From IMG/VR virus record IMGVR_UViG_3300037840_000333, positions 1 through 64,000 of that record: 64,000 nt of DNA. One strand, 5' to 3'. Source of the DNA: a virus. The position numbers were made by a program, and so were the translations under genes. Below, piece after piece: positions 1-64,000 of this stretch (within the stretch, counting starts at the first letter, position 1; each line of letters begins with the position of its first letter). The notes under the pieces are model-generated. The model ran no database searches. It worked only from the letters and a program-made list of their open reading frames with translations, and had not been told where the DNA came from.

Positions 1-69
1 CCGCAGTTCTTACACGGTGTCTTCGGTGGGCGACTCACGATTCCTCCTCCGCATCGTCCGAACGGTCGC

Positions 70-312
70 TCACCATGTCTCATACCAACCGCATCGCTCA
101 CACACACCAAATGCGGTCCACGAAGCCGGGCCACACCATTCGCACACGGCGAGGAATCTTGGCGCAGCCGTAATCTTCGGTGCCCGCTTGGGTGCTTGGG
201 CCGGATCAGGCATGGCCTCGTGCTGGCCCTTGGTGATGGCGTGCTCGCCGGTGTCGTCGTCGTCGGTCGCCGGAAGCTGGCCGACGCTGTGAGTGCGCTC
301 GTGGCGCTTCAT
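70..312 (-). CDS. Hypothetical protein with C-terminal CxxC/CxxC zinc ribbon
   Basis: ATG overlaps the upstream stop (ATGA); VCEWC...VCERC. Confidence 0.6.
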   Translation of the reverse strand: MKRHERTHSVGQLPATDDDDTGEHAITKGQHEAMPDPAQAPKRAPKITAAPRFLAVCEWCGPASWTAFGVCERCGWYETW

Positions 313-695
313 ACCACGCCGCCTTCGGCCGCCTTCTGCAACTCCGCCTCGATCCTGTCCGCCAGCTCCTCGCAGATATGGCGGGCTCGGGTGCTGTCGA
401 ACACCTGGTCGCCGGGGGGCGGGTTCCAGCACATCGACGCCGCTCCAATGGCGATGCCGACGGCCTCCTCGATGTCGGAAGCCTCGTCCAGCACCTTCTC
501 CGGGCCGCCGGGCTGGCCGGGGCGCGGCTCCGTCTCCCGTCGGCCGGCGTCTCGGCCGACCTCGATGGCGTTGGCGAACCAGCCGAGCATGGTGCCGGTG
601 TCGATCCGCTGGTCCTGCTGCCAGAGGCGCATGAACTCTCGGGTCCAGACCTCGGCGTCCGTCGTGCTGTGCAACAGGTCGGTCAGCTCGCTCAT
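309..695 (-). CDS. Hypothetical phage protein
   Basis: GAGGAGGAG RBS; 128 aa; GC3-rich codons. Confidence 0.75.
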   Translation of the reverse strand: MSELTDLLHSTTDAEVWTREFMRLWQQDQRIDTGTMLGWFANAIEVGRDAGRRETEPRPGQPGGPEKVLDEASDIEEAVGIAIGAASMCWNPPPGDQVFDSTRARHICEELADRIEAELQKAAEGGVV

Positions 696-728
696 CGGCT
701 CCTCCTCGTGGTCGGCCGGTCGCTAACG

Positions 729-1184
729 CTAGCGCGGGGGCTCGCCTCGGGTCCTCCTCATCGCGGCCATCGCCTCCTCCACGCCGGCGGTGCCGGCTTC
801 CAGCGCCGCGCCGATCTCCGCCTCCTCGACGCCGATGGCACCCAGGGCGGCGAAGATGGCCTGGCCCACGGTGGCCTCCTCGGTGTCCGGGTGCATGCTC
901 GCCACGATCCGGCAGAACGGCGACGTCGCCGACAGCAGGAAGGTGACGGCCGCCACCCGGGTCGTTCCCTGATGGGCCTCGACGGCCGCTCGCACCTGAT
1001 CTTGCTCGTGCTCGGGCAGGTCGCCGCTGAGCGTCAGCTCAACGTGCCGGTGGCCGCAGTCCCGGGCCTCGTGGTCGGCCTCGTGCTGGTCCTCGGCCGG
1101 GCGACTGTCGATGAGCTGGTCCGTGTGGCTGATGCCGTGGACGAGGTGCAGGTGGGCCGCGGTCTCTCGGTGGTCGCCGCTCAT
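729..1184 (-). CDS. Hypothetical protein
   Basis: Start reassigned to ATG 1184, which overlaps the stop of the RHH-like ORF (ATGA). Confidence 0.65.
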   Translation of the reverse strand: MSGDHRETAAHLHLVHGISHTDQLIDSRPAEDQHEADHEARDCGHRHVELTLSGDLPEHEQDQVRAAVEAHQGTTRVAAVTFLLSATSPFCRIVASMHPDTEEATVGQAIFAALGAIGVEEAEIGAALEAGTAGVEEAMAAMRRTRGEPPR

Positions 1185-1375
1185 CGGCACGTCAGGCAGG
1201 TGCAGGTGCCGGCATGGCTCGTCGTCCGCTGGCCGCGCTGGGGCGGTGCTCGCATCAGCAGGCGGCGCTTCGCCCATGCAACGGTTTCCAGCCCGGCCGC
1301 GGCGGCCTGGGCATCGACCTCAGCCCGCTCCTCCTCCGTCAGCCTGATGCCCAGCACCCGGGTCGTCCTCGCCAT
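1181..1375 (-). CDS. Ribbon-helix-helix (CopG/MobC-like) DNA-binding protein
   Basis: MARTTRVLGIRLTEEERAEVDAQAAAAGLETVAWAKRRLL fits the beta-alpha-alpha RHH pattern; coupled to the next gene. Confidence 0.6.
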   Translation of the reverse strand: MARTTRVLGIRLTEEERAEVDAQAAAAGLETVAWAKRRLLMRAPPQRGQRTTSHAGTCTCLTCR

Positions 1376-2111
1376 CGGTGTTAACAATAGCGGGCTCGTC
1401 GCCGTTGCTGTTAACAGTCGCCACGGCCTCGATGGGCTCCGCCCGGCGCAGCAGCTCGGCCCGCTCCTGCTTGATCTGCTGCAGGCGGTCGTACACCTGC
1501 CGGCCCGTGATCGTGCTGGCCGGCGTCTCGGGCTCGGCCTGAGGTTCGCCCATTTCCGCTGGTCGCATGATCTTCCCGGCCACCTGGGCCGCTCGCCAAT
1601 CCGGTGGTGCCTCGTCGGTCTCGATGATGACCTGCTCGATCCGGCCGCCACTGACCTCGCCGTTCGCGCCGATTTCGATGGCCTGGTCGCCGGCGGTGAT
1701 GATCTGCCTGGTCCTCCGCCTGGTCGGGCGCTCCCGGGTCATGCCGGCCGCGCTGGCGATGGTGCCCCACACGAGCATGCCGGCCTGGCCCTGGGCCTGG
1801 CGGAACTCCAAGGCGAACACCATGCACAGGCGCTCAAACTGGTCTCGATCGTTCCACCGCTTCGCCGCGGCCAGGTCGGCCGTGCGCATCCACTTGGCGA
1901 GCGTGGTGCGGCTGATGCCCACGTAATCGCAGGCCACGGAGGGTGGAGCTCCACTGCGGACGCTGGTCACGAACTGGTCCTTCAGCGCGTTCGTGAGGCG
2001 CGTTTTAGGCCCCTGACCTCGGCGTTCTTGCCGCTGTTTTCGGGTCAGCGTCTCCATGGTCGGGCGTCGGTCGGGTATCGCCCCTGGTCGTGGGGTTTCC
2101 GCCGTCGTCAT
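1320..2111 (-). CDS. Terminase small subunit-like HTH protein
   Basis: GPKTRLT...SGAPPSVACDYVGISRTTLAKW HTH, EFRQAQGQA helix and DWRAA motif, as in actinophage TerS-like proteins. Confidence 0.6.
   Translation of the reverse strand: MTTAETPRPGAIPDRRPTMETLTRKQRQERRGQGPKTRLTNALKDQFVTSVRSGAPPSVACDYVGISRTTLAKWMRTADLAAAKRWNDRDQFERLCMVFALEFRQAQGQAGMLVWGTIASAAGMTRERPTRRRTRQIITAGDQAIEIGANGEVSGGRIEQVIIETDEAPPDWRAAQVAGKIMRPAEMGEPQAEPETPASTITGRQVYDRLQQIKQERAELLRRAEPIEAVATVNSNGDEPAIVNTDGEDDPGAGHQADGGGAG
1379..1417 (-). promoter_or_regulatory. Two TGTTAACA palindromes overlapping a putative promoter of the RHH gene
   Basis: TGTTAACA at 1379-1386 and CTGTTAACAG at 1408-1417; minus strand reads TTAACA-N19-TATTGT-N8-ATG. 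Confidence 0.5.
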
Positions 2112-2464
2112 CGTTTCCGTCTCCGCTCGATCTTCGTCGCCTTGGCTGCGTTCGTGTCTGCCGTGGGATCGTCCAGATGCTCAACGAGGAGGGCGGCCGT
2201 CGTGATCTTCCACGTGTAGTCGCCCCGTCGGCCGTCGCCGGTGTCCCGCACCGCAATCCTCCCTTGGCGGTAGAGGGCCCCGAGGTACGGCAGAAGGTCC
2301 TCGGCGTAGGTTCCGTGCTCGCCGCCGTGCTCGTGGCGTAGGCGGGCAATGTGGGGCGGCTCGTGGACGACTGGCACCAGGGCTCGTGCCGTGATCGGGC
2401 CTCGCTCTCGGATGCTCTCGGCGAGCTGGTCCTCGTAGGCCTGACGGGCAGCCGCGGTGTCCAC
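2108..2464 (-). CDS. Hypothetical protein (possible winged helix)
   Basis: 118-aa ORF coupled to the downstream gene. Confidence 0.6.
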   Translation of the reverse strand: MDTAAARQAYEDQLAESIRERGPITARALVPVVHEPPHIARLRHEHGGEHGTYAEDLLPYLGALYRQGRIAVRDTGDGRRGDYTWKITTAALLVEHLDDPTADTNAAKATKIERRRKR

Positions 2465-2488
2465 GGGCGCCCATGGTACGACGCTCGG

Positions 2489-2893
2489 TTACCTCGGGGC
2501 GGGTTGCCGGCGCTGTACCCGGTTGGCCTTCGCCGGGCCGAGAGGCTGGCTGGGCACGATGCCGAGCTGGGCCGCAGCGTCGTTCTGCGCCTGGGCGGCC
2601 TGAGCGGCCTCCTCGGCCGCCTTCATGGCCTCAAAGTCCACGGCGTAGCCCTCCGCCTCGATGACCTCCCACGCGCCCGGGGCGACGGTCATGATGTCGA
2701 AGCCGAGGGCATGGTTCGGCTGATCGTCCAGCTCGACCCGCTTGCGGACCATCAGCTCGCCCTGGGGCCCGACCTGCCAGCCAGCGGCGAGCCCTTCCCA
2801 ACTCACCTGGCCGCTGATCGTCGTCGGGCTGTTGCCCTGGGCCTGCTGGGTGGCGGCGTCGGTCTCGTCCCAGGGGTGGAAGACGATGCCCAC
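2489..2893 (-). CDS. Hypothetical protein
   Basis: 134-aa ORF with overlapping start/stop. Confidence 0.7.
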   Translation of the reverse strand: MGIVFHPWDETDAATQQAQGNSPTTISGQVSWEGLAAGWQVGPQGELMVRKRVELDDQPNHALGFDIMTVAPGAWEVIEAEGYAVDFEAMKAAEEAAQAAQAQNDAAAQLGIVPSQPLGPAKANRVQRRQPAPR

Positions 2894-3195
2894 TAGAGGT
2901 CGATCCGGTCGCGCAGGCGGTCGAGGCGCAGCTCGATCGCGACCAGTCGGTTGCCGTCGGTGTGCAGGTCCATCGCCAGTGTCGAGCGGGGCGGGGGGTC
3001 CGTGCCGATCTTCTCCTCGGCCGCCTCGGGGTTGCCGGGCAGCACCACCCTGTCGAGCGCGTCCTCCAAGCGGGCGACGCCGTTCTCGATGCGGCTGATC
3101 GTGTTGGTCAGCTTCTCGTGCTGGGCCTCGACCTCGCCCGGCGACCGGGTAGCTACGGCGACAGCTCGGTTCGGATTTTCGGTGGTGGTCTCCAT
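2893..3195 (-). CDS. Hypothetical coiled-coil protein, probably leaderless
   Basis: TAGCGT -10 box lies 7 nt before ATG 3195; heptad pattern. Confidence 0.7.
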   Translation of the reverse strand: METTTENPNRAVAVATRSPGEVEAQHEKLTNTISRIENGVARLEDALDRVVLPGNPEAAEEKIGTDPPPRSTLAMDLHTDGNRLVAIELRLDRLRDRIDL

Positions 3196-3234
3196 GCGCC
3201 GCACGCTAGCGCGGGCGTCTAGCTCCGTCGAGCG

Positions 3235-3591
3235 TCAGGCGTAGGCAAGCGACAAGCTGGCGTACCAGTTCGTGCCGTCGCTCCACGCTGCCACGCGGTC
3301 AACGGCGCTGGCCGTGGTGCTGAGCGTATGCGTGCCGCCGCTCCACTTCACGGCGCCGCTCGTGGCCGCCCACGTCGCCACGCGGCTCCCGGTGCCGTCC
3401 TGGCTGACGAGCACGTCGATCTTGCCGCCGGCGATGGGCGCCGGGAACGTGAGCGTCTGGCTGGCGGTGAGCGTGATCGAGCTGCCTCCGATGGGCAACG
3501 TCGCTCCGCCGGCGCCACTGCTGCCCAGCGCACCGAAGCCGGTTCCCTCGATGAGGACGCCGGCGGCGTCGCTTCCCTGTGGTCCACCCAT
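3235..3591 (-). CDS. Small beta-rich protein resembling a tail-fibre C-terminal domain
   Basis: QDGTGSRVATW..VKWSGG..LSTTASAVD..SDGTNWY resembles phage fibre domains; GAGGAG RBS. Confidence 0.55.
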   Translation of the reverse strand: MGGPQGSDAAGVLIEGTGFGALGSSGAGGATLPIGGSSITLTASQTLTFPAPIAGGKIDVLVSQDGTGSRVATWAATSGAVKWSGGTHTLSTTASAVDRVAAWSDGTNWYASLSLAYA

Positions 3592-3647
3592 GTCGGTTCT
3601 CCTCGGTCGAGCGCGGGTTCGTATCCGCCCGCAGGCTACCCGGCGGC

Positions 3648-4046
3648 TCAGGCCGCGGTGGGGACCTCGTGACGCAGGGCGGCCAGGTCCACGACGTAGC
3701 CGTGGGGCTCGTCGCCGAGGAGGCTGGTGATCCGGCCGTCCACGGTGATGAGCACTCGGGCGCTCCATGCCTGCTCGCTCAGGGCCTCGGCCGCCTTCAT
3801 GGCCGGTCGCAGGGTGTCGTAGCCGGCGCCGTGGTCGCGGAGCACGCCGATCAGCCGCAGCATGCGGAGCTGGCTCGGCGCCCACTGCCGGGTGCCCGGC
3901 CCGCCCTCGGGCAACACGACGTGCTGGCTCGGGGCGATGATTTCGGTGCGGACGAGGTAGTCGAGCTGGCGATAGCTCAGCCCGGCCGCCGCCGCTGCCT
4001 CGCCCGAGGTCAGGGTCCTGCTGCTGGTCTGCATGGACGTATCCAT
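3648..4046 (-). CDS. MerR-family HTH transcriptional regulator
   Basis: EAAAAAGLSYRQLDYLVRTEIIAPS...GTRQW..QLRMLRLIGVLRDHG is an actinobacterial MerR signature. Confidence 0.85.
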   Translation of the reverse strand: MDTSMQTSSRTLTSGEAAAAAGLSYRQLDYLVRTEIIAPSQHVVLPEGGPGTRQWAPSQLRMLRLIGVLRDHGAGYDTLRPAMKAAEALSEQAWSARVLITVDGRITSLLGDEPHGYVVDLAALRHEVPTAA

Positions 4047-4161
4047 ACCAGGAAGCGTATCGCTAGCAATCGCGAGCGGTGGGGGATGGCTGGCCCGGCC
4101 CGGGTCGGTGATCGTAGTCCCTCCGCCCCGGGGCCTGGCCCGCCTCGTGCAGCGTACTCCC

Positions 4162-4296
4162 TCACCAGGGCTCGGCCCGCTGTAGGGCCCGGTACACCCG
4201 CTGGCGGCTGATCCCGTAGTAGCGGGCGATCTGGCCCACGGTGAAGCTGGGGAACAGTGAGGCGATGAGCTGGTCGGTCGGCTTGGCGATCCTCAT
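4162..4296 (-). CDS. 44-aa HTH protein (not in ORF track)
   Basis: MRIAKPTDQLIASLFPSFTVGQIARYYGISRQRVYRALQRAEPW; ATGA overlap with the upstream gene. Confidence 0.65.
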   Translation of the reverse strand: MRIAKPTDQLIASLFPSFTVGQIARYYGISRQRVYRALQRAEPW

Positions 4297-4775
4297 GGCG
4301 AGTAGCACCCGACCCACGTCTGCGGGGTCGTCGCCGTCTCGGTGCCGCCGGCGTCGGTGTAGGTATCGACCACCCGGTAGTACTCATTGGCGTCGATGCA
4401 CGGCGTCACGAGGGTCTGGCTCTCGTGGCTCCGGTGGGTGGCGACGCTGCTCGTGCAGGTCACCGTGGTCCACGGGTAGGTGCCGGGGGTGTAGACGTAC
4501 TCAAACGGCTGGGCCTGCAGACAGGTGCTCACCTGGGTCACCGGCGCGCCGGCGCCGTTCGTGCAGGTGCTCGTGGCCTTGACCTCGGTGTGATGGCCGA
4601 CCTGCTTCGGCAGGGCCGGCGCGCTGCTCACGCAGATCGGTGCCGGCCTCGGCGTTGCTGCGCCGGCCGTGACGGCTGAGGCGATGAGGACGCCGGCGGT
4701 GGCGAGCGTCAGGGCGATGGCCGCTGCCAGCAGTCCGATCAGGACCGTCTGGATGATGCCTCGGGTGGTGGTCAT
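4293..4775 (-). CDS. Secreted or membrane-anchored Cys-containing protein
   Basis: Long N-terminal hydrophobic signal; six Cys in a Thr-rich beta domain. Confidence 0.75.
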   Translation of the reverse strand: MTTTRGIIQTVLIGLLAAAIALTLATAGVLIASAVTAGAATPRPAPICVSSAPALPKQVGHHTEVKATSTCTNGAGAPVTQVSTCLQAQPFEYVYTPGTYPWTTVTCTSSVATHRSHESQTLVTPCIDANEYYRVVDTYTDAGGTETATTPQTWVGCYSP

Positions 4776-4807
4776 GGTGGTGGTTTCCCTTCGGTGGTGG
4801 TCTAGCT

Positions 4808-4981
4808 CTACAGCCCGAACCCTCGCAGCAGCTTCCTCGTGATGCCGTTCGTGGTCAGGTACACCTTGCGCCTCACGATGCGCTTGCCGTAGGCCGTCGG
4901 GCCCTTGGCCGCGGCCTGGACGTTGCCGAGGTCCCTGGCCGCTCGGTAGGTCTGATTCCGTAGCCGGCTGATCTTGCTCAT
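4808..4981 (-). CDS. Small basic hypothetical protein
   Basis: MSKISRLRNQTYRAARDLGNVQAAAKG; coupled start. Confidence 0.7.
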   Translation of the reverse strand: MSKISRLRNQTYRAARDLGNVQAAAKGPTAYGKRIVRRKVYLTTNGITRKLLRGFGL

Positions 4982-5160
4982 GGGCTGAACCTCGCCATTC
5001 GGTACTCCAATAGGTCGTGGTGGTACTTGCACAGCCCTCGCTCGTAGGGCTGGCGCTCGCACTCCTCGTGCTTGCACACCACCGGCTCGGCGTTCGGGGC
5101 GAACCTGTCCACCACGCCGGTCCCTCGGTGCTGCCAGACGACGATGTGGCGCCCGGTCAT
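4978..5160 (-). CDS. Small zinc-finger protein
   Basis: CKHEEC..RGLCKYH; ATGA overlaps. Confidence 0.6.
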   Translation of the reverse strand: MTGRHIVVWQHRGTGVVDRFAPNAEPVVCKHEECERQPYERGLCKYHHDLLEYRMARFSP

Positions 5161-5819
5161 GCCGGACACGTCCTCAGCTCGGCGGCGATGGCGTTGGCGA
5201 TCCAGGTGCTGCCCACGGCCGTCGGGTGGATGGCGTCCTGCACCACCAGTCCCTTCGGGCCGCCGGCCTCTAGGGCGTTGAGCTGTTGGAGCACCGTGAT
5301 GCCTCCGTCCGGGTTGATCCCTTCGCCGGCCAGCGAGGCTCGCACCGCGGCATTCCAGTCGATGACCCGGATGCGCCCTGGCTCCGCCTGGCGCAGTGCG
5401 TTGATCCGGCTGTCGAGCCGCTTGGCGATGGGGATCGTCGGCTGCCAGATGGCCGTCTCCTCGCTCACCGTGAAGAGGATCAGGCAGGGTGCGCTCGCCG
5501 TGTCGGCCATCAGCGTCTGCCAGGCCGTCAGCCAGTGGCGGTCGCTGCCGATGGCGTCGTTCGTCCCCAGGTTGATCACCATGTTGTGCGCTCCGGCGAA
5601 GGCCACGGCGTAGGGCATCATGTCTCCAATGCGCTTCCCCTCGATGGCGGCGACCTGATAGTTCTGGCCCGTAAGCGCCGTGGCGATGGCGGGCTCGGAC
5701 AGGTAGGTGATCGAGTCACCCACAATGGCGGTGGTCGGTGGTGCCGCTGCCGCGGCCGGTGCGAACAACATCGCCGCAGCGGCCATCGCCAGCAGGCAGA
5801 TGGTGGTGGTCCTTTTCAT
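5157..5819 (-). CDS. Secreted SGNH/GDSL hydrolase (esterase/acyltransferase)
   Basis: Signal peptide; block I IVGDSI, block III INLGTND, block V DAIHP. Confidence 0.9.
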   Translation of the reverse strand: MKRTTTICLLAMAAAAMLFAPAAAAAPPTTAIVGDSITYLSEPAIATALTGQNYQVAAIEGKRIGDMMPYAVAFAGAHNMVINLGTNDAIGSDRHWLTAWQTLMADTASAPCLILFTVSEETAIWQPTIPIAKRLDSRINALRQAEPGRIRVIDWNAAVRASLAGEGINPDGGITVLQQLNALEAGGPKGLVVQDAIHPTAVGSTWIANAIAAELRTCPA

Positions 5820-6031
5820 GGTGCCTCCCAGGGCGAGCACAGCTTTCGGTCGATGGTGCATACCTCGTGCCGGCAGGCGTTCCACCCGGCCTTGCCGTGG
5901 GGCTGGCCGCCTCCGTCGCCGGGCTCAATGCTGGGCCGCTCGTGATTGTGGCGGAACTCGCTGGCCGACCGCAGCTCCATCTGCAACACGCGGATGAACT
6001 CCTCGGCGGTGACGGCGCTCACGTACTTCAT
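5816..6031 (-). CDS. Hypothetical protein
   Basis: ATGA-coupled on both sides. Confidence 0.55.
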   Translation of the reverse strand: MKYVSAVTAEEFIRVLQMELRSASEFRHNHERPSIEPGDGGGQPHGKAGWNACRHEVCTIDRKLCSPWEAP

Positions 6032-6231
6032 GGCTTCCACTCCGGGTGGCCGATCAGCCAGTGCCGGTTCGCCATGGCCTCGGCGCTCACGCGGTCGGCG
6101 GCGATGAAGCCGTTCACGCACTCCCGGCACTCGCCACGGTGCATGCGCTCCTCGGTGGGCAGGTGGAGCTGCGCCTTGGTGGTGATAGGCGTCAGCTCCA
6201 CCGGCCCGATCATGTCGGCGACCGCATTCAC
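6028..6231 (-). CDS. Small zinc-finger-like protein
   Basis: CREC..H..H; coupled. Confidence 0.55.
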   Translation of the reverse strand: MNAVADMIGPVELTPITTKAQLHLPTEERMHRGECRECVNGFIAADRVSAEAMANRHWLIGHPEWKP

Positions 6232-6431
6232 GGCCGTCGCTCCTCCGCCAACCTGGCATGCTCCCGCACGTTGTCAGCGAACTGCTCGCCCAGCCCGAAC
6301 ACCGCCGCAATGGCGAGCCCGGCGATGATGGCGAGGGCGTTGCTCGTGGCCGCCGCCGCGAGCCCGCCGGCTACCAGCCCAACCACGAACCAGTAGCCGA
6401 TACGGGCTCGGCGCCGCCGCGTCGGGCTCAT
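6228..6431 (-). CDS. Small two-TM membrane protein
   Basis: Basic N-terminus followed by two hydrophobic helices. Confidence 0.7.
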   Translation of the reverse strand: MSPTRRRRARIGYWFVVGLVAGGLAAAATSNALAIIAGLAIAAVFGLGEQFADNVREHARLAEERRP

Positions 6432-7192
6432 GCCTGGCGCCGGCGGTAGTGCCGCTTCATCAACAGTCCGCCGGCTCCGAGAAGCACGATGCCGAGGACG
6501 AGGATGGGCGTCACGTTCGGGTTACCCGTGTACGCCAGCAACGGACCGCCTGCTGGCCCTGTGGCCGTCGTCGGGGTCGCTGGGCTGGTGGGTGGGGCGG
6601 CCGGCGTGCCGGGGGCCGGAGGGGAAGCCTGGGGAGGCGCTGGCGGGCTGCTGGCTGGTGGCACGGTCGCCGGTGGCGGGACCACCGGGCAGTTGGCGCT
6701 CGCTGGCTTGCCGGTCGGGCTGCACTGTGGCGTCGTCGGCGTGGTGACCGGGACCGTCGGGGTCGTCACCGGGACCGTCGGCGTGGTGACCGGCGGTGGG
6801 CAGTTGTCCAGCATGTCCTTGTGCCCCACGATGACCTTGCCGTCCGGGGGTGGCGTGCGCTCGGCGTCGTACTGCACCGTGCCGCACACGGCCGGGTAGG
6901 CCACATGCAGCGTCTCGCCCGGCGTGCTCCCGCTCGCCGTCCCGTAGATGGTGTTCTTCGCCGGGTCGTTGACCGAGAGCGTCCAGGTGCAGCCGTCCTC
7001 ATCGGCCGGGCACGCCGGCGTCGGGATGGTCAGTTGGAACTGCTGGGCGCTGTCATTCGCCACCAGGGTGACGTCGTCGGCGCCCGCAGCCTGGGCAAGC
7101 GCAATGCTCCCCAGCGTGAGCGCCGCTACTGCAGCGAGGACGATGGCGATGATGCCTGCCAGCCCTCCGTATCCATCGGTGTCGCGTGTCAT
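6428..7192 (-). CDS. Sortase-anchored (LAxTG) cell-wall surface protein
   Basis: N-terminal signal, Cys domain, Pro/Thr stalk with PVTTPT repeats, C-terminal LAYTG + TM + KRHYRRR. Confidence 0.85.
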   Translation of the reverse strand: MTRDTDGYGGLAGIIAIVLAAVAALTLGSIALAQAAGADDVTLVANDSAQQFQLTIPTPACPADEDGCTWTLSVNDPAKNTIYGTASGSTPGETLHVAYPAVCGTVQYDAERTPPPDGKVIVGHKDMLDNCPPPVTTPTVPVTTPTVPVTTPTTPQCSPTGKPASANCPVVPPPATVPPASSPPAPPQASPPAPGTPAAPPTSPATPTTATGPAGGPLLAYTGNPNVTPILVLGIVLLGAGGLLMKRHYRRRQA

Positions 7193-7242
7193 GGTGCTTC
7201 CTTTCGGTTGGGGGGTGTTGCGGGGGGTGTTGCGTGTCGCTC

Positions 7243-8988
7243 TCATCGTGTCGCCTCCGCCTTGGTCCGCTCGGGGTACACGACTGCGAGGGCTGGGGGG
7301 CAACCCTCAATGTCCAGATGCCGCCGGGCTCGGGTGCATGCAACGTACAGCAGGCGGTACTCGCCGACGTCCATACGCTCCAAGGGGAAGAAATCGCCGG
7401 CGAGCTGCACGCTGTCCCACTCCCGGCCCTTGCTCTTGTGCGCCGTCGAGACCACCACGTCGGCGTCCTCCTCGGCGGTCTCGTTCCCGGCGACCTTGAT
7501 GATGGTGTCCACGCCGTGGTCCTCGATCAGCTTGACCATCGGCTTCAGCTCGTCGCCGAGGATGTCGCTCTCGACGTAGCGCAGAACCTCGCCCCACGAG
7601 GCGAAGATGGCCAGCTCGGGGTGCTCGGTGCGCCGGCCCTCCATCAGGTCCTTCGCTCCCTGGGCGAACTCCACGATCTGCGTGCCTCCGCCCACGAGGT
7701 AGGGCGTGCGCCCGGCCTCTAGCTCGCCCAGCATGGCGATGATGGCGCCGGCGTTCGTCCGGGTGAGGATGCAGTCGGGCGTCTCGGTCGGGCCGACCGT
7801 TCCCGGCTTCCCCTTGCCTGTCAGCCGCAGCTCGGCGCCCTCGATGCTGGCGAGGATGGCATTGGCGACGGCGGCAATCTCGGGCCCGAAGCGGAAGCTG
7901 TTCGTCAGGTAGCGGGTCCGCTCGGCGGGCACCTGGGCCATGGCGTCGATGGCGCCCATCCACTCGTTGATGGCCTGCTGCGAGTCGCCGACGAACAGGG
8001 TCTGCTTGTCCTGCTGCAGGATGGCGCTGAGCATGACCGGGTTCATGTCCTGGGCCTCGTCCACCATGACGAACTCGCCCGGGATGACCGGCTTGCCCCG
8101 CACGCCCAGCTCCCACATCTTGACGTAGTGGTAGTGCTCAAACCGCAGCGTCCCGCTCGTGTCCTGAATGTCCTCCCACGCCGCCTCTAGGGCGTCGCTC
8201 AGGTGGGCAGCCAGCGCGTCGTTGTTGGCGTAGGTGCGCTCGCCGTCGTCTGTCGGCAGGTCGATGCCGGCGACGAGGCTGAAGTGCTTCACGCTCGGGT
8301 GCTTGTCGGCCGACTGGCAGAAGTTCTTGACGGCCTTCATCACGTAGCTGGCCTGCTGCTTCGGCTGGATCACCCGGGTCTCCTCGCCGACCTGGCAGAC
8401 GAACGGGGTGCGGAGCCCGAGCTGGCGGGCCATGGCGCTCCCGCTCTGGCGCTTGCCCTCGTCCATGCGGTGGCTGTAGTGCTTGCCGACCTGGCCGAAG
8501 GCGAGCGAGTGGACCGTGCGGGCCTTGACATTCTTCGGCAGCTTCGCCGCCGCGTCCATCACGATGCCCTTGTTGAACGCCGTGAACGTGCCCATCAGGG
8601 TCGTGGTCTCGGCACAGGCGACGCAGGTGCTCGTCTTGCCGCTGCCAGCGCCGGCCTGGGTGGCGCCGCTGACGCCGGCCCGGAAATCGGTCACCACGAG
8701 CTGCTGCTCGTCGGTGAGTGGGTGGCGGTCCTTCGGCGTCGGCGTCGGCTCCGCCGGCTTCGGGATCGTCGGGGTGCTCGTGCCGGTGGCCGCGTCGCAC
8801 GCCGCCTGGCCGCTGAACACGCCGCCGTCGGGGTCGATCTTGCCGTGCCGGGTCACCCACACCCGCTTGCCGTCGTCCTCAACGTGGAGCTGGGCGATGC
8901 CGGTGGTCGCCGGCACGCTGGCGCCGCAGCGAGCACACGGCTTCGTGTACCGGCTGCGGATCGTCTTGGCGGGGGTCTCGGCGCTCAT
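7243..8988 (-). CDS. UvrD/Rep-family SF1 DNA helicase with N-terminal Zn ribbon
   Basis: AGAGSGKT, VDEAQD, VGDSQQAI, LTNSFRF, STAHKSKGREW, LYVACTRAR. Confidence 0.95.
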   Translation of the reverse strand: MSAETPAKTIRSRYTKPCARCGASVPATTGIAQLHVEDDGKRVWVTRHGKIDPDGGVFSGQAACDAATGTSTPTIPKPAEPTPTPKDRHPLTDEQQLVVTDFRAGVSGATQAGAGSGKTSTCVACAETTTLMGTFTAFNKGIVMDAAAKLPKNVKARTVHSLAFGQVGKHYSHRMDEGKRQSGSAMARQLGLRTPFVCQVGEETRVIQPKQQASYVMKAVKNFCQSADKHPSVKHFSLVAGIDLPTDDGERTYANNDALAAHLSDALEAAWEDIQDTSGTLRFEHYHYVKMWELGVRGKPVIPGEFVMVDEAQDMNPVMLSAILQQDKQTLFVGDSQQAINEWMGAIDAMAQVPAERTRYLTNSFRFGPEIAAVANAILASIEGAELRLTGKGKPGTVGPTETPDCILTRTNAGAIIAMLGELEAGRTPYLVGGGTQIVEFAQGAKDLMEGRRTEHPELAIFASWGEVLRYVESDILGDELKPMVKLIEDHGVDTIIKVAGNETAEEDADVVVSTAHKSKGREWDSVQLAGDFFPLERMDVGEYRLLYVACTRARRHLDIEGCPPALAVVYPERTKAEATR

Positions 8989-9413
8989 CGTCCGGCCTCG
9001 CGGGTCGAAGCGAAGTAGCGGGACCAGCCCTCGATGGGCTCGACGCCGTAGCCGGCGGAGCAGTTCCAGCCGAGGCGCACGCTGTAGAACGTGGTGTAGC
9101 CCTGGCTGAGTCCCATGCCCCGCTCGTGGGTCATGATGACGAAATCGCCCTTGACGGCCTGGGTGCCGCCCTTGCTCTTGCAGTCCATCGTGATCCGGCC
9201 GAGGGTCCAACCGTCCCACTTGCCGTCGTACTGCGGGTACTCGATGTGCTCCTCGACGGCGATGCGCCGGGCGAGGTCGGCCGCCTCCTGGGCGCCGAAC
9301 TGCACGTAGGTCGCGTTCACGGCCTCCTGGTACTGAGCGAAGCGGTCCAGCTTCACCTGCAGCGGGTGATCCGCCGGGAAGCTGGTGAGGGTGTTGGGGT
9401 GGCTGGTGGGCAT
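8985..9413 (-). CDS. Hypothetical protein
   Basis: 142 aa; GAAAGG RBS; downstream of a conserved promoter. Confidence 0.75.
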   Translation of the reverse strand: MPTSHPNTLTSFPADHPLQVKLDRFAQYQEAVNATYVQFGAQEAADLARRIAVEEHIEYPQYDGKWDGWTLGRITMDCKSKGGTQAVKGDFVIMTHERGMGLSQGYTTFYSVRLGWNCSAGYGVEPIEGWSRYFASTREAGR

Positions 9414-9449
9414 GATGAGTGCCTTTCCGGTCGGTGGTTGGTGAATCCA

Positions 9450-9486
9450 ACCCTACCGCGGATGCGCGCCGATTGCTAGCGTTTGG
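9450..9486 (-). promoter_or_regulatory. Conserved promoter, copy 1
   Basis: CCAAACGCTAGCAATCGGCG, then TAGGGT 18 nt after CTAGCA. Confidence 0.75.
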
Positions 9487-9667
9487 TCGAAGTTTCTCGA
9501 CGGCGGTCGCCGCGCCGGCGGTCGGGCCAGCCGCAGGCCGTCTTGAACCTGTCCCGCAGCGTCATCAGCTCCTCGTACCCGTGCGGCTTCCGCACCGCCT
9601 CCTCGTAGAGCAGGTCGGCCACGATCTGCGCCTCGCGCTGGCTGAGGGTCACGGGTAGCCGTCTCAC
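9476..9667 (-). CDS. Small hypothetical protein (paralogous to the C-half of 9664-10053)
   Basis: LSQREAQIVADLL..LMTLRDRFKTACGW; GTGA overlap. Confidence 0.6.
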   Translation of the reverse strand: MRRLPVTLSQREAQIVADLLYEEAVRKPHGYEELMTLRDRFKTACGWPDRRRGDRRRETSTKR

Positions 9668-10053
9668 GTCGCCTCCACTGCGTAGCCGCATGCCTCGCGG
9701 AAGCGTTCTCGGGTGGTCATCAGCCGGTCGTACTTGGCCTCGTGGCCGGCCAGGGCCGCGGCCGAAGCGGACGTAAACAGCGCCGCGGCTATGTCCTGGG
9801 CCTCGGCCGTGCTCAGGTGGTTCATCGCTCGGGCCTGGTGCGGGCTCGGCTCCTCGACGTACTCCCACTGTCCGCAGGTGTTGCCGTTTTCGTCCATGCA
9901 GGTGCCGCTCGTGTTGCCGCTCTTGATCCTGGCCGCAACGTCCTTCAGCAGGCGGGCGACCTCCTCGTCTCGGCGCCAGGCGCCGTCCTCGGCGGTGGCC
10001 TCGGGCACCGCGGCGAACGCGTCGCCCTTGGTCTCAATCGTCAGCTTGAACAT
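9664..10053 (-). CDS. Hypothetical protein (apparent two-module fusion)
   Basis: GGAGG RBS; MFKLTIETKGDAF..DENGNTCGQW module plus a second helical module. Confidence 0.7.
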   Translation of the reverse strand: MFKLTIETKGDAFAAVPEATAEDGAWRRDEEVARLLKDVAARIKSGNTSGTCMDENGNTCGQWEYVEEPSPHQARAMNHLSTAEAQDIAAALFTSASAAALAGHEAKYDRLMTTRERFREACGYAVEAT

Positions 10054-10177
10054 CGGCCTCCTCCTCCTCGGTCTCGTCGCCACAGCGACACGATCCGTCC
10101 TCCCGGTAGTGGCTGGCGCTGAGCGAGCCCTTCGGGCAGCGGTCCACGTCGCTCTTGCGGATCACGAACCCTCGCAT
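10034..10177 (-). CDS. Small Cys/His protein (not in ORF track)
   Basis: MRGFVIRKSDVDRCPKGSLSASHYREDGSCRC; TGATG coupling. Confidence 0.55.
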   Translation of the reverse strand: MRGFVIRKSDVDRCPKGSLSASHYREDGSCRCGDETEEEEADVQADD

Positions 10178-10371
10178 CAGCCCAGCCCTCCTCGCTGCAC
10201 GACGTCGGCCAGCTCGTCGGTCGCGGCCGCCTGGGCCAGCGTGGCGAACACCTGCGCCTTAGCGAGGTGGTACTGGTCGCCGCCTTCCCAATCGCTGGCG
10301 ACGGCCAGGCCGATCTCCTCCTTCGCCAGCCCGGCGTACTCCTCGGCTGGTCGCATCCGGGTCCGGGCCAT
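10177..10371 (-). CDS. Hypothetical protein
   Basis: LAKAQVFATLAQAAA; TGATG coupling. Confidence 0.65.
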   Translation of the reverse strand: MARTRMRPAEEYAGLAKEEIGLAVASDWEGGDQYHLAKAQVFATLAQAAATDELADVVQRGGLG

Positions 10372-10619
10372 CACTCCTCCCCTGGCCGGCTGAGGACGCG
10401 GTAGGTGTCGAAGCCGGGGATCAGCATGAGGTTCCGGCCGCTGTCCCACTCGACCATGATCTGGATGCCGTTGCCGCCGGTCACCGTGCCCTCGCTGCCG
10501 GGGGGCAGCGGGGCGGGGTCGTCCGACATATGCAGCAGGCTGATCCTCGTGCCGGTGGGCTCGGGGCACGGGGCGCTGAGCCTGTCCCACCACGCGTCGC
10601 TCGGGCCTTGGCGTGCCAT
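10371..10619 (-). CDS. DUF4314-like protein
   Basis: GTRISLLHMSDDPAPLPPGSEGTV..QIMVEWDSGRNLMLIPGFD. Confidence 0.8.
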   Translation of the reverse strand: MARQGPSDAWWDRLSAPCPEPTGTRISLLHMSDDPAPLPPGSEGTVTGGNGIQIMVEWDSGRNLMLIPGFDTYRVLSRPGEE

Positions 10620-11050
10620 CAGTCCTCCCCTGGGAGCAGGATCGTGATGACGGGCTCGGCGTCGTCGCCGGGGCCGCACTGCGCGTAGAAGTTGGCGCGC
10701 TGCGCTCGGGCGTCGGGGTGCTTTGTCGGCACCCGGAGGACGTGCGTGTCGAGCCGGCTCTCGCCGCCTGGGCCCCTGGCCTTGATCTGCCAGTGGAGGA
10801 CGTTGAGCACATCCCACAGCCGGCCGGTCTCGTCCTGGTGGGCGCCGTGCTGCTCCTCGTCCCACTCCACCAGGTCGGTCCACGCTCCTCGGGTCATGGC
10901 GACCGGGATCTTGAAGCCGGCCTCGCGGGCCAGCTGGCTCACGTCGATCAGCATGCCGTCCTCGATGGCGTCGGCGCGGGTGTAGACGCTGAGGGGTTCG
11001 CCGAAGATCTCAAAGATGTTCAGCTCCTCGCGGATCGGGTCGTCCGCCAT
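10619..11050 (-). CDS. DUF6573-like protein (common in mobile elements)
   Basis: YTRADAIEDGMLIDV..AGFKIPVAMT..QDETGRLWDVL..GPGDDAEPVITILLPGED. Confidence 0.8.
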   Translation of the reverse strand: MADDPIREELNIFEIFGEPLSVYTRADAIEDGMLIDVSQLAREAGFKIPVAMTRGAWTDLVEWDEEQHGAHQDETGRLWDVLNVLHWQIKARGPGGESRLDTHVLRVPTKHPDARAQRANFYAQCGPGDDAEPVITILLPGED

Positions 11051-11271
11051 CAGTCCGTCAGCTCCTTCATCATGGCGTCGGTGTCGGCCTTGACGGCGTG
11101 GCTCAGCTTCTCGTGGGCCTCTTTCAGTGGGGCCATCGCCATCGCCTTCGTGCTCGGGCGCCAGGCGCTGGCCTTGCTGCGGAGGATTCGATTGTGCTCG
11201 GCCGCCACGGCTTCCTTCGCCGCTCGGGCCTCGCTCGGGGTGAAGGTCACAGTGACCTCTCGTGCTGTCAT
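11050..11271 (-). CDS. Hypothetical protein
   Basis: AGGAGG RBS; 73 aa. Confidence 0.7.
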   Translation of the reverse strand: MTAREVTVTFTPSEARAAKEAVAAEHNRILRSKASAWRPSTKAMAMAPLKEAHEKLSHAVKADTDAMMKELTD

Positions 11272-11332
11272 GGGATGCCTCCTGCTCGGTGGGTGGGGAC
11301 TGCTCTCGGGTGTTGCGTCTCGGATCGGGTGA

Positions 11333-11406
11333 TCCGGTGGGGGGTGCGAGGGGCCAGGCGGGCGGTCGGACCCGTGGAACCTCAGCAGCTCGCACTCCCC
11401 ACCGGA
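11333..11406. repeat. Intergenic 18-bp inverted repeat
   Basis: tccggtggggggtgcgag (11333-11350) pairs with ctcgcactccccaccgga (11389-11406), one G-T position. Confidence 0.75.
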
Positions 11407-11422
11407 CCTCTCGGTCCGGCTG

Positions 11423-12691
11423 TTAGCTCGCCTTGGCCGCCTCCTCCTGGGCCTTGCGGTTGCGGGCGACGGGCGCCTTGCTGCGGCTGGCGCGCTTGGC
11501 TCGGGTCGTGTTGCCCTTCGGCTGAGGGGTCACGTCGGGCTGGGTCTCCTCGACCGGCAGCGCCTTGATGGCCTTCAGGGTCATCCCGGCGATGTCGGCG
11601 GCGTTCGCCTTGGTCAGGGTGACCTTGCGGTCGCCCTCGTAGCGGCCGGCCTTCCGCAGCTTCTCGCTGGCGGCCTTCAGCGTGTCGAGGGCTGGCGCCT
11701 TCGCCTTCGCTGGGGCCTTGTGAGCGGGGGTGGCCTTGCGGGCCTTGGCGGGCACCTGAGCGCCCGGAGCGGTGAAGCTGGCCCCGATCACCTTGCCGTT
11801 GTCGAGCGTGTGCTCCCACTCGGTGTGCTCGGGGTCGGTGACGCCGGCCTTAGCGAGCAGGTCCCGCAGGATCTTGGTCGCTCCGCCTCCGCCGATGACC
11901 TCGCCAGCCAAGTAGCTGAGCGTGTACGGGCGGGGGCTGGTCCGCACGACGCGGGCCTTGCCGTTGACGCTGTATGTCACTGTCTTGGGGGCCTCGGCCG
12001 GTGCCGGGGCCTCCGTGGTGCTTTCTGTCATGGTGACCTCCCGGTCATTGGTTGGCCCCGTGGCGGTTGCCTCGGGGGTGCTGCTGCTCTCGGCCTTGTC
12101 GGCCTCGATCTTCGACTCGGGGCGGAGTACCACCCGACCGGCCGTGCCGCTCTTGTGGAACACCCGCCCGGAATCCACGCTGGCGGTGGTGACGTAGGCG
12201 ACGTAGACGACCTTCGGGGTCACCTTCTCCACCCGGCCGACCCGGTACTGGCCCATGGCGTAGATGGCCGCCACCTGGCCCTGGTGGGCGGTCGCTGGCG
12301 TGGCCTCGGCCCAGGTGCCCGGCTTCTGACCGCTGCCGTGCTCGCCCTCGCTGAGGTTGCGGGCCAGCGGCCGCAAGGTCGGCAGCAACTCGGCGTCAAC
12401 CTCGTCCTGGTCCACGGCCTTGCGGGCCTTGGCGACCAGCTTGGCGATGGTCGCCTCACTGACCTCCGAGAACTCGCCACGGTTCGACCAGCCCTGGTAG
12501 GTCCGGCCGTCGAGGCGGATCTCGTACCAGTTGCGCTCGGGCTCGGCGGCGTGCTCGCCGCTGACGGTGTGGCCGTCCTTGTAGGTGTACTCGTAGGGCT
12601 CCGCGGCCTTGGCCGCCGTCGTGCCCTTCACGGTCTCGATCTTGTGGCCGTGGTACTCGGTCTCTGCCAGGGTGGTGTATTCGGTTGTCAC
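11423..12691 (-). CDS. Multidomain hypothetical protein with Lys/Ala-rich basic tail
   Basis: GGAGG RBS; 422 aa; PAKAKAPA-type C-terminus. Confidence 0.8.
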   Translation of the reverse strand: MTTEYTTLAETEYHGHKIETVKGTTAAKAAEPYEYTYKDGHTVSGEHAAEPERNWYEIRLDGRTYQGWSNRGEFSEVSEATIAKLVAKARKAVDQDEVDAELLPTLRPLARNLSEGEHGSGQKPGTWAEATPATAHQGQVAAIYAMGQYRVGRVEKVTPKVVYVAYVTTASVDSGRVFHKSGTAGRVVLRPESKIEADKAESSSTPEATATGPTNDREVTMTESTTEAPAPAEAPKTVTYSVNGKARVVRTSPRPYTLSYLAGEVIGGGGATKILRDLLAKAGVTDPEHTEWEHTLDNGKVIGASFTAPGAQVPAKARKATPAHKAPAKAKAPALDTLKAASEKLRKAGRYEGDRKVTLTKANAADIAGMTLKAIKALPVEETQPDVTPQPKGNTTRAKRASRSKAPVARNRKAQEEAAKAS

Positions 12692-12724
12692 GGTGATGCC
12701 TCCGTGTGATTGTGGTTGGTTGGG

Positions 12725-13200
12725 TTAGGCGGTTACTTCAAGAATCGTGTAGCGGAAGCCGGCGTGCTCGGGCCGCCATGCTCCGGGGGTCTCGCCGTTG
12801 ACGATGGCCCAGGCGTGGCCCTTGCTGGTGCGGTGGGCGGTGACGTAAAAGCACCGGCCGTTCCGGCTGGCCGCGGTGGCGGTGGCGGTGGCGAGGTCGA
12901 TGTTCTGTTCGTCGGCTTCATCGTGAACCCGGCGCGGGCGAGGGCGGTGGCGACCGTCTGCCAGCGTGCCCCTTGGCCTGGCTTGAATCCGACCGCTGCC
13001 ATCATCTCGACGGCTTCGGGGTAGGTGGCGCCGGTGAGGTTCACTACCGCCTTGACGGTGCAATCGTTCTGCCATGCCGCGGTGCCGTCGGCCTGGCGGC
13101 GCATCCCGGCCTGCTCCCGGCATGTCCCGCAGAACGCCAGCTCGTGCTTGTCGCACAGGGCTCCGGTGCTCCATTCTGCGGTGATCGTGGTCGGGGTCAT
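12725..13200 (-). pseudogene. Frameshifted papain-like (Cys-His) peptidase-type gene
   Basis: NDCTVKA in one frame and GHAWAIVNG in another; removing one copy of the TGTTC duplication at 12901-12910 joins them. Confidence 0.7.
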
Positions 13201-13206
13201 AGTGCC

Positions 13207-13243
13207 ATTCTAGTCCGGATCACCGCCGATTGCTAGCGGTTTG
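13207..13243 (-). promoter_or_regulatory. Conserved promoter, copy 2 (leaderless)
   Basis: CGCTAGCAATCGGCG, 18-nt spacer, TAGAAT, ATG 6 nt downstream. Confidence 0.8.
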
Positions 13244-13255
13244 TCATACAAACTC

Positions 13256-13798
13256 TCAGGTCAGCGCCCAATCGAAGTACCCGAGGGCCCGAATCTCCCT
13301 TGCGAGCTGAGCCGTCGGGGCGGTGGCGTCGAGGGTCACGGCGTGGTCGTGCCAATCGTGCGCCAGCTTCAGGAACTTGGTCCGCCGGCCCTTCACCCAC
13401 CCGGGGTTCTGCTGGCTCCCTCGGCGCGCTCGCCGGTCCGCCGCCACGTCGCTCGGGGCGTTGAGGACGACCAGCCGCCACTCGTCGCACCACTCGGTCA
13501 TGGCCTGGAAGAACCTGCCGTTCGCCAGCCGGTCGCCCTCGCCGAACACGAACGGCGTCGGGGCCTGGCTCAGCCAGTCGATAGCCCGGGGCAGCACGCT
13601 CATGCTCAGCCGGTCGGTGCCGGGGTAGTGCGGGTCACTGCCGCCGATCTGTGCCGCCTGGGGCCGCCCGTCGTCGCTGAGGTAGACCGCATGGGCGAAC
13701 GGGGTGTAGCGCCACTCGGGGTCGGTGCCGGCGGTGAGAGCGGCCACGAGGGCGCTCTTGCCCACGCCGGGCTCGCCGATGAAGTAGAGCCCGTTCAC
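13256..13798 (-). CDS. P-loop nucleotide kinase, putative 5-hmU-DNA kinase
   Basis: Walker A GEPGVGKS, GTDRLSM, FGEGDRL, RRARRGSQQNPGW; next to the AADT and PLP genes. Confidence 0.8.
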   Translation of the reverse strand: MNGLYFIGEPGVGKSALVAALTAGTDPEWRYTPFAHAVYLSDDGRPQAAQIGGSDPHYPGTDRLSMSVLPRAIDWLSQAPTPFVFGEGDRLANGRFFQAMTEWCDEWRLVVLNAPSDVAADRRARRGSQQNPGWVKGRRTKFLKLAHDWHDHAVTLDATAPTAQLAREIRALGYFDWALT

Positions 13799-14739
13799 AG
13801 TTCCGCCATCGCCGCGGCCGTCGGCTCGCTGCCCACGATCCAGAACAGGGCGGTGCCGTCGGGCTCCCACCACCAGTCGAACGTGTCCCGGCGGAGCTGC
13901 ATGTACGTCAGCGCCTTCCCTTCGTAGGTCGGGTGGAACGTGATGCCGTCGAGGGTGAACGGCATCCGGTCCTGGTAGGTGGCGAACTTGGTCGTGTGAA
14001 GGTCATGCCGCTCGATCCGGGGCAGGTCCAGCGTCTCGCCGGTGGCCTTCTCGATCGCACCCAGCCGGTCGGCCGTCCACTGCTCCCGGTTGGGTCCGAC
14101 GCCGATCAGGACCACCCGCTCCAACGCCGGGGGCCGGTGCCGGTGGATCCCGTACAGCACGCTGACGCAACTGTTGCAACTGCCGGCCGTCATCACGAGC
14201 GTCCGCACCGTGGTGCCGGGGACGTTCGCCACCTGGGCCGCGCCGACCGCATGGAACGCCTCGACCTCCTCGGGGCTGGCGGTGTCGGGCGTCGTGATGC
14301 CGTAGTGGAGTCGGTACCAGCCGGCGAACTCGGGGCGCTTCGCCAGCTCGGCCACCGCTCGCTGCAACGCCGGGTTGTAGGCGACCGGGTTGAAGATGAA
14401 CTCGGCGCCGGCCCGGTGGGCGATGGCGACGTTCTCGTGCTTCAGGGCGCTGGCGCCTCGGGTGGCGCCGAGGACGACGACGCACTCCATCCGGTGCTCC
14501 CGGGCCACGAGGGCCGCCATGCTGACCTGGGGGCTGCGCACGCTCGCCCCGGTGAGTATCCCTGGGGCGTCGCCGGCGTAGGTGGTCACCAGGTGCACGA
14601 GCTGGCGCAGCTTGCTCCCGTTGATGCCTCCGTAGCCGAGCGGGGCGGCGTAGTCGTCCCGCTTGTACCAGCGGCCTCCTCGGGACTCGACCGGCGTGAG
14701 GTCGGTGCCTAGCTTCGACCAGGAGATCATTTTCACCAC
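13795..14739 (-). CDS. PLP-dependent fold-type II enzyme (ACC deaminase/D-Cys desulfhydrase-like), putative DNA-linked amino-acid decarboxylase
   Basis: YKRDD..GGINGSKLRQ (PLP Lys), TAGSCNS, HPTYEGKA, LFWIVG. Confidence 0.85.
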   Translation of the reverse strand: MVKMISWSKLGTDLTPVESRGGRWYKRDDYAAPLGYGGINGSKLRQLVHLVTTYAGDAPGILTGASVRSPQVSMAALVAREHRMECVVVLGATRGASALKHENVAIAHRAGAEFIFNPVAYNPALQRAVAELAKRPEFAGWYRLHYGITTPDTASPEEVEAFHAVGAAQVANVPGTTVRTLVMTAGSCNSCVSVLYGIHRHRPPALERVVLIGVGPNREQWTADRLGAIEKATGETLDLPRIERHDLHTTKFATYQDRMPFTLDGITFHPTYEGKALTYMQLRRDTFDWWWEPDGTALFWIVGSEPTAAAMAEL

Positions 14740-14832
14740 GGCGTACCATCTTCACAGCCCGATTCGCGGCCGTCGGCGGGGCTCGGGCCGGCGTTCTCCA
14801 AGACCACCAGGCTCACCACCGGCCACCAACCT

Positions 14833-15888
14833 TCACAGTCGGCGCGCCGCCGGCGCCTCGCCGGTGTCGATGGCCAGGTTGAACGGGTTGCTGTAGAGCC
14901 TCGGCCACGCCCGGTGCATCATCACCGGGCAGCCGTGCTCCCGGTAGTAGTTCTGCTTCGCCGGCACGCAGCCCGGGTCGTGGGGCACGTCCTCTAGGCG
15001 CAGGTACGGGGGCAGGCACGCCCGCCTGGCCTCCCACAACACATCGAAATCCTCGAGCCGGTGGCGCCGCTCGGCCTTCCGCAGCCGGTCGAACAGCAGG
15101 TCGTTGTAGACGTTCGGGTAGCGCCGGTTCGGCCGGTGCCAGCTCTTGTAGGTGCAGAGGGCGCTCTCCATCGTGAAGTAACCCACGTCCGGGTGGTCGA
15201 TCTTCTCCCGGGCCTCGGCGAGCAGCTTCTCGCCCTCCTCGGTCAGCATGTCGATGGTGTCGTCGTCGTAGCCGGCGAACCCTGGGTTGCTCGGGTGCCA
15301 GTCGAGGTCGTCGCGGCCGAGGACGATGGCGAGCCCGTTGCGGTGGCTGCGGCTGCCCGGTATGTCGTCCATGAACAGCGTGTCGCACTCGACCGGCACG
15401 CCCATGATGGCCAGGTACTCGCTGAAGCTGAACGCGCTGAGCCGGCCGAACGTCGGGATGGCCGTCGCCACGTCCCACACGCCGGAGAATCCGCCCTCGG
15501 CCGCGCCGTGCCACAGGGCTCGCTGGCTCCCAGCTCCACGGACGAGCTCGGCGTAGCCGGCGACCGCCTGGGGCAGCGCCTTGCGATGGTGCCGGCGGTC
15601 GGTGTCGAACTCCAACTCGGGCCGGTGGGCGTCGAACCACTGGCACAGCTCGGCCGCCTGGGCGATGGTCGGGAATCGCCGGTGGAGGATCAGGCTGGTC
15701 GCCGGGTGCTGGGTGTTGCCGTTGAGGAAGGCGAACCACAGCGCCTGCTCCTCGTCCCATCCCAGCCGGTCCCGCAGGTAGGGCATCAGGTAGTACACGG
15801 CGCCCGGGTGGCTCCGGTGGGTCAGGTGGAACTCGTAGAAGTGGAGGAACGTCTGCCGGCGGTGCTCGGGCTGCCGGTAGTCGGTCAC
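14833..15888 (-). CDS. aGPT-Pplase2-like amino acid:DNA transferase
   Basis: WFAFLNGNTQH, FDTDRRH, FGRLSAFSFSEYL, GSRSHRNGL, FTMESALCTYKSWHRPNRRYPNVYND. Confidence 0.85.
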   Translation of the reverse strand: MTDYRQPEHRRQTFLHFYEFHLTHRSHPGAVYYLMPYLRDRLGWDEEQALWFAFLNGNTQHPATSLILHRRFPTIAQAAELCQWFDAHRPELEFDTDRRHHRKALPQAVAGYAELVRGAGSQRALWHGAAEGGFSGVWDVATAIPTFGRLSAFSFSEYLAIMGVPVECDTLFMDDIPGSRSHRNGLAIVLGRDDLDWHPSNPGFAGYDDDTIDMLTEEGEKLLAEAREKIDHPDVGYFTMESALCTYKSWHRPNRRYPNVYNDLLFDRLRKAERRHRLEDFDVLWEARRACLPPYLRLEDVPHDPGCVPAKQNYYREHGCPVMMHRAWPRLYSNPFNLAIDTGEAPAARRL

Positions 15889-16718
15889 GCCATCAGCCCG
15901 CTCTCACGCTGGCGCTCGATCAGGGTGTCCTCCCGCTCGCTCCGGGTCACCCGGGCCTGCTGCATCTCGGTCTCCACGTCGAGGCACTGCGCCATCCTGG
16001 CCACGGTGTAGTAGACGCCGGTGTAGCGGTAGCCGTCGGGGTCCTTCCGGCGGATCGGCGTCACGCCGTGCAGGGTCTCGTAGGCGGGCATGAACAGAAG
16101 GTCGCCGTCCCGGCAGGCGAGCACCTGGCGGTACTGCGGTATGTGCAGGTGGCCGCCTCGGGTGCCGCGCCGCATCGTGAACATGGCGTTCCACGTGGGC
16201 AAGTTGTTTTGGTCGTAGTGGTAGGGCAGGGGGCTGGTCTCGTTCAGCACGCCGCTGGTCCACTGCGTGCCCCGCATGCGCCACTCGGGCCGGATGATGT
16301 GGGCCCGTTCCTGGTCGATGCGCGCCCGGTCGGGGTGGTGCTCCTCGAATGCCCGGCTGAACTCCCAGGCCATGTCGGTGAGGATGCCGTGGGCTCCGGG
16401 CGCCTCGATGCTCCCGCTGCACTCCCGGCAGCCCTCCCGGCGCAGCACGGCGTTCCGGCTGGCGTAGCCGAACACGTTGGACTTGTTGCGCACGCCGCTG
16501 CTCCGCAAGGTGGTGCTCATCGGGTAGGCGATGCACGCGCCACGGAGCCGTGTCTGCAGGCGCTCGGGTATGTGGAGCACGATGGCGAGCGGCCGGCCGG
16601 TCTCGCTGTCGATCAGCTTCGCCTCGCCCTCGGTGGTCGGCTCCATCTCAGGCACCGTCTCGCGCAGCAGGTGGTGAACCTTGGCCTTCGCCACCTGATC
16701 GCACTCGATCACCTTCAT
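15885..16718 (-). CDS. TET/JBP-family 2OG-Fe(II) dioxygenase, putative thymine hydroxylase
   Basis: WTSGVLN..PYHYD (HxD), GGHLHIP, LHGVTP (distal His), RYTGVYY (2OG-binding Arg). Confidence 0.85.
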   Translation of the reverse strand: MKVIECDQVAKAKVHHLLRETVPEMEPTTEGEAKLIDSETGRPLAIVLHIPERLQTRLRGACIAYPMSTTLRSSGVRNKSNVFGYASRNAVLRREGCRECSGSIEAPGAHGILTDMAWEFSRAFEEHHPDRARIDQERAHIIRPEWRMRGTQWTSGVLNETSPLPYHYDQNNLPTWNAMFTMRRGTRGGHLHIPQYRQVLACRDGDLLFMPAYETLHGVTPIRRKDPDGYRYTGVYYTVARMAQCLDVETEMQQARVTRSEREDTLIERQRESGLMA

Positions 16719-17371
16719 GCCGCCGGATGCTCCTCGTCGTACTCCCGCAGCATTGCCACAAACAGCTCGGCGTTGCTCGGGGCCTCGTAGTGCCGGCGGG
16801 CTCGGTGGGCCATCGCCGCCACGTAGCCGTACTGGTCGAGCGGGTAGTCGAGGACGAGGCTGCGGACCTGGGTGTTGCGAGCGTTGCCGGCCGCCGGGGC
16901 CGCCGGGGCGCTCTCCTGCAGCTTGGCGTAGAGGTCGTCCACGTCGTCGGGCAGGTAGCCCACGCCGTCGAGCCCTGGGCCGCGCTGCAGCTCCCGTAGC
17001 CCTTCCAACAGGGCCGGCCCATCCCAGCCGGCTATCTCGGTGAGCCGATTGTCCGCCACCAGGTAGGCGTCGGCCTCGGCGTCGTCGGTGCTGGCCCACC
17101 CTCGCACCACGGGCACCTTCCACACGCCGTCCCGGTCGGTCTCGATGCCCTCGGCCGGCGTGGCGCCCGCCTTCATGTCCACCTGCAAGAGCTGGGTCCG
17201 GCCGTGTCCGGCGACCAGCCGGCCGGTCCGCTCGTCGAGGATGGCCGGGACGGTGAAGCCGAAGCGGTCGAAGCTGGCCCGCAGCATGTCGAGGTCGTGC
17301 CTCCTCGGGTTGCGGAGGGCGGGCACGAGCGTGTCGATCCGCATCATTTCCAGCCGGCGCTCCTCGCTCAT
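16715..17371 (-). CDS. ParB-like (ParB/Srx fold) protein 1
   Basis: NPRRH..SFDRFGF..LVAGHGR..AYLVADNRLTE..GWD; C-terminal RHH-like domain. Confidence 0.9.
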   Translation of the reverse strand: MSEERRLEMMRIDTLVPALRNPRRHDLDMLRASFDRFGFTVPAILDERTGRLVAGHGRTQLLQVDMKAGATPAEGIETDRDGVWKVPVVRGWASTDDAEADAYLVADNRLTEIAGWDGPALLEGLRELQRGPGLDGVGYLPDDVDDLYAKLQESAPAAPAAGNARNTQVRSLVLDYPLDQYGYVAAMAHRARRHYEAPSNAELFVAMLREYDEEHPAA

Positions 17372-18084
17372 GCCGGGTGCTTGCTCTCAAACTGGCGCAG
17401 CATGGCGATGAACAGCTCGGCGTTCGTCTCCACGCCGAACGTCTTGCGGGCCCGGGCCGCGGTGGCGATCACGTATTCGTACTCCTCGACCGGGTGGTCG
17501 AAGATGATGCTGCGGAGCTGCTTGTTGCGGTAGTTGTCGGCCCGCTCGCCGTAGCTGTTCTCCGTCTCGCTGGTCGGGTCCGGCTTCGCCGGTTCCAGCA
17601 GCTTCGCCATCGCCGCCGGCGTGAAGCCCGTGCCGGCCAGGCCGAGGTCGCCGGCCTCCAAGGGGGTCAGCATCTCGTGCAGCTCGGGGTTATCCCAGCC
17701 ACCCAGCTCGGTCTGGCGATTGTCGGCGATCAGATAGGCCATCGCCTCCTCGTCGTCCCGGCTGGCCCAGCCCCGGGTGACGGGCACCAGCCACTCGATG
17801 TCGTCGGGGTGCTCGGGGTCGTCGGGTACGAGCGTCCGCACGCCCTCGGGTGGGCTGGCGCCGTCGGCGTGCATCTGCGTCAGCAGCTCGTAGCGGCCGT
17901 GGCCGGCGGCGATCAGCCCGGTGCGCTCGTCAATCAGGATCGGGTTCGTGTACCCGAAGCGGTTGAAGCTCTTGCGCAGCTCGGCCGGTTTGTGGGTCCT
18001 CGGGTTGCGCGGGTGGGGGCGCAGCTCGCCGAGCGGCATGTGGGCGATCCGCCGCCCGGTGAGCGCCGCGCCCTTCCCCCTCAC
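17368..18084 (-). CDS. ParB-like (ParB/Srx fold) protein 2, paralog of protein 1
   Basis: NPRTH..SFNRFGY..IAAGHGR..AYLIADNRQTELGGWD; same C-terminal NAELF domain. Confidence 0.9.
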   Translation of the reverse strand: MRGKGAALTGRRIAHMPLGELRPHPRNPRTHKPAELRKSFNRFGYTNPILIDERTGLIAAGHGRYELLTQMHADGASPPEGVRTLVPDDPEHPDDIEWLVPVTRGWASRDDEEAMAYLIADNRQTELGGWDNPELHEMLTPLEAGDLGLAGTGFTPAAMAKLLEPAKPDPTSETENSYGERADNYRNKQLRSIIFDHPVEEYEYVIATAARARKTFGVETNAELFIAMLRQFESKHPA

Positions 18085-18548
18085 TCGTCCTCGTCCTCCG
18101 CTGGCATCGGCAACTGTGCCTCGCCCCGGGCCGCCCGCTTGGCCGCCTCGGCGTCGCTCCGCGCCTTCTTGACCTTCGCCATGTGCTTCGCCACCATGTC
18201 GGCGCCCAGCTCGGGGTCGATGAACAGGCAGCCGTCCGCTTCCAGCTTCAGCGTCTCGCAGAACTCCTCGATGGGGTAGGCGTCCTTCCCGCTGCCCTCG
18301 GTGATCCGCTTGTAGTTGTGGCCCTTGGCCGTGGCGTACACGAGGACCATCACCCGGCTCTCGACCGGGACGTGGACCGGGGCGATGCCCATGCTCTCGC
18401 TCAGCCCGTCGCCGCACTTGGTCAGGTCGGCGACGGTCATGGTCACCGGCATGCCGTCGTGATCGGGAATCTCCTGGGCCTCCAACTCGCTCGGCGAGGC
18501 GTAATCCTCGAGGACGCTGGTGGCCGCCTGGCTCAGCCGTGGGCTCAT
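18081..18548 (-). CDS. Hypothetical phage protein
   Basis: AGGAGG RBS; TAGCGT -10 box at 18583-18588; likely first gene of the modification operon. Confidence 0.75.
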   Translation of the reverse strand: MSPRLSQAATSVLEDYASPSELEAQEIPDHDGMPVTMTVADLTKCGDGLSESMGIAPVHVPVESRVMVLVYATAKGHNYKRITEGSGKDAYPIEEFCETLKLEADGCLFIDPELGADMVAKHMAKVKKARSDAEAAKRAARGEAQLPMPAEDEDE

Positions 18549-18577
18549 GGTGGTTTGCCTCCTGCTCGTGGTGGTGG

Positions 18578-18997
18578 TCAGGACGCTAGCAAACGAGGCT
18601 CCCAGCCGAACGTCCTCGGGGCGTGCTCGGGCTGGTGGATCCAGTTGGCGACGTCCTGCCAGTCGTCGGTCGGGCGGAGCACCCACACCCGGGCCGTCGG
18701 AATGGCGGCGAAGCCGGCGAGCCACGTGAGCTGGTCGGGTTCCACCCGGCCCTTGGCGCCCTTGCACTCGATCACCACGAGCCACTGGTCGCGGATGGCG
18801 ACGAGGTCGGGCCAGCCGACGGCCGTGGTGCTGGTCCGCCAGCCGCCTCGGGGCGTCTGCATCCGGTAGACGTGCTGGTACAGGTACCGCTCCGCCTTCA
18901 GCCGGTCCTCGATGGCGGTCTGCCACTGGCGCTCGGTGAGCGGTGCCGGCGTGGAAAAGAGCTGGGCGCTCGCCGGTAGCCGGACGACACGCCTCAT
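18578..18997 (-). CDS. VRR-NUC (PD-(D/E)xK) nuclease
   Basis: GWPDLVAIR..IECKGAKGRV..DQLTWL..WVLRPTD. Confidence 0.85.
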   Translation of the reverse strand: MRRVVRLPASAQLFSTPAPLTERQWQTAIEDRLKAERYLYQHVYRMQTPRGGWRTSTTAVGWPDLVAIRDQWLVVIECKGAKGRVEPDQLTWLAGFAAIPTARVWVLRPTDDWQDVANWIHQPEHAPRTFGWEPRLLAS

Positions 18998-19335
18998 CGC
19001 TGCGCAAGCCCGAGGGCGTCGGCTTCCTTCGGGTGGTCCTCCACCCAATCGTTGTGGAAGGGGCAGGCGGTGATCCCGTTGTCCTCGGTGTACTGGCCGC
19101 CGTCGTGAGGCTTCCGCAGGTGGTGGTAAGTCAGCTCGCCGGGTGGGAAGCAGCTCGTGTCGGGGAGGAACGGGGCGATGCGGCAGCAGTGGCCGTCCCG
19201 GGCGAACACCGCCTCCCGCACGAGGTCCCGCTCAGGCTTCTCGTCCCGGCGCTTGTCGCTCACCCGCTTCAGCCCTCGGCGCCGGCGCTTCTCCCGCTTC
19301 GGGGGTTTGGGGATCGGGGTGACCTCGGGGCTCAT
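18994..19335 (-). CDS. HNH endonuclease-like protein
   Basis: VFARDGHCC..HHLRK..GG..DNGITACPFHN. Confidence 0.8.
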   Translation of the reverse strand: MSPEVTPIPKPPKREKRRRRGLKRVSDKRRDEKPERDLVREAVFARDGHCCRIAPFLPDTSCFPPGELTYHHLRKPHDGGQYTEDNGITACPFHNDWVEDHPKEADALGLAQR

Positions 19336-19481
19336 GCCCTGAGCCGCTGGTCGATCCAGAGCTGCACCTTCGGGTCGTCCCGCTGCAGGACGGCGTGCCG
19401 GGCGTAGCTAGCTGGTACTCCTCGATTCTCCAGCTTCGCTCTCAGCTCGCTGTCGCTGAGGTCGCTCCACTCGTACTTCAC
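19332..19481 (-). CDS. Small hypothetical protein (not in ORF track)
   Basis: GTG start, MKYEWSDLSDSELRAKLENRGV..; stop overlaps the HNH ATG. Confidence 0.5.
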   Translation of the reverse strand: MKYEWSDLSDSELRAKLENRGVPASYARHAVLQRDDPKVQLWIDQRLRA

Positions 19482-19665
19482 GGGGCGACTGTAGGCGGAC
19501 CTCGGTGCTCATGCCGAGGATGTAGGCGAGGAGGGCGTCGCGCTCCCGGGTGATGCGCATGATGAGCGCGCCCTGTCGGCTGGCCTCCGCCTTGTAGCGC
19601 CGGTCCGCCTCGGCCAGGGCGTCCACCCGGTAGTCATCGAATGTGGCCTGGCGCTTCCGGGTCAC
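19408..19665 (-). CDS. Hypothetical protein
   Basis: GTGA coupling with the upstream gene. Confidence 0.55.
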   Translation of the reverse strand: MTRKRQATFDDYRVDALAEADRRYKAEASRQGALIMRITRERDALLAYILGMSTEVRLQSPREVRVERPQRQRAESEAGESRSTS

Positions 19666-19943
19666 GGGTCGAAGGTCTCGACGTCCTGGCGTCGGCTGAA
19701 GCGCACGAGGGTCAGCGGTCGGTCCATCATCTCCGCCAGCCGGCGGGCGATGGGCTCTAGGGATCGGGCCGCCTGGCGGTCGGGTGCGATCATCGGCGCC
19801 GTTTCGCCGCCGGCCGTGCGCCAGAACGCCACGCCGGCCTCGTCGTCGTCGTCGCTCACGAGGTAGGCGAACAGCTCCTCTCGCACGCCCTCGTTCGGCC
19901 GGGGGCCGGCGTAGTCCTCCTCGGTGATGACCCGCTTGCTCAT
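19662..19943 (-). CDS. Hypothetical protein
   Basis: ATGA coupling. Confidence 0.65.
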   Translation of the reverse strand: MSKRVITEEDYAGPRPNEGVREELFAYLVSDDDDEAGVAFWRTAGGETAPMIAPDRQAARSLEPIARRLAEMMDRPLTLVRFSRRQDVETFDP

Positions 19944-20221
19944 TCCCAGCCCATCAGAGGGTTGCTGGTCTCGCTGGCCGTCCGGGTGCGCCGGTGCAGG
20001 TTGGCGTCGGGGCAGGAGGCGAAGTGGCTGAGGTGCCAGCGGCGTCCGGGGATGCTCTGATGGTTGCCCTTCACCACCCGGGCCAGGTACTTGCCGCTCG
20101 GCATCGTGTACAGCTCGACGTTCCCGTAGTCGGCCGGCTCGGGGTCCACCGGCATCTGCTTCCCACCGGGGATCGTGCGCGCCCACACGATGGCGGCGCC
20201 GCAGGTTTTACAGGTGCTCAC
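19940..20221 (-). CDS. Zinc-binding phage protein
   Basis: CKTCGAAIVW..GKQMPVD..GNV..SHFASCP. Confidence 0.75.
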   Translation of the reverse strand: MSTCKTCGAAIVWARTIPGGKQMPVDPEPADYGNVELYTMPSGKYLARVVKGNHQSIPGRRWHLSHFASCPDANLHRRTRTASETSNPLMGWE

Positions 20222-20580
20222 GTCAGTCCTCTCTCGATCCGGTAGCGGGCCCACGCGGTGGACCGCATGCACGCCTGGCACCCGTCGTTCACGCAGCTCT
20301 CCACGAGGGCCTGCAGCTCGTCGCGCTGGCGCTCGGCGGTCTGTAGCGGCGTCTCCTCGACGGGCTCGGGTGGCCGCTCGCCGCCTCGGGTCCAAGGGGT
20401 CGGGTCGGCGGCCTGGGCGGTCAGGTGGAAGTGGGGGCCGAACTCGCACTCGTAGTAGCGGTCGGGCGTGCGCTCGCGCTTGTCCTCGCTCTGGCGGATC
20501 CGGGTAATGGCCCGCTTGGCCTGCTCCGGGCTCCGGTAGCCGGCCTTGCCGGTCCGGCACTTGATGACGCGCTTGCTCAT
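20218..20580 (-). CDS. Zinc-finger phage protein
   Basis: C..GKAGY..RYYECEFGPHFHLT. Confidence 0.7.
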   Translation of the reverse strand: MSKRVIKCRTGKAGYRSPEQAKRAITRIRQSEDKRERTPDRYYECEFGPHFHLTAQAADPTPWTRGGERPPEPVEETPLQTAERQRDELQALVESCVNDGCQACMRSTAWARYRIERGLT

Positions 20581-20795
20581 AGCAGCGAAGCCTGGCCGGG
20601 GCACTCCCGCCTCGGTGAGCTGGCCGCGGCCTCCCGCAGGAACTCGTCCCACACCCGGTGCCACTGGTCGAAACTCCCGGCGGTGCGGAAGTCAATGTCG
20701 GCGCCGAGGGTCCGCAGGATCGGCCGGCAGCGAGCGCACTCCCAAAGACCGGGCTGCACCGCCGTCAGCGGTCGGTCGCAGTAGCCGCACGTCAT
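20577..20795 (-). CDS. Small zinc-ribbon protein
   Basis: CGYC..CARC; coupled. Confidence 0.6.
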   Translation of the reverse strand: MTCGYCDRPLTAVQPGLWECARCRPILRTLGADIDFRTAGSFDQWHRVWDEFLREAAASSPRRECPGQASLL

Positions 20796-20962
20796 CGGGC
20801 CGTGTCCGCCGGCTCGGTCCACCGCATCACCCAGGTCACGTCGTCGCCCCGAACCTGGCCCACGCACTCGTGCTCGCCCCGGTGATTCGCCGGCCGGCCG
20901 CAGGTCCAGAGCAGGCCGCGGTGGAGCACCTTGTCCTCGCAGTCCTTCCGCCGGTCGGTCAT
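20792..20962 (-). CDS. Small Cys/His protein
   Basis: CGRPANHRGEH; coupled. Confidence 0.55.
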   Translation of the reverse strand: MTDRRKDCEDKVLHRGLLWTCGRPANHRGEHECVGQVRGDDVTWVMRWTEPADTAR

Positions 20963-21141
20963 GGCCGCAGCAGCTCCTCCAACGTGCAGCCCTCGCCGGT
21001 CGGCTCCTCCTCCTCCATCCGGGCGTTGATGGTGGCCGGGTCGTCCTCGTGCGGCGTCCACTCGGTCAGCCGGCGTCGGAGGGCCCGCTGGGCCTGGTAC
21101 CAAACCTCGTCCTCGATCAGTCCCGCGAATCCCTTGCTCAT
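20959..21141 (-). CDS. Hypothetical protein
   Basis: ATGA coupling. Confidence 0.55.
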   Translation of the reverse strand: MSKGFAGLIEDEVWYQAQRALRRRLTEWTPHEDDPATINARMEEEEPTGEGCTLEELLRP

Positions 21142-21740
21142 CGCTTGCTCGCCTGGTGACGGGCCCGGCGCTCCCGGCACGCCCTGGCCTTGCAGCGGCA
21201 CGCCTTGCCGCCGTTGCCGGGCATGAAGTGGCCGCCCTGCCAGAGGTCGTGCTGCTCAGGCCGGCACAGGCTGCACGGGCGCACGTCGGCCGGTGCTCCG
21301 AAGTTGGGCGAGTCCACCGATGGGTCGGTGAGGTACACCCAGCCACCGGGGTCGTCCTCGGTCGCTCCGCACTCGGGGCAACTCTCGCCCGGCGCCCGCT
21401 CGGCCGGCGGTGGGGCGTCAAGGGTGCGTTGCTTGCTTGCCACCAGCGTCTCAAACTCGGCCAGCGTCGGGAACTCGGCGCCCGCGGTCCTCACCCACTC
21501 ACCGGCGGCCGTTGTGATGGCTTCGGGCTGGTACTCGATCAGGGAGGTCACCCAAAGGTCCCAGGCGTCATCCTGGTCCCAGGCGTAGGGCAGCCGCAGG
21601 CTCGCCCCTCGGAAGATCCCGAAGGCGGCCTCCACCGCTGCCCCTAGTCGCTCGCCCGCCTCCCGCCGGGCCCTGGCCTCGCCATCGAGCGGGCCAAACA
21701 GCGCCTTATCACTCAGGTCAAGTGGTCTCGGTTCGTTCAT
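21138..21740 (-). CDS. Putative helicase loader/inhibitor-like replication protein
   Basis: Directly after the Rep gene; W..L..Y..W...FPTLAEF motif plus CxxC pairs. Confidence 0.55.
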   Translation of the reverse strand: MNEPRPLDLSDKALFGPLDGEARARREAGERLGAAVEAAFGIFRGASLRLPYAWDQDDAWDLWVTSLIEYQPEAITTAAGEWVRTAGAEFPTLAEFETLVASKQRTLDAPPPAERAPGESCPECGATEDDPGGWVYLTDPSVDSPNFGAPADVRPCSLCRPEQHDLWQGGHFMPGNGGKACRCKARACRERRARHQASKR

Positions 21741-22543
21741 CTTCCTCCTCCTCGGGCCGCCCGCATGCTCTCGCGGAGCGGTCGGTGCGGTCGGTTGCTC
21801 GTCGGGTCCGGGCGCTTGCCGTTCCGCCGGGCCGGCAACGGGTCGTCGTTCCATCGCTGGCCGTTGAGCCACGTCGCCGGGTGGCAGGTGTACTCGTCCT
21901 CCCGGTTCGGGTCATCCCGGTAGCGCGCCGCGCCGGCGACGATGGTCGCCGCGTCCGCTACCCGTAGCGCCTTGTCCCACGCTCGTCGGGCGTCGGCCTT
22001 GGCCGTGTGCCTCGGGTATACGGGCCAAAAGCAGGCATCAAAGGTCGGGGGCGGGAGGGTGACCGTGACGTCTCCGTCGTGGGCCATGAGCACAAGCTTT
22101 TGTCTTTCCTCTGGCTCTCGTTCTCTCTTGCTTTCCTTCGTCGCGCTGCTGAGCGCGCCGGTAGGCCCGCTGGTCTGCGCGCCCTCCGTCGCGCTGTTTG
22201 GCGCGCCCGTGGCCTGGGGCGCGCTCCCCTGCGCGGTCCGCACGATGTAGGAGCAGCTCGTGAAGTTGCCGGTGTGCGGGTTCCGGCGCTGCACCCGGCT
22301 GACCCATCCGGCGTGCTCTAGCTCGGCGATGAATCGGTTGATCGACCGGGGGGACTTGCTGATCAGGGTGGCGATGCGCTCGTGGCCGGGGTAGCAGTTG
22401 TCCGGGCGCTCGCCGTGTCTCAACAGGACTCCATACACCCGTACCGCCTCGGCGCCCACGTTCGGGTCGTATAGCAGGGCCTCGGGGATCTGCGCGTAGC
22501 GCGGTCCCTCGATGGTGATGGTGCTATGGCACGGCTCAGGCAC
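21737..22543 (-). CDS. Replication initiator (HTH Rep-like)
   Basis: N-terminal HTH (CYPGHERIA..ELEHAGWV); C-terminal FWPVYPR..K..HPATWLNGQRWND. Confidence 0.85.
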   Translation of the reverse strand: MPEPCHSTITIEGPRYAQIPEALLYDPNVGAEAVRVYGVLLRHGERPDNCYPGHERIATLISKSPRSINRFIAELEHAGWVSRVQRRNPHTGNFTSCSYIVRTAQGSAPQATGAPNSATEGAQTSGPTGALSSATKESKREREPEERQKLVLMAHDGDVTVTLPPPTFDACFWPVYPRHTAKADARRAWDKALRVADAATIVAGAARYRDDPNREDEYTCHPATWLNGQRWNDDPLPARRNGKRPDPTSNRPHRPLRESMRAARGGGR

Positions 22544-22681
22544 TGGCGGGGTCCTTTCTGCTCGGGAACTGCGTGTCGGGGTCGGGGCCGGGAGCTGAAA
22601 GGAATGACCAGCCCTCGAACCACGATCACGCTTGCTGCTGGCTCGGGTGTACTGCCCGTGCCGTCGTCGTAATGCTAGCGG

Positions 22682-22975
22682 CTAGAACTCACCCGTGCGT
22701 GGTCCTCCGGGCCACTCCCGGTGCCACAGGCCGGCGTCGCAGTCGGGGCATCCTTCCACCGGGTCGAGCCCGGCCTTGTTGGCCTCGTCGGCCTTGTCCA
22801 GCTCGGCGATGATCTTCGGGCGCAGCGCGTCGAGCTGGCTGGTCAGCTCATGCCACTCGTCCAGCAGGCGGGCGAGGTCGGGGAAGTGGGCACTGATGGT
22901 GAGCGGCATCAGGTTGAGGTCGGTGCTGCGCCGGTTGTAGTCGTGGCTCCGTCGGCGGTAGCGGCGCCCGTTCAC
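22682..22975 (-). CDS. Hypothetical protein
   Basis: GTGA coupling. Confidence 0.55.
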   Translation of the reverse strand: MNGRRYRRRSHDYNRRSTDLNLMPLTISAHFPDLARLLDEWHELTSQLDALRPKIIAELDKADEANKAGLDPVEGCPDCDAGLWHREWPGGPRTGEF

Positions 22976-24264
22976 GACGCCGGCTCCGCCAGCCACTCGC
23001 GCATCCGGGCCGCCGTGAGGCGCTTGCCGAGGGCGTCCACGTTGCCGCCGACCTTCAGGCTTCGGGCCCGCAGCTCGGCCTTCAGCTCCTCGGCCTTCAT
23101 CAGCTTTACCTCGCTGATGATGTCATCGGCCACCTGGGGCGGTACGCCGTCGGGGATGGCCTCCTCGTCCCCTGGGGGCGGCAGGGCACCTTCCGTGGGG
23201 GGTTGGGGCTCGGGTGGGGCTCCGTCCGCTCCTGGGGCCGCTGAGGACGGCTCCTGGGCGTCCGGCGTCGGTAGCGTCGGCTGCTCGGGCTGGCCCTGGG
23301 GGGCGTGCCGGTCGGCGGTCTCCTGGGCCGCCTCCTGGCTGCTCGCGTCCCGGCACTCGACCAGCAGGGCTCGGTACTCGGCCACCTGGACCTTCTGCAC
23401 CGGCAGCGGGAGCACCTTCGTCGGGTCGGCCGGGTCGGTGTACTCGTGCTCGATGCACCACGCCCGCACCCTGGCTTTCTGCCGCTCGCTGGTGATGGCC
23501 TTCAGAATGTCCCGCAGGCTGGCGCTCACGCTGCGTAACTCGTCCTCGTCGGTGTAGCCCAGGTCCCGCCAAACGGCCGGGGTCGGGGGCGCCTGGTCCT
23601 CGGGGCTCCCTCGCCGGGCTGGCGGCGTGCGGTCGTCGCCCTCGCTCTCCAACAGGTTCTTGCTCCACAGGCTCAGGGCCACGCCGAAACGCATGGCGGC
23701 GTTGCGGAGGGCGTCGCCGATGAGCTGCTTCTCGGCGTCGAACTTTCTGCTCTCGACGCTGCCGAAGCCCTTCCGGGTGATGCCGCCGACGGTGAGCGTG
23801 ATCCACAAGCCGATGGGCTGGCCGTCCCGGTCCCGCTCAAAGTGGGGCGGGCTGTTCTCGATGAGCTGGTCCATCAGGAGCGGCTGTATGGCGTGCTCGG
23901 CGCTCGCCACCGCGGCCAGCGCGGCGGGGTCGATGTCCCGGCTGAGGAAGTCCCAATCCCACCCGGGGTCTACGTTCAGCAGGCGGTCGGTGACCTCGGC
24001 GTGCCCCACGTAGTCAAGGTGCATGTGGGCCGTGGTGATCCAGTTGCCGCACAGTTGGCACTCCCGCTTGGCGTGGTCGGTGCAGACCTTCCCCTGGGCG
24101 TCCCGGCACTTGAAGCACGTGATCCTCGGCAGCTTCCCGACCTGGGCCTCGGCGAACGGGGCCCGCAGGGCGGAGAGCATGGGCACTAGCTCGCCGTACT
24201 GCTCGGCCGCCCACGTGCTCGGGGCGGTGCCGTTCTGGCTCTCGGTGGTGGTGGTCTCGGTCAC
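22972..24264 (-). CDS. Rad52/Sak-like single-strand annealing protein with C-terminal SAP domain
   Basis: LRAPF..LDYVGHAEVTDRLLNVDP..IGDALRNAAMRFGVALSLW; MKAEELKAELRARSLKVGGNVDALGKRL. Confidence 0.85.
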   Translation of the reverse strand: MTETTTTESQNGTAPSTWAAEQYGELVPMLSALRAPFAEAQVGKLPRITCFKCRDAQGKVCTDHAKRECQLCGNWITTAHMHLDYVGHAEVTDRLLNVDPGWDWDFLSRDIDPAALAAVASAEHAIQPLLMDQLIENSPPHFERDRDGQPIGLWITLTVGGITRKGFGSVESRKFDAEKQLIGDALRNAAMRFGVALSLWSKNLLESEGDDRTPPARRGSPEDQAPPTPAVWRDLGYTDEDELRSVSASLRDILKAITSERQKARVRAWCIEHEYTDPADPTKVLPLPVQKVQVAEYRALLVECRDASSQEAAQETADRHAPQGQPEQPTLPTPDAQEPSSAAPGADGAPPEPQPPTEGALPPPGDEEAIPDGVPPQVADDIISEVKLMKAEELKAELRARSLKVGGNVDALGKRLTAARMREWLAEPAS

Positions 24265-24965
24265 TGGTCGTCCTCCTCGGTGGTGAGTGTGATGCTGAAT
24301 CGTTCCTGCACGGGCTCGGCGTAGACGACGCCGGGGACGCTGACGGTCTCGGCCTTGAACTCGCCGGTCTCCAAGTTGGCTCGAGGTGCCGTCTTCGCCA
24401 TCAGGCGCCACGTCTGGACTAGCTCGCCGCCGCGCTCGGGGTCGTTCACCTGCACGCCCTCGTGCCGGGTGATCTTCTCCTCGTCGGCCAGCTCGGCCTT
24501 GCGGATATGGGGCTCGTAGCGCAGCAGGTCCTCGCGGCCGTTGGCCTTGCACCAGGCGATGAACGCCTGCTCATCGGTCACGAGGATCTTGCCTCGGCCT
24601 GGCTTCCGTAGGGCCAGGGCGCCGTTCGGCAGCTTCAATGTCTTGGTCCTCGGGTTGGCCCGCAGCCACGCCCGGTGGAACGCTTCCAGTGAGGTGCCGA
24701 TGCGCTCCTCCTCGCGCTCGATGCCGCCGGTGCGGTCCCGCTCCCAGCGGGTGATGTCCTCCCGGCGCCGGGTCGCCAGCTCCATGATCTTGATGGCCTC
24801 GGCGCGCAACCGGCGCCGCTTGTAGAGCAGACGGTCGGCCATGTCGGCGTCCTCCGCCGGCAGCACGACCTCGTGGTCGGGATCCTCGGGGTCCGGGTGC
24901 TCGACGGGGACCTCGATGGCGAGGTACTCATCCAGGTCGGCCTCGATCAGCTCGTCGTCCGGCAT
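24261..24965 (-). CDS. Mu Gam-like host-nuclease inhibitor / DNA end-binding protein
   Basis: Coiled coil followed by KTLKLPNGALALRK; next to the SSAP gene. Confidence 0.75.
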   Translation of the reverse strand: MPDDELIEADLDEYLAIEVPVEHPDPEDPDHEVVLPAEDADMADRLLYKRRRLRAEAIKIMELATRRREDITRWERDRTGGIEREEERIGTSLEAFHRAWLRANPRTKTLKLPNGALALRKPGRGKILVTDEQAFIAWCKANGREDLLRYEPHIRKAELADEEKITRHEGVQVNDPERGGELVQTWRLMAKTAPRANLETGEFKAETVSVPGVVYAEPVQERFSITLTTEEDDQ

Positions 24966-25007
24966 ATGCAACTCCTGTCCGTGGTTGGTCGGGTGCGCCA
25001 ATCGCTA

Positions 25008-25169
25008 ACGCTAGCGCCTACCCTATCCGCGGGGTGTGTTGCTCACCGGGCAAGCGAATGGCCGCCGGTGATCGAGGGCATCACTCCTCGGCCGGCGGCC
25101 ACTCTGTCCCGACCAACCACGACCGGGATCGTTGCTACTGCGTGAGCGGTGCGCTCGGCTCTAACGCTA
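25008..25169 (-). promoter_or_regulatory. Tandem TAGCGT -10 promoters for the replication module
   Basis: GCGCTAGCGTTAG repeated, with -10 boxes at 25008-25013 and 25164-25169. Confidence 0.55.
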
Positions 25170-25195
25170 GCGCGTGGCCGGCGCCGTCGCGTCGG

Positions 25196-25522
25196 CTACT
25201 GCGCGGCGTGCGCTCCGGGTGCGTTGCCGAGTCCGACGCCGGGGGCGATCTTGGCGTTGACCGTGACCGCTGGCTTCCACCATCCGACGTAGCCGGCGAC
25301 GGCCGTGATCCACGCCACGCCGATGCTGAGGGCGATCTGCTCCCACTCCCTCGTGCCGCTCGGCGGCGTGATGAGGTAGCCGCTCAGGCCGCCGGTGATG
25401 GCGGCCAACAGCCCGGTGAGGAGCGCCTTCAGCTTGGCGCTGGCGACCTCCTTCGTCACGAGGGCGATGGCGGCTGGGATCACGGTCCCGACCAACAGGC
25501 TGATGACGACGGCGAGGTTCAC
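25196..25522 (-). CDS. Holin
   Basis: Three TM segments; adjacent to the peptidase lysin. Confidence 0.75.
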   Translation of the reverse strand: MNLAVVISLLVGTVIPAAIALVTKEVASAKLKALLTGLLAAITGGLSGYLITPPSGTREWEQIALSIGVAWITAVAGYVGWWKPAVTVNAKIAPGVGLGNAPGAHAAQ

Positions 25523-26556
25523 TGGTCCTCCTCCTCGGGCTGGGCGGTCACGTCTCCGCCGGCGTGCTTCACGAGGGCGATGATGGCGTCGATGGCCTCG
25601 TGTGCCAGCTTCTCCAACTCGGCGATCCAGTTGGGCGGGGTCGGTGGGGGCGCTGGGGGAGCCGGTGGCGGGCTCGGTGGTGCCGGTGGCACAGGTGGGT
25701 CCGGCGGTGGCTCCGGGGGCGCTGGGGGAGGCTGGGGAGGCGCTGGGGGTACCGGGACGGGTGGCACGGGGACGGGTTCGGGTGCCGGGGCGTCGCCTCC
25801 GCCGATGGCCTGCAGGTCGGCCAGCAGGGCCGGCTCAAACTGTGCAAGCTGCTCGTCCGTCGTGACGGCGAGGTAGGCCTCGCCGCCGGGGTTCTGATGC
25901 AGGCAGGCGTTCATCCACGGGATGGTGGCGCCCTGCCACACGGCCCACGTGCCCACTTGGTCGGTCCCGCTGTCGAGCGCCTGGGCCTCGCCCCACAGCA
26001 CGCAGTGGCCCTCGTTCGGGTCCGGGCTCTGGCCCGGGGTCACGTCGAACGGCTGGCCCGCGTTGAACTGGTCCTCGTTGTTGTCGAACAGGTTGACGCC
26101 GATGAGGAGCCCGAAGCCGGCGCCCATCAGCCCGATGCACGTCGCCCGGTCGGTGTGATCCACCGGGCACCACGCCTTGATCTTGCCGTCGAGGTACAGG
26201 CTGTGCAGGTAGCTCGGCATGTCGGTGCCGTTCCCGGGCGGGCTCGTGGCGCCGGTGTAGTGCTGGTAGTCCTCCACAGCCTGGGGACTGTCGGGGGACA
26301 ACACGGGCGTCCCGGCGGCGACCGCCGTGGTCATGTCGTAGTGGGCCTTGCCGGCCTCGACGCAATCGCCCCACTGGTCGTTCCCCATCATGCCGAGGTT
26401 CGTCAGCCCTTCGGTCCGGTTCACCGGGTAGGTCACGGCCACGGGCACGAGGAGGTACTGGTGGGCCCACCGCAGGTTGAATCGGTCCTCGGGGGCCCGG
26501 CGCGCCTGGCGCCCTCGCAGGCCGGACTGGCGCGGGGTGTCGAGGGTGTCCGTCAT
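25519..26556 (-). CDS. Papain-like/C39-type cysteine peptidase, probable endolysin
   Basis: GNDQWGDCV, GHCV, VGTW; Pro-rich linker; upstream of the holin. Confidence 0.7.
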   Translation of the reverse strand: MTDTLDTPRQSGLRGRQARRAPEDRFNLRWAHQYLLVPVAVTYPVNRTEGLTNLGMMGNDQWGDCVEAGKAHYDMTTAVAAGTPVLSPDSPQAVEDYQHYTGATSPPGNGTDMPSYLHSLYLDGKIKAWCPVDHTDRATCIGLMGAGFGLLIGVNLFDNNEDQFNAGQPFDVTPGQSPDPNEGHCVLWGEAQALDSGTDQVGTWAVWQGATIPWMNACLHQNPGGEAYLAVTTDEQLAQFEPALLADLQAIGGGDAPAPEPVPVPPVPVPPAPPQPPPAPPEPPPDPPVPPAPPSPPPAPPAPPPTPPNWIAELEKLAHEAIDAIIALVKHAGGDVTAQPEEEDQ

Positions 26557-26774
26557 GGCTGGCGCTGGTCCTGGCGCCGGCCCCATGCTCCGCTGGCGTA
26601 GCCCCAGCCGCCGACGAGGAGGTCAACGAGGAAGCTGAGGAAGCCGGCGATGAACCAACTGATGTAGCTCACGCCGAATAGCTGGCCGGCGTCGGCGCCG
26701 GTGGTCTGTGCCGTGGCGATGATGGCGAACACGGTCAGGACGACCGCGGCGACGATGAAAATGGGGAATCTCAT
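26553..26774 (-). CDS. Small two-TM membrane protein
   Basis: MRFPIFIVAAVVLTVFAIIA..ISWFIAGFLSFLVDLLV. Confidence 0.75.
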   Translation of the reverse strand: MRFPIFIVAAVVLTVFAIIATAQTTGADAGQLFGVSYISWFIAGFLSFLVDLLVGGWGYASGAWGRRQDQRQP

Positions 26775-27232
26775 GGTGCTTCCTTTCGGGTGTCCGGCGG
26801 TTTGGTCAGGTCGATGCCGTCGTGGGTCTCGTTCGGGATGGCCTTCGTGTGCTCGATGATGTGGGCGTTCTGGCGGATGATGTGCTCCCGCTGTTTGGCC
26901 GCCTCCTCGTGGTGTTGACGGATCACAGCCAGGTGCTGGTGCACCGGGGCGAGCTTGGCGTCGGCGAAATGGTGGATGCGCCGGCGGGTCGGCGGCCAGA
27001 TCAGCGCCGCCACCATCAGGACGAGGGCCCACTGGATCAGGCTGGCGACGAGGTTGGGGGCCACCCGGGCCGCGTCCGGCGGGTAGAAGTCGGCGCTGAA
27101 TCGGCCGTGCCAAAGGATGACGATCACTAGGACGCCGGCAGCGACGATGACAGCGAGGATCTTCTGATACCTCGGGATCGGCTTGTCCTCGTACTGGTGA
27201 GGGGCCGTCGCGGCCGGGTCTAGCTCGGGCAT
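26771..27232 (-). CDS. Membrane protein (lysis cassette)
   Basis: Two TM helices and a His-rich coiled C-terminus. Confidence 0.7.
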   Translation of the reverse strand: MPELDPAATAPHQYEDKPIPRYQKILAVIVAAGVLVIVILWHGRFSADFYPPDAARVAPNLVASLIQWALVLMVAALIWPPTRRRIHHFADAKLAPVHQHLAVIRQHHEEAAKQREHIIRQNAHIIEHTKAIPNETHDGIDLTKPPDTRKEAP

Positions 27233-27271
27233 GGGCGGGAGCCTATCGACGCAGGCCAGGTCGCTCGCGGA

Positions 27272-27631
27272 TCATGCGGAACACGGGGTCGGGGTGTTCT
27301 CCTCGGTGGCGATGCGGAGCAGCTCGGCGCGCTGGCTGGCCGTGAGCGAGGGCAACCCGTCGATGGTCGCCTGCCACAGGCGCAGCTCGTCGGCGCGGTA
27401 TTTGTTGCCCACCACGCAGCGGGCGGCGATCCCGTGGCTGGCGCTCGTCGCACTGGCCTGGGCGTCTTGCACCCGGGCGAAGCCGAACCCGAGGATGGCC
27501 GTCAGGGCCACGTCGAGGGCCAGCGACAGCCAAAGCCACCGGCGGCTCGTCCGGGCCCGGGCAGCGTCCTGGCGGAGCCCGGCTATCTCGTCGGCCAGCC
27601 GGCCCATCGAAGCCTGCGCGCTCTCGGTCAC
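27272..27631 (-). CDS. Single-pass membrane protein (paralog of 27776-28207)
   Basis: SLALDVALT..C..NKYRADELRLW..PC. Confidence 0.7.
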   Translation of the reverse strand: MTESAQASMGRLADEIAGLRQDAARARTSRRWLWLSLALDVALTAILGFGFARVQDAQASATSASHGIAARCVVGNKYRADELRLWQATIDGLPSLTASQRAELLRIATEENTPTPCSA

Positions 27632-27774
27632 TTGTCCTCGTCCTCCTTGCCGTTGAGCATCAGCTCCAACCGGACCTCGGCCAGCAGGCGCTCGGCGCGG
27701 TCGGCAACGGTCTCCTGCTCCTCGGGTGAGACGAGGAGGCGAGGGCGTGCGTGTCTACTCCGCCAAACTGCCAC
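27628..27774 (-). CDS. Small hypothetical protein
   Basis: Fills the gap between the paralogs; helical. Confidence 0.45.
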   Translation of the reverse strand: MAVWRSRHARPRLLVSPEEQETVADRAERLLAEVRLELMLNGKEDEDK

Positions 27775-27775
27775 G

Positions 27776-28207
27776 TCACTGAGGCGCCTTCCCGCAGTCT
27801 CGTGGGGCAAAGATCGTGTGGATCTGCTGACTGAGACCCGTGGCGATCTGCTCATCGTGCGGGGTCGTGGTCGGTATCAGCGTTAGGACGAACCCCCAAA
27901 GCCGAAGCTGATCGGCCCTGGCCTTGTTGCTCGCCACGCAGGTTTGGTAACTGGCGACCTCCGCCTGGTGGCTCGCCTTGTTCGCCTGGTCGCTGACGTG
28001 CGCCGTCTGCAGGGCGTTGAAGCTGAGCCCGAAGGTGAGCAGGATGTCGAGGACGAGGCTGATGGCCAGCACCCGGTTCCGGCTGCGGAGCTTGCGGATC
28101 TCGCTGTTCAGCCGCTCGACGGCTCCGATGGCTGACTGGGCGATGGTGATGGCCCGGTCTCGGCGCTCCTCGAGAGTCAGGGCCTCATCGTCGGGGGTAT
28201 GGGTCAT
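27776..28207 (-). CDS. Single-pass membrane protein
   Basis: SLVLDILLT..C..NKARADQLRLW..RDC. Confidence 0.75.
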   Translation of the reverse strand: MTHTPDDEALTLEERRDRAITIAQSAIGAVERLNSEIRKLRSRNRVLAISLVLDILLTFGLSFNALQTAHVSDQANKASHQAEVASYQTCVASNKARADQLRLWGFVLTLIPTTTPHDEQIATGLSQQIHTIFAPRDCGKAPQ

Positions 28208-28394
28208 CGCGTTGTCCTGCCTTCCGTCGGTCCGGCAGGGGTCTCCTCGGTGGCGGTTCCAGCCCGAAACCGTCGTCGTTGAGGGCCTCTGCCAGCAATG
28301 CCAGCTCTAACTCGACCTCGGCCTTGGCGGCCTCGACGTTCCTCACCATCTCATTGACCGATGTGCGCCGCTGGCGGCGCGTCCGTTGTCCCAC
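28185..28394 (-). CDS. Small hypothetical protein
   Basis: ORF track; start uncertain. Confidence 0.45.
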   Translation of the reverse strand: MGQRTRRQRRTSVNEMVRNVEAAKAEVELELALLAEALNDDGFGLEPPPRRPLPDRRKAGQRDDPYPRR

Positions 28395-29081
28395 TCACGG
28401 GTGCCCATGGACGAGGATGTTGACGACGACGGTGGCGGCCACGCTGAGGAGGGCGACGCCGATGGCGATCCAGCTATTGGCCTGGGCTCGCCGGCCGGAC
28501 ACCTGCAGGTCCTCCTGGCGCTCGATGTAGCGGTCGAACTGCTCGTTCGTGACTCGATTGGCAAGAGCGACGACCATGGGTTGAACCTCCCGGCTTCGGC
28601 TCTCCCTCTCAGCGTAGATCCGCGAACCCAGGTCCTCTCGCATCTGGCCCAGCCGCACGTCGAAGTCGGACAGGCGGGACTCCACGACCTCCCGGCTCGG
28701 GAAGGTGGACATCTGCTGGCCCAGGAGCTCCCGGTAGCGGGCCTGCTCGGCGTTCGTGGCGTCTTGCTGGTGTTCGGCCTTGTCAACCGCCTTGGTCGAG
28801 GCATCGAGGGCGGCCTGCAGCCGGGTGATGGCGGCCTCGGTGGCGTCGCGTAGCTGCTCGGCGAGGGCCTGGAAGCGAATGTCGGCCTCCGCCCGGGGCA
28901 AGAACAGGTTGTTGTTATCGCTGAGCGCCTGGCGGATCTCATTGAGGGCGTCGAGGCGCTTCTCGTTGGCGGCCAGGGCCGCCGCCACCCGCTCGTCATT
29001 GTCCGCAAACCGCTGGTGAAAGTGGTCGAAGAGTGTCTCAGGTGTCCATCCCTTGGCCATGGTCGATACCCTTCTCGTCAC
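28395..29081 (-). CDS. Coiled-coil protein with C-terminal TM anchor
   Basis: Two internal coiled-coil repeats and a hydrophobic C-terminus. Confidence 0.75.
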   Translation of the reverse strand: MTRRVSTMAKGWTPETLFDHFHQRFADNDERVAAALAANEKRLDALNEIRQALSDNNNLFLPRAEADIRFQALAEQLRDATEAAITRLQAALDASTKAVDKAEHQQDATNAEQARYRELLGQQMSTFPSREVVESRLSDFDVRLGQMREDLGSRIYAERESRSREVQPMVVALANRVTNEQFDRYIERQEDLQVSGRRAQANSWIAIGVALLSVAATVVVNILVHGHP

Positions 29082-29114
29082 GGAGCGTAGCCGTTCATTC
29101 CGAGGGGCCGGTGG

Positions 29115-29732
29115 TTAGGGGTCCGTGCTGAAGGTCAGGCCGTCGAGCGCCACGCCGCTCGGGCTGCCGGTGTAGGTCGGGGTCACGACGCCGGTCGAGG
29201 CGATCAGCAACAGGGCGCCGACCGGCGAGGCGAAGGACGTGAACCCGGCCGTGTTCAGCACCGCCGTGGCCGGTGGCCGGGCGCCGACGGGGAGCGTGAA
29301 GGCGGTCGCGGCGTTCGTCCCGGCGGTCATCGCCCCTCGCATCCACACCCGGTTGGCCTGCCGTCGGTAGGCGGGGGTGATCGTGCCTCCGCCGAGGTCG
29401 GCCCAGCCGTTGCTGTAGCCGAGCCCGGCGATGGACTGCCAGCCGGTGTCGTCGCCGACCGCGCCGATGATCCACAGGTCGGTGCCGACGCCGGCCGCCA
29501 CCACCACGTCACCCACCCGGGGCGTATACGAGGTCTCGCACTGGATCCCGTTCAAGATCGACGTGGCACTGCCCTCGGGCTGCAGGCTCACCGTGATCGG
29601 GTTGGTGGGCGCTATGCCCGTCACGACGCCCCAAATGGCTCGCAGCACGTGCTCCTGGCGGAGCTGCTGGCTGATCGTCTTGCGGACCACGGCCGCGCCG
29701 CCGGCCGCTTCCTTCCCGCTCGGGGCGCTCAC
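29115..29732 (-). CDS. Minor tail protein
   Basis: N-terminal OB-like domain (SYTPRVGDVV) and fibre-tip domain (FTLPVGARP). Confidence 0.75.
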   Translation of the reverse strand: MSAPSGKEAAGGAAVVRKTISQQLRQEHVLRAIWGVVTGIAPTNPITVSLQPEGSATSILNGIQCETSYTPRVGDVVVAAGVGTDLWIIGAVGDDTGWQSIAGLGYSNGWADLGGGTITPAYRRQANRVWMRGAMTAGTNAATAFTLPVGARPPATAVLNTAGFTSFASPVGALLLIASTGVVTPTYTGSPSGVALDGLTFSTDP

Positions 29733-31096
29733 GACACCACCCGGAACGCCTCTAGCGTGCTGAGCGTCGAGACGCCGAGGTCGAGCGTCCCTTTCTGGAT
29801 GATGTACGGCGCCGCCGCCACCTTGGATGGCCCTCGGGTGACGGTCACCACGCAGCCGGCGTCCATGGCCGGGTCTCCGAGGTAGGTGATCTGCATCCCG
29901 TCGAAGGTCCCGAGGGCCGCCGTGCCGAGGGCCTGGGCCATGGCGTCCACCTGGGGCTGGGTGGTGGCGAGGGAGGTCTGCACCACGACCACGGTGGTCG
30001 GGTAGGGCCCGAAGATGTAGCTCGGGCTCGCCGGGTTCACGTCATACCAGTCGCCCCGCAGCGGCGTCGGGATGTTGCTCCCCTGGCTGATGACGATGAT
30101 GTGGTTCGGCACGCCCTTGTTGCTGAGCGTCCGCTGCAGCTCGGTGAAGGTGCAGCTCGGTCCCTCGCTGTAGCTGGCGGTCGGGGCGATGCTGGCCGGG
30201 TCCGCTATCGGCTCGGCGATGAACACGCCGGCCTGGTCGAAGAAGCACTCGTAGCTGGCGGCGAGGGCCGACGAGGCGATCAGGGCGGTCGGGTCGTCGC
30301 CCATGTTGAAGGCGGCCGGTGCCAGCAGGTAGCTGCTCGGGGTGATGCTCATGGGCACGCCGGGCAGCCGGTTCTGCACGATGCCGGCAATGGTCACGTC
30401 GGCCGTCGTCACGATGTAGGCGCCGATCGAGTGGGCCGCCTGGGTGGTCCCGTTGTAGCCCCGGTCGGCCGCGCTCACATAGAGGATCCCGGTGCTCGGG
30501 TCCACGAAGGTCACGAGCATCTGCTCCAAGTCGATGTAGACCACGAACGGGGCGACGCCGGTGATGGGGAAGTACGGCGTCAGGTTCACCGCGCCGCTGC
30601 TCGGGACGCTGGTGCTGTTCTGCATGATCGGCACCGTGCTGTACCCGTCGGTCCATTCGTTCCGGGCGATGGTGGCCATGCGGTCGCTCCCGTCCACGGC
30701 CACCGTCAGGTTGTAAGTGCCTCCGCTGTTGCTGTCGAGGGTCACCGCGTTCTCGATCAGGAACCTCCCCTGGGGCGCCGTCTCCGTCGTGCCGTCCGGG
30801 TAGACGAACCCCTTGTGGACCTCAATCTCCGCTCCGTCGGGGAACAGCAGGTCGGTGCCGGTGTTGGGCACAATGTCGAGCAGCTCGGGCGTCGGTACGA
30901 ACGTGACCTGGCTGGCGGTCCTCCGCACGCTGGCCGTGCTGTCGAAGTTCACCGTCCCCGAGATCACCAGCATCGGGGTGGTGTTGAGCGGGGCGCTGCT
31001 CTTGTAGTTCTCGAACACGTCCACGTAGCTGTAGGGCGTGAAGATATCGGCCGTCAGCGCCGGGCCCCACTTGTCGCTCACCGGCCAGTAGCTCAT
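29729..31096 (-). CDS. Minor tail protein (hub/Tal, DUF5047-like)
   Basis: GTVNFDSTASVRRT, GVPNHIIV, SPSYIFGPY; position after the Dit-like gene. Confidence 0.75.
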   Translation of the reverse strand: MSYWPVSDKWGPALTADIFTPYSYVDVFENYKSSAPLNTTPMLVISGTVNFDSTASVRRTASQVTFVPTPELLDIVPNTGTDLLFPDGAEIEVHKGFVYPDGTTETAPQGRFLIENAVTLDSNSGGTYNLTVAVDGSDRMATIARNEWTDGYSTVPIMQNSTSVPSSGAVNLTPYFPITGVAPFVVYIDLEQMLVTFVDPSTGILYVSAADRGYNGTTQAAHSIGAYIVTTADVTIAGIVQNRLPGVPMSITPSSYLLAPAAFNMGDDPTALIASSALAASYECFFDQAGVFIAEPIADPASIAPTASYSEGPSCTFTELQRTLSNKGVPNHIIVISQGSNIPTPLRGDWYDVNPASPSYIFGPYPTTVVVVQTSLATTQPQVDAMAQALGTAALGTFDGMQITYLGDPAMDAGCVVTVTRGPSKVAAAPYIIQKGTLDLGVSTLSTLEAFRVVS

Positions 31097-33636
31097 GTCG
31101 GCGGGGTGACCTCGATGTAGTTGAAGGTGATGACGGCGAACTGTGTCGGGGCCGTCATGGTGTTGTAGATCGGGCTCTCGATGGGGTCGGTCTGCGGGTC
31201 GTGGGCGATGTAGGTGGTCACGCCGCTCGGGTCCTGCAGCAGCAGCGTGCCGTCGTACTCGATGAGGTTCCGCAGCATGGCGAGCCCGCCCTGGCCGGTC
31301 AGGCTGCTCACGCGCATGCTGAGGATGCCGGCCCGGCCCTTCACGCCGTCGGTCATCTTCACCGGCCGGTTCCTCCCCAGCGGGTAGTTGACGGTCGCAA
31401 CCTCCTTCGGCTTGAACTGCGGGTCGGCGTTGCCGTGGAAGCCCACGGCGCTGTCGAGCTGGCCCGGGATCTGCAGCCACCACATATCGTGGGCGTCCGT
31501 CATCACCGGGCCCGGGTAGCCCCAGGCCGACAGGTAGGTCAGCCCGTCGTCGGCCAGGGCGCTGATCTGCGCCCGGTAGTAGACCCAGTTTCCGGGGGGC
31601 GGCGAGCGGTCGATCAGCGTGTAGGGCACGGGCGGGTTGGGGATGGGCAGGGCGGTGAGCCCGCTCACGTCGGTCCAGTTGATCCCGTCGGTGGACTGTT
31701 GGACCTCCAAGCTGGCCTCCGCCACGTAGCCGCCCGGGGTCCACGTCGGGCTCGTGGTGGCCTGGAACACGCCCGCCTCGTCTAAGAACGCCTGCACGCC
31801 GCCGAAGCCGGCCGTGGTCGTGAACTCGTAGCCGATGGTGTAGCTGACCGCGTTGGCGGGCACCAGCACGTTGTTCTGGCGGAACACCGTCCAGCTCCCG
31901 ACGACGCCGGTGTGCGATGCGGTCACGAAGCTGGTCGGGCTCCCGGCGGCGTTGTAGAAGATGATGCTCGTGGTGATGGCGGTCGGTCCTCCGGTCGGGA
32001 CGTACCAACCCATCTGCATGCTGATCGGCAGCCCGACGCTCGGGCAGGGGTACTTGTTGGTGATGTCGCTCCCGGTCAGCCCGCTGCTGCTGGCCGAGAT
32101 GGCCATCGAGCTCCCGCCCTCCAAGCTCTGCGCCGTGCCCAGCGCCACGGTGAGGTTGCTGAGGTTGCCGCCCACGCCCCACGTGCCGGTGCTGTTGTTC
32201 AGCCCGGCGTCGTCCTGGTCGAGCAAGTTGTTCACGTTCTGCAGGGAGAGCTGCACCTGGGGGGCGCCCGTGTCGAGGTCGTTGTTGGCGACCACGCTGA
32301 AACTCGGGGGCAGCGGCTCCGCCACGAGGATCGTGAAGGTGCCGGTGCAGGTGCCGAATAGGTCGTTGCTGTCCTCGACGATGATGGTGGCGGTGTAGGT
32401 GCCGTTCGCCAGCGGTCGGATCGTCTTGTACGAGGTCGCCGAGGAATAGATCTGGCCGCTGATGTAGACGTTGCCCTCGCCGGGCAGGCTGAGGACAATG
32501 TCGTGCACGACGGGGGTGGCTCCGCTCGGGCTCACGAAGGACCACCGCAGGGTGGGCTCGGGTATGTCCAGCGTGCCGGTGGGCCCGAGGTAAGTCAGCG
32601 TCATGGCCGGGGCGGTGTGGAACAGGGCGTCGCTGGCGAACGGTCCCTGCAGCCCGGCGCTCGCCTCCTGGGTGGCGAAGCTGTAGTCCCAATCGCCGCT
32701 GTTCACCGGGCCGTGGGTTGCCCCGATGGTCGGGAGCACGAAGAACTCGCCGCCGGGGTTGACCGTGGGCCCGGTCCACGTCACCCACGTCAGGGTGGTG
32801 CTCCACGCGCTCCCGGTCCAGTAGTAGTAGCTCCCGCCGGTCGCCTTCAGCCGCAAGCTGTACGCACTCATCGGCTGGCCGTTCGTCGGGTTGTAAACGG
32901 CGCCGAAGGCGATCTGCTGGGTGGCGTCCCGATACTCGCCGGCGGCCGGGTCGTTGAGGGTCGGGGCGAGCGGGGTGGCGCTGACCTCGTTCAGGGCGAA
33001 CGCCACGTTGGCCCAATAGACCTGCTCGTAGTCGCCGACCGGGGTGTTGAAGTAGTAGGGGCCGGTGGTCGCCAGGGTGGCGCCGACGTAGAGGGAAATC
33101 TGCTGCAGGTAGTCGCTGGCGTCGCCGTAGCCGCCCGAGTCCGTCCCGATCATGGCCATGGCGGTCATCGTGCCGAAGATGTTGGCGAACATATAGCCGG
33201 TGAAGGCCGCGCCGGTGAGGGCGTTGCAGATCAGCTCGGCGGCCGAGGCGCCCATGTTGGCGCCCCTGGTGGCGACGTTTGCCAGCGCGGCCGATACCTG
33301 CACGATGTGGCCGCCAATGTCGCTCTGCAGGGCCGTGACGGAGATAGTCACGTCGAACAGGGTGTTGAACTTGAACGTGAACGTGGCGCCCACGTCGGCC
33401 GGGGCCGCCACCTTGGTCGCCACGAGCACGTTGGCCGGCGAGCCGTCGCCGCCGGTCGGCTGCCACAGCGTCCAGCCCGCCGGGACGGACGTGACGTTGC
33501 TCGGGCCGATGGTCTCGGCGCTGAAGATGGCGGCCACCAGCAGGTCGCCGGCGCTGTAGCCGAGCGGGGTGGCGGTGATCGTGTTGGACGAGGACACCGA
33601 GCCGTTGAAGACGTAGGTAATGGCGGAAATGGTCAT
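31093..33636 (-). CDS. Minor tail protein (distal-tail-like with carbohydrate-binding/FN3 modules)
   Basis: Directly after the tape measure gene; beta-rich, 847 aa. Confidence 0.75.
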   Translation of the reverse strand: MTISAITYVFNGSVSSSNTITATPLGYSAGDLLVAAIFSAETIGPSNVTSVPAGWTLWQPTGGDGSPANVLVATKVAAPADVGATFTFKFNTLFDVTISVTALQSDIGGHIVQVSAALANVATRGANMGASAAELICNALTGAAFTGYMFANIFGTMTAMAMIGTDSGGYGDASDYLQQISLYVGATLATTGPYYFNTPVGDYEQVYWANVAFALNEVSATPLAPTLNDPAAGEYRDATQQIAFGAVYNPTNGQPMSAYSLRLKATGGSYYYWTGSAWSTTLTWVTWTGPTVNPGGEFFVLPTIGATHGPVNSGDWDYSFATQEASAGLQGPFASDALFHTAPAMTLTYLGPTGTLDIPEPTLRWSFVSPSGATPVVHDIVLSLPGEGNVYISGQIYSSATSYKTIRPLANGTYTATIIVEDSNDLFGTCTGTFTILVAEPLPPSFSVVANNDLDTGAPQVQLSLQNVNNLLDQDDAGLNNSTGTWGVGGNLSNLTVALGTAQSLEGGSSMAISASSSGLTGSDITNKYPCPSVGLPISMQMGWYVPTGGPTAITTSIIFYNAAGSPTSFVTASHTGVVGSWTVFRQNNVLVPANAVSYTIGYEFTTTAGFGGVQAFLDEAGVFQATTSPTWTPGGYVAEASLEVQQSTDGINWTDVSGLTALPIPNPPVPYTLIDRSPPPGNWVYYRAQISALADDGLTYLSAWGYPGPVMTDAHDMWWLQIPGQLDSAVGFHGNADPQFKPKEVATVNYPLGRNRPVKMTDGVKGRAGILSMRVSSLTGQGGLAMLRNLIEYDGTLLLQDPSGVTTYIAHDPQTDPIESPIYNTMTAPTQFAVITFNYIEVTPPT

Positions 33637-36600
33637 GGCAGCGGCACCATCCTGTTCGGGTTGGCCCCTCGCAACAGCGCGCTCGACAGCTCCGTGATGC
33701 CGCTCCGCACCGCGGCCGTGCTGGCGTCGGCGACGGCCGGGGAGACCGCTCCGTGGTTATGCACCTGGAAGGCGCCCTGCTGTACGTAGATGGTCGTCGC
33801 TCCGCCGGCCGCCTGGGTGGGCGCTCCCGGTGCGGCGAGGGCGGTCGGCAGGGGCGCCTGGGGCTGTAGGGCCGGGGCCGTCACCTGCACGGCGCGCAGG
33901 TCGGCGGCGACGCCGGTGAGGGCGCTCACGGGGAGCTGGGCGCTGGCCTGGATGCCGTTCGCCAGTCCCTCCATCATGTTCTTGCCGATCTCGTGGAAGA
34001 TGGTGCTCGGGCTATGGGTGCCGGCCGCGGCCTTGGCGCTCGTGACCGCGCTGTTCACGATGTTGGTCAGCGTCGTGCTCACCTGGCTCCCCTTGCTGTT
34101 GATCCCGTTGATGAGCCCCTGCACCATCGCCTCGCCGGTGTTGTAGAGGTAGCTGCCCGGGTCGTTCCCGAACACGCTCGTGATGGTCTGGCCCATGGCC
34201 TGCCAGTCCGAGTCCCAATCCGTTTTGAGCTGGCCGATGGCGGTGTCGAGCGGGGTCAGCCCCTGGTCCTTGATGTTCTGGAAGGTCCCGCTCATCGTGG
34301 TCCACACCGAGGACGTGGCCGTGGTGATGTCCTGCCAGTCGTTCCCCCAATCCGTCTTCAGGGTGTCGGTGCTCGTCCGTAACTGGTCCTCGGCGGTGCG
34401 GAGCTGGTTGAAGATCGGGGTCACCGTGCTGTTGAAGGTCTGGACGACGGTCTGCATCTGCAGCCACTCGGTCTGCCAGAAGGAGACAAACGCCTGCAGG
34501 TTCGTGCGGAGCATGTCGAGCCCGAGCGTCTTCGTCTGGTTGAACACGATAAGGAAGTTGGCGCCCGTCGCCAGCAGCACCTTGTTCATGTTGCTCAGGT
34601 TCGTTACCACGTCGCCGGTGTCCTTGACGCTGACGCTCAGCTCGTCGTTCAGCTTGGCGAGGACGGTCTGTGTGGCCGTGCTCTGGATGCCGAATGTCTT
34701 CATCCCGGCGCTGGCGCTGGTGGCGCTGGTCTGGAAATCGCTGAGCCCCTTGTCGCCCAGCTTCAGGCTGGCGTCGAGCAGGACCATCGGGGCATTGCCG
34801 AGGGTGAGGGCGTGGAATAGCTGGGTCATCCCGGTGGCCGCCGTGGTGCTCTCGTGCGATACCGCCAACAGGTCGTCGCCGAGCTGCCGGCCCTTCATGG
34901 CCGCCGTGGTCAAGCTGGTGGCGATCTGCTTCACGTCGGTGTCGAAGCGGGCGACGCTCGTGAGGGTGGTGTCGATCTGATGGCCGAACGCCGCCCAATC
35001 GGCCACGGTCGCCCGAACCTTGGCGCTCCCGGCCTGGACCTCGGTCGCCACCTTTTGGAACGCCGGGGCAATCCGGTTGGCCGCCTGCTCGTCGTCGGTC
35101 AGCGCCTTCACGAGCTGGGTGCCGAGGGCGTTCTCCGCCGCGGTCACCGCACTCCGCATGCTCGCCAGCGCCGTCTCGATGGTCTTCAGGATGCTGGTCA
35201 GCTTGCTCCCGGCGGTGTCGGCCTTGTCGAACGCCTGCACGATCTTCTCCGCCTCGGTGGCGCCCTTGGTGAAGCCGGTGGACGCCTCGGCGATGGCGGT
35301 GCCGAGCTGGCGGGCCACCGGGTCCACGAGCTTCAGCGTCGCCGTGAACGCCTTCAGGGCCGCGTCGTCCCGGGTGATCCCGGCCACCAGCCCGCCGCTC
35401 GACGCCAGGCTGTCGAAGCCGGCCCTGATGGCCGCTATGGCCGCCGTGATCGGTCCGGGCTGCAGGCTGGTCGCCAAGGTGGCTAGGGACTTCAGATCGG
35501 TCTGTAGGCCCGGGGGCAGGCGGACGTTGCCGGCCTTGGCGAGGGCCTGGGCGATTTGCTCGATGGCCTGCACGACTGGCACCACGCCTTGCTGCGCCGT
35601 CCTCCCGGCGCTCGCCAGCTCGATCAGCCCGGTCACGATGGCGTGCAGGGCGTTGCCGACCTTGGTCCCGGCCGCCTCGATCTTTTGCAGCTCGGGCACC
35701 AGTTGCTCCGCCAGCTTCAGCGCCTTCATCTCCTCCTGGGCGAGCTGGGCGTTCTCCTTGATCCCGTTCGCCAGCCCCTTCATGCTGTCGGCGCCGATCT
35801 GATGGAACACGGTGCTCGGGCTGAACACGCCGAGAATGTCCTTCGCCACGCCGACGATCCCGTGGGCGATCTTCTCGACCGCCTTGGCCGGCTCCGCCGC
35901 CATCGACTCGACGCCCTTTACCAGCCCGTTGATGATGTCCTTCCCGACGTTCAGGAGCCACTGGCCTGCTCCCGCTAGGGCGCCGAGGATCTTCTCGGGC
36001 AGGCCGACGAACAGGAACTCGACCACGCCGATCCCGGTGCGGACGGCGTTCTCTAGCTCCTGCACGCCGTCCATAAAGATGTGGAACGCGCCGACGGCCA
36101 CGCTCATCGCCGACTGGACCATCGCCACGAATGCGCCGAATATCGCCTCCGCCGCCTGTATGTCGGCCGAGATGACGCCCTTGGCTATGTCGAGCACGCT
36201 GGTGATGGCGTGCCAGGTGGCTTGCCAGTGGGTGGCGACGAACACGATCCCGGCGAGCCACGGGGCGAAAATGGCGACGATATCGAGGTGGCCCTTGATC
36301 CAGTTCACGGCGTCGCTGACGACGGTCTCCATGATCTGCCAGGTCTCTTTCCAGTGCAGGGCGAGGTAGACGAGGGGCGCAATCGGGCCGAGCAGCAGGA
36401 TGGCGAACTGGCCGAACCCGTGGGTGAGGAAGCCAACGACGTCGTCGAATATGCGCTTGATTTCGCCCCACACGGTGCTCCAGTGGGCGACCAGCTCGTA
36501 GATGGCGATGCCGAGGGCCGCTACCGCCACGACGACGATGCCGATGGTGGCGGCGATGGGCAAGGTGGCGGCGTCGGCCACCGCGGCGCTGGCCGCCTCG

Positions 36601-38681
36601 GCGTCGAAGCTGGCCGCCAACCCGTCGGCCCCGATGGCCGCGGCGGCGTCGCTGGCCGCCATGTCGCCGGCGAGCGCGGCTAGTTCGGCGCTGCTCCCGC
36701 TGGCCTCGGCCTCGGCGATGGCCATCTCTCGGGCTCCGTCGATCACGGCCTGTTGGGCTGCCGCCGTCGCCTCTAGGGCGGCGCTCAGCGCCTCCTGGGG
36801 CGCGACGGCCTCCGTCGTGGCCGCGCTGGTGGCCTCCGTCCCGCCCAGCAGCTTGCTCAGCGAGGCGATGGCCCTGCCGGTGGCGTCCACCATCTTCTGG
36901 CCGGTGTTGACGACGTAGACGGCGATGGCCGCGGCGAGCACGGTGCCGATGGCGGCCGCCACCACGTACAGCACCGGCTTGTGATCCTCGAGGAATGCGA
37001 AAAACTTGCCGAAATCGCCCAGGGCGTCCCGCACGATGGGCAGCAGCTCGGTGCCGAAGCTCGTCGTCATGTTGGTCACCTGGACCTTGATGGCGTCGAA
37101 CTCGTGGCCGAGGGTCTGCTGCTGCACCACCAGCGCGTGGTGGGCCGCGGCGGCGCTCTCGACCGCTTTCTGCGCCTTGTCGTAGGCGGCCGGGCCGGCG
37201 AGGATCGTGTTCAGCAGGGCCTTGTTGGCGGTGGTCCCGATCAGCGTCGAGAGGGTGGCGAGCTGCTGGGCCTGGCTCATCCCTTGCAGCTTCGGTTGGA
37301 GCTGGGCGATCACGCTCCCGAGCCCCACGAACTTGCCCTGGGCGTCCACGACGTGGATGCCGGTGTCGCTCATGGTTTGGTTGGCCTTGGTCATGGCCGC
37401 GTCCGCCGTGGTGAACGCCTTCCAACTGTCGGCCTGGCTCTGCGTCAGTCCCTTCGTGGCCGCCGTCACCTGGGTGGCTGTCAGGTTGCCGGCCTGGTAC
37501 TGGGTCGCCAGTTTCTGCAGGCTCGGGGGCAGCGCGTCGATGGCCGTCTTCATGTCGAGCTGGGCCTGAGCGACGGCCGTGCTCGGCTTCAGCAGCGTGG
37601 TCATGGCCGTGTTGAGGGTCATCAGCCCTCGGCTCCCGGTGACGCCGTGCTCGCCGGCGTCCACCATGAGCGTGCTGAGGTCCTGGATGCTCGGGGCGGT
37701 CACGCCGAGTCGGGCCTTCAGCCGGTCCACCGTTTGGGTCAGGCTGTCGAGCCCGACGTTCGTGATCCGACTGGCGTTGAACAGGGCGATGCTCGTGGTG
37801 CCGGCATCCTTCAGCGGGACCGAGAAGGTCTGCATCACCTGGCTCAGGTCCTTCGTGGTGCTGCTGAGGCTGTTGCCGCTCTCCTCGGCCAGGTCCATGC
37901 TCGTCTTCATAAAGGCGACCGACTGCGTGGTGGTCAGCGCCTTGCCGTTCATCGCCCCGAGCTGGCCGGCCACGCCGCCGAACGCCGACACCATCTCCTG
38001 GGCGCTGTAGATCGTGTCGCTCCCGCTGTGGAGGAACGCCTGGCCGATGTCGTTCGCCGTCTTGATCGGGATGTTCCCCTGGGCCGCCATCTTGGTCACG
38101 GCCGTCTGGAAATCGACCCCCATCTTCAGGGCCGCCGCGCTGAAGGCCACGAACCCGGCCACGCCGGCGATCAGGCTCACCTTGCCGAGGGTGTTGAAGA
38201 ATCCTCCGCTCTCGGCCGCCTTCCCTCCCACGTTGTCGAGGGCATTGCCGGCGCCGCCGGCCGCCTTGGAGAAGTCACCGAACCCGACGCCGGTGAGGGC
38301 GGTCGCCAGCCCGCTGAGCCCTTGCTTGATCTTCCCGGTGAAGCTGGCCCCGGCCGTCTCGCCGGCGCCCTCCATGTCCTTCTCGACGCCCTGTAGGCCC
38401 GGCTGCATCTCATCGCGGACGCCCTTGCCGGCCTCGTCGCCGGCGCCCTTCGTCCCGCTGACGAACTGCTCGTGGCCTCGCTGGCCGCTGGCCCCGAGGT
38501 CCGCGGCGAGCCCGTCCAGCTCGGGGGCGGCTCCGTCCCGCAGGGCCACGCCGGCGTCGGCGCCGGCTAGCTCGGCGTCGGCCGCCAGCCCGTCGAGCCC
38601 TGGCTTCGTGCCGTCCTTCAGGCTGGTCTCAAAGCCACTCTCGTCCGCGAGGATGCGTACCTCGGCCTCACCGACGATCAT
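33633..38681 (-). CDS. Tail tape measure protein
   Basis: 1682 aa, Ala/Gly-rich helical, TM segments, periodic Trp repeats; follows the chaperone genes. Confidence 0.95.
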   Translation of the reverse strand: MIVGEAEVRILADESGFETSLKDGTKPGLDGLAADAELAGADAGVALRDGAAPELDGLAADLGASGQRGHEQFVSGTKGAGDEAGKGVRDEMQPGLQGVEKDMEGAGETAGASFTGKIKQGLSGLATALTGVGFGDFSKAAGGAGNALDNVGGKAAESGGFFNTLGKVSLIAGVAGFVAFSAAALKMGVDFQTAVTKMAAQGNIPIKTANDIGQAFLHSGSDTIYSAQEMVSAFGGVAGQLGAMNGKALTTTQSVAFMKTSMDLAEESGNSLSSTTKDLSQVMQTFSVPLKDAGTTSIALFNASRITNVGLDSLTQTVDRLKARLGVTAPSIQDLSTLMVDAGEHGVTGSRGLMTLNTAMTTLLKPSTAVAQAQLDMKTAIDALPPSLQKLATQYQAGNLTATQVTAATKGLTQSQADSWKAFTTADAAMTKANQTMSDTGIHVVDAQGKFVGLGSVIAQLQPKLQGMSQAQQLATLSTLIGTTANKALLNTILAGPAAYDKAQKAVESAAAAHHALVVQQQTLGHEFDAIKVQVTNMTTSFGTELLPIVRDALGDFGKFFAFLEDHKPVLYVVAAAIGTVLAAAIAVYVVNTGQKMVDATGRAIASLSKLLGGTEATSAATTEAVAPQEALSAALEATAAAQQAVIDGAREMAIAEAEASGSSAELAALAGDMAASDAAAAIGADGLAASFDAEAASAAVADAATLPIAATIGIVVVAVAALGIAIYELVAHWSTVWGEIKRIFDDVVGFLTHGFGQFAILLLGPIAPLVYLALHWKETWQIMETVVSDAVNWIKGHLDIVAIFAPWLAGIVFVATHWQATWHAITSVLDIAKGVISADIQAAEAIFGAFVAMVQSAMSVAVGAFHIFMDGVQELENAVRTGIGVVEFLFVGLPEKILGALAGAGQWLLNVGKDIINGLVKGVESMAAEPAKAVEKIAHGIVGVAKDILGVFSPSTVFHQIGADSMKGLANGIKENAQLAQEEMKALKLAEQLVPELQKIEAAGTKVGNALHAIVTGLIELASAGRTAQQGVVPVVQAIEQIAQALAKAGNVRLPPGLQTDLKSLATLATSLQPGPITAAIAAIRAGFDSLASSGGLVAGITRDDAALKAFTATLKLVDPVARQLGTAIAEASTGFTKGATEAEKIVQAFDKADTAGSKLTSILKTIETALASMRSAVTAAENALGTQLVKALTDDEQAANRIAPAFQKVATEVQAGSAKVRATVADWAAFGHQIDTTLTSVARFDTDVKQIATSLTTAAMKGRQLGDDLLAVSHESTTAATGMTQLFHALTLGNAPMVLLDASLKLGDKGLSDFQTSATSASAGMKTFGIQSTATQTVLAKLNDELSVSVKDTGDVVTNLSNMNKVLLATGANFLIVFNQTKTLGLDMLRTNLQAFVSFWQTEWLQMQTVVQTFNSTVTPIFNQLRTAEDQLRTSTDTLKTDWGNDWQDITTATSSVWTTMSGTFQNIKDQGLTPLDTAIGQLKTDWDSDWQAMGQTITSVFGNDPGSYLYNTGEAMVQGLINGINSKGSQVSTTLTNIVNSAVTSAKAAAGTHSPSTIFHEIGKNMMEGLANGIQASAQLPVSALTGVAADLRAVQVTAPALQPQAPLPTALAAPGAPTQAAGGATTIYVQQGAFQVHNHGAVSPAVADASTAAVRSGITELSSALLRGANPNRMVPLP

Positions 38682-38685
38682 CGGT

Positions 38686-39026
38686 CTACCTGTTCACCGG
38701 CTGGGCGAGGAACGGGTCGTCCTCCTCGCCCATGCCCTGGGCGCTGGCGGCTGCGACGTTCTTCTCCGCCCACAGCTCCCGGTCGTAGGCCTCGGCCTCC
38801 TCCTCGCCGAGGGGACGGAACAGGTGCTCATCGAGGTGCTGGCGGGCCTCGTAGCGGCTGGCTCCCATCGGGGTCGCGTCGTCCAGCATCAGCGAATAGA
38901 TCAGGTCGAGACTGTCTGCGGTGTCCGCCGTCGTGAGGGTGTGGCCCGCCCGGAGGATTCTGCCGTTGACGTCGGCGAAGAACGCCGCGGCCCACCACGC
39001 CTCTCGGACCGCGGCGCAGAAGGGCG
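38686..39026 (-). CDS. Tail assembly chaperone, frameshifted C-terminal part (gpT-like)
   Basis: -1 frame overlapping the TAC gene; no convincing own start; ends 4 nt before the tape measure ATG. Confidence 0.6.
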
Positions 39027-39449
39027 GAGCCCGTACCGCTCGCTCAGGGCCTCGGCAATGGTCCCGAGCAGCGCCGCCTGGAACTCGACCTCGGGGTCGC
39101 GGATCGTCTTGAACCACTCCTCCCGGTCGTCGGCCACCAGCGCGTCGCCGATGAACTGCACGGCCGCCGTCATCGGGATCACGCCCTTCGCGTCCGCCTG
39201 CTGCAGGACGTTGAACGTCGGGCCGAAGCTCTGCGTGGGGCGGACGTGGAAGGTGTACTCCCGTTTGGCGTGTCCCTCCCGGTCGAACTCCTCGGCGTCC
39301 TGGTCGTCCAGCCGGAAGCCGTCGGTGTCGAGCTTGCTGCGCTTGACCTCGTAGCCGACGAGGGTGAACGGGATCGGTTCCAGATCGAGGTCGGCTAGCT
39401 CCTCGTCGGTCTCTACCTCGCCGAACGTGCCGAGTGATTCAGGGCTCAT
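38901..39449 (-). CDS. Tail assembly chaperone (gpG-like)
   Basis: AGGAGG RBS; ends YGLRPS plus a Ser-rich tail; position before the tape measure gene. Confidence 0.75.
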   Translation of the reverse strand: MSPESLGTFGEVETDEELADLDLEPIPFTLVGYEVKRSKLDTDGFRLDDQDAEEFDREGHAKREYTFHVRPTQSFGPTFNVLQQADAKGVIPMTAAVQFIGDALVADDREEWFKTIRDPEVEFQAALLGTIAEALSERYGLRPSAPRSERRGGPRRSSPTSTAESSGRATPSRRRTPQTVST

Positions 39450-39526
39450 GGTGCCTCCTGTAGTGGTGGTGGAGGCATCGAACCACGGCGAGGACCGCGA
39501 ATCATGGTTGACGCTAGTGTGACGCC

Positions 39527-40075
39527 GTGGCCTGGCCTCCTACGTGTCACGTACCTGGGTGCGGGCGCCCGGTCCACGCCCGGGGCCTGTGCGGGCGCTG
39601 CACCATGCGCCTCCGCCGTAACGGGACGACGGATGATCCTCCGGCCCCTGAGGAGCGTTTCTGGCGCCTCGTGGACCCCGATGGGCCGGTGGCCGCCCAC
39701 CGACCCGACCTCGGCCCCTGCTGGCGCTGGGGCGGTCCTGTGGGACACGCCGGCTATGGGGAGATGTGGTGGCGCGGTCGGAAGGTCCACGCCCACCGGA
39801 TTGCCTGGGAGCTGGCCTGGGGCGCTCCTCCGCCGGCTGGGATGCCCCTGGCTCACTTCGCCTGCGACCTGCGCTCGTGCCCCAACCCGGCCCACGTGCG
39901 GCCGGCTGGGGCAGTCGAGGACGTGCTAGGGCGCCGCGGGGTGGCCGCCTGGAACGGTCGCCACTCCCACTGCCTCCGGGGTCATCCGCTCACGGCGCGC
40001 AACTCGATCTTCGTCCCTGGGGGCATCGCCTGCCGGGAGTGCCGGGCCGAGGTCGCTCGGGCTCGCCGCCGCTGA
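39527..40075 (+). CDS. HNH homing-endonuclease-like protein
   Basis: PCWRW..GYG..HAHRIAW..HFAC..SCPNPAH..HCLRGH..CREC; only plus-strand gene called. Confidence 0.85.
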   Translation: MAWPPTCHVPGCGRPVHARGLCGRCTMRLRRNGTTDDPPAPEERFWRLVDPDGPVAAHRPDLGPCWRWGGPVGHAGYGEMWWRGRKVHAHRIAWELAWGAPPPAGMPLAHFACDLRSCPNPAHVRPAGAVEDVLGRRGVAAWNGRHSHCLRGHPLTARNSIFVPGGIACRECRAEVARARRR

Positions 40076-40081
40076 ACGCGA

Positions 40082-40117
40082 CCGAGGACCCCAGGCGGCG
40101 GATCCCGGGGCCCTCGG
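40082..40117. terminator. Hairpin between convergent genes
   Basis: ccgaggacccc...ggggccctcgg stem. Confidence 0.45.
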
Positions 40118-40147
40118 CGGAGGTTGCCTTCGCAGGCGCTTGTTACC

Positions 40148-40285
40148 CTACCCAGCCGCCCGGCGGTGAATCTGCCAGATCACGCCGAGGGCTCCGCCTA
40201 CGACGAGCGGTGCCCACCAGGTGTGGGTGATGACCCCGACGGTAGCGCCGGCGACGGCCGCGGTGACCAGCAGGAGGGCGCGCAT
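40148..40285 (-). CDS. 45-aa two-TM peptide (not in ORF track)
   Basis: MRALLLVTAAVAGATVGVITHTWWAPLVVGGALGVIWQIHRRAAG; TGATG coupled. Confidence 0.65.
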   Translation of the reverse strand: MRALLLVTAAVAGATVGVITHTWWAPLVVGGALGVIWQIHRRAAG

Positions 40286-40998
40286 CAGAACGGTGGTCCT
40301 GCGTAGTCGTCCCGGTCCATCGCTATCGGGATGCCGAGGAAGTCAGCCCAGGTTACGGTGACGCCGCTGATATACAGCGGCACCAGCCAGCAGCCGGCTC
40401 CCGCGTCGCAGAACTTGTCCCACTGCGCTCCCGGTGTGTTCAGGGCGTAGCAAAGCCACTGGCCCGGTCCGCACAGCGCGGCGATATAGGTCGGGTGGGT
40501 GACGACCGCTCCGATCCAGGCGTTGAACACCGCTGCACCGACGGCGATGGCGGGCTCGCAAGCTAGGGCGAACCAGCCGGTCATGGCGCACATCGTCACC
40601 AGCTCGGCGGCTGCTCCCGCAAAGAACGCGGTGTAGAGCAGGCCCCGAAGGTCCTGGCGGGTCAGTGTCAGCACGCTCAGCGGGAACCCGAAGTTGAACG
40701 TGGCATGCGGGATGCTCGCTCCGCTCGGGCAACCCTGTCCGGGGTGGGCCTGCATCCACATGGCGGCGAAGGTGTACTCCGCCACCGGCACGCTCATCCC
40801 GGACACCAGCGAGATGCCGTTCGTGTCCGGCATGGCGCCTGGGCAGAGCCCGGTCATGTAGCTGGCGCTGCTGTCCACCACGTACATATTCGGCTGGGGT
40901 GTCGCCGCTCCTGCCTGCCTGGGCACCGCCAGCGTCAGCGTGCCCAATGCCGTGAGCGCGATCAGCGCCACGGTTGCCCCTCGTCGGATCCGTCTCAT
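40285..40998 (-). CDS. Secreted Cys-rich hydrophobic protein
   Basis: Signal peptide; paired Cys; long hydrophobic helices; GAAAGG RBS. Confidence 0.75.
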   Translation of the reverse strand: MRRIRRGATVALIALTALGTLTLAVPRQAGAATPQPNMYVVDSSASYMTGLCPGAMPDTNGISLVSGMSVPVAEYTFAAMWMQAHPGQGCPSGASIPHATFNFGFPLSVLTLTRQDLRGLLYTAFFAGAAAELVTMCAMTGWFALACEPAIAVGAAVFNAWIGAVVTHPTYIAALCGPGQWLCYALNTPGAQWDKFCDAGAGCWLVPLYISGVTVTWADFLGIPIAMDRDDYAGPPF

Positions 40999-41046
40999 GG
41001 GCGGACCCCCTTTCCTCAGCCGGCGCCCGATCTGAGCGCCGGACAC

Positions 41047-41400
41047 CTAGAGCAGGCCTTCCAGGCCGGCGTCCCTCCGCCGGGTGACGCTCACGGTGTA
41101 GGCGGTGAGCGGTCGGTTCGGCTGGCCGTCCCAGCGGATGCCGTAGTCCTGGCGCCAGACCCGCATGGCCTCGCCGGCCGTGCGGAATCCCTTGGCCTTG
41201 TCCACGTCGTCGGTCGTCACGATCTGATCCTCGTAGCGGTCGGCTCCTGGGTGGAAGCGCACGAGGAAGCGGTCGAGGTGGCTGGCGGCGAGGGCGCCGT
41301 CGGGTCCCTCGATGCTCCGGGGGTTGGCGAAGGCCAGGAGCCGGATCACGTACTCGTCCTCTAGGGCCAGGTCCACGTGGATGCGCCTCGGGCCGCTCAC
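41047..41400 (-). CDS. Hypothetical phage protein
   Basis: DGQPNRPLTAYTVSV motif; GTGA coupling. Confidence 0.7.
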   Translation of the reverse strand: MSGPRRIHVDLALEDEYVIRLLAFANPRSIEGPDGALAASHLDRFLVRFHPGADRYEDQIVTTDDVDKAKGFRTAGEAMRVWRQDYGIRWDGQPNRPLTAYTVSVTRRRDAGLEGLL

Positions 41401-41654
41401 CGCGACACCAGCGTCCAGCCGCCTCGGGCCATGAACACCCAATAGTGCGCCTCCGTGAGTCGGAAGGTTCCGGGGTCGTCGCCGAAGCTGGGGCGCACGC
41501 CCACGGGCAGCGGGCCGCCGTCCGCTCGGGTAAGCACGACGGAGTAGATCGCGTCGTTGCCGTCCCGCCGCACGACCTCCCACTCGCCGGTGCCTCGGTT
41601 CTCGGTGTGGATCAGGCGGTCGCCCGCCTTCAGCTTGCCGCTCGGGGTCGGCAT
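41397..41654 (-). CDS. Hypothetical protein (SH3-like)
   Basis: LKAGDRL..WEVV; coupled. Confidence 0.65.
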   Translation of the reverse strand: MPTPSGKLKAGDRLIHTENRGTGEWEVVRRDGNDAIYSVVLTRADGGPLPVGVRPSFGDDPGTFRLTEAHYWVFMARGGWTLVSR

Positions 41655-41893
41655 CAGCCCGGCACTTGGATCGGGTCGCCGGGCTCGCCGGTCCAGTCCA
41701 CCTTGCCGTTGCCGCCAATCTCGCGGGCCCGGATGCCCACCCGGCCGTTCGGCCAGGTGTTGGCCTGGGTCACCCGGTGGGGGCGCATGGCGCCGTTAGA
41801 GAACCACAGGATCGTGTCGCCGGTGCCCTCGGGGCCGCCGTCGCTCACCTGGCCGGCGGGTACCGTGCGGTTGTACTTGCGTCGGGCGGTCAT
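41654..41893 (-). CDS. Hypothetical protein
   Basis: Coupled on both sides. Confidence 0.6.
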   Translation of the reverse strand: MTARRKYNRTVPAGQVSDGGPEGTGDTILWFSNGAMRPHRVTQANTWPNGRVGIRAREIGGNGKVDWTGEPGDPIQVPG

Positions 41894-42312
41894 GGCTGGT
41901 CGATTTCTGTCGGCAGCCCGTAGTGCTCCCGCAGGACGCGGCAGCGGGGGTCGGCGAGCTGGCGGGCGAGCGACTGGCGGGCACTGGCGATGTGGTCCTG
42001 GGCGAAGGTCTCGGCCTCGTCTCGGGTGGCGAACGCACGCTTGCGGAGCTGGGTCGTGTACGACTTGCCCTCGGGTGGCGTGTACCGGATCACCGGGACG
42101 TAGGGCCACCGCGGGTTGCGTCCGCGCTTGGCGGCCGTGGGCTCGCCGAAGTTGGCGCCGGCCGCGGCCTCTGCGATCTGCTGCTCGATGCGGTCCGGGT
42201 GGACGTAGCTCGGGCACTGCTCGCCCGTCTCGCCCTCCCGCAGGCAGTCGCCGTCGTCGTCCACGACGTAGCCGCAGGTCTCGCAGGTGGTGGTTTCGGT
42301 GTGTGTGCTCAT
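41890..42312 (-). CDS. Hypothetical protein, leaderless
   Basis: TAGAGT -10 box 7 nt upstream of the ATG. Confidence 0.75.
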   Translation of the reverse strand: MSTHTETTTCETCGYVVDDDGDCLREGETGEQCPSYVHPDRIEQQIAEAAAGANFGEPTAAKRGRNPRWPYVPVIRYTPPEGKSYTTQLRKRAFATRDEAETFAQDHIASARQSLARQLADPRCRVLREHYGLPTEIDQP

Positions 42313-42319
42313 GGGTGTA

Positions 42320-42356
42320 ACTCTACTCCCTCCGGTCGCCGATTGCTAGCGTTTGG
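42320..42356 (-). promoter_or_regulatory. Conserved promoter, copy 3
   Basis: CCAAACGCTAGCAATCGGCG, 18-nt spacer, TAGAGT. Confidence 0.8.
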
Positions 42357-42474
42357 CGGGGGTTTCCTCGTCGTCGGGTTCCGGCTCGGGGTCGTCGGCG
42401 CGCTCGGCCTCGGCGTGCAGCGCCTCGATGTGCTTCTGATTGTGACGGTGCGCCGCCTCCTCCCACGCGCTCAT
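42346..42474 (-). CDS. Small acidic hypothetical protein
   Basis: ATGA coupling. Confidence 0.5.
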   Translation of the reverse strand: MSAWEEAAHRHNQKHIEALHAEAERADDPEPEPDDEETPAKR

Positions 42475-42647
42475 CGCAGAATGTCCTCCACCGTGAGCGG
42501 CGCCTCGGCCGCCAGCCCGCACGAGATGTTGCCGGTGGCCGCGTGGACGATGCTGTCGTCCTCGGGGTCGGTGGCGAGCGGCAGGCCGCAGCCGGGGCAC
42601 GGCTGGTGGATCTTCGCCCGCTGGCGCATGTACTCGGGCTCGCTCAT
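42471..42647 (-). CDS. Small zinc-binding protein
   Basis: CPGCG..H..C. Confidence 0.55.
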   Translation of the reverse strand: MSEPEYMRQRAKIHQPCPGCGLPLATDPEDDSIVHAATGNISCGLAAEAPLTVEDILR

Positions 42648-42835
42648 GGCCGTGTCCAGATGGTGACCTGCCAGCCCGAGGAGGTCGGGCGCGGCGGCCA
42701 CCGCTTGTGGCTCCGCTTGGCGTAGGCCTTGGCCCTCTCCACGCACCGAGGGTCGATGTCGTCCAGGGTCAGCTCGCCGCCCAACTCCTCGGCAATGTCG
42801 GCGTAGTCCTCGGCTCCTCGGCTCGGGGCGCTCAT
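42644..42835 (-). CDS. Hypothetical protein
   Basis: ATGA coupling. Confidence 0.55.
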   Translation of the reverse strand: MSAPSRGAEDYADIAEELGGELTLDDIDPRCVERAKAYAKRSHKRWPPRPTSSGWQVTIWTRP

Positions 42836-43122
42836 GCCTGCACCGCCTTGCGGGCGTAGTGCTGGCCGAGGAACTCGCGGGAAACGTCGTGGTTGTAGAA
42901 GCTGGTCACCTGGCGCAGGGCGCCGTCCTTCTGGATGGCCCGGCCGTACACCTGCACGTCCTGGGTGGTCGCCGTCTCGCCGTCGGTCTCGGTGATGACG
43001 ACCCTGGTGAGCACGTAGCGGTTGAATCGCTGCGCAATGGTGCACACAGCCTCGGGGCCGTGGCCCTCGGGAAAGTCATAGGTGGTGACTGTCTTGCGGC
43101 TGGCCTGCTCGGGGAGGTTCAC
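42832..43122 (-). CDS. Hypothetical protein
   Basis: GTGA coupling. Confidence 0.65.
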   Translation of the reverse strand: MNLPEQASRKTVTTYDFPEGHGPEAVCTIAQRFNRYVLTRVVITETDGETATTQDVQVYGRAIQKDGALRQVTSFYNHDVSREFLGQHYARKAVQA

Positions 43123-43616
43123 GACGCCACCGCCGTCGCCTCGTGCATCCACCCGCCGGGGATGAACCAGGTCCCGCCGCCCCACTCGCTGGCGGGGTCG
43201 CGGGGGTACATCGGCTTGATGCGCCCGCACGAAGCCATGCGGGTTGCGAAGCCGAACCAGCCCTGCTCGATCGGACGGTCATGGGCGTCGTACAGCCAGC
43301 CGCCTTGCTTGCCGGTGATGTGGAGGGTGGCGGCGAGGGCTCGGGCTGCCTTCTCCCGGCCATCGCGGCTCTTGGTCGTGCGGTACACGCCGGGCCGGGG
43401 CAGGTGCGCCCACCGGGGGTCGGTGTCGCTGCGGACCATGTAGTGGTGCTCGTGGAGCCGGCTGCCCAGGATGCGCCGCTGGTCGTCCAGCTTGTCCCAC
43501 TGCGCCTGGGCGCTCCGCCAGTCGGTGGCGGGGGAGACGATCCGGTACAGCCAGTCGCCTTGCCCTCGCTGCCGCTTGGCCTCGATGACGATGTGAAGGT
43601 CGGGGGTTGTGCTCAC
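43119..43616 (-). CDS. Hypothetical protein
   Basis: GGAGG RBS; leader nearly identical to that of 11423-12691. Confidence 0.75.
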   Translation of the reverse strand: MSTTPDLHIVIEAKRQRGQGDWLYRIVSPATDWRSAQAQWDKLDDQRRILGSRLHEHHYMVRSDTDPRWAHLPRPGVYRTTKSRDGREKAARALAATLHITGKQGGWLYDAHDRPIEQGWFGFATRMASCGRIKPMYPRDPASEWGGGTWFIPGGWMHEATAVAS

Positions 43617-43653
43617 GGTGATGCCTCCGTGTGTCTCGTGGTTGGTAGTCCCA

Positions 43654-43690
43654 ACTCTAGTCGCTCGGTGCGCCGATTGCTAGCGTTTGG
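43654..43690 (-). promoter_or_regulatory. Conserved promoter, copy 4
   Basis: CCAAACGCTAGCAATCGGCG, 18-nt spacer, TAGAGT. Confidence 0.8.
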
Positions 43691-43962
43691 TCACTATTTC
43701 TCGCCGGGTACTGAGGAGGGCGCCCCGGCTGAGGAGCTGGTCATGTCGCCGGCGCTCAGGTGCCCGATAGCGACACTGCCGCGTAGCCCACTGGCCCAGC
43801 ACATCAACCTGCTCCCCTTCCGGGGCCCTGCCGGAGCGCCCAAGCGGGGTAGGTCGCTCCCTGTCTAGCCCTCGGATCTGACGCCTCACCGAAGCGGAAT
43901 CGCTACTAGGTCCACGGCCACTCCTCCGAAAGGTCAACCGATCTGCGCTGTTCGCTCTCCAA
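43691..43962 (-). ncRNA. Candidate structured non-coding RNA
   Basis: Lies between two conserved promoters; no credible ORF; several hairpins. Confidence 0.35.
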
Positions 43963-43968
43963 CGCCCA

Positions 43969-44005
43969 ACTCTAATCGCTCCGCCCGCCGATTGCTAGCG
44001 TTTGG
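43969..44005 (-). promoter_or_regulatory. Conserved promoter, copy 5
   Basis: CCAAACGCTAGCAATCGGCG, 18-nt spacer, TAGAGT. Confidence 0.8.
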
Positions 44006-44045
44006 CGCAAACTTTCTCACATTTCTGCGGATGGCCCAGCTCGTG

Positions 44046-44528
44046 CTACACGAACATCAGGTAGAGGTTGTCGCTGAGGTAGCGGTTCGGCTTGCTCGTG
44101 GCGACGCTCGGGGTGATGACGGCGCGCCCGCTGGCCCTCGCCGCCGCCCACCCGGCCGGGTCGGTCGGGCGCTCGCCGCTGGTGACGAAGGCGAGGAACC
44201 TGGCCCGCTTCGGGAAGATGCGGCTCCCGGGTGGCCCGTTGCCCTCGTGCACCCAATAGGCGTAACTCGGGTCGAGCCCGGCGCCGGCGACGATAGACAT
44301 GACCGGCCCGACGTCGCTGGTGGAGAATCGCTTGACGATGCTCATGCCGAGGCGCCCGGATTTCTTGTTGACGGTCCACCGGCTGCGCTTGGTCTCGATC
44401 TGATCCCTGGCGCCGGCGATGACGCGGTCGCCGCCCTGGATCAGGTAGCGCATCACCGGGCCGTCCGGGCCGCGTAGAACCTCCTCCATCACCGCGCCGT
44501 CGATGATGAGCGTGACCTCGCCGGCCAT
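44046..44528 (-). CDS. Neck/tail-completion protein (HK97 gp10-like)
   Basis: SGRLGMSI..YAYWVHEGNG..IFPKRARFLAF..PNRYL. Confidence 0.75.
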   Translation of the reverse strand: MAGEVTLIIDGAVMEEVLRGPDGPVMRYLIQGGDRVIAGARDQIETKRSRWTVNKKSGRLGMSIVKRFSTSDVGPVMSIVAGAGLDPSYAYWVHEGNGPPGSRIFPKRARFLAFVTSGERPTDPAGWAAARASGRAVITPSVATSKPNRYLSDNLYLMFV

Positions 44529-45055
44529 CAGTACAGCTCCGTCACGCCGGCCTGGAAGCTGATCGGGAGCCGGACGCCGGCTAGCACTCCCTCGGGGCCG
44601 AGGGCGCTCAGTGGTCCGTACTTGAAGGGGATGCGCCGTTCGACCACGGCGCTCTCTAGGTGGAGCGTGATGACCGTCGCCAGCAAGATCGGCCCGTCCG
44701 CCATCAGCGTCAGCGCGTCGTCGCTCAGCTCCACCGGCGTCGGGATGCCGCCCGTCCTCCCTCGGCCGGTCAGCGTCCGCACCTGGCGGAGCAGGTTGAT
44801 CTCAAACTCGTAGAACAGGAGGATCTGATTCGGGTCCACCGACCGGGTGCTCTCCTGGCCGGGCACGCCCACGCTCATCCCGAGCCAGTTCACGGTGAGC
44901 TGGTCGCCGTCGAATGCCACCTGGGCGCCGGGCACGAAGCCCACCCGGGAGGGGAACACGAAGCCCTCGACGGTGCCGAGGAGCGCCACGATGGCGTTGA
45001 ACAGTGCCTCGCCGGCCGCGGTCGGGTTCTGCGGGGCGACCGCGAGCCCTGGCAC
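44528..45055 (-). CDS. Tail terminator-like protein
   Basis: Position; PGAQVAFD..LGPEGVLAG pattern. Confidence 0.6.
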   Translation of the reverse strand: MPGLAVAPQNPTAAGEALFNAIVALLGTVEGFVFPSRVGFVPGAQVAFDGDQLTVNWLGMSVGVPGQESTRSVDPNQILLFYEFEINLLRQVRTLTGRGRTGGIPTPVELSDDALTLMADGPILLATVITLHLESAVVERRIPFKYGPLSALGPEGVLAGVRLPISFQAGVTELY

Positions 45056-45058
45056 CGG

Positions 45059-45703
45059 CTAGCTCTTGGCGGCGCGAGCCTTCGCGTCCGCGGCGTTCTT
45101 GGCCGCCTGAACGGCCGCGAGGTCCGCCGGGGTGCCGGTTGGCGCCGGTGGGGGCGCTGCCGCCGGTGCGGGGCTCTCGGGGGCGCTGGGGGCGGCTGGT
45201 GCCGGTCCTCGTCGCTCCGCCAGCATCTGGCGTAGGGCGCCGTCGCTCAGGCTGTCGATACGCTGGCTCAGCGCCTCCTGGCCGGCCGCTCCGAGGAGAC
45301 TGAACTCGGTCGCCAGCTCCGCCATCTCGTGATCGGTGGCGCCGGCTCGGGCCCATCGGCCGCTGCGGAAGTTGGCAGGTATCTCGACGGGCGCCGGTGG
45401 CAGAAGGTCGGCCGGGTCCTGCTCGACGGGCTGGGGCGCCGGCGCTTCGACGGGCTCGGCTGGCGCCGGCTCCGCCTCGGGTACGGACGCCGCTGGCTTG
45501 CTCACTCGCTGCTCGATGTCTTCCACTAGGGCCTCCCGGCTGGGCGCCACAAGGTGGAACCCGTCTTGCTCGTCTCCTACTCTGGCCCCTACCCACCCGC
45601 CATCAAGATCGAAGGCGGGGTACTCCACACCGCTCACCGTGAGCGGGTCGCTCGGGTGCCACGGGCCCCGGATGGCGGCCTGCTCGGCGGCGTCGTCTTG
45701 CAT
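45059..45703 (-). CDS. Hypothetical acidic/Pro-rich protein
   Basis: TAGCAT -10 box 6 nt before the ATG (leaderless). Confidence 0.7.
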   Translation of the reverse strand: MQDDAAEQAAIRGPWHPSDPLTVSGVEYPAFDLDGGWVGARVGDEQDGFHLVAPSREALVEDIEQRVSKPAASVPEAEPAPAEPVEAPAPQPVEQDPADLLPPAPVEIPANFRSGRWARAGATDHEMAELATEFSLLGAAGQEALSQRIDSLSDGALRQMLAERRGPAPAAPSAPESPAPAAAPPPAPTGTPADLAAVQAAKNAADAKARAAKS

Positions 45704-45712
45704 GGCGCGATG

Positions 45713-46570
45713 CTAGCCAGCCGGCATGCGCCGGGTGTCGGATATGTCCGGGCTCCACACCAGCGGTCGGTGCCGGCTCTTGGTCGGGTTCACCAGCTCG
45801 ACGAACAGATCGACCTCGTACAGCCCGAGGAGCCCCTTGCTGAGGAAGTCCATCACGTCGGGCACGTCCACCGTCACGCCTTGGCGGCTGATGTGGGCCA
45901 ACCGCTGGGGGAGCGTGTTCGGCTCGTCCATGGCGTTGAGGGTGAGCTGAGCGGCGAGCACCTGGGCGGCGAGGACGCCGGCGCTCGGGGGCGGGCTCCC
46001 GTACATGTAGGTGATGCTGAAGGTCCCGGGCTGGGTGTCGGGCAGGTCCTTCAGTTGATTCACCGGCCACCCGTACCGGGCCGTTGCGGTGGCGCCCGCC
46101 GTCGGCCGGGCCCGGATGAGATTGCGCCGGCTCTGCAGGTAGTACTCGTCGCTCGGGATCAGCAGCCCGTCGATCTTGACGCTGAGGATGCTGGTCACCG
46201 GGTAGGCGCCAAGGTCAACCTCGGGCGGCTTGCTCGTGCCGTAGGTGTTCACGATGGCGCCCGGCACGCCGTAGGCGCTGGCCGCCTGGCCGGCCGACTG
46301 GTAGCCCTGGGGCACGCCGCGGTGGCCGAACCTCGTGTCGATATCGGTCGGCCGACTGTCGGGGCGCACCGTCACCGGGCCGCAGTTGCCGGTGAACTGG
46401 CGGGCGCTGGCGATGTAGAGGACCTCGCTCGCCACCGTCGCCATCTGCGCCGCCATCGCCTCGGTCGGGGGCGTCGCCAGGTTCTCGACCGCCACCGCAT
46501 CGAGCACGTCGCTCGCCGCGATCCACGGGGCGCAGGGCCCGGTGCGGGGCAGGTCGAATGTCTGCGTCAT
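45713..46570 (-). CDS. Head-to-tail adaptor
   Basis: ASEVLYIASARQFTG.CG..VRP; LPQRLAHISRQGVT; GLYEVDLF..NP. Confidence 0.85.
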   Translation of the reverse strand: MTQTFDLPRTGPCAPWIAASDVLDAVAVENLATPPTEAMAAQMATVASEVLYIASARQFTGNCGPVTVRPDSRPTDIDTRFGHRGVPQGYQSAGQAASAYGVPGAIVNTYGTSKPPEVDLGAYPVTSILSVKIDGLLIPSDEYYLQSRRNLIRARPTAGATATARYGWPVNQLKDLPDTQPGTFSITYMYGSPPPSAGVLAAQVLAAQLTLNAMDEPNTLPQRLAHISRQGVTVDVPDVMDFLSKGLLGLYEVDLFVELVNPTKSRHRPLVWSPDISDTRRMPAG

Positions 46571-46591
46571 CGGGGGCTCCTCGCCCCGACC

Positions 46592-47815
46592 TTATGCCGT
46601 GGCCGGTATGGGTGCCAGGCCGCTGACCGGCAGGGTGGCCCGGCCGGCTCGTGCGTACTGGAAGACGCGGGAGCTGTCGAACTGCCAGTCACCGAAGGGT
46701 CCCGACCCAAAGCTCGGGTTCTCGAACGCCTCCCCCTGGTACATGTTCGGCAGCAGGGCGGCGTCGAAGGTCCGGGCGTCCTCCCGCAGGTTCCGCACGC
46801 CGGGGATCACCCAGCGCCAGTACGGCAGGTAGTTGACCTGGGTGCCTCCGTTGATGGCCTTCCCCCATACCTCGATGCCCACGCCGTCGGGGTTCCCGAC
46901 GATGCCGAGGGGCGGGGACTGGTAGCCGGTGTCGTTCCCGGGGCCGGCCGTCGTGTCGCTGGCCTGGTAGTGGCCTCTCGGGGTGAGGACGCCGGTGTCC
47001 ACGAACACCGGGTCGATCGCTCCGGGGGCGATGGTGGTCGTGATGGTCTGGCTCTCGCTCACTTCCAATGCCACCGCGCCGACGCCGGCGGGCGCGGTCG
47101 TCGTGAACACGATCTTCGGCGTGTTCGTGTCGCCCGCGATCTGGAACGTGGTGCCGGACGGGACCGAGGAGGTCAGCGCCGTCACGGTGAGGCTGGTCGG
47201 GGTGCCGGTGCCGCTGGCCGCGCTGGTGGCCTGGGTGCCGATGTTCGGGATCGTCCCGAGCAACTGCTCGCCGCCGGGGGAACGACCGTAGACCTTCAGC
47301 CCGAGGGCGCCGGCCGCCGGGGTAAGCCCGCCGACCACGGCCAATCCGGCGGTGCCGCTCGCCACCGTGGCGGTGACCTCGGTGCCGATGGCGCTCTCGC
47401 CGTACTGGTTGAACTGGCTCTGACGGTAGCCGTAGGTGCCGGCGGCGAGGGAGCCGAGCGTGATCTGCCCGGTGGCCGCGGCCGTCCCGGTCGGGGCCGT
47501 CAGGGCCACGGTGTTGTCGGTGAACACGGTGCCGCCGGCGAGGATGGCGTGGAGGACCGGGTCGGGGTTCGCGACCTCGATCTGCACCGTGTAGTACTTG
47601 GGCATATCGCCGTGCTTGTAGTGCTGGGCGATGTCGCCGTTGGCCTTGATCGTCACGAGGTCAACGCCGGTCTCCATCGCCGGCGTGAACGTGAGCTTCA
47701 GCATCTGGTCGGTGACGAACACGTTGCTTCCCACCGCGGGGAACCCGTCCGAGTCGAGGGTGGAGAACCTCGTCACGTCGGAAAATACCTGGGCAGCACC
47801 ATCAGGAATAGGCAT
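46592..47815 (-). CDS. Major tail protein with inserted FN3/Ig-like domains
   Basis: TRFSTLDSDG..KANGD..IEVWGK..YWRWVIP..FGSGPF core; position after the capsid genes. Confidence 0.8.
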   Translation of the reverse strand: MPIPDGAAQVFSDVTRFSTLDSDGFPAVGSNVFVTDQMLKLTFTPAMETGVDLVTIKANGDIAQHYKHGDMPKYYTVQIEVANPDPVLHAILAGGTVFTDNTVALTAPTGTAAATGQITLGSLAAGTYGYRQSQFNQYGESAIGTEVTATVASGTAGLAVVGGLTPAAGALGLKVYGRSPGGEQLLGTIPNIGTQATSAASGTGTPTSLTVTALTSSVPSGTTFQIAGDTNTPKIVFTTTAPAGVGAVALEVSESQTITTTIAPGAIDPVFVDTGVLTPRGHYQASDTTAGPGNDTGYQSPPLGIVGNPDGVGIEVWGKAINGGTQVNYLPYWRWVIPGVRNLREDARTFDAALLPNMYQGEAFENPSFGSGPFGDWQFDSSRVFQYARAGRATLPVSGLAPIPATA

Positions 47816-47833
47816 CGGTTGTGATTCTCCTCG

Positions 47834-49351
47834 CTAGGTGGAAAGGGTGACTCGGACGGCCGCCAGTCGGTTCTGATCCCACGTGGCGGCCGCATACCGC
47901 TGGGCTCGGATGGTCACCTGATTCGGTGCTCCCGCTTCGCTCCGGTCCAGGGCCTCGGCGAATACAGGCGGCGTGACGAATGGCTCGTCCAGCCGCACCG
48001 ATACCAGGTCCGTCGCGAACATCCAGGCCGTGCCGGCCGTCGGGGTGGCGTTGGCATTGCCGATGGGCCCGGTGGCGCCGCTCGTCGGGTAGCCGCTCCC
48101 GGGCACGATGATGTTGTCCATCACGCTGAGCAGCAGGCTTCCCACCCGTCGGGCGCCGAGCAGGTTGGGGCTCGTCTCGGGGGCGACGTGCAGCACGCCC
48201 TGGCCGCCGAACCCGGTGTTGGCGAGGTAGTCCTCGAGGATTTGGATGCCCCGGGTGATGGTCGGCGGTCCTCCGCCCGGGGTCAGGTCGCTGGCCGCCA
48301 GCGTGCCGCCTCCGCTGCTCGGGGTGCCGCTTTGGGTCAGGAAGGCGTTGAGCCCTCCCGCCGGCCCGGTGGCGTCGTACATGGGCCCGGTGAGGGTGTT
48401 CTGAGCGAAGGCGCCGCTCCAAAACTCCCGTTCGATGGCGTTCGGCGTGGCGTTGTCGAGCAGGCGCAGGGCCCGGCCCGTCCAGTCCCTTACCTGCCAG
48501 TTGAAGGCGGAGCAGGTGTCCTCGACCTGGATCAGGAATGGGACGAATCCGACCTGGGCCAGGTTCGTGTAGGTCCCGGGGCCGCCGGTCGTGTTGCTCA
48601 CCGGCACGGTCACGCCGCTCGGGGTGGCGGTGCCGTCGTCCAGGTAGCTGTTCGTGGCGGTGCTGGCGAGGAAGTGGACCGTCGAGGAGTGGGTCCGGCC
48701 GTAGACGTTGTAGCTCGTGGCGCCGGCGATGGCCGGCCAGCTCAGCGCGGCACTCCCGGTGGTCACGGCCACGGTCACCGTCGAGCTGCCGACCGTCTCG
48801 CCGTTCGCGTTGACGGCCGTCACCTTGTAGTCGTAGCTGGCGGTCGTCAGGCTATGGCTTCCGCCGGCGCTGTTCACTCCCACCGGCACGGGGACGCCCA
48901 GGGCGGGCAGGTCGATGGTCTGGCCGCACGGGTCCGCCAGCACGCCCTGGGACTGATTCTCGGGGGCGTAGGCGAAGCCACCCGTCCACCGGCTGCCTCG
49001 GGTGGCCGGGTAGATGCTCGCCGGCAGGGTGTCCACGGTGACGCCGACGTTCTCCTCGGCCTGTTTCAGCTCCATGTCGTCCATGACGCCGACGGCCGCC
49101 ACGAGGGCGTTGCGCTCCTCGACGGCCTTCCGCCAGGCCTCGTCGCCCGGCGGCTTGTCCCACACGTGGCCCTCTAGCTCCAAGTCGAAGCGGCGCAGCC
49201 AGCCGGCCGCGCTGAGGCTCGGGCCGCCGCCTGGGCCGAAGGTGTCCGTGTTGACGTCCGGCATCAACGCGCTCGCCACGATGTTGAGCTGCGGTGGTTT
49301 CGGCGGGGGCGGCGCCGCCACCGGGGCGTACAGCCTGGGGGCCATCGCCAT
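47834..49351 (-). CDS. Capsid pentamer / minor capsid protein with FN3-like insert
   Basis: Follows the MCP; AIEREFWSG, LEDYLA..GVLH, IVPGSGY..G, WMFAT, NQVTIRAQR. Confidence 0.65.
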   Translation of the reverse strand: MAMAPRLYAPVAAPPPPKPPQLNIVASALMPDVNTDTFGPGGGPSLSAAGWLRRFDLELEGHVWDKPPGDEAWRKAVEERNALVAAVGVMDDMELKQAEENVGVTVDTLPASIYPATRGSRWTGGFAYAPENQSQGVLADPCGQTIDLPALGVPVPVGVNSAGGSHSLTTASYDYKVTAVNANGETVGSSTVTVAVTTGSAALSWPAIAGATSYNVYGRTHSSTVHFLASTATNSYLDDGTATPSGVTVPVSNTTGGPGTYTNLAQVGFVPFLIQVEDTCSAFNWQVRDWTGRALRLLDNATPNAIEREFWSGAFAQNTLTGPMYDATGPAGGLNAFLTQSGTPSSGGGTLAASDLTPGGGPPTITRGIQILEDYLANTGFGGQGVLHVAPETSPNLLGARRVGSLLLSVMDNIIVPGSGYPTSGATGPIGNANATPTAGTAWMFATDLVSVRLDEPFVTPPVFAEALDRSEAGAPNQVTIRAQRYAAATWDQNRLAAVRVTLST

Positions 49352-49450
49352 CGCTAGCTCCTCCGCCTGGCACGGCCGCGCCTCAACGCACCACCACCAG
49401 GAGCGTCAAGGCGGGCCGAAGCCAGGAAGGTGTCTCGCATGCTTGTCCGG

Positions 49451-51364
49451 CTACTCGTGGTAGGTCGGGGATCCGGCCGCCGAGCTGATGCCCGTCGGGA
49501 GGACCGTCTGTTGGACCTGATATGCCTCGATGCCTCGGAAGGCCAGACCCTCAAAGGTCTCGGTGAAGGTCTCGTAGTCGTTGGTGGCGTCGAGCAGCGA
49601 GTCCCGCACGACCCCGAGGTCGAGCCGGCCGCCGTCGAGGAACTGGAACGTGCCCTCCACGTAGAGGAACCACACGAGCTGGAACGCTCCGTCGCTGGTC
49701 TGGCCGGGCCATTGCGGCTGGGCACCGGCGGTCATCACCGGGAAGAACTGCGCCGTGATGGCGCCGCCGCCCGTCCCGTAGGTGCCGGCCTTCAGGCCGT
49801 CGAGCGTCCAGATGATGTTGCTGATGCCTCGGGCGCTGAACCAGTCCTCGATCTCGGCGTCGCTGATGGCGAGCACGTTGATGGAGCCGGCGTTGTCGTG
49901 CGCAGCCTCTCGGGCCATGTCGCTGCGGAACAGCCCCTTGGCCCAGGCCGGGAAGATGGCCGTCAGCCCGATGTTGTCGGGGAATCGGTGGCTGTACCGA
50001 TACTGCTCGACGGTCAGGTCCACGGTCGGGAGCAGGTCCCGCACCGCACCGAGATAGTGCTGGGGGACAACCTGCTTCGTGTTGGCCGCCAGCAGGGTCA
50101 GCAGCTCCAACTCGGCCTCTCGGGCGGTGACCGCCACGGCCTGCTGGGTGTTGGCCGCCACCTGCTCGGGGGCGAAGCGGCTCTGCATGTTGCCGAACTG
50201 CACCCGGGTGGTCACGGCGTTCACGTAGACCAACTGCTCGGCGCCGCAGGCGACCGTCCACACCGGCTTGGTCGCTCCGCCCGGGCTGGCGTCGGTCGCC
50301 TCGGTCCAGATTCCGGTCGAGAGTCCGGCGCCGCTGGCGGTGCCCTGCAAGCTGGGCACGCCGATGTCGGGCGGGCTCACGAATCGGATACCGCCTCGGG
50401 TCGCCTGGAAGGCGGGCAGGCCGTCACGCAGTGGGCGGTCGGCCGTGCTCCACGTCGGGACGGCGTAGTCCACGTTGACCGGGAGGCAGATGCCGCCGGT
50501 CGCGACGAGGGCGCCGGTCTGGCGGTCGGCCCGGGGGGCGCCGAAGTCACACACGGCGTTGATGCGCTCCGTGTTCACGTCGGCGTCTCCGCCAAGCTGG
50601 CGCTCCTTCGGGTACTCCCAATGGGCGCTCGCCACGAGCTGCTGGCTGAAGTCGTGGGCGCTCTGCAGCGTCCGCAGACGCTCGGCCATCGCCTCGGCCA
50701 GTGCCGTCGGGTCCTCCAAGGGCGTCCCGGGCGGAATGTGATGGTTGCCGGCGGTGGCGACGATGCTCGCTCCATACGGGGCCGGGGTGGGCTGGTCGGG
50801 GCTGGCCTGGGCCGGCCCGGTGGCCGCGGCCATGGCCGGGATCATGCCGCTGCTCCCGATGGAGCCTCGGGCCGGCTGGGCGCTGGCCGCTACGGGCACG
50901 AGCGGGTTGCCGGCGTCGTCGGTCGCCGGCTGGCCCTCGCCCTCGGGCGCCTGCTCCTTGGCCTTGGCCGCCTTGGCCCGCTTCTCCTCGTCGGTCTCCT
51001 CCTCGCCCTCGGCGGGCGCCTCGCCCTCGACAGGTGCCGGCGCTCCCTCGGGGGCAACCTCCTCGGGTGCCGTCTCGGGGGCCTCGTCCTTCGGCGGGTT
51101 GCGCAGGGCGTCGGCCCGCTCCCGCATGTCGGCCCGCTTCTGAGCGGTCTCAGCGGCCTCGGCCTCGCGCCGGGTGACCTCGCCGCGCACGGACTCCATG
51201 CCGTTGATGAGGTACTCCATGTCGGACACGGAATCGGCGGTCGCCTCGGCGTCCGGCACCTTCGCCATGTCATCGAACGTGGTGTCGATGAGCCCCTGGA
51301 GCTCGGTCAGCTCCTCGGGGGTCAGATTCTGCAGGTTTTCGAGAAGCTGCCGGATACGGTCCAT
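49451..51364 (-). CDS. Major capsid (hexamer) protein with N-terminal scaffold domain
   Basis: ALVATGGICLP, RGGIRF, LDLGVVRDSLLDATNDYETFTETFEG. Confidence 0.92.
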   Translation of the reverse strand: MDRIRQLLENLQNLTPEELTELQGLIDTTFDDMAKVPDAEATADSVSDMEYLINGMESVRGEVTRREAEAAETAQKRADMRERADALRNPPKDEAPETAPEEVAPEGAPAPVEGEAPAEGEEETDEEKRAKAAKAKEQAPEGEGQPATDDAGNPLVPVAASAQPARGSIGSSGMIPAMAAATGPAQASPDQPTPAPYGASIVATAGNHHIPPGTPLEDPTALAEAMAERLRTLQSAHDFSQQLVASAHWEYPKERQLGGDADVNTERINAVCDFGAPRADRQTGALVATGGICLPVNVDYAVPTWSTADRPLRDGLPAFQATRGGIRFVSPPDIGVPSLQGTASGAGLSTGIWTEATDASPGGATKPVWTVACGAEQLVYVNAVTTRVQFGNMQSRFAPEQVAANTQQAVAVTAREAELELLTLLAANTKQVVPQHYLGAVRDLLPTVDLTVEQYRYSHRFPDNIGLTAIFPAWAKGLFRSDMAREAAHDNAGSINVLAISDAEIEDWFSARGISNIIWTLDGLKAGTYGTGGGAITAQFFPVMTAGAQPQWPGQTSDGAFQLVWFLYVEGTFQFLDGGRLDLGVVRDSLLDATNDYETFTETFEGLAFRGIEAYQVQQTVLPTGISSAAGSPTYHE

Positions 51365-51419
51365 GAGGGTCTGTGCTCCTTTTGAGCTGGCGCGTGGTGC
51401 CTGTGATTGAGGGCGACCG

Positions 51420-51460
51420 GGCGCTAAGACCCTGCATCTCGATAGCTCGGCGCTAAGACC
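51420..51460. repeat. 12-bp direct repeat in the capsid gene leader
   Basis: ggcgctaagacc at 51420-51431 and 51449-51460. Confidence 0.7.
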
Positions 51461-51503
51461 GCAGCTACTTGGATCGAGAGTCTGACCTGTCCGAAACGTG
51501 AAA

Positions 51504-51719
51504 TCAAGCACCCTCGCTCGGGGGGGCCTGGTCGGCGGCGTCGCACTGGCTGCACCAACCGTCGATCAGCTTCGTGCCGCAGTCGGGGCAGTGGGTCAGC
51601 CCGGGGGGTCTCGGCCATCGCTCCTGGGGCTCGCCCGTCCACCACGGGCGCAGGTCGGGCGGCTCGCCTCGTGTGCTCCAACCGGATAGATCGGCGCCTG
51701 GGTGACGGCGCCGTGGCAC
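51504..51719 (-). CDS. Small zinc-ribbon protein
   Basis: CPDCG..CSQC. Confidence 0.5.
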   Translation of the reverse strand: MPRRRHPGADLSGWSTRGEPPDLRPWWTGEPQERWPRPPGLTHCPDCGTKLIDGWCSQCDAADQAPPSEGA

Positions 51720-51720
51720 G

Positions 51721-54687
51721 TCAGGCCCGGATGGACTCCGCCCGTGCTCGCAGGCGCTCCATCGCCAACCCGAACACAGGGCGTAGCCCTCGCTCCATCC
51801 GCTCTAGCCGCTCCTCGATGGTCGGGGTGTGCAGCTCCTCGGGCAGGTGGAACATGGGTACGCCGGCTGCCACCAGTCGGGTGACCTCGCCGCTGTGCGG
51901 GTTCTTGGTCGCCATCACCATCGGGAACCCGGCGTTGTTCACGAACAGCACGTTCGTCAGCTCCCGGCCGGCTCCCCACGGGCGCCAATCGCCGCTCGGC
52001 GGGTTGGCCCGCAGGGTGAACACCTGCTCCTCGGTGGCGCTCGGGTGCAGGGCACCGTGGATCCAGATGCCGAACTTGTCCTCGCCGGCCCGCACGAGGG
52101 CGGTCGTCAGCCCGCTGTTGTCGTAGTGGGCCATGGCCCGGTGGTAGTCCATGCTCTCGCCGGCGTGGCCGGTGTCCGCCGTCATCCGTCCGACGCCGAT
52201 GATCTGGCCCTCGGCCGTCACCACCCGTCCGTCACCGTGGAATCGCTCGTAGTTGCTTCGGCTCCTCGGCGCCATGATGCACTGGCCGTTGTTGAGGAAG
52301 GCGGGCGACTGGTGGCACACGCCCCACTGAGCGATGTGGCCGAAGACCTCGCCCTCCTCCGTCACGGTGATCGGACAGGCGAACTTTCCGCTCGGCTTGC
52401 CGGTCTTCGGGTTCACGGTCTCGCCCACCCGGGGGTCGCCGTCGATGAACGCCGGGTCGTCGAACCACACCGACGGGGGGTGGAGCAGGCTCGGGCCCTG
52501 GGCCGTGACGCTGGCGACCAGCGCCTCCTCCTCCGCCTCGCTGCACGGCACACAGGGCTCCTCGTCCACGTAGCGGATCGCCATCTGCGCCTCCGCCGGC
52601 GCCTTCGGCAGCGTGCCCTCGGGCACGTTCGTGCCGTCGCCGAGGACGATGAACGCGCCCTCAAAGGCAGCGAACGGGCAGACGGTGATGCCCATTACCT
52701 GGCCCTCGACCAGGTGGTCCATCAGCGGCACGTCGAACACGTCCACGCCGGCCTCGACAGGTCCGGGGGTCGTCTGCACCGTGGCGTTGCCCACGTCGAT
52801 GCTGACGCCCATGCGCCCCATCTGCTCCAAGATGCCGGCCCACTCCACGCCGTCGTCGGTGGTGAGCAGGTGGCCCGTCGCCTTTCCGGTCGTCCCGTCC
52901 CGCTCGATAGCGTCCACCCGGCCGATGAGGACGGCCGGATCGTTCGGGCTGAATCCGCTCGGGTCGTGGGGGCTCGTCTTCAACCCCATCAGGGCCAGCG
53001 GGGGCGTGCGCCAGGTCAGCCCGCTCGTGTCGGGGGTCGGCGCGTCGATCATGCGCCCGTCGCCGGTCGGCGCTCCCTCGATCCAGGCCACCGGGATCGT
53101 GAACTGCGGGCCGAGGGTCATGCTCGGGGTCGGGTCGAGCGGGGGCAGGCCCGTGGGCTCGGGCGGCATGGCCGGGGCCTTGGGCGGTCCGTCGGAAGGT
53201 GGCGGGGGTGGCGGGGCGAACGCCTCCGCCTCGGCGCCGGCTTTCTCCTCACCCGCGGCGACGGGTGCCGGGGTCGGGGCCACGTCGGGCTGGCTCACCA
53301 CGTCACCGGCCGGGATCATGCCGGGGCAGTTGCAGCTCGTGCAGGGTCCACTGTTGCCGCCTAGCTCGGGGTCGTCCTCGTGCTCGGCGCCGGTGTGGCC
53401 GCACTGCGGGTTCTGGCAGATTTCGGCGTCCTCGATGTCGCCGGGCCCTGGCCCGTTGTCATCGGCGTCGTTCGGCACGCCGTCGGCGTTGCCGGGGGTC
53501 GTGTTGCCGCCGGGGGTGGGGGCGAATCCCGTCTGGCCGTTCGTGCTGGCCGCGGCCGGCGGTGGCGGTGGCGGGCCCTTGGCCGGCGGTGGGGGCGGCG
53601 TGGGTGCCTTCGGCGGTGGCGGTGGGCCCTTCGTGGCGTCGGGCTCGCTGGCGTCGGCCGCCTGGTCGGTCACCACGCCGTCCATTATCTTGCTGGCCTG
53701 CTCCAACCCGGCGAGGACCTTGGCGTCCTTCGGATCGCTCTTGGAATCCGGGTCGCCCTGCTGCAGCTCGACAGCGTGGTCCACGGCCGCCTTGGCCGCG
53801 GCCACGGCCTCGGTGATGGTGCTGTCCGCCTTGGCGTCCGCTGGGGAGCCCGGTGCCGCCTTGTCGGGCGGGGCTGGGGGTGTTGGCGCCTTGCCGCCCG
53901 GCGGGGGCGGAGGGGCAGCAGGAGGGGCGTGTGGCGGCGGAGGGGGCGGTGGAGCGAACTGCGCCAGGAGCTGGCCGCGCTCGTCGTCGTTGAGGTCCGC
54001 GAGCCGCTGGGCGAACTCCTCGACCTGGGCGCTGGCCTTCAGGCTGCCGTCGCTGTTCCAGTTGTCGGGGATCTTGCTGGCACACCCGAGGGAGCTGGCC
54101 CGGGACATGATGTGCTTGCGGATGGCGTTGTGGCCGGCGCTCCCCCGGCCCACGGCGCTGATGGCGGTGCTCACGCTGTTGTCGCCGTCGCAGGTAGTGA
54201 TGGGATAGCTGCCATCGGGCATGGCCGCGCCACTGCTCGCCGCCTTGTCCCGCTCGGCCTGGCTGATGAACGTCCAGTAGGGCTCGGTGCCCAGCCGCTC
54301 CCGGGCCTCGGCCGTTACGGCTTCGTAGCTGGCCTGCAGCTCGACGGCTAGGGCCTCGGCCTGCTCGGCGGTGAACGACGCAATCAGCGCGTCTCGGGTC
54401 ATCGGCATGGCGGCATTCTCCCCCATCTTGGTTGCGGTGTCACGGACGGTATGGTCCTCGCTCCCGGCCGGCCCTCCGCACACGCTGATGTGCCGAAGCT
54501 GGCAGAAGCCCTCGGGGCTGTCGAGGTGCTCGGACATGACGCTCACGCAGTCATCGAAGTCACCCGGGCTGCACCAACTGATCTGGCCGTCGGCGCCGTC
54601 CTCGACCCACTTGATGAGCGGTGCCGCATCGCCGCCGGCGAAGGCGGCCATTACCTCGTCAGGTGGTCGGCGGGCTGGCGTCGTCAC
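51721..54687 (-). CDS. Capsid maturation protease with multidomain N-terminus
   Basis: EGAPTGDGR..GVSID..AFEGA; GHIAQWGVCH; VRAGEDKFGIWIHG; SGDWR; N-terminal WCSPGDFDDC and MPDGSYPI modules and Pro-rich linkers. Confidence 0.85.
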   Translation of the reverse strand: MTTPARRPPDEVMAAFAGGDAAPLIKWVEDGADGQISWCSPGDFDDCVSVMSEHLDSPEGFCQLRHISVCGGPAGSEDHTVRDTATKMGENAAMPMTRDALIASFTAEQAEALAVELQASYEAVTAEARERLGTEPYWTFISQAERDKAASSGAAMPDGSYPITTCDGDNSVSTAISAVGRGSAGHNAIRKHIMSRASSLGCASKIPDNWNSDGSLKASAQVEEFAQRLADLNDDERGQLLAQFAPPPPPPPHAPPAAPPPPPGGKAPTPPAPPDKAAPGSPADAKADSTITEAVAAAKAAVDHAVELQQGDPDSKSDPKDAKVLAGLEQASKIMDGVVTDQAADASEPDATKGPPPPPKAPTPPPPPAKGPPPPPPAAASTNGQTGFAPTPGGNTTPGNADGVPNDADDNGPGPGDIEDAEICQNPQCGHTGAEHEDDPELGGNSGPCTSCNCPGMIPAGDVVSQPDVAPTPAPVAAGEEKAGAEAEAFAPPPPPPSDGPPKAPAMPPEPTGLPPLDPTPSMTLGPQFTIPVAWIEGAPTGDGRMIDAPTPDTSGLTWRTPPLALMGLKTSPHDPSGFSPNDPAVLIGRVDAIERDGTTGKATGHLLTTDDGVEWAGILEQMGRMGVSIDVGNATVQTTPGPVEAGVDVFDVPLMDHLVEGQVMGITVCPFAAFEGAFIVLGDGTNVPEGTLPKAPAEAQMAIRYVDEEPCVPCSEAEEEALVASVTAQGPSLLHPPSVWFDDPAFIDGDPRVGETVNPKTGKPSGKFACPITVTEEGEVFGHIAQWGVCHQSPAFLNNGQCIMAPRSRSNYERFHGDGRVVTAEGQIIGVGRMTADTGHAGESMDYHRAMAHYDNSGLTTALVRAGEDKFGIWIHGALHPSATEEQVFTLRANPPSGDWRPWGAGRELTNVLFVNNAGFPMVMATKNPHSGEVTRLVAAGVPMFHLPEELHTPTIEERLERMERGLRPVFGLAMERLRARAESIRA

Positions 54688-54829
54688 TCTTGCCTCCGAA
54701 CAGAACCCGGAACACCTTTTGCCGCACGGCCTGGGCTGAGACCGGGCTCAGGGGAACGCCGGCGCGCATCTGGCGAATCCTCGCCCGGGTCTGTTGCAAC
54801 TGCTCGGTGGTGAGTGCCACGGGCGAATC

Positions 54830-57800
54830 CTATCCCTGCAACCCGGCGATTTGAGCTATCTGCTGCGCTTGCAGCCACAAGTCGTAGTAGTTGGCCGTCT
54901 GGCCCTCGGACACCAGCGCCTCGGGCAACAGGCTGTTGTAGCGGGCCTCGGCCGCCTCGACGCTGGCGCTGTAGGTGTCGCCGAACTCGGGGTCGCTGGT
55001 GATCGGGACGGCGCTGTCGATGATGTCGGCCAGGGAAGCCATCTCGCTCTCGTAGTCCTGATAGCTCATCTGCCAGATGCTCGGTCCGCCGGTGCCCTTC
55101 AGCTCCCGCTCCGCCAGGTCGAACGCTTCGGATTTCTGCGCCTCGCTGAGGTACGCCGTCGCCTCGGCCTTGTTGGTGAACAGGCTCTTGACGTCCACGT
55201 TGCTGTTGGCGAGCTGATTCCAGTTGAAGTTGCCGAACCGCTCCAAGTTGTTCGGCACCCGGCCCGTGTTCTCCAACAGGTTCCCGGCGTCCACGATCCG
55301 GGTCTGATCGAGCCAGTAGGACATGGCCTCGTCCACGTTCGCATCGCTGCCGGCGCCGGTCGCCACCTGGAAGCCGGCCACCAGCTCGTCCGGCTTGGCG
55401 AGCGTGCCGGTCGTGTCGGGCAGCATCCACCCGTTAGTTCCCAACCGCTCCTGCTCGGACAGGGAGAGCTGGCGATACCAGTCGTAGGTGCCGCTCGTGT
55501 CGCCTCGTGCCGGCGTGGCGATGACGTTCGCGCCCATGCTCTCGATCTGCCCGTAGGCGGTGTCCCGCGCCTCGGTGATCTCAGGCATCAACTCCGCCTT
55601 GGCCGCCGCGAGGTCGGAGGAGTCGGTGTCACCGTTCAGCAGGTCGCTCACGGCCTGGCTCAGGTAGCTGCTCCCGGTGTCGGCGCTGAAGTCGGTCGTG
55701 GGCTCGCCCTCCTCGCCCGTCTCCTCGCCCTCCTCGCCGGTGTCGCCGCCTTCCTCGCCGGTATCGTCGCCGGTGTCGGCCGGACCCCACACGGTGTTGA
55801 AGTCACACGAGCAGCCGTCGTGGTCGCCGGGGAAGAAGAAATCGTTCTCGGGCCAGTCGTCCGGGTTGGCGAGCACGTCGTCGGTAAAGCTGGCGAACGA
55901 TTCGCCGTCGAGGTCCTCGTGGGGCTCAAACGGCCGCAGGGTCGGCCCGTGCACCCACTCGTAGCTCACGGCCTCGACGTCCGGGGCGGCGTTGAGCATG
56001 TCGGTCACGGCGTCGCCGGTGCCGATCTGCCCGGCCACGTCGGTCGCCTCAAACGTCGCGCTCACCTGAGCGCTCTCGGGGTCCTCGCCCACCTGTATCG
56101 GATTGTCCGCACTCACGTCGGTCACGTCCACCGGCTCGTCCATGGCGCCCACGTCGGCGGTGAGTCCCTTCCCCTGGCCGCTTCCGCCGCCGGCGATGGC
56201 GAGGGCGCGCCTTACCGCTCCCACGGGGACGATGGTGTTCGGATCGATGGTCGGGGCGTCGGGAGCGGTCGGGCTCGGGTTGTATAGCAGCCCCTCGGCG
56301 ATGGTGTTCAGCTCGTCCACGAAGCTCTGCCAAGCCGGCTGCAGTGCCGTCGCCATGCGCTGCTCCGCCTTCCGCACGGCCGGGCTGGTCATCTGGTAGC
56401 CGGCCAGCCTGGCCGCGCTGCGCAGGGCCGCATGCTGGGCAGCGTCGGTCCACCCGAGGAACTGGCCCTTCAGCTCGCTCCAATCCGGGTTGAGCAGGGC
56501 ATGGGGGTCGGTGTAGCCGAGGCTCGCCACGACGGCCTGACCGAGGTTCTGCGCCACCTGCCGGTTCGGCACGCCTTGCACCTGGCTCCGCAGGCGGTCG
56601 TCCTTGTTGAACTTGCGGCTGGCGACCCGGGTGTGCAGCTTCGCTCCCGCCCTGTCGAGCAGCCGCACCATCGCGCTGCACGCCGCCACCTGGATCTTGG
56701 CCCGGAGCTGGGCGTCGAGCTGGGCCAGGTTCCGGCTCTCCCGGGCGTACATGGTCTGGCGCTTCGCCTTGGCCTCGGCGAACGCCGCATCGACCTGCCG
56801 GGCGAGCCCGGGGACGCTCGGGCTCGGGGGTGTCGCGGCCGGCGTCGCCGTGACGCTCGGTGGGGGCGGTGGCGCCGGGCTGGTCGTGTCCGCTGGCCCG
56901 GGGGGCAGCGCCGCGGCCGGCCCGGTCGGCAGGGGTTCCACGGCGCCCTTCGGTCCCATGCCCGGCACCTGGCCGCTCTGCTGGATCGGCGGGATCACGA
57001 GGTTCGGGTCGAGGGCGTGGATCAGGGCCTCCAACACGTTCGGCGGGAAGCTCCGCAGCTTCTGGATCATGCGGATTTCCTTCTCCAACGCGTCCGGGGC
57101 GTCCTCCTCGGTGAATCCGCCGGCGTCCCGCAGGGCCATGTCGCTGATCGCCATGCGGTCGTGCAGCAGCACTGCGTTGCCCATCGGGTCCGGCTTGCTG
57201 ATGAGGTCCACCGGGTTGTACCAAATGCAGGCCCGGTCGATCCAGTACTTGTTGTGGCCCTTCGCCAGCAACCACGGCCGCATGAAGGCGATGGTCATGG
57301 CGTCGGCCTGGGTGATGACCTGGGGCTCGATGTGGTGGCGGAACGTATCGTCGCTGACGAGCCAGGCGCCCCAGTGGTTCGGGTCGCTCATGCCCTCTAG
57401 GACCTCTCGGGGCACGTCGAGCCCGGTGGCGAGCCGGCCGATGGCCTCCGCCCGCAGCTCCAAGGCCAAGCTGCTGTACGGCCGGTCGATCACCAGGTGC
57501 TCGAGCCCAGCGAGGCTCTCGGGCTCGCCGCTGATGGCGATGGGCACGACGGCGCTCGCCACTCCCTCGTCCGCCAAGGGGGTCATCATCGCCTCGGCGA
57601 ACTTGCCGAACCACGAGTCGTTGAGCCCCGTATCGTCGTCCTCGGTCATGGCCTCCATGCGGAGCCCGTCGGGGATCTTCAGGATGCCGCCGCCGGCGAG
57701 CCGGCTCCTCGCCGTCGAGCGGACGTCCCGGCTCAGCAGCATCAGCTCCTCGCTCACGTCGAGGAGGCTGCGCATCGGGCTGGTGGCCATCTGGCTGAAC

Positions 57801-58438
57801 CGCCACCACGGCACCCACATGCGGGCGGCGTAGGCCGTCCTCGGGTCGATGTCTACCCAGCCGAGCGTGCCCTGGGGGTCGAGCGGGACCTCGCGCAGCT
57901 TGTACGTGTCATCGAAGATCATGAACTCGTCGATGCTGCGGACCTTCCACGTGTCGCCGCCGTTCGGATCGTCCTGGCCCACGAGGTAGCACTCGCCCGG
58001 CACGCCGAACTGGTAGCTGAGGCTCTGCTGTATCGGGCTCAACGCCTGCCGGCCGACGCCGAGACTGGCGAGCGCCGCCTCCATGTCGTCGGCCAGTCCC
58101 GGTGGGGCGTCGGGGTGCTCGCGCACCGGGATCGGTGGGCCGTCGGGCTCCTCGGGGTTCACGATGGCGGCGAAGTAGCGCATCCGGCTCGACGCATGGG
58201 CGAGGAAGCGGTAGGCGAAGCTCAGCTCGGGCAAGTTGTCCACGTAGGCGCCGGCGTCCTGTTGCCACCCTTGGCGGAGTACCCGCATCTTCCGGGCCTC
58301 GACCTTGTTCGTCAGGTCGATGGGCTGGGCCGAGGCTGTCATCGGCCGGTGCGGTACCGGCGCCTCCCGGCTGGCGGCGCGGCGGAGGAAGTTGCGCCCG
58401 CTCGGCGTCAGGCTCGTGCCGGTGCTGACTATGGCCAT
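54830..58438 (-). CDS. Portal protein fused to a MuF/minor-head-like domain and an acidic C-terminal domain
   Basis: WQQDA..PEL..GECYL..SAVVPI..RLATGLDVP.EVLEGMSDPNHWGAW portal core; PFEPH..PGDHDGCSC MuF-like motif. Confidence 0.9.
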   Translation of the reverse strand: MAIVSTGTSLTPSGRNFLRRAASREAPVPHRPMTASAQPIDLTNKVEARKMRVLRQGWQQDAGAYVDNLPELSFAYRFLAHASSRMRYFAAIVNPEEPDGPPIPVREHPDAPPGLADDMEAALASLGVGRQALSPIQQSLSYQFGVPGECYLVGQDDPNGGDTWKVRSIDEFMIFDDTYKLREVPLDPQGTLGWVDIDPRTAYAARMWVPWWRFSQMATSPMRSLLDVSEELMLLSRDVRSTARSRLAGGGILKIPDGLRMEAMTEDDDTGLNDSWFGKFAEAMMTPLADEGVASAVVPIAISGEPESLAGLEHLVIDRPYSSLALELRAEAIGRLATGLDVPREVLEGMSDPNHWGAWLVSDDTFRHHIEPQVITQADAMTIAFMRPWLLAKGHNKYWIDRACIWYNPVDLISKPDPMGNAVLLHDRMAISDMALRDAGGFTEEDAPDALEKEIRMIQKLRSFPPNVLEALIHALDPNLVIPPIQQSGQVPGMGPKGAVEPLPTGPAAALPPGPADTTSPAPPPPPSVTATPAATPPSPSVPGLARQVDAAFAEAKAKRQTMYARESRNLAQLDAQLRAKIQVAACSAMVRLLDRAGAKLHTRVASRKFNKDDRLRSQVQGVPNRQVAQNLGQAVVASLGYTDPHALLNPDWSELKGQFLGWTDAAQHAALRSAARLAGYQMTSPAVRKAEQRMATALQPAWQSFVDELNTIAEGLLYNPSPTAPDAPTIDPNTIVPVGAVRRALAIAGGGSGQGKGLTADVGAMDEPVDVTDVSADNPIQVGEDPESAQVSATFEATDVAGQIGTGDAVTDMLNAAPDVEAVSYEWVHGPTLRPFEPHEDLDGESFASFTDDVLANPDDWPENDFFFPGDHDGCSCDFNTVWGPADTGDDTGEEGGDTGEEGEETGEEGEPTTDFSADTGSSYLSQAVSDLLNGDTDSSDLAAAKAELMPEITEARDTAYGQIESMGANVIATPARGDTSGTYDWYRQLSLSEQERLGTNGWMLPDTTGTLAKPDELVAGFQVATGAGSDANVDEAMSYWLDQTRIVDAGNLLENTGRVPNNLERFGNFNWNQLANSNVDVKSLFTNKAEATAYLSEAQKSEAFDLAERELKGTGGPSIWQMSYQDYESEMASLADIIDSAVPITSDPEFGDTYSASVEAAEARYNSLLPEALVSEGQTANYYDLWLQAQQIAQIAGLQG

Positions 58439-58764
58439 CAGCTTCGCTCAGCCAGGAACCCGGCCACGCCGCTGCACACGAGGACGTAGGCGGCGTACTG
58501 CCACTGGTGGGGGTAGAACACGGTGAGCAGGACGACTCCTATCGCCAGCCAGATCGAGACGCACCACGCACAGGTGATGAAGTCGTGAGCCCTGTTTCCC
58601 AGGTGCCGCTTGATCCATTTCCGGGGTGCCTCGGTGATCGTGTCCCGGGTGACCAGCATGGTCGCCCGATAGACCGCCAGCGTGTCGAGGGCCAGCCACA
58701 GCGGCGCCGTGAGCTGGAACGCGACGACGGTGGCGGTCATGGTGGCCCTGATGCTACCCACCAC
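58438..58764 (-). CDS. DUF1360-like membrane protein
   Basis: LAVYRATMLVTRDTI..ITCAWCVSIW. Confidence 0.8.
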   Translation of the reverse strand: MVGSIRATMTATVVAFQLTAPLWLALDTLAVYRATMLVTRDTITEAPRKWIKRHLGNRAHDFITCAWCVSIWLAIGVVLLTVFYPHQWQYAAYVLVCSGVAGFLAERS

Positions 58765-58803
58765 GCTCCTCCGTGGCGGGGAGTGTCGGGCTGCTCAGCG
58801 CCC

Positions 58804-59649
58804 TTAGACCGACCCCTGGCGCTCCGGTCGTAGGTGGCCCGCGGCGTTGATGGCGTCCACGATCCCGGCCAGCAGCAGGTCGGGGTTTCCGCCGTAGCCG
58901 TTCTTGCCCCAAAGCTGCTGGGCCTGCGGCAGGTTGTAGAACGCACGGAAGGTGTCCTGCACCGGGGTCGTCATGGGGTTGGTCGAGTACTCGTTGTAGG
59001 TCTCTCGGATGAACGCGTTGATGGCGCCCGTGTCGGTGCAGCCGGTCGGCAGTCCCATGATGATCGTCTCCTGATTGGTCGGGTTGGGGTTCGGCGCGCC
59101 GAACAGGGAATAGAAGTGGGCCGGCGGTCCGATCCAGATCGAGGCATCGACCTGGCCGCCGATCCCGGCCACGGTGGCGGCGTCGGTGTTCTGCCACACG
59201 TCGCCGAACCCGAAATCCTTCCCGTAGCTGGCCGGCCACAGCATGGCCCGCAGGATGGTGGTGCCGGCTTGCAACGTGCTGGCGCTGCCGTAGTCCAGCT
59301 CCTCGGCCAGCGGGAGGTTCAGCTCGGCGAGGAACTGATTCTGCCAGGCGAAATCCTGGCTGGTCTCGCTGTCGAGCACTCGGGCTCGGGTGCCGGCGAC
59401 CGCGAGGAAGTGAGCCGCCTCGGCCGCTACGTCACCGAACTCGGCGAAGTGGTAGGCGAGCGTCGGGATGCCCACGGCCGCGAAGCCGGCGGCGTCCTGG
59501 CCGTAGTAGGGGTTCGTGTAGCCGACGCCGTCCGTCGCCTTGATGAACACGGCAATCACGCCGGCGCTCGCTGCCGCCTGGTAGTCGATGGGGTGCGGAT
59601 TGTTGCTGCTCAGGTCGATCAGGATGCCGGGGATCGTCTGGCTGCTCAC
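58804..59649 (-). CDS. GH25 lysozyme (muramidase) lysin
   Basis: IDLSSNN, IKATDG..YTNP, AYHF, LDSE, WQNT..VD. Confidence 0.88.
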   Translation of the reverse strand: MSSQTIPGILIDLSSNNPHPIDYQAAASAGVIAVFIKATDGVGYTNPYYGQDAAGFAAVGIPTLAYHFAEFGDVAAEAAHFLAVAGTRARVLDSETSQDFAWQNQFLAELNLPLAEELDYGSASTLQAGTTILRAMLWPASYGKDFGFGDVWQNTDAATVAGIGGQVDASIWIGPPAHFYSLFGAPNPNPTNQETIIMGLPTGCTDTGAINAFIRETYNEYSTNPMTTPVQDTFRAFYNLPQAQQLWGKNGYGGNPDLLLAGIVDAINAAGHLRPERQGSV

Positions 59650-59858
59650 GGGCCCTCACCGTAGCCCCGGCCTCCGTGGCGGTGCACGATGCCGCCGAGG
59701 AGCCACGACACCACGCTCAGCCCGGCGACGGTGAGGACGTAGGCGATGCAGGCCCAGCCGAGGATGCCGGTCGGGGTGTCGGTTAGCTCCTCCACGGCGA
59801 GGTAGACGGCCGCAGCGAAGAAGACGGCGACGAGGAACGTCGGCCACCGCTCCCTCAT
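59646..59858 (-). CDS. Small two-TM membrane protein (holin-like)
   Basis: Two hydrophobic helices; coupled to the GH25 gene. Confidence 0.65.
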   Translation of the reverse strand: MRERWPTFLVAVFFAAAVYLAVEELTDTPTGILGWACIAYVLTVAGLSVVSWLLGGIVHRHGGRGYGEGP

Positions 59859-60136
59859 AGCTTGGTCGCCCGGCCCTTGAACGCCACGGCGCGCACCGCG
59901 GTGTGCTTCTTGCTGCTCGTGGCGCTCCGCTTCGGGCCGACGGTTTTGGCGTGGTGCACGGTCAGGTGCTTTGCCTTGGCCTTCACCGGCGCCTTCACCT
60001 TTTTCGGCTTCGGGGGTGCTTTCGGCTTCTTCGGTTTGGGCGGCGCCTTCGGCTTCGGGGGTTTCTTCGGCTTCGGCGCCTTCTTCGGCGCCTTCGGGGC
60101 CTTGGCCCTCGTGCTCCTCGTGCTGTGCTTGCTCAT
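59855..60136 (-). CDS. Lys/Pro/Ala-rich histone-H1-like basic protein
   Basis: KAPKAPKKAPKPKKPPKPKAPP repeats; no acidic residues; ATGA coupled on both sides. Confidence 0.7.
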   Translation of the reverse strand: MSKHSTRSTRAKAPKAPKKAPKPKKPPKPKAPPKPKKPKAPPKPKKVKAPVKAKAKHLTVHHAKTVGPKRSATSSKKHTAVRAVAFKGRATKL

Positions 60137-60438
60137 CGCTCCGCCGGCGGGTCGAGCGCCCTTAGCGGGCTCCCGCAGCCGCAGCCGTGGGCCCGCTCGA
60201 CGTGGATCATCCCGGTCTCCGTCTCGATGGTGAACGGGCCGCCCTGGGTGCCGCGGTGGGCCTCGGGCCTCGGGCCGGTTATCGGCTCGTCCACTAACAG
60301 CTCGGGCGTGCCGGCGCCGTTCACGGTCCACACCCGCACCCGCTGGTCGGTCACGAACACCCGGCTCACGTGGGCGTGCGGACTGTGCTCGGGGGCGAAG
60401 ACCTCGCTCGGGAACTCGTCGCGCAGCAGGCGCTCCAT
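60133..60438 (-). CDS. Hypothetical phage protein
   Basis: C-terminal GCGCGSPLR; coupled. Confidence 0.7.
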   Translation of the reverse strand: MERLLRDEFPSEVFAPEHSPHAHVSRVFVTDQRVRVWTVNGAGTPELLVDEPITGPRPEAHRGTQGGPFTIETETGMIHVERAHGCGCGSPLRALDPPAER

Positions 60439-60782
60439 CAGAACGGGGGCGCCTTCACGCCGAACTGACGGTTCATCGTGGCCTGGCAGGTCGGGGTCGG
60501 GGTGCCGTCCGGGTCGCCGATGATCTTCACGGTGCAGACGTTGCCGCCTCCGCCGGGCCGGCCGCCCTTGCCGCTCGTGTCGTAGGTGCATCGGTACTGG
60601 CCCGTGCCGGTCCGGGTCACCGCTGCATCGACGCCGTATGTCAGCGTCGTCGGCGTCACCTGGCCGAAGAACTGGCTCTCAAACTCGACCACGCTCGGGT
60701 CCACATTCGTGCCGGCCTCGTTCTGGAAGCCCTGGGGCGCCGTGTCCACGATCACGAGCTCGCCGTCGTCGTACCAGTTCAC
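60438..60782 (-). CDS. Ig-like virion accessory protein
   Basis: YDDGE..VDPS..YGVD..TGQY beta sandwich. Confidence 0.65.
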   Translation of the reverse strand: MNWYDDGELVIVDTAPQGFQNEAGTNVDPSVVEFESQFFGQVTPTTLTYGVDAAVTRTGTGQYRCTYDTSGKGGRPGGGGNVCTVKIIGDPDGTPTPTCQATMNRQFGVKAPPF

Positions 60783-61663
60783 GCGTGGTCTCCGATCAGG
60801 GTCGTGTCGGCCGGGTGGTCGCTGGCCGTCACGCTATCGGCCGCATGGTCGCTGAGGGTGACACGGAACGCTGGGTGGTCGCTCAGGGTCACGGTGCCGT
60901 TGATCGGCCGGGTGATGGTGAACGCCTCGACGCCGCTCCCGGTCTCGATCAGCACCACGGCGACGCCGGTGGCCGCGTTGTCGCTCCCCTGGCCGGTGTC
61001 GGTCATCAGGATCGTGATGCCGACAGTCAGCTCGTCGTCGCCGGCGCCGGTGTCGCTGACGATCACCGCCTCGCCGGTGGTGATGGCGTCGTTCCCGGTC
61101 CCGGTGTCGCTGTCGCTCAGGGATATGGCTGGGAGCCCGTCTGCGCCGGCTCCTGTCTCGCTGAGCCCTATCCCGACGCCCGGAAGGGTGTCTGTGCCGG
61201 AACCCGTGTCCGAGGCGCTGAGGGCAATCTGAGCGGCCGTGTCCGCGCCACTCCCGGTGTCGCTCGTGCTGAGGCTGATGCCGGGCAGGGTGTCGCTGCC
61301 GGTGCCGGTATCGGTGGCTGTCAGAGCCGCCGTGAGGGCCGCGCTTTCGCTGCCCGTCCCGGCCTCGGTGGCGGTCAGGGCAATCCCGGTCACGGTGTCG
61401 GCTCCGCTGCCCGTGTCGGCAAAGGTGATGGCGATGCCTTCCGTCAGCAGGTCCGCTCCCGATCCCGTGTCGCTCGTGCTGAGCGCCACGCCGGTCACGG
61501 TGTCCGCTCCGCTCCCGGTGTCGCTCGCCGTGAGGGCGATGGCCGTCAGGGAGTCCGTACCGCTGCCCGTGTCGCTGAGGCTCACCGGGACGTTCTGTGT
61601 CCCGAGCCCGCGGATCGTCAGCCCTCGCAGCTTGACGCCGCGGAGCCCGGAGTAGACCGCCAT
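60779..61663 (-). CDS. Repeat-rich (SDTGSGxD) fibre-like protein
   Basis: About 13 tandem repeats of 16-18 aa. Confidence 0.75.
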   Translation of the reverse strand: MAVYSGLRGVKLRGLTIRGLGTQNVPVSLSDTGSGTDSLTAIALTASDTGSGADTVTGVALSTSDTGSGADLLTEGIAITFADTGSGADTVTGIALTATEAGTGSESAALTAALTATDTGTGSDTLPGISLSTSDTGSGADTAAQIALSASDTGSGTDTLPGVGIGLSETGAGADGLPAISLSDSDTGTGNDAITTGEAVIVSDTGAGDDELTVGITILMTDTGQGSDNAATGVAVVLIETGSGVEAFTITRPINGTVTLSDHPAFRVTLSDHAADSVTASDHPADTTLIGDHA

Positions 61664-62994
61664 CAGTGCAGGCCGATCCCGGGGGCGCTCCGGGCCGCCG
61701 ATACCGTCAGGTCGTCTCCGCCGCTGGCTCCGCCCACGCTCCCGGTCAACACGCCCGCCGGCGTCCCGAGGTAGAGCTGGTGGCAGCCGACGCCGACCAT
61801 GTCGCTGTTCACCTGGGTCCACCCGGCCCCGGGCACGTACAGCCGGGGGAACACGGCGCCGAAGCTGAAGAACCCGATATCGCCGGCCAGCACCGCCTTG
61901 GCCGTCGCCACGCTGCCGGTGTTGGCGAACACGACGGCGCCCTGGCTGTCGAGGGTCAGCGCCGGCGGGCAGCCGGCCAGCTCGAGGAGCAGGCACGCCG
62001 GCGTGCCGATGGGGACCTCCCACGTGGCGGTCAGCGTGGTCGTCCCGCCCTTGCAGCCGTTGACCACCCACACGGACCAGTCGAGCCCGCCATTGTTGTC
62101 GATGCCCTGGTCGGCAATCTTGCGCCAGACGTTCCCGGCGGTGTCGGTGACGGCGCTCACCTTGGCGCCGGTGATGATCGGGCTGTTCGACCCTTCGTAG
62201 TTCGCCCCGGTCACGAAGGCGACGAGGGTGTTGCCGGCCGTCGGGTTCACCGGGTAGCCGATGAGGGCGTTGCTGAGGGCCTGGCCCGTCTGGATCGGGG
62301 GCTCGTAGTAAGCGCTCTGCAGGACGTGGGGGCTCGTGGCGGCCACGCCGGTCTGGCGGAAGGCGGCGACGATGGCGGCGTTGTGGGTGGCGCCCGTGAG
62401 GGAGGTCCAGGCCGCCGTCTGCACGCCGGTCGAGGCGCCGCTGTCAACCTCCGCCACCCATAGGTGCTGGGTCGTGTCGGCTATGCGGGAGGTCCAGCCG
62501 CTCGGGACGGTGGCCGCCGACTGGTCGCCCACCAGGGCCGAGAGCACGAGGTCGTGGGTCGCCGTCGTGGCGTAGTTCGTCGCCACGCTCAGGCTGGTGG
62601 TCGAGCCGTTCGTGGTGCCCATGGCGTCGGTCAGCTCGTAGCCCGAGCCGCCGCTGTACTCCATGATCGCCATGTTCATGCCGCTGATGGCGTTGAGCGG
62701 GAACCCGTTGAGGCTGGCCGTCACCGTCGGCTGGTTACCTCCGCCGGCGCTCTCGCAGCACCACATATCCAGACCCCGGCTGGTGCCGTCGATGACCTCG
62801 GTCACCTGGCGCCACTTGTTGCCATGATTGTCGGTCACCTGGCCTACGGTCGGCGGGATGGATGCGCCGGTCCGGCTGATAATCGCCACCAGCAGGTTGC
62901 CGGCGCCGACGTTGCTGGCATAGGTGGCGCTGATGGTCGTCCCGCTGGTCACTCGGGTGCCCTCGGCCGCGGCCTGGGCCTGGGCGTAGCTCAT
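61663..62994 (-). CDS. Beta-rich virion/adhesin-like protein with two internal repeats
   Basis: Repeated AGNLLVA / AGNTLVA modules. Confidence 0.7.
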   Translation of the reverse strand: MSYAQAQAAAEGTRVTSGTTISATYASNVGAGNLLVAIISRTGASIPPTVGQVTDNHGNKWRQVTEVIDGTSRGLDMWCCESAGGGNQPTVTASLNGFPLNAISGMNMAIMEYSGGSGYELTDAMGTTNGSTTSLSVATNYATTATHDLVLSALVGDQSAATVPSGWTSRIADTTQHLWVAEVDSGASTGVQTAAWTSLTGATHNAAIVAAFRQTGVAATSPHVLQSAYYEPPIQTGQALSNALIGYPVNPTAGNTLVAFVTGANYEGSNSPIITGAKVSAVTDTAGNVWRKIADQGIDNNGGLDWSVWVVNGCKGGTTTLTATWEVPIGTPACLLLELAGCPPALTLDSQGAVVFANTGSVATAKAVLAGDIGFFSFGAVFPRLYVPGAGWTQVNSDMVGVGCHQLYLGTPAGVLTGSVGGASGGDDLTVSAARSAPGIGLH

Positions 62995-63476
62995 CGGCTG
63001 ACCTGCAACAGGGCGAGCGTGTGCGGCGTCGCCAGGCGCACGCACTCCCAGCCGGGCGGGTCCTCCCCGAGCAGGCTGGCGGCGTCGTGCACCGCCACCA
63101 CGGCGCCTGGCCCGAGGAACGGCTTGATCCAGTCCAGCTCCCGCCGGCGCTGGCCCGAGATGTCGGAATCGAGGAAGGCCAGCCCCACCGGGTGGGTCGG
63201 CGTGAATCGGGTGGACGGACAGTGGTGGACGTGCACGGGCAGCCCGATCACCGCCTCCTCGGTCAGCTCGCAGGCGCGCTCGTCGGTGTCGAAGGTGTCG
63301 AGGCGCCCGCCGTGCTCGGCCAGCGCCCGGCCAAGCGTCTTCGCCGTGCCGCCGTGGAAGCTGCCGGTCTCGATGACGAAGCTGGGCCGCAGCGCCCGCA
63401 CGAGGGCATCGAGCAGCCGGTGGACCTCGGGCTCCGCCTCAAACGCCGCAGCGCAGGCGGGGTCGTGGCTGAACAC
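62991..63476 (-). CDS. Class I SAM-dependent (O-)methyltransferase
   Basis: VIETGSFHGGT, FDTD, LAFLDS, LGPGAVVAVHD. Confidence 0.85.
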   Translation of the reverse strand: MFSHDPACAAAFEAEPEVHRLLDALVRALRPSFVIETGSFHGGTAKTLGRALAEHGGRLDTFDTDERACELTEEAVIGLPVHVHHCPSTRFTPTHPVGLAFLDSDISGQRRRELDWIKPFLGPGAVVAVHDAASLLGEDPPGWECVRLATPHTLALLQVSR

Positions 63477-63481
63477 GGGGG

Positions 63482-64000
63482 TCAGACCAGCTCGACGCCC
63501 ATAAGGCAGTTGACGTAGGCCGAGCCAATCGTCAGCGTGCCGGCCGCGCTCTGCTGGACCTCGACGGTGGCGACGTAGGTGCCGGGCGCCAGGGATGCCA
63601 CGCCCTCGGGGTGCATCGGCTGGCCGTCGCCCGCCACCGCGGCGATCTTCTTGTAGACCGACACGCCGACGGGGGTGCCGTTCAGCACTACCTCCGCCGT
63701 CACCGAGGTTCCGGCCGTGGCGTTCGACGTGTCGATGTAGGAGATGTGTGCCCAGCACTTGACTCGCCGGGTCGGGCCCGGGGGGACGACGAACTGGCAC
63801 GTCAGGGTGGGCATCGGGACGGCGTTCGTGCCGGTCGTCGTCTGCGCCGAGCCGAGGACGCGGTAGCCGATGAGCCCTGGCCTCGGGGTCGTCGGGAAGA
63901 TGATGTTGCCGAGCCCGTCGCTCACCGTGTTCAGCGTCACCTGGGCCACGGCGCCGCCGGTCGCCACGTTGCCGCTGCCGACGAGGACGGTGACGCCGGT
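63482..64000 (-). CDS. Virion fibre-like protein (partial; 5' end outside the window)
   Basis: Reading frame open to the window edge; beta-rich. Confidence 0.6.
   Translation of the reverse strand, partial: TGVTVLVGSGNVATGGAVAQVTLNTVSDGLGNIIFPTTPRPGLIGYRVLGSAQTTTGTNAVPMPTLTCQFVVPPGPTRRVKCWAHISYIDTSNATAGTSVTAEVVLNGTPVGVSVYKKIAAVAGDGQPMHPEGVASLAPGTYVATVEVQQSAAGTLTIGSAYVNCLMGVELV

Follow-up and report, generated by a model that had tools for sequence, protein, structure and literature searches.

A predicted post-replicative thymine hypermodification operon with tandem ParB genes in an uncultured actinomycete phage

An uncultured actinomycete phage carries a six-gene module that is probably a self-contained operon for hypermodifying thymine after replication, with each step assigned by homology or genomic context. 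The phage is represented by an 87,120-bp IMG/VR virus record (IMGVR_UViG_3300037840_000333; completeness 92%), and the window analyzed here is its first 64,000 nucleotides. We are fairly confident that the module modifies T in finished DNA via 5-hydroxymethyluracil (5hmU); we put the chance that 5-NeOmdU itself is the end product at roughly even.

The pathway would run entirely on finished DNA, from T through 5hmU, 5-phosphomethyl-U and O-seryl-T to 5-(2-aminoethoxy)methyl-U, in a phage that would replicate with host enzymes and ordinary dTTP. A TET/JBP dioxygenase, together with one or both of two ParB proteins, would act on double-stranded DNA and oxidize some of its thymines to 5hmU using Fe(II), 2-oxoglutarate, and O2. 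The new hydroxyl would then be phosphorylated by a P-loop kinase to give 5-phosphomethyl-U, and an amino acid:DNA transferase would let the side-chain oxygen of serine displace the phosphate, giving O-seryl-thymidine. Finally, pyridoxal phosphate (PLP)-dependent decarboxylation would yield 5-(2-aminoethoxy)methyl-uracil, the same base that Salmonella phage ViI carries. Other ParB-associated phage enzymes have been shown to carry out the first step, and ViI proteins with 27% and 36% identity to those of the module the third and fourth; these steps are proposed here by analogy. The modified base likely shields the DNA against host nucleases.

The module lies on the minus strand at positions 13256 to 18084, with all six genes co-oriented in the order ParB1, ParB2, TET/JBP (5mYOX) dioxygenase, amino acid:DNA transferase, PLP enzyme, and P-loop kinase, as the initial annotation had described them. 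Five of the six junctions, counting that between the upstream gene and ParB1, are 4-nt stop/start overlaps as read from the sequence: GTGA at upstream gene/ParB1, TET/transferase, and PLP/kinase, and ATGA at ParB1/ParB2 and ParB2/TET. The sole junction with a gap, of ~95 nt, is that from the transferase to the PLP enzyme. A repeated promoter-like 15-mer located 18 nt past the kinase stop marks the module end, and in related loci conservation does not extend to the flanking genes. At least nine independent IMG/VR loci (L020-L023, L027, L030, L070, L073, and L076) keep the order ParB(s)-TET-AADT-PLP-kinase, and thus the arrangement is not a product of chance.

We searched the whole record, at its 92% completeness, with profiles for ThyA, ThyX, C5-methyltransferase, radical SAM, dCMP deaminase, family-A polymerase, and GT1/GT2 (PF00303, PF02511, PF00145, PF04055, PF00383, PF00476, PF00534, and PF00535), and none gave a match. 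Nor did profile searches or PHROG scans covering every large ORF reveal a phage polymerase or an alternative origin for 5hmU or 5mC. The lack of a hydroxymethylase, deaminase, polymerase, C5-methyltransferase, radical SAM enzyme, or glycosyltransferase, first noted for the window, therefore extends to all 87,120 bp, and the rest of the record added neither a thymidylate synthase homolog nor a C5-methyltransferase. These results agree with the earlier proposal that the dioxygenase stands in for a nucleotide-pool hydroxymethylase. A replication-initiator gene is present at 21737 to 22543, in line with the suggestion that replication uses host machinery via a Rep initiator.

The type of final base is indicated by the transferase and the PLP enzyme. 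The transferase (AADT, formerly aGPT-Pplase2; 14833 to 15888, minus strand, 351 aa) matched PF18724 ADDT above the cut-off (E 1.5e-18; 67.8 bits, cut-off 26.2), in keeping with its first assignment. By BLASTP, it matched the serine-using ViI gp247 (E 3e-24, 27% identity) and had no significant similarity to M6 gp51 (Gly) or PhiW-14 gp109 (putrescine), where E values were about 1 or higher. Its identity is 49% with mycobacteriophage Prince gp3 and 55 to 57% with its counterparts in IMG/VR loci that have the same module. By sequence, it falls on the ViI gp247 (serine) branch, with an amino-acid specificity that is uncertain at 27% identity. The fold-type II PLP enzyme (13795 to 14730, minus strand; ATG start, called at 311 aa in the protein collection) is 36% identical to ViI gp226, the O-seryl-thymidine decarboxylase (E 2e-59), and showed no BLAST similarity to M6 gp52. 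Its K40, in the motif GINGSK, aligns with the Schiff-base lysine K92 of gp226 and is invariant in 32 homologues. Many homologues carry PF00291, and in the PDB a profile of the family matched D-cysteine desulfhydrase and ACC deaminase (E 7e-6 to 2e-4).

Both enzymes thus resemble the ViI type (Ser/decarboxylase) and not the M6 type (Gly plus radical SAM). The absence of a radical SAM enzyme from the 87 kb fits a side-chain-linked amino acid, as its free alpha-amine can reach PLP (following the reasoning in Lee et al. 2021, PMC8989533), and a serine-derived aminoethoxymethyl-U, suggested from the start, is still the likeliest product. The same pathway logic might end in a different base, possibly a new one, if the nucleophile were not serine but threonine, cysteine, homoserine, or an amine, or if the PLP reaction were an elimination, replacement, or transamination. 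Transferase family members use Ser, Gly, or putrescine (Lee et al. 2021 Table 1, PMC8989533), and the module's member is just 27% identical to gp247; the ACC deaminase/D-Cys desulfhydrase fold group runs many chemistries, the module's PLP enzyme lacks an insertion of ~35 to 45 residues present in gp226 and most homologues, and related loci carry quite different tailoring enzymes. We nevertheless regard a different base as the less likely outcome, given that each of the two enzymes clusters with its ViI counterpart, away from the M6/PhiW-14 branch. Moreover, their genes travel as a cassette shared by ViI-like phages, Glutamicibacter phage Montesquieu, and the nine IMG/VR loci, which suggests a conserved coupled reaction.

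The P-loop kinase (13256 to 13798, minus strand; ~180 aa) begins at a GTG that overlaps the PLP stop, in a frame that is open up to 13873. It has the Walker A motif GEPGVGKS, matched PF18751 Ploopntkinase3 above the cut-off (E 6.8e-26), and is 35 to 47% identical to the kinases that end other ParB-TET modules. PF18751 is neither of the two named 5hmU DNA kinase families (PF18748 and PF18747), and no member was found in ViI or M6. Because its family differs from those of the characterized kinases, its assignment draws on context, from which we predict a 5hmU-DNA kinase that makes 5-phosphomethyl-U. A pyrophosphorylated intermediate, 5-PPmU, had been assumed at first; this was abandoned, as the characterized kinase product is the monophosphate 5-phosphomethyl-dU (5-PmdU) (PMC8989533).

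ParB1 (17368 to 18084, minus strand; 238 aa from a GTG start, or 223 aa from an alternative ATG at 18039) and ParB2 (16715 to 17371, minus strand; 218 aa) are 50% identical, with an invariant GHGR motif. ParB1 matched phrog_620 (E 1.9e-33) and phrog_723 (E 3.2e-25), ParB2 matched phrog_620 (E 2.8e-27), and the matches of both proteins to these ParB families ranged from E 1e-20 to 1e-33. In ParB1, a short helical linker joins an N-domain of the CTPase type to a small C-terminal beta-alpha-alpha domain. An AF2 model of ParB2 (pLDDT 92.4) had as its best Foldseek matches ParB-CDP/CTP structures (6sdk, 7bnk, 7bm8, PadC, Noc, and KorB). Neither the domain architecture nor the ParB2 model revealed the HTH domain with which partition ParBs bind DNA.

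By analogy with ParB176, the ParBs are probably activators needed by the dioxygenase on double-stranded DNA; ParB2, which adjoins it, is the probable activator, and ParB1 perhaps acts jointly. ParB-like genes are common in actinophages, where they make up several PHROG families, and certain clade C1 dioxygenases have no ParB neighbor (PMC13229309), which could fit a reading in which these genes encode partition proteins, nucleases, or regulators unrelated to modification and the dioxygenase works alone. We consider this improbable, as in 67 of the 94 loci searched (80 IMG/VR relatives plus reference phage records) the dioxygenase gene is immediately preceded by a ParB gene, as it also is in the cultured phages inspected. 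The ATGA overlaps that tie ParB1 to ParB2 and ParB2 to TET, and the missing HTH domain, point the same way. In addition, the dioxygenase has a C-terminal extension exclusive to the ParB-dependent subclass, and ParB dependence has been demonstrated experimentally for such pairs (PMC13229309).

The dioxygenase (15885 to 16718, minus strand; 277 aa) matched Pfam Tet_JBP weakly, below threshold (E 0.006; 16.3 bits, gathering threshold 34.9), and phrog_6059 with E 1.7e-53; PF12851 is present in many of its homologues. The TET assignment made at the outset is backed by the residues H163-x-D165, H213, and R227, which with C241 are invariant among 23 homologues (alignment A1, whose numbers plus 4 give the full-length numbering), and by an AF2 model (pLDDT 92.3; C-terminal helix 244 to 268) whose top Foldseek matches were all TET-family proteins (CcTet, CMD1, hTET2, and NgTET1; E 6e-12 to 2e-9). 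We predict an Fe(II)/2-oxoglutarate 5-methylpyrimidine dioxygenase and, by analogy, one that depends on ParB and converts thymine in DNA to 5hmU, as the extension past the last conserved Cys and the adjacent ParB genes are the two hallmarks of ParB-dependent T-dioxygenases. Burke and colleagues reportedly found in 2021 that clade A/B phage TET enzymes oxidize 5mC. That the substrate here is 5mC from the host or an unrecognized methyltransferase, with the kinase and transferase decorating 5hmC, is very improbable even though tested T-dioxygenases are also somewhat active on 5mC in vitro (PMC13229309): the 87-kb record yielded no C5-methyltransferase, 5mC-type phage enzymes adjoin one whereas ParB-associated enzymes do not and make 5hmU (PMC13229309), and the downstream enzymes are homologous to enzymes working on 5hmU-derived bases.

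Lee et al. 2021 (PMC8989533) predicted metavirome clusters with TET_JBP in place of the hydroxymethylase. In clusters 22 to 25 of their Figure 2, none of them reconstituted, TET_JBP adjoins thymidine hypermodification genes without a dUMP hydroxymethylase, and they proposed, as we do, that the dioxygenase makes 5hmU in situ for use by the kinase, transferase, and tailoring enzymes encoded alongside. O'Toole et al. [quoted passage not shown] In its described features, the module is like their 5mYOX clade C1 (e.g., 5mYOX176/ParB176), with ParB(s) directly upstream of a ~280-aa dioxygenase bearing a C-terminal extension. Clade C1 ParBs also have an N-terminal CTPase-type domain, a small C-terminal domain, and no HTH, and these systems have a P-loop kinase and an amino acid:DNA transferase as neighbors and no C5-methyltransferase (PMC13229309). 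The initial annotation was right that similar neighborhoods had been predicted (PMC8989533); the pathway design is published, and the oxidation step has been tested biochemically (PMC13229309). The module is a good new example of a published, partly tested pathway design, not a new principle.

The ViI (Vi01) 5-NeOmdU pathway uses a dUMP hydroxymethylase, the kinases gp67/gp243, the transferase gp247, and the decarboxylase gp226 (Lee et al. 2018, 2021). Like the module, it has a transferase of the same Pfam family and branch, a homologous PLP enzyme, and no radical SAM enzyme. Its 5hmdU enters via the nucleotide pool and a phage polymerase, whereas the module's 5hmU would come from a DNA dioxygenase, with neither hydroxymethylase nor polymerase found in the record. 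The kinases also differ in family (PF18747 for gp243, PF18751 here), and the ViI genes are scattered while the module is one operon.

Cultured phages of Mycobacterium, Gordonia, Rhodococcus, Microbacterium, and Arthrobacter also follow the general plan of ParB, TET, transferase with tailoring enzymes, and kinase. Mycobacterium phages of the Prince type (ParB, thymidine hydroxylase, AADT, kinase, and terminase) share the ParB-TET-transferase-kinase plan; among transferases of cultured phages, Prince gp3 comes closest (49%), and Prince-type transferases function without a PLP enzyme. Gordonia phage Wooper and Rhodococcus phage Tonitrus (PMC11955845) have ParB(s), TET, transferase, and kinase in common with the module, but the transferases of Tonitrus, Wooper, and MO526 are M6-type, unlike the module's ViI-branch enzyme. 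None of the cultured ParB-TET actinophage modules inspected had a ViI-type PLP enzyme, and cultured phage records held no PLP homologue closer than about 36%. Glutamicibacter phage Montesquieu has the same transferase-PLP-kinase order, with an AADT of clade 2 (41% identity), an ACC-deaminase-like PLP enzyme (32%), and two PF18751 kinases (25 to 27%). However, it obtains 5hmU from a thymidylate-synthase-like dUMP hydroxymethylase, not from ParB plus dioxygenase, and also has an AADT of clade 1.

The module has two ParB paralogues, as does Arthrobacter phage Kharcho (two ParBs, TET, and kinase), whereas 5mYOX176-type systems have one cognate ParB, and the main text of O'Toole et al. 2026 does not mention ParB pairs (PMC13229309). 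ParB1 and its orthologues from related contigs form a separate clade. Tandem ParB pairs have at least two independent origins, a small point that was previously unreported.

The six-gene module on the minus strand belongs to a kind of system that is already published and partly validated. In situ conversion of thymine to 5hmU has been inferred as the source of the starting substrate for such pathways (Lee et al. 2021, PMC8989533), and phage TET/JBP 5-methylpyrimidine dioxygenases (5mYOX) have been shown, in living cells and in vitro, to oxidise thymine post-replicatively (O'Toole et al. 2026, PMC13229309). The same report describes this oxidation as partial and context-dependent (NTR for 5mYOX176), with one subclass requiring a ParB-like activator on double-stranded DNA. 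SEA-PHAGES annotations of such genes include "thymidine hydroxylase," "Tet-like J-binding protein," and "5-hmU DNA kinase." Our literature search found no paper reconstituting a whole TET-fed pathway or giving its final base, so the initial annotation's statement that this combination lacks a biochemical description stands. What is said below on the product, on the activity of the kinase, and on what the ParB pair does is prediction.

All six genes are present head to tail on the minus strand at 13256-18084, as had been claimed: ParB1 (17368-18084), ParB2 (16715-17371), the TET/JBP dioxygenase (15885-16718), the amino acid:DNA transferase (14833-15888), the PLP enzyme (13795-14730), and the P-loop kinase (13256-13798). 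Start/stop overlaps of the GTGA/ATGA type, read from the sequence, occur at the junctions upstream gene/ParB1, ParB1/ParB2, ParB2/dioxygenase, dioxygenase/transferase, and PLP enzyme/kinase; the overlaps of ParB2 with both ParB1 and the dioxygenase are ATGA. The sole gap in the module, about 95 nt, lies between the transferase and PLP genes. The 15-mer CGCTAGCAATCGGCG occurs in five exact copies on the minus strand (9467-9481, 13224-13238, 42337-42351, 43671-43685, and 43986-44000) against 0.25 expected, and none of 100 shuffles gave five. One copy lies 18 nt past the stop codon of the kinase, where it marks the operon's end. The genes flanking the module are not kept beside it in related loci. 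Thus, the junction overlaps, the 15-mer after the kinase, and the non-conserved flanks define a unit running from ParB to kinase. Megablast of this 4.8-kb region against 50,697 phage records returned no match.

Assignment of the dioxygenase rests on its active-site residues and fold. The Pfam model Tet_JBP (PF12851) matched it at E 0.006 (16.3-17.2 bits), below the gathering score of 34.9; the same model was found in 20 of 35 close homologues and, according to O'Toole et al. (PMC13229309), misses many phage 5mYOX members. The residues H163, D165, H213, and R227, corresponding to the HxD...H triad and the 2OG-binding arginine, are invariant in 23 homologues, as is a late cysteine, C241 (numbering of the homologue alignment; add 4 for full length). 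An AF2 model (pLDDT 92.3) shows a double-stranded beta-helix of the TET type. When this model was searched with Foldseek, ranks 1 to 26 were all TET-family structures (CcTet, CMD1, hTET2, and NgTET1; probability 1.00, TM 0.54-0.64), with FTO and AlkB ranking below all of them. A phmmer search against PDB sequences gave no match, so the kinship was seen by fold search. Following C241 are 32 more residues, including a modelled helix at 244-268, which form a C-terminal extension. An extension past the last cysteine common to both subclasses is described as occurring only in ParB-dependent enzymes (O'Toole et al., PMC13229309). The dioxygenase therefore carries two marks of clade C1, the ParB-dependent thymine dioxygenase subclass: neighboring ParB-like genes and the C-terminal extension. 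The nearest homologues, at 64-69% identity, are on contigs of 77-95 kb. The PHROG family to which it belongs, phrog_6059, carries the misleading name "queuine tRNA-ribosyltransferase."

We searched the whole 87-kb record for enzymes that would indicate a different route, with control genomes positive. There was no match for thymidylate synthase/hydroxymethylase (PF00303), ThyX, C5-cytosine methyltransferase, radical SAM enzymes, family-A DNA polymerase, dCMP deaminase, or GT2 and GT1 glycosyltransferases, and PHROG scans of large ORFs found no DNA polymerase. The initial annotation had reported the hydroxymethylase, dCMP deaminase, polymerase, C5-methyltransferase, radical SAM enzyme, and glycosyltransferase as missing, and this holds over the record, from which 8% of the genome may be missing. 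It had also suggested checking the rest of the genome for a thymidylate synthase homologue or a C5-methyltransferase; neither is in the 87-kb record. A system directed at 5mC was rejected because the record contains no C5-methyltransferase, an absence that bears only indirectly on the predicted oxidation of thymine.

The transferase scores 67.8 bits (cut-off 26.2) on PF18724 (ADDT, formerly aGPT-Pplase2), the match spanning positions 20-230 of the 232 in the profile, and the reference enzymes ViI gp247, a serine:DNA transferase, and M6 gp51, a glycine transferase, match the same model. In direct comparison it is similar to ViI gp247 (E 3e-24), at 27% identity, and not to M6 gp51 or the putrescine enzyme PhiW-14 gp109 (E of about 1 or more), which are related to each other (E 3e-19). 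The PLP enzyme, of fold type II, shares 36% identity with the ViI decarboxylase gp226 (E 2e-59). Its K40, invariant in 32 homologues, aligns with gp226 K92 in GINGSKLRQ, and K92 has been proposed as the Schiff-base lysine (Lee et al. 2021, PMC8989533). There is no BLAST similarity between the PLP enzyme and M6 gp52. No Pfam family matched the PLP enzyme at E 0.01, PALP (PF00291) included; many of its homologues carry PF00291, and ViI gp226 itself is sub-threshold (30.7 versus 35 bits). A profile of the PLP family matched D-cysteine desulfhydrase and ACC deaminase in the PDB. Profile searches proposed for the four enzymes in the initial annotation gave a divided result: PF18724 and, for the kinase, PF18751 were above cut-off, whereas PF12851 fell below its gathering score and PALP was unmatched. 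At 311 aa, the PLP enzyme falls short of most of its more than 850 homologues (about 345-355 aa) by roughly 35-45 residues. It differs from ViI gp226 in lacking an insertion between the equivalents of residues 229 and 230.

These relationships bear on the predicted product. As described by Lee et al. (2021, PMC8989533), M6 joins glycine via its amine, which has to be released by a radical SAM isomerase before PLP chemistry can proceed; ViI joins serine via the side-chain oxygen, and gp226 decarboxylates directly. An M6-type glycine/radical SAM route was rejected because no radical SAM enzyme is present in the record and the transferase and PLP enzyme lack BLAST similarity to gp51 and gp52. Because the transferase and PLP enzyme form a ViI-type pair and a radical SAM enzyme is absent, the serine route is our leading prediction: O-seryl-thymidine would be formed first, followed by 5-(2-aminoethoxy)methyl-dU. 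A serine-derived aminoethoxymethyl-U or a new base had been named earlier as most likely, and the sequence comparisons favor the former.

The kinase matches a single Pfam family, PF18751 (Ploopntkinase3), scoring 91.4 bits where the cut-off is 27. The characterised 5hmU DNA kinases fall in other families, M6 gp54 in PF18748 (HMUDK_HMUD1) and ViI gp243 in PF18747 (HMUD2). The kinase of this module matched neither of these, and no PF18751 member was found in ViI or M6. Kinases of PF18751 end the modules of phages Prince, Wooper, Tonitrus, Kharcho, MO526, and Montesquieu and of most IMG/VR loci. Judged by this constant position and context, the kinase may well act like a 5-hmdU DNA kinase (5-HMUDK); its step is the least secure of the pathway. 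Literature searches on the Ploopntkinase families and on mycobacteriophage "thymidine hydroxylase" turned up nothing useful. Post-replicative thymine hypermodification, as read in the initial annotation, is supported except for its pyrophosphate intermediate; the characterised intermediate is a monophosphate, 5-phosphomethyl-dU (5-PmdU) (Lee et al. 2021, PMC8989533). A longer kinase frame, 13256-13873, matches phrog_800, misleadingly named "terminase small subunit." These wrong names recur in GenBank, both for mycobacteriophages and for gp54 of phage M6.

A profile made from the dioxygenase alignment recovered 145 relatives from IMG/VR, where a single-sequence query recovered none, and 80 loci were compared. 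The general plan across loci is one or more ParBs, the dioxygenase, a transferase plus variable tailoring genes, and the kinase. The exact order ParB(s)-dioxygenase-transferase-PLP-kinase occurs in nine of the 80 (L020-L023, L027, L030, L070, L073, and L076), with transferases 55-57% and PLP enzymes 53-55% identical to those studied here. The dioxygenase and kinase are nearer to loci with other tailoring genes than to those with the same order: identities are 43% and 47%, respectively, to locus L004, compared with 37% and 29% to L021, one of the nine. Judging from such identities, the ParB-dioxygenase...kinase frame and the transferase-PLP cassette have likely recombined with each other.

Cultured phages vary in the same part of the module. 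The variable part is empty in Arthrobacter phage Kharcho, is the transferase only in Mycobacterium phage Prince and Gordonia phage Wooper, is an FAD enzyme in Microbacterium phage MO526, and includes a glycosyltransferase in Arthrobacter phage Altadena. In Glutamicibacter phage Montesquieu, a dUMP hydroxymethylase feeds the same transferase-PLP-kinase trio. Cultured phage records contained no PLP homologue closer than about 36%, and the cultured TET-bearing phages inspected have none. The closest IMG/VR relatives of the dioxygenase, in L004 and L003, come with uncharacterised tailoring sets in the interval between transferase and kinase: an Asp/Arg-hydroxylase-like 2OG oxygenase in L004 (L004:7852-9926), and an amidoligase, a low-molecular-weight phosphatase-like protein, and an FAD oxidoreductase in L003 (L003:7797-10760). 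These sets probably make other thymine derivatives.

The presence of two ParB genes distinguishes this module from the single cognate ParBs of published work. Both proteins match phage ParB-like PHROGs (E 1e-20 to 1e-33), and neither matched Pfam, ParBc included, as a whole protein or as a C-terminal domain, even at E 10. In the AF2 model of ParB2 (pLDDT 92.4), two linker helices follow the N-terminal domain and precede a C-terminal extended segment with two helices; an HTH domain is absent. Foldseek ranked ParB-CDP/CTP structures from B. subtilis (6sdk), M. xanthus (7bnk), and C. crescentus (7bm8) at the top, ahead of PadC, Noc, and KorB; of these, the M. xanthus and C. crescentus ParBs are the two given as nearest in structure by O'Toole et al. 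(PMC13229309). The arginine-rich motif G55-H56-G57-R58 is invariant in 38 ParB sequences.

ParB1 and ParB2 are 50% identical, and each has its own orthologues on related contigs; both occur, for example, on one 77,877-bp contig. In a maximum-likelihood tree of 47 ParBs, the pair falls in two starred sister clades. Two further starred clades, at another place in the tree, comprise the pairs of L021, L030, L035, L038, L050, and L063, each clade with upstream copies only or adjacent copies only. Because separate upstream and adjacent clades occur at separate places, the tree indicates that the tandem duplication arose independently at least twice, with the order kept. Kharcho (L092) and L036 are possible further cases, with weak support or long branches. 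The main text of O'Toole et al. (PMC13229309) describes single cognate ParBs only and makes no mention of ParB pairs, paralogues, or heterodimers; tandem pairs may be an unreported feature.

The modelled C-terminal domain of the ParBs has a beta-alpha-alpha appearance. Its structural look-alikes in the Atlas include RHH_1, NikR, and VapB clusters, at TM 0.56-0.63 over only about 50 residues, and these weakly suggest a ribbon-helix-helix domain. Independent tandem pairs, fixed positions, the beta-alpha-alpha domain, and the single ParBs of published work make a heterodimeric DNA-reading activator conceivable. On this speculative and rather improbable proposal, ParB1 and ParB2 would form an obligate heterodimeric clamp whose C-terminal domains read DNA, loading the dioxygenase at chosen sites or on phage rather than host DNA. 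If true, thymine hypermodification would be sequence-programmed, not global.

The locus does not alter the current picture of phage DNA modification. The route from T through 5hmU, phosphate, and aminoacyl to amine has so far been shown only piecewise, in different phages, and here a complete, translationally coupled six-gene set is available. A pathway without a special nucleotide pool or polymerase is in principle movable to any host, writing a bulky cationic base on finished DNA, and for this reason compact operons suit reconstitution of the full route. The module also offers a transferase and PLP enzyme of ViI type, whose product is predicted clearly enough for a test by mass spectrometry, and a natural two-ParB variant for probing the role of the ParB activator.

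The module is part of an 87,120-bp IMG/VR virus record that is 92% complete by CheckV, with a G+C content of about 70%; the window is its first 64 kb and is transcribed almost wholly from the minus strand. PHROG scans of large ORFs identified portal, capsid, tape measure, terminase, and endolysin. The host is probably an actinomycete, because the capsid protein resembles those of Gordonia, Microbacterium, Arthrobacter, and Streptomyces phages (36-38% identity). Upstream of the module are an HNH endonuclease (18994-19335), a replication-initiator/DnaD-like protein (21737-22543; phrog_270, E 5e-36), and a Mu Gam-like end-protection protein (24261-25001). In about a dozen related loci, homologues of the initiator's C-terminal part lie upstream of the dioxygenase. 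Four large ORFs of 618-972 aa (genome positions 63482-72844 and 84267-86123; L088 and L089), mostly beyond the window, had no PHROG match at E 1e-5; they are sited between terminase and portal, and near the contig end. A 1202-aa protein (54830-58438) has a portal match confined to residues 19-633, and the adjoining 988-aa protein (51721-54687) has portal, protease, and virion-protein matches in its C-terminal half only, so that large extra domains are left over.
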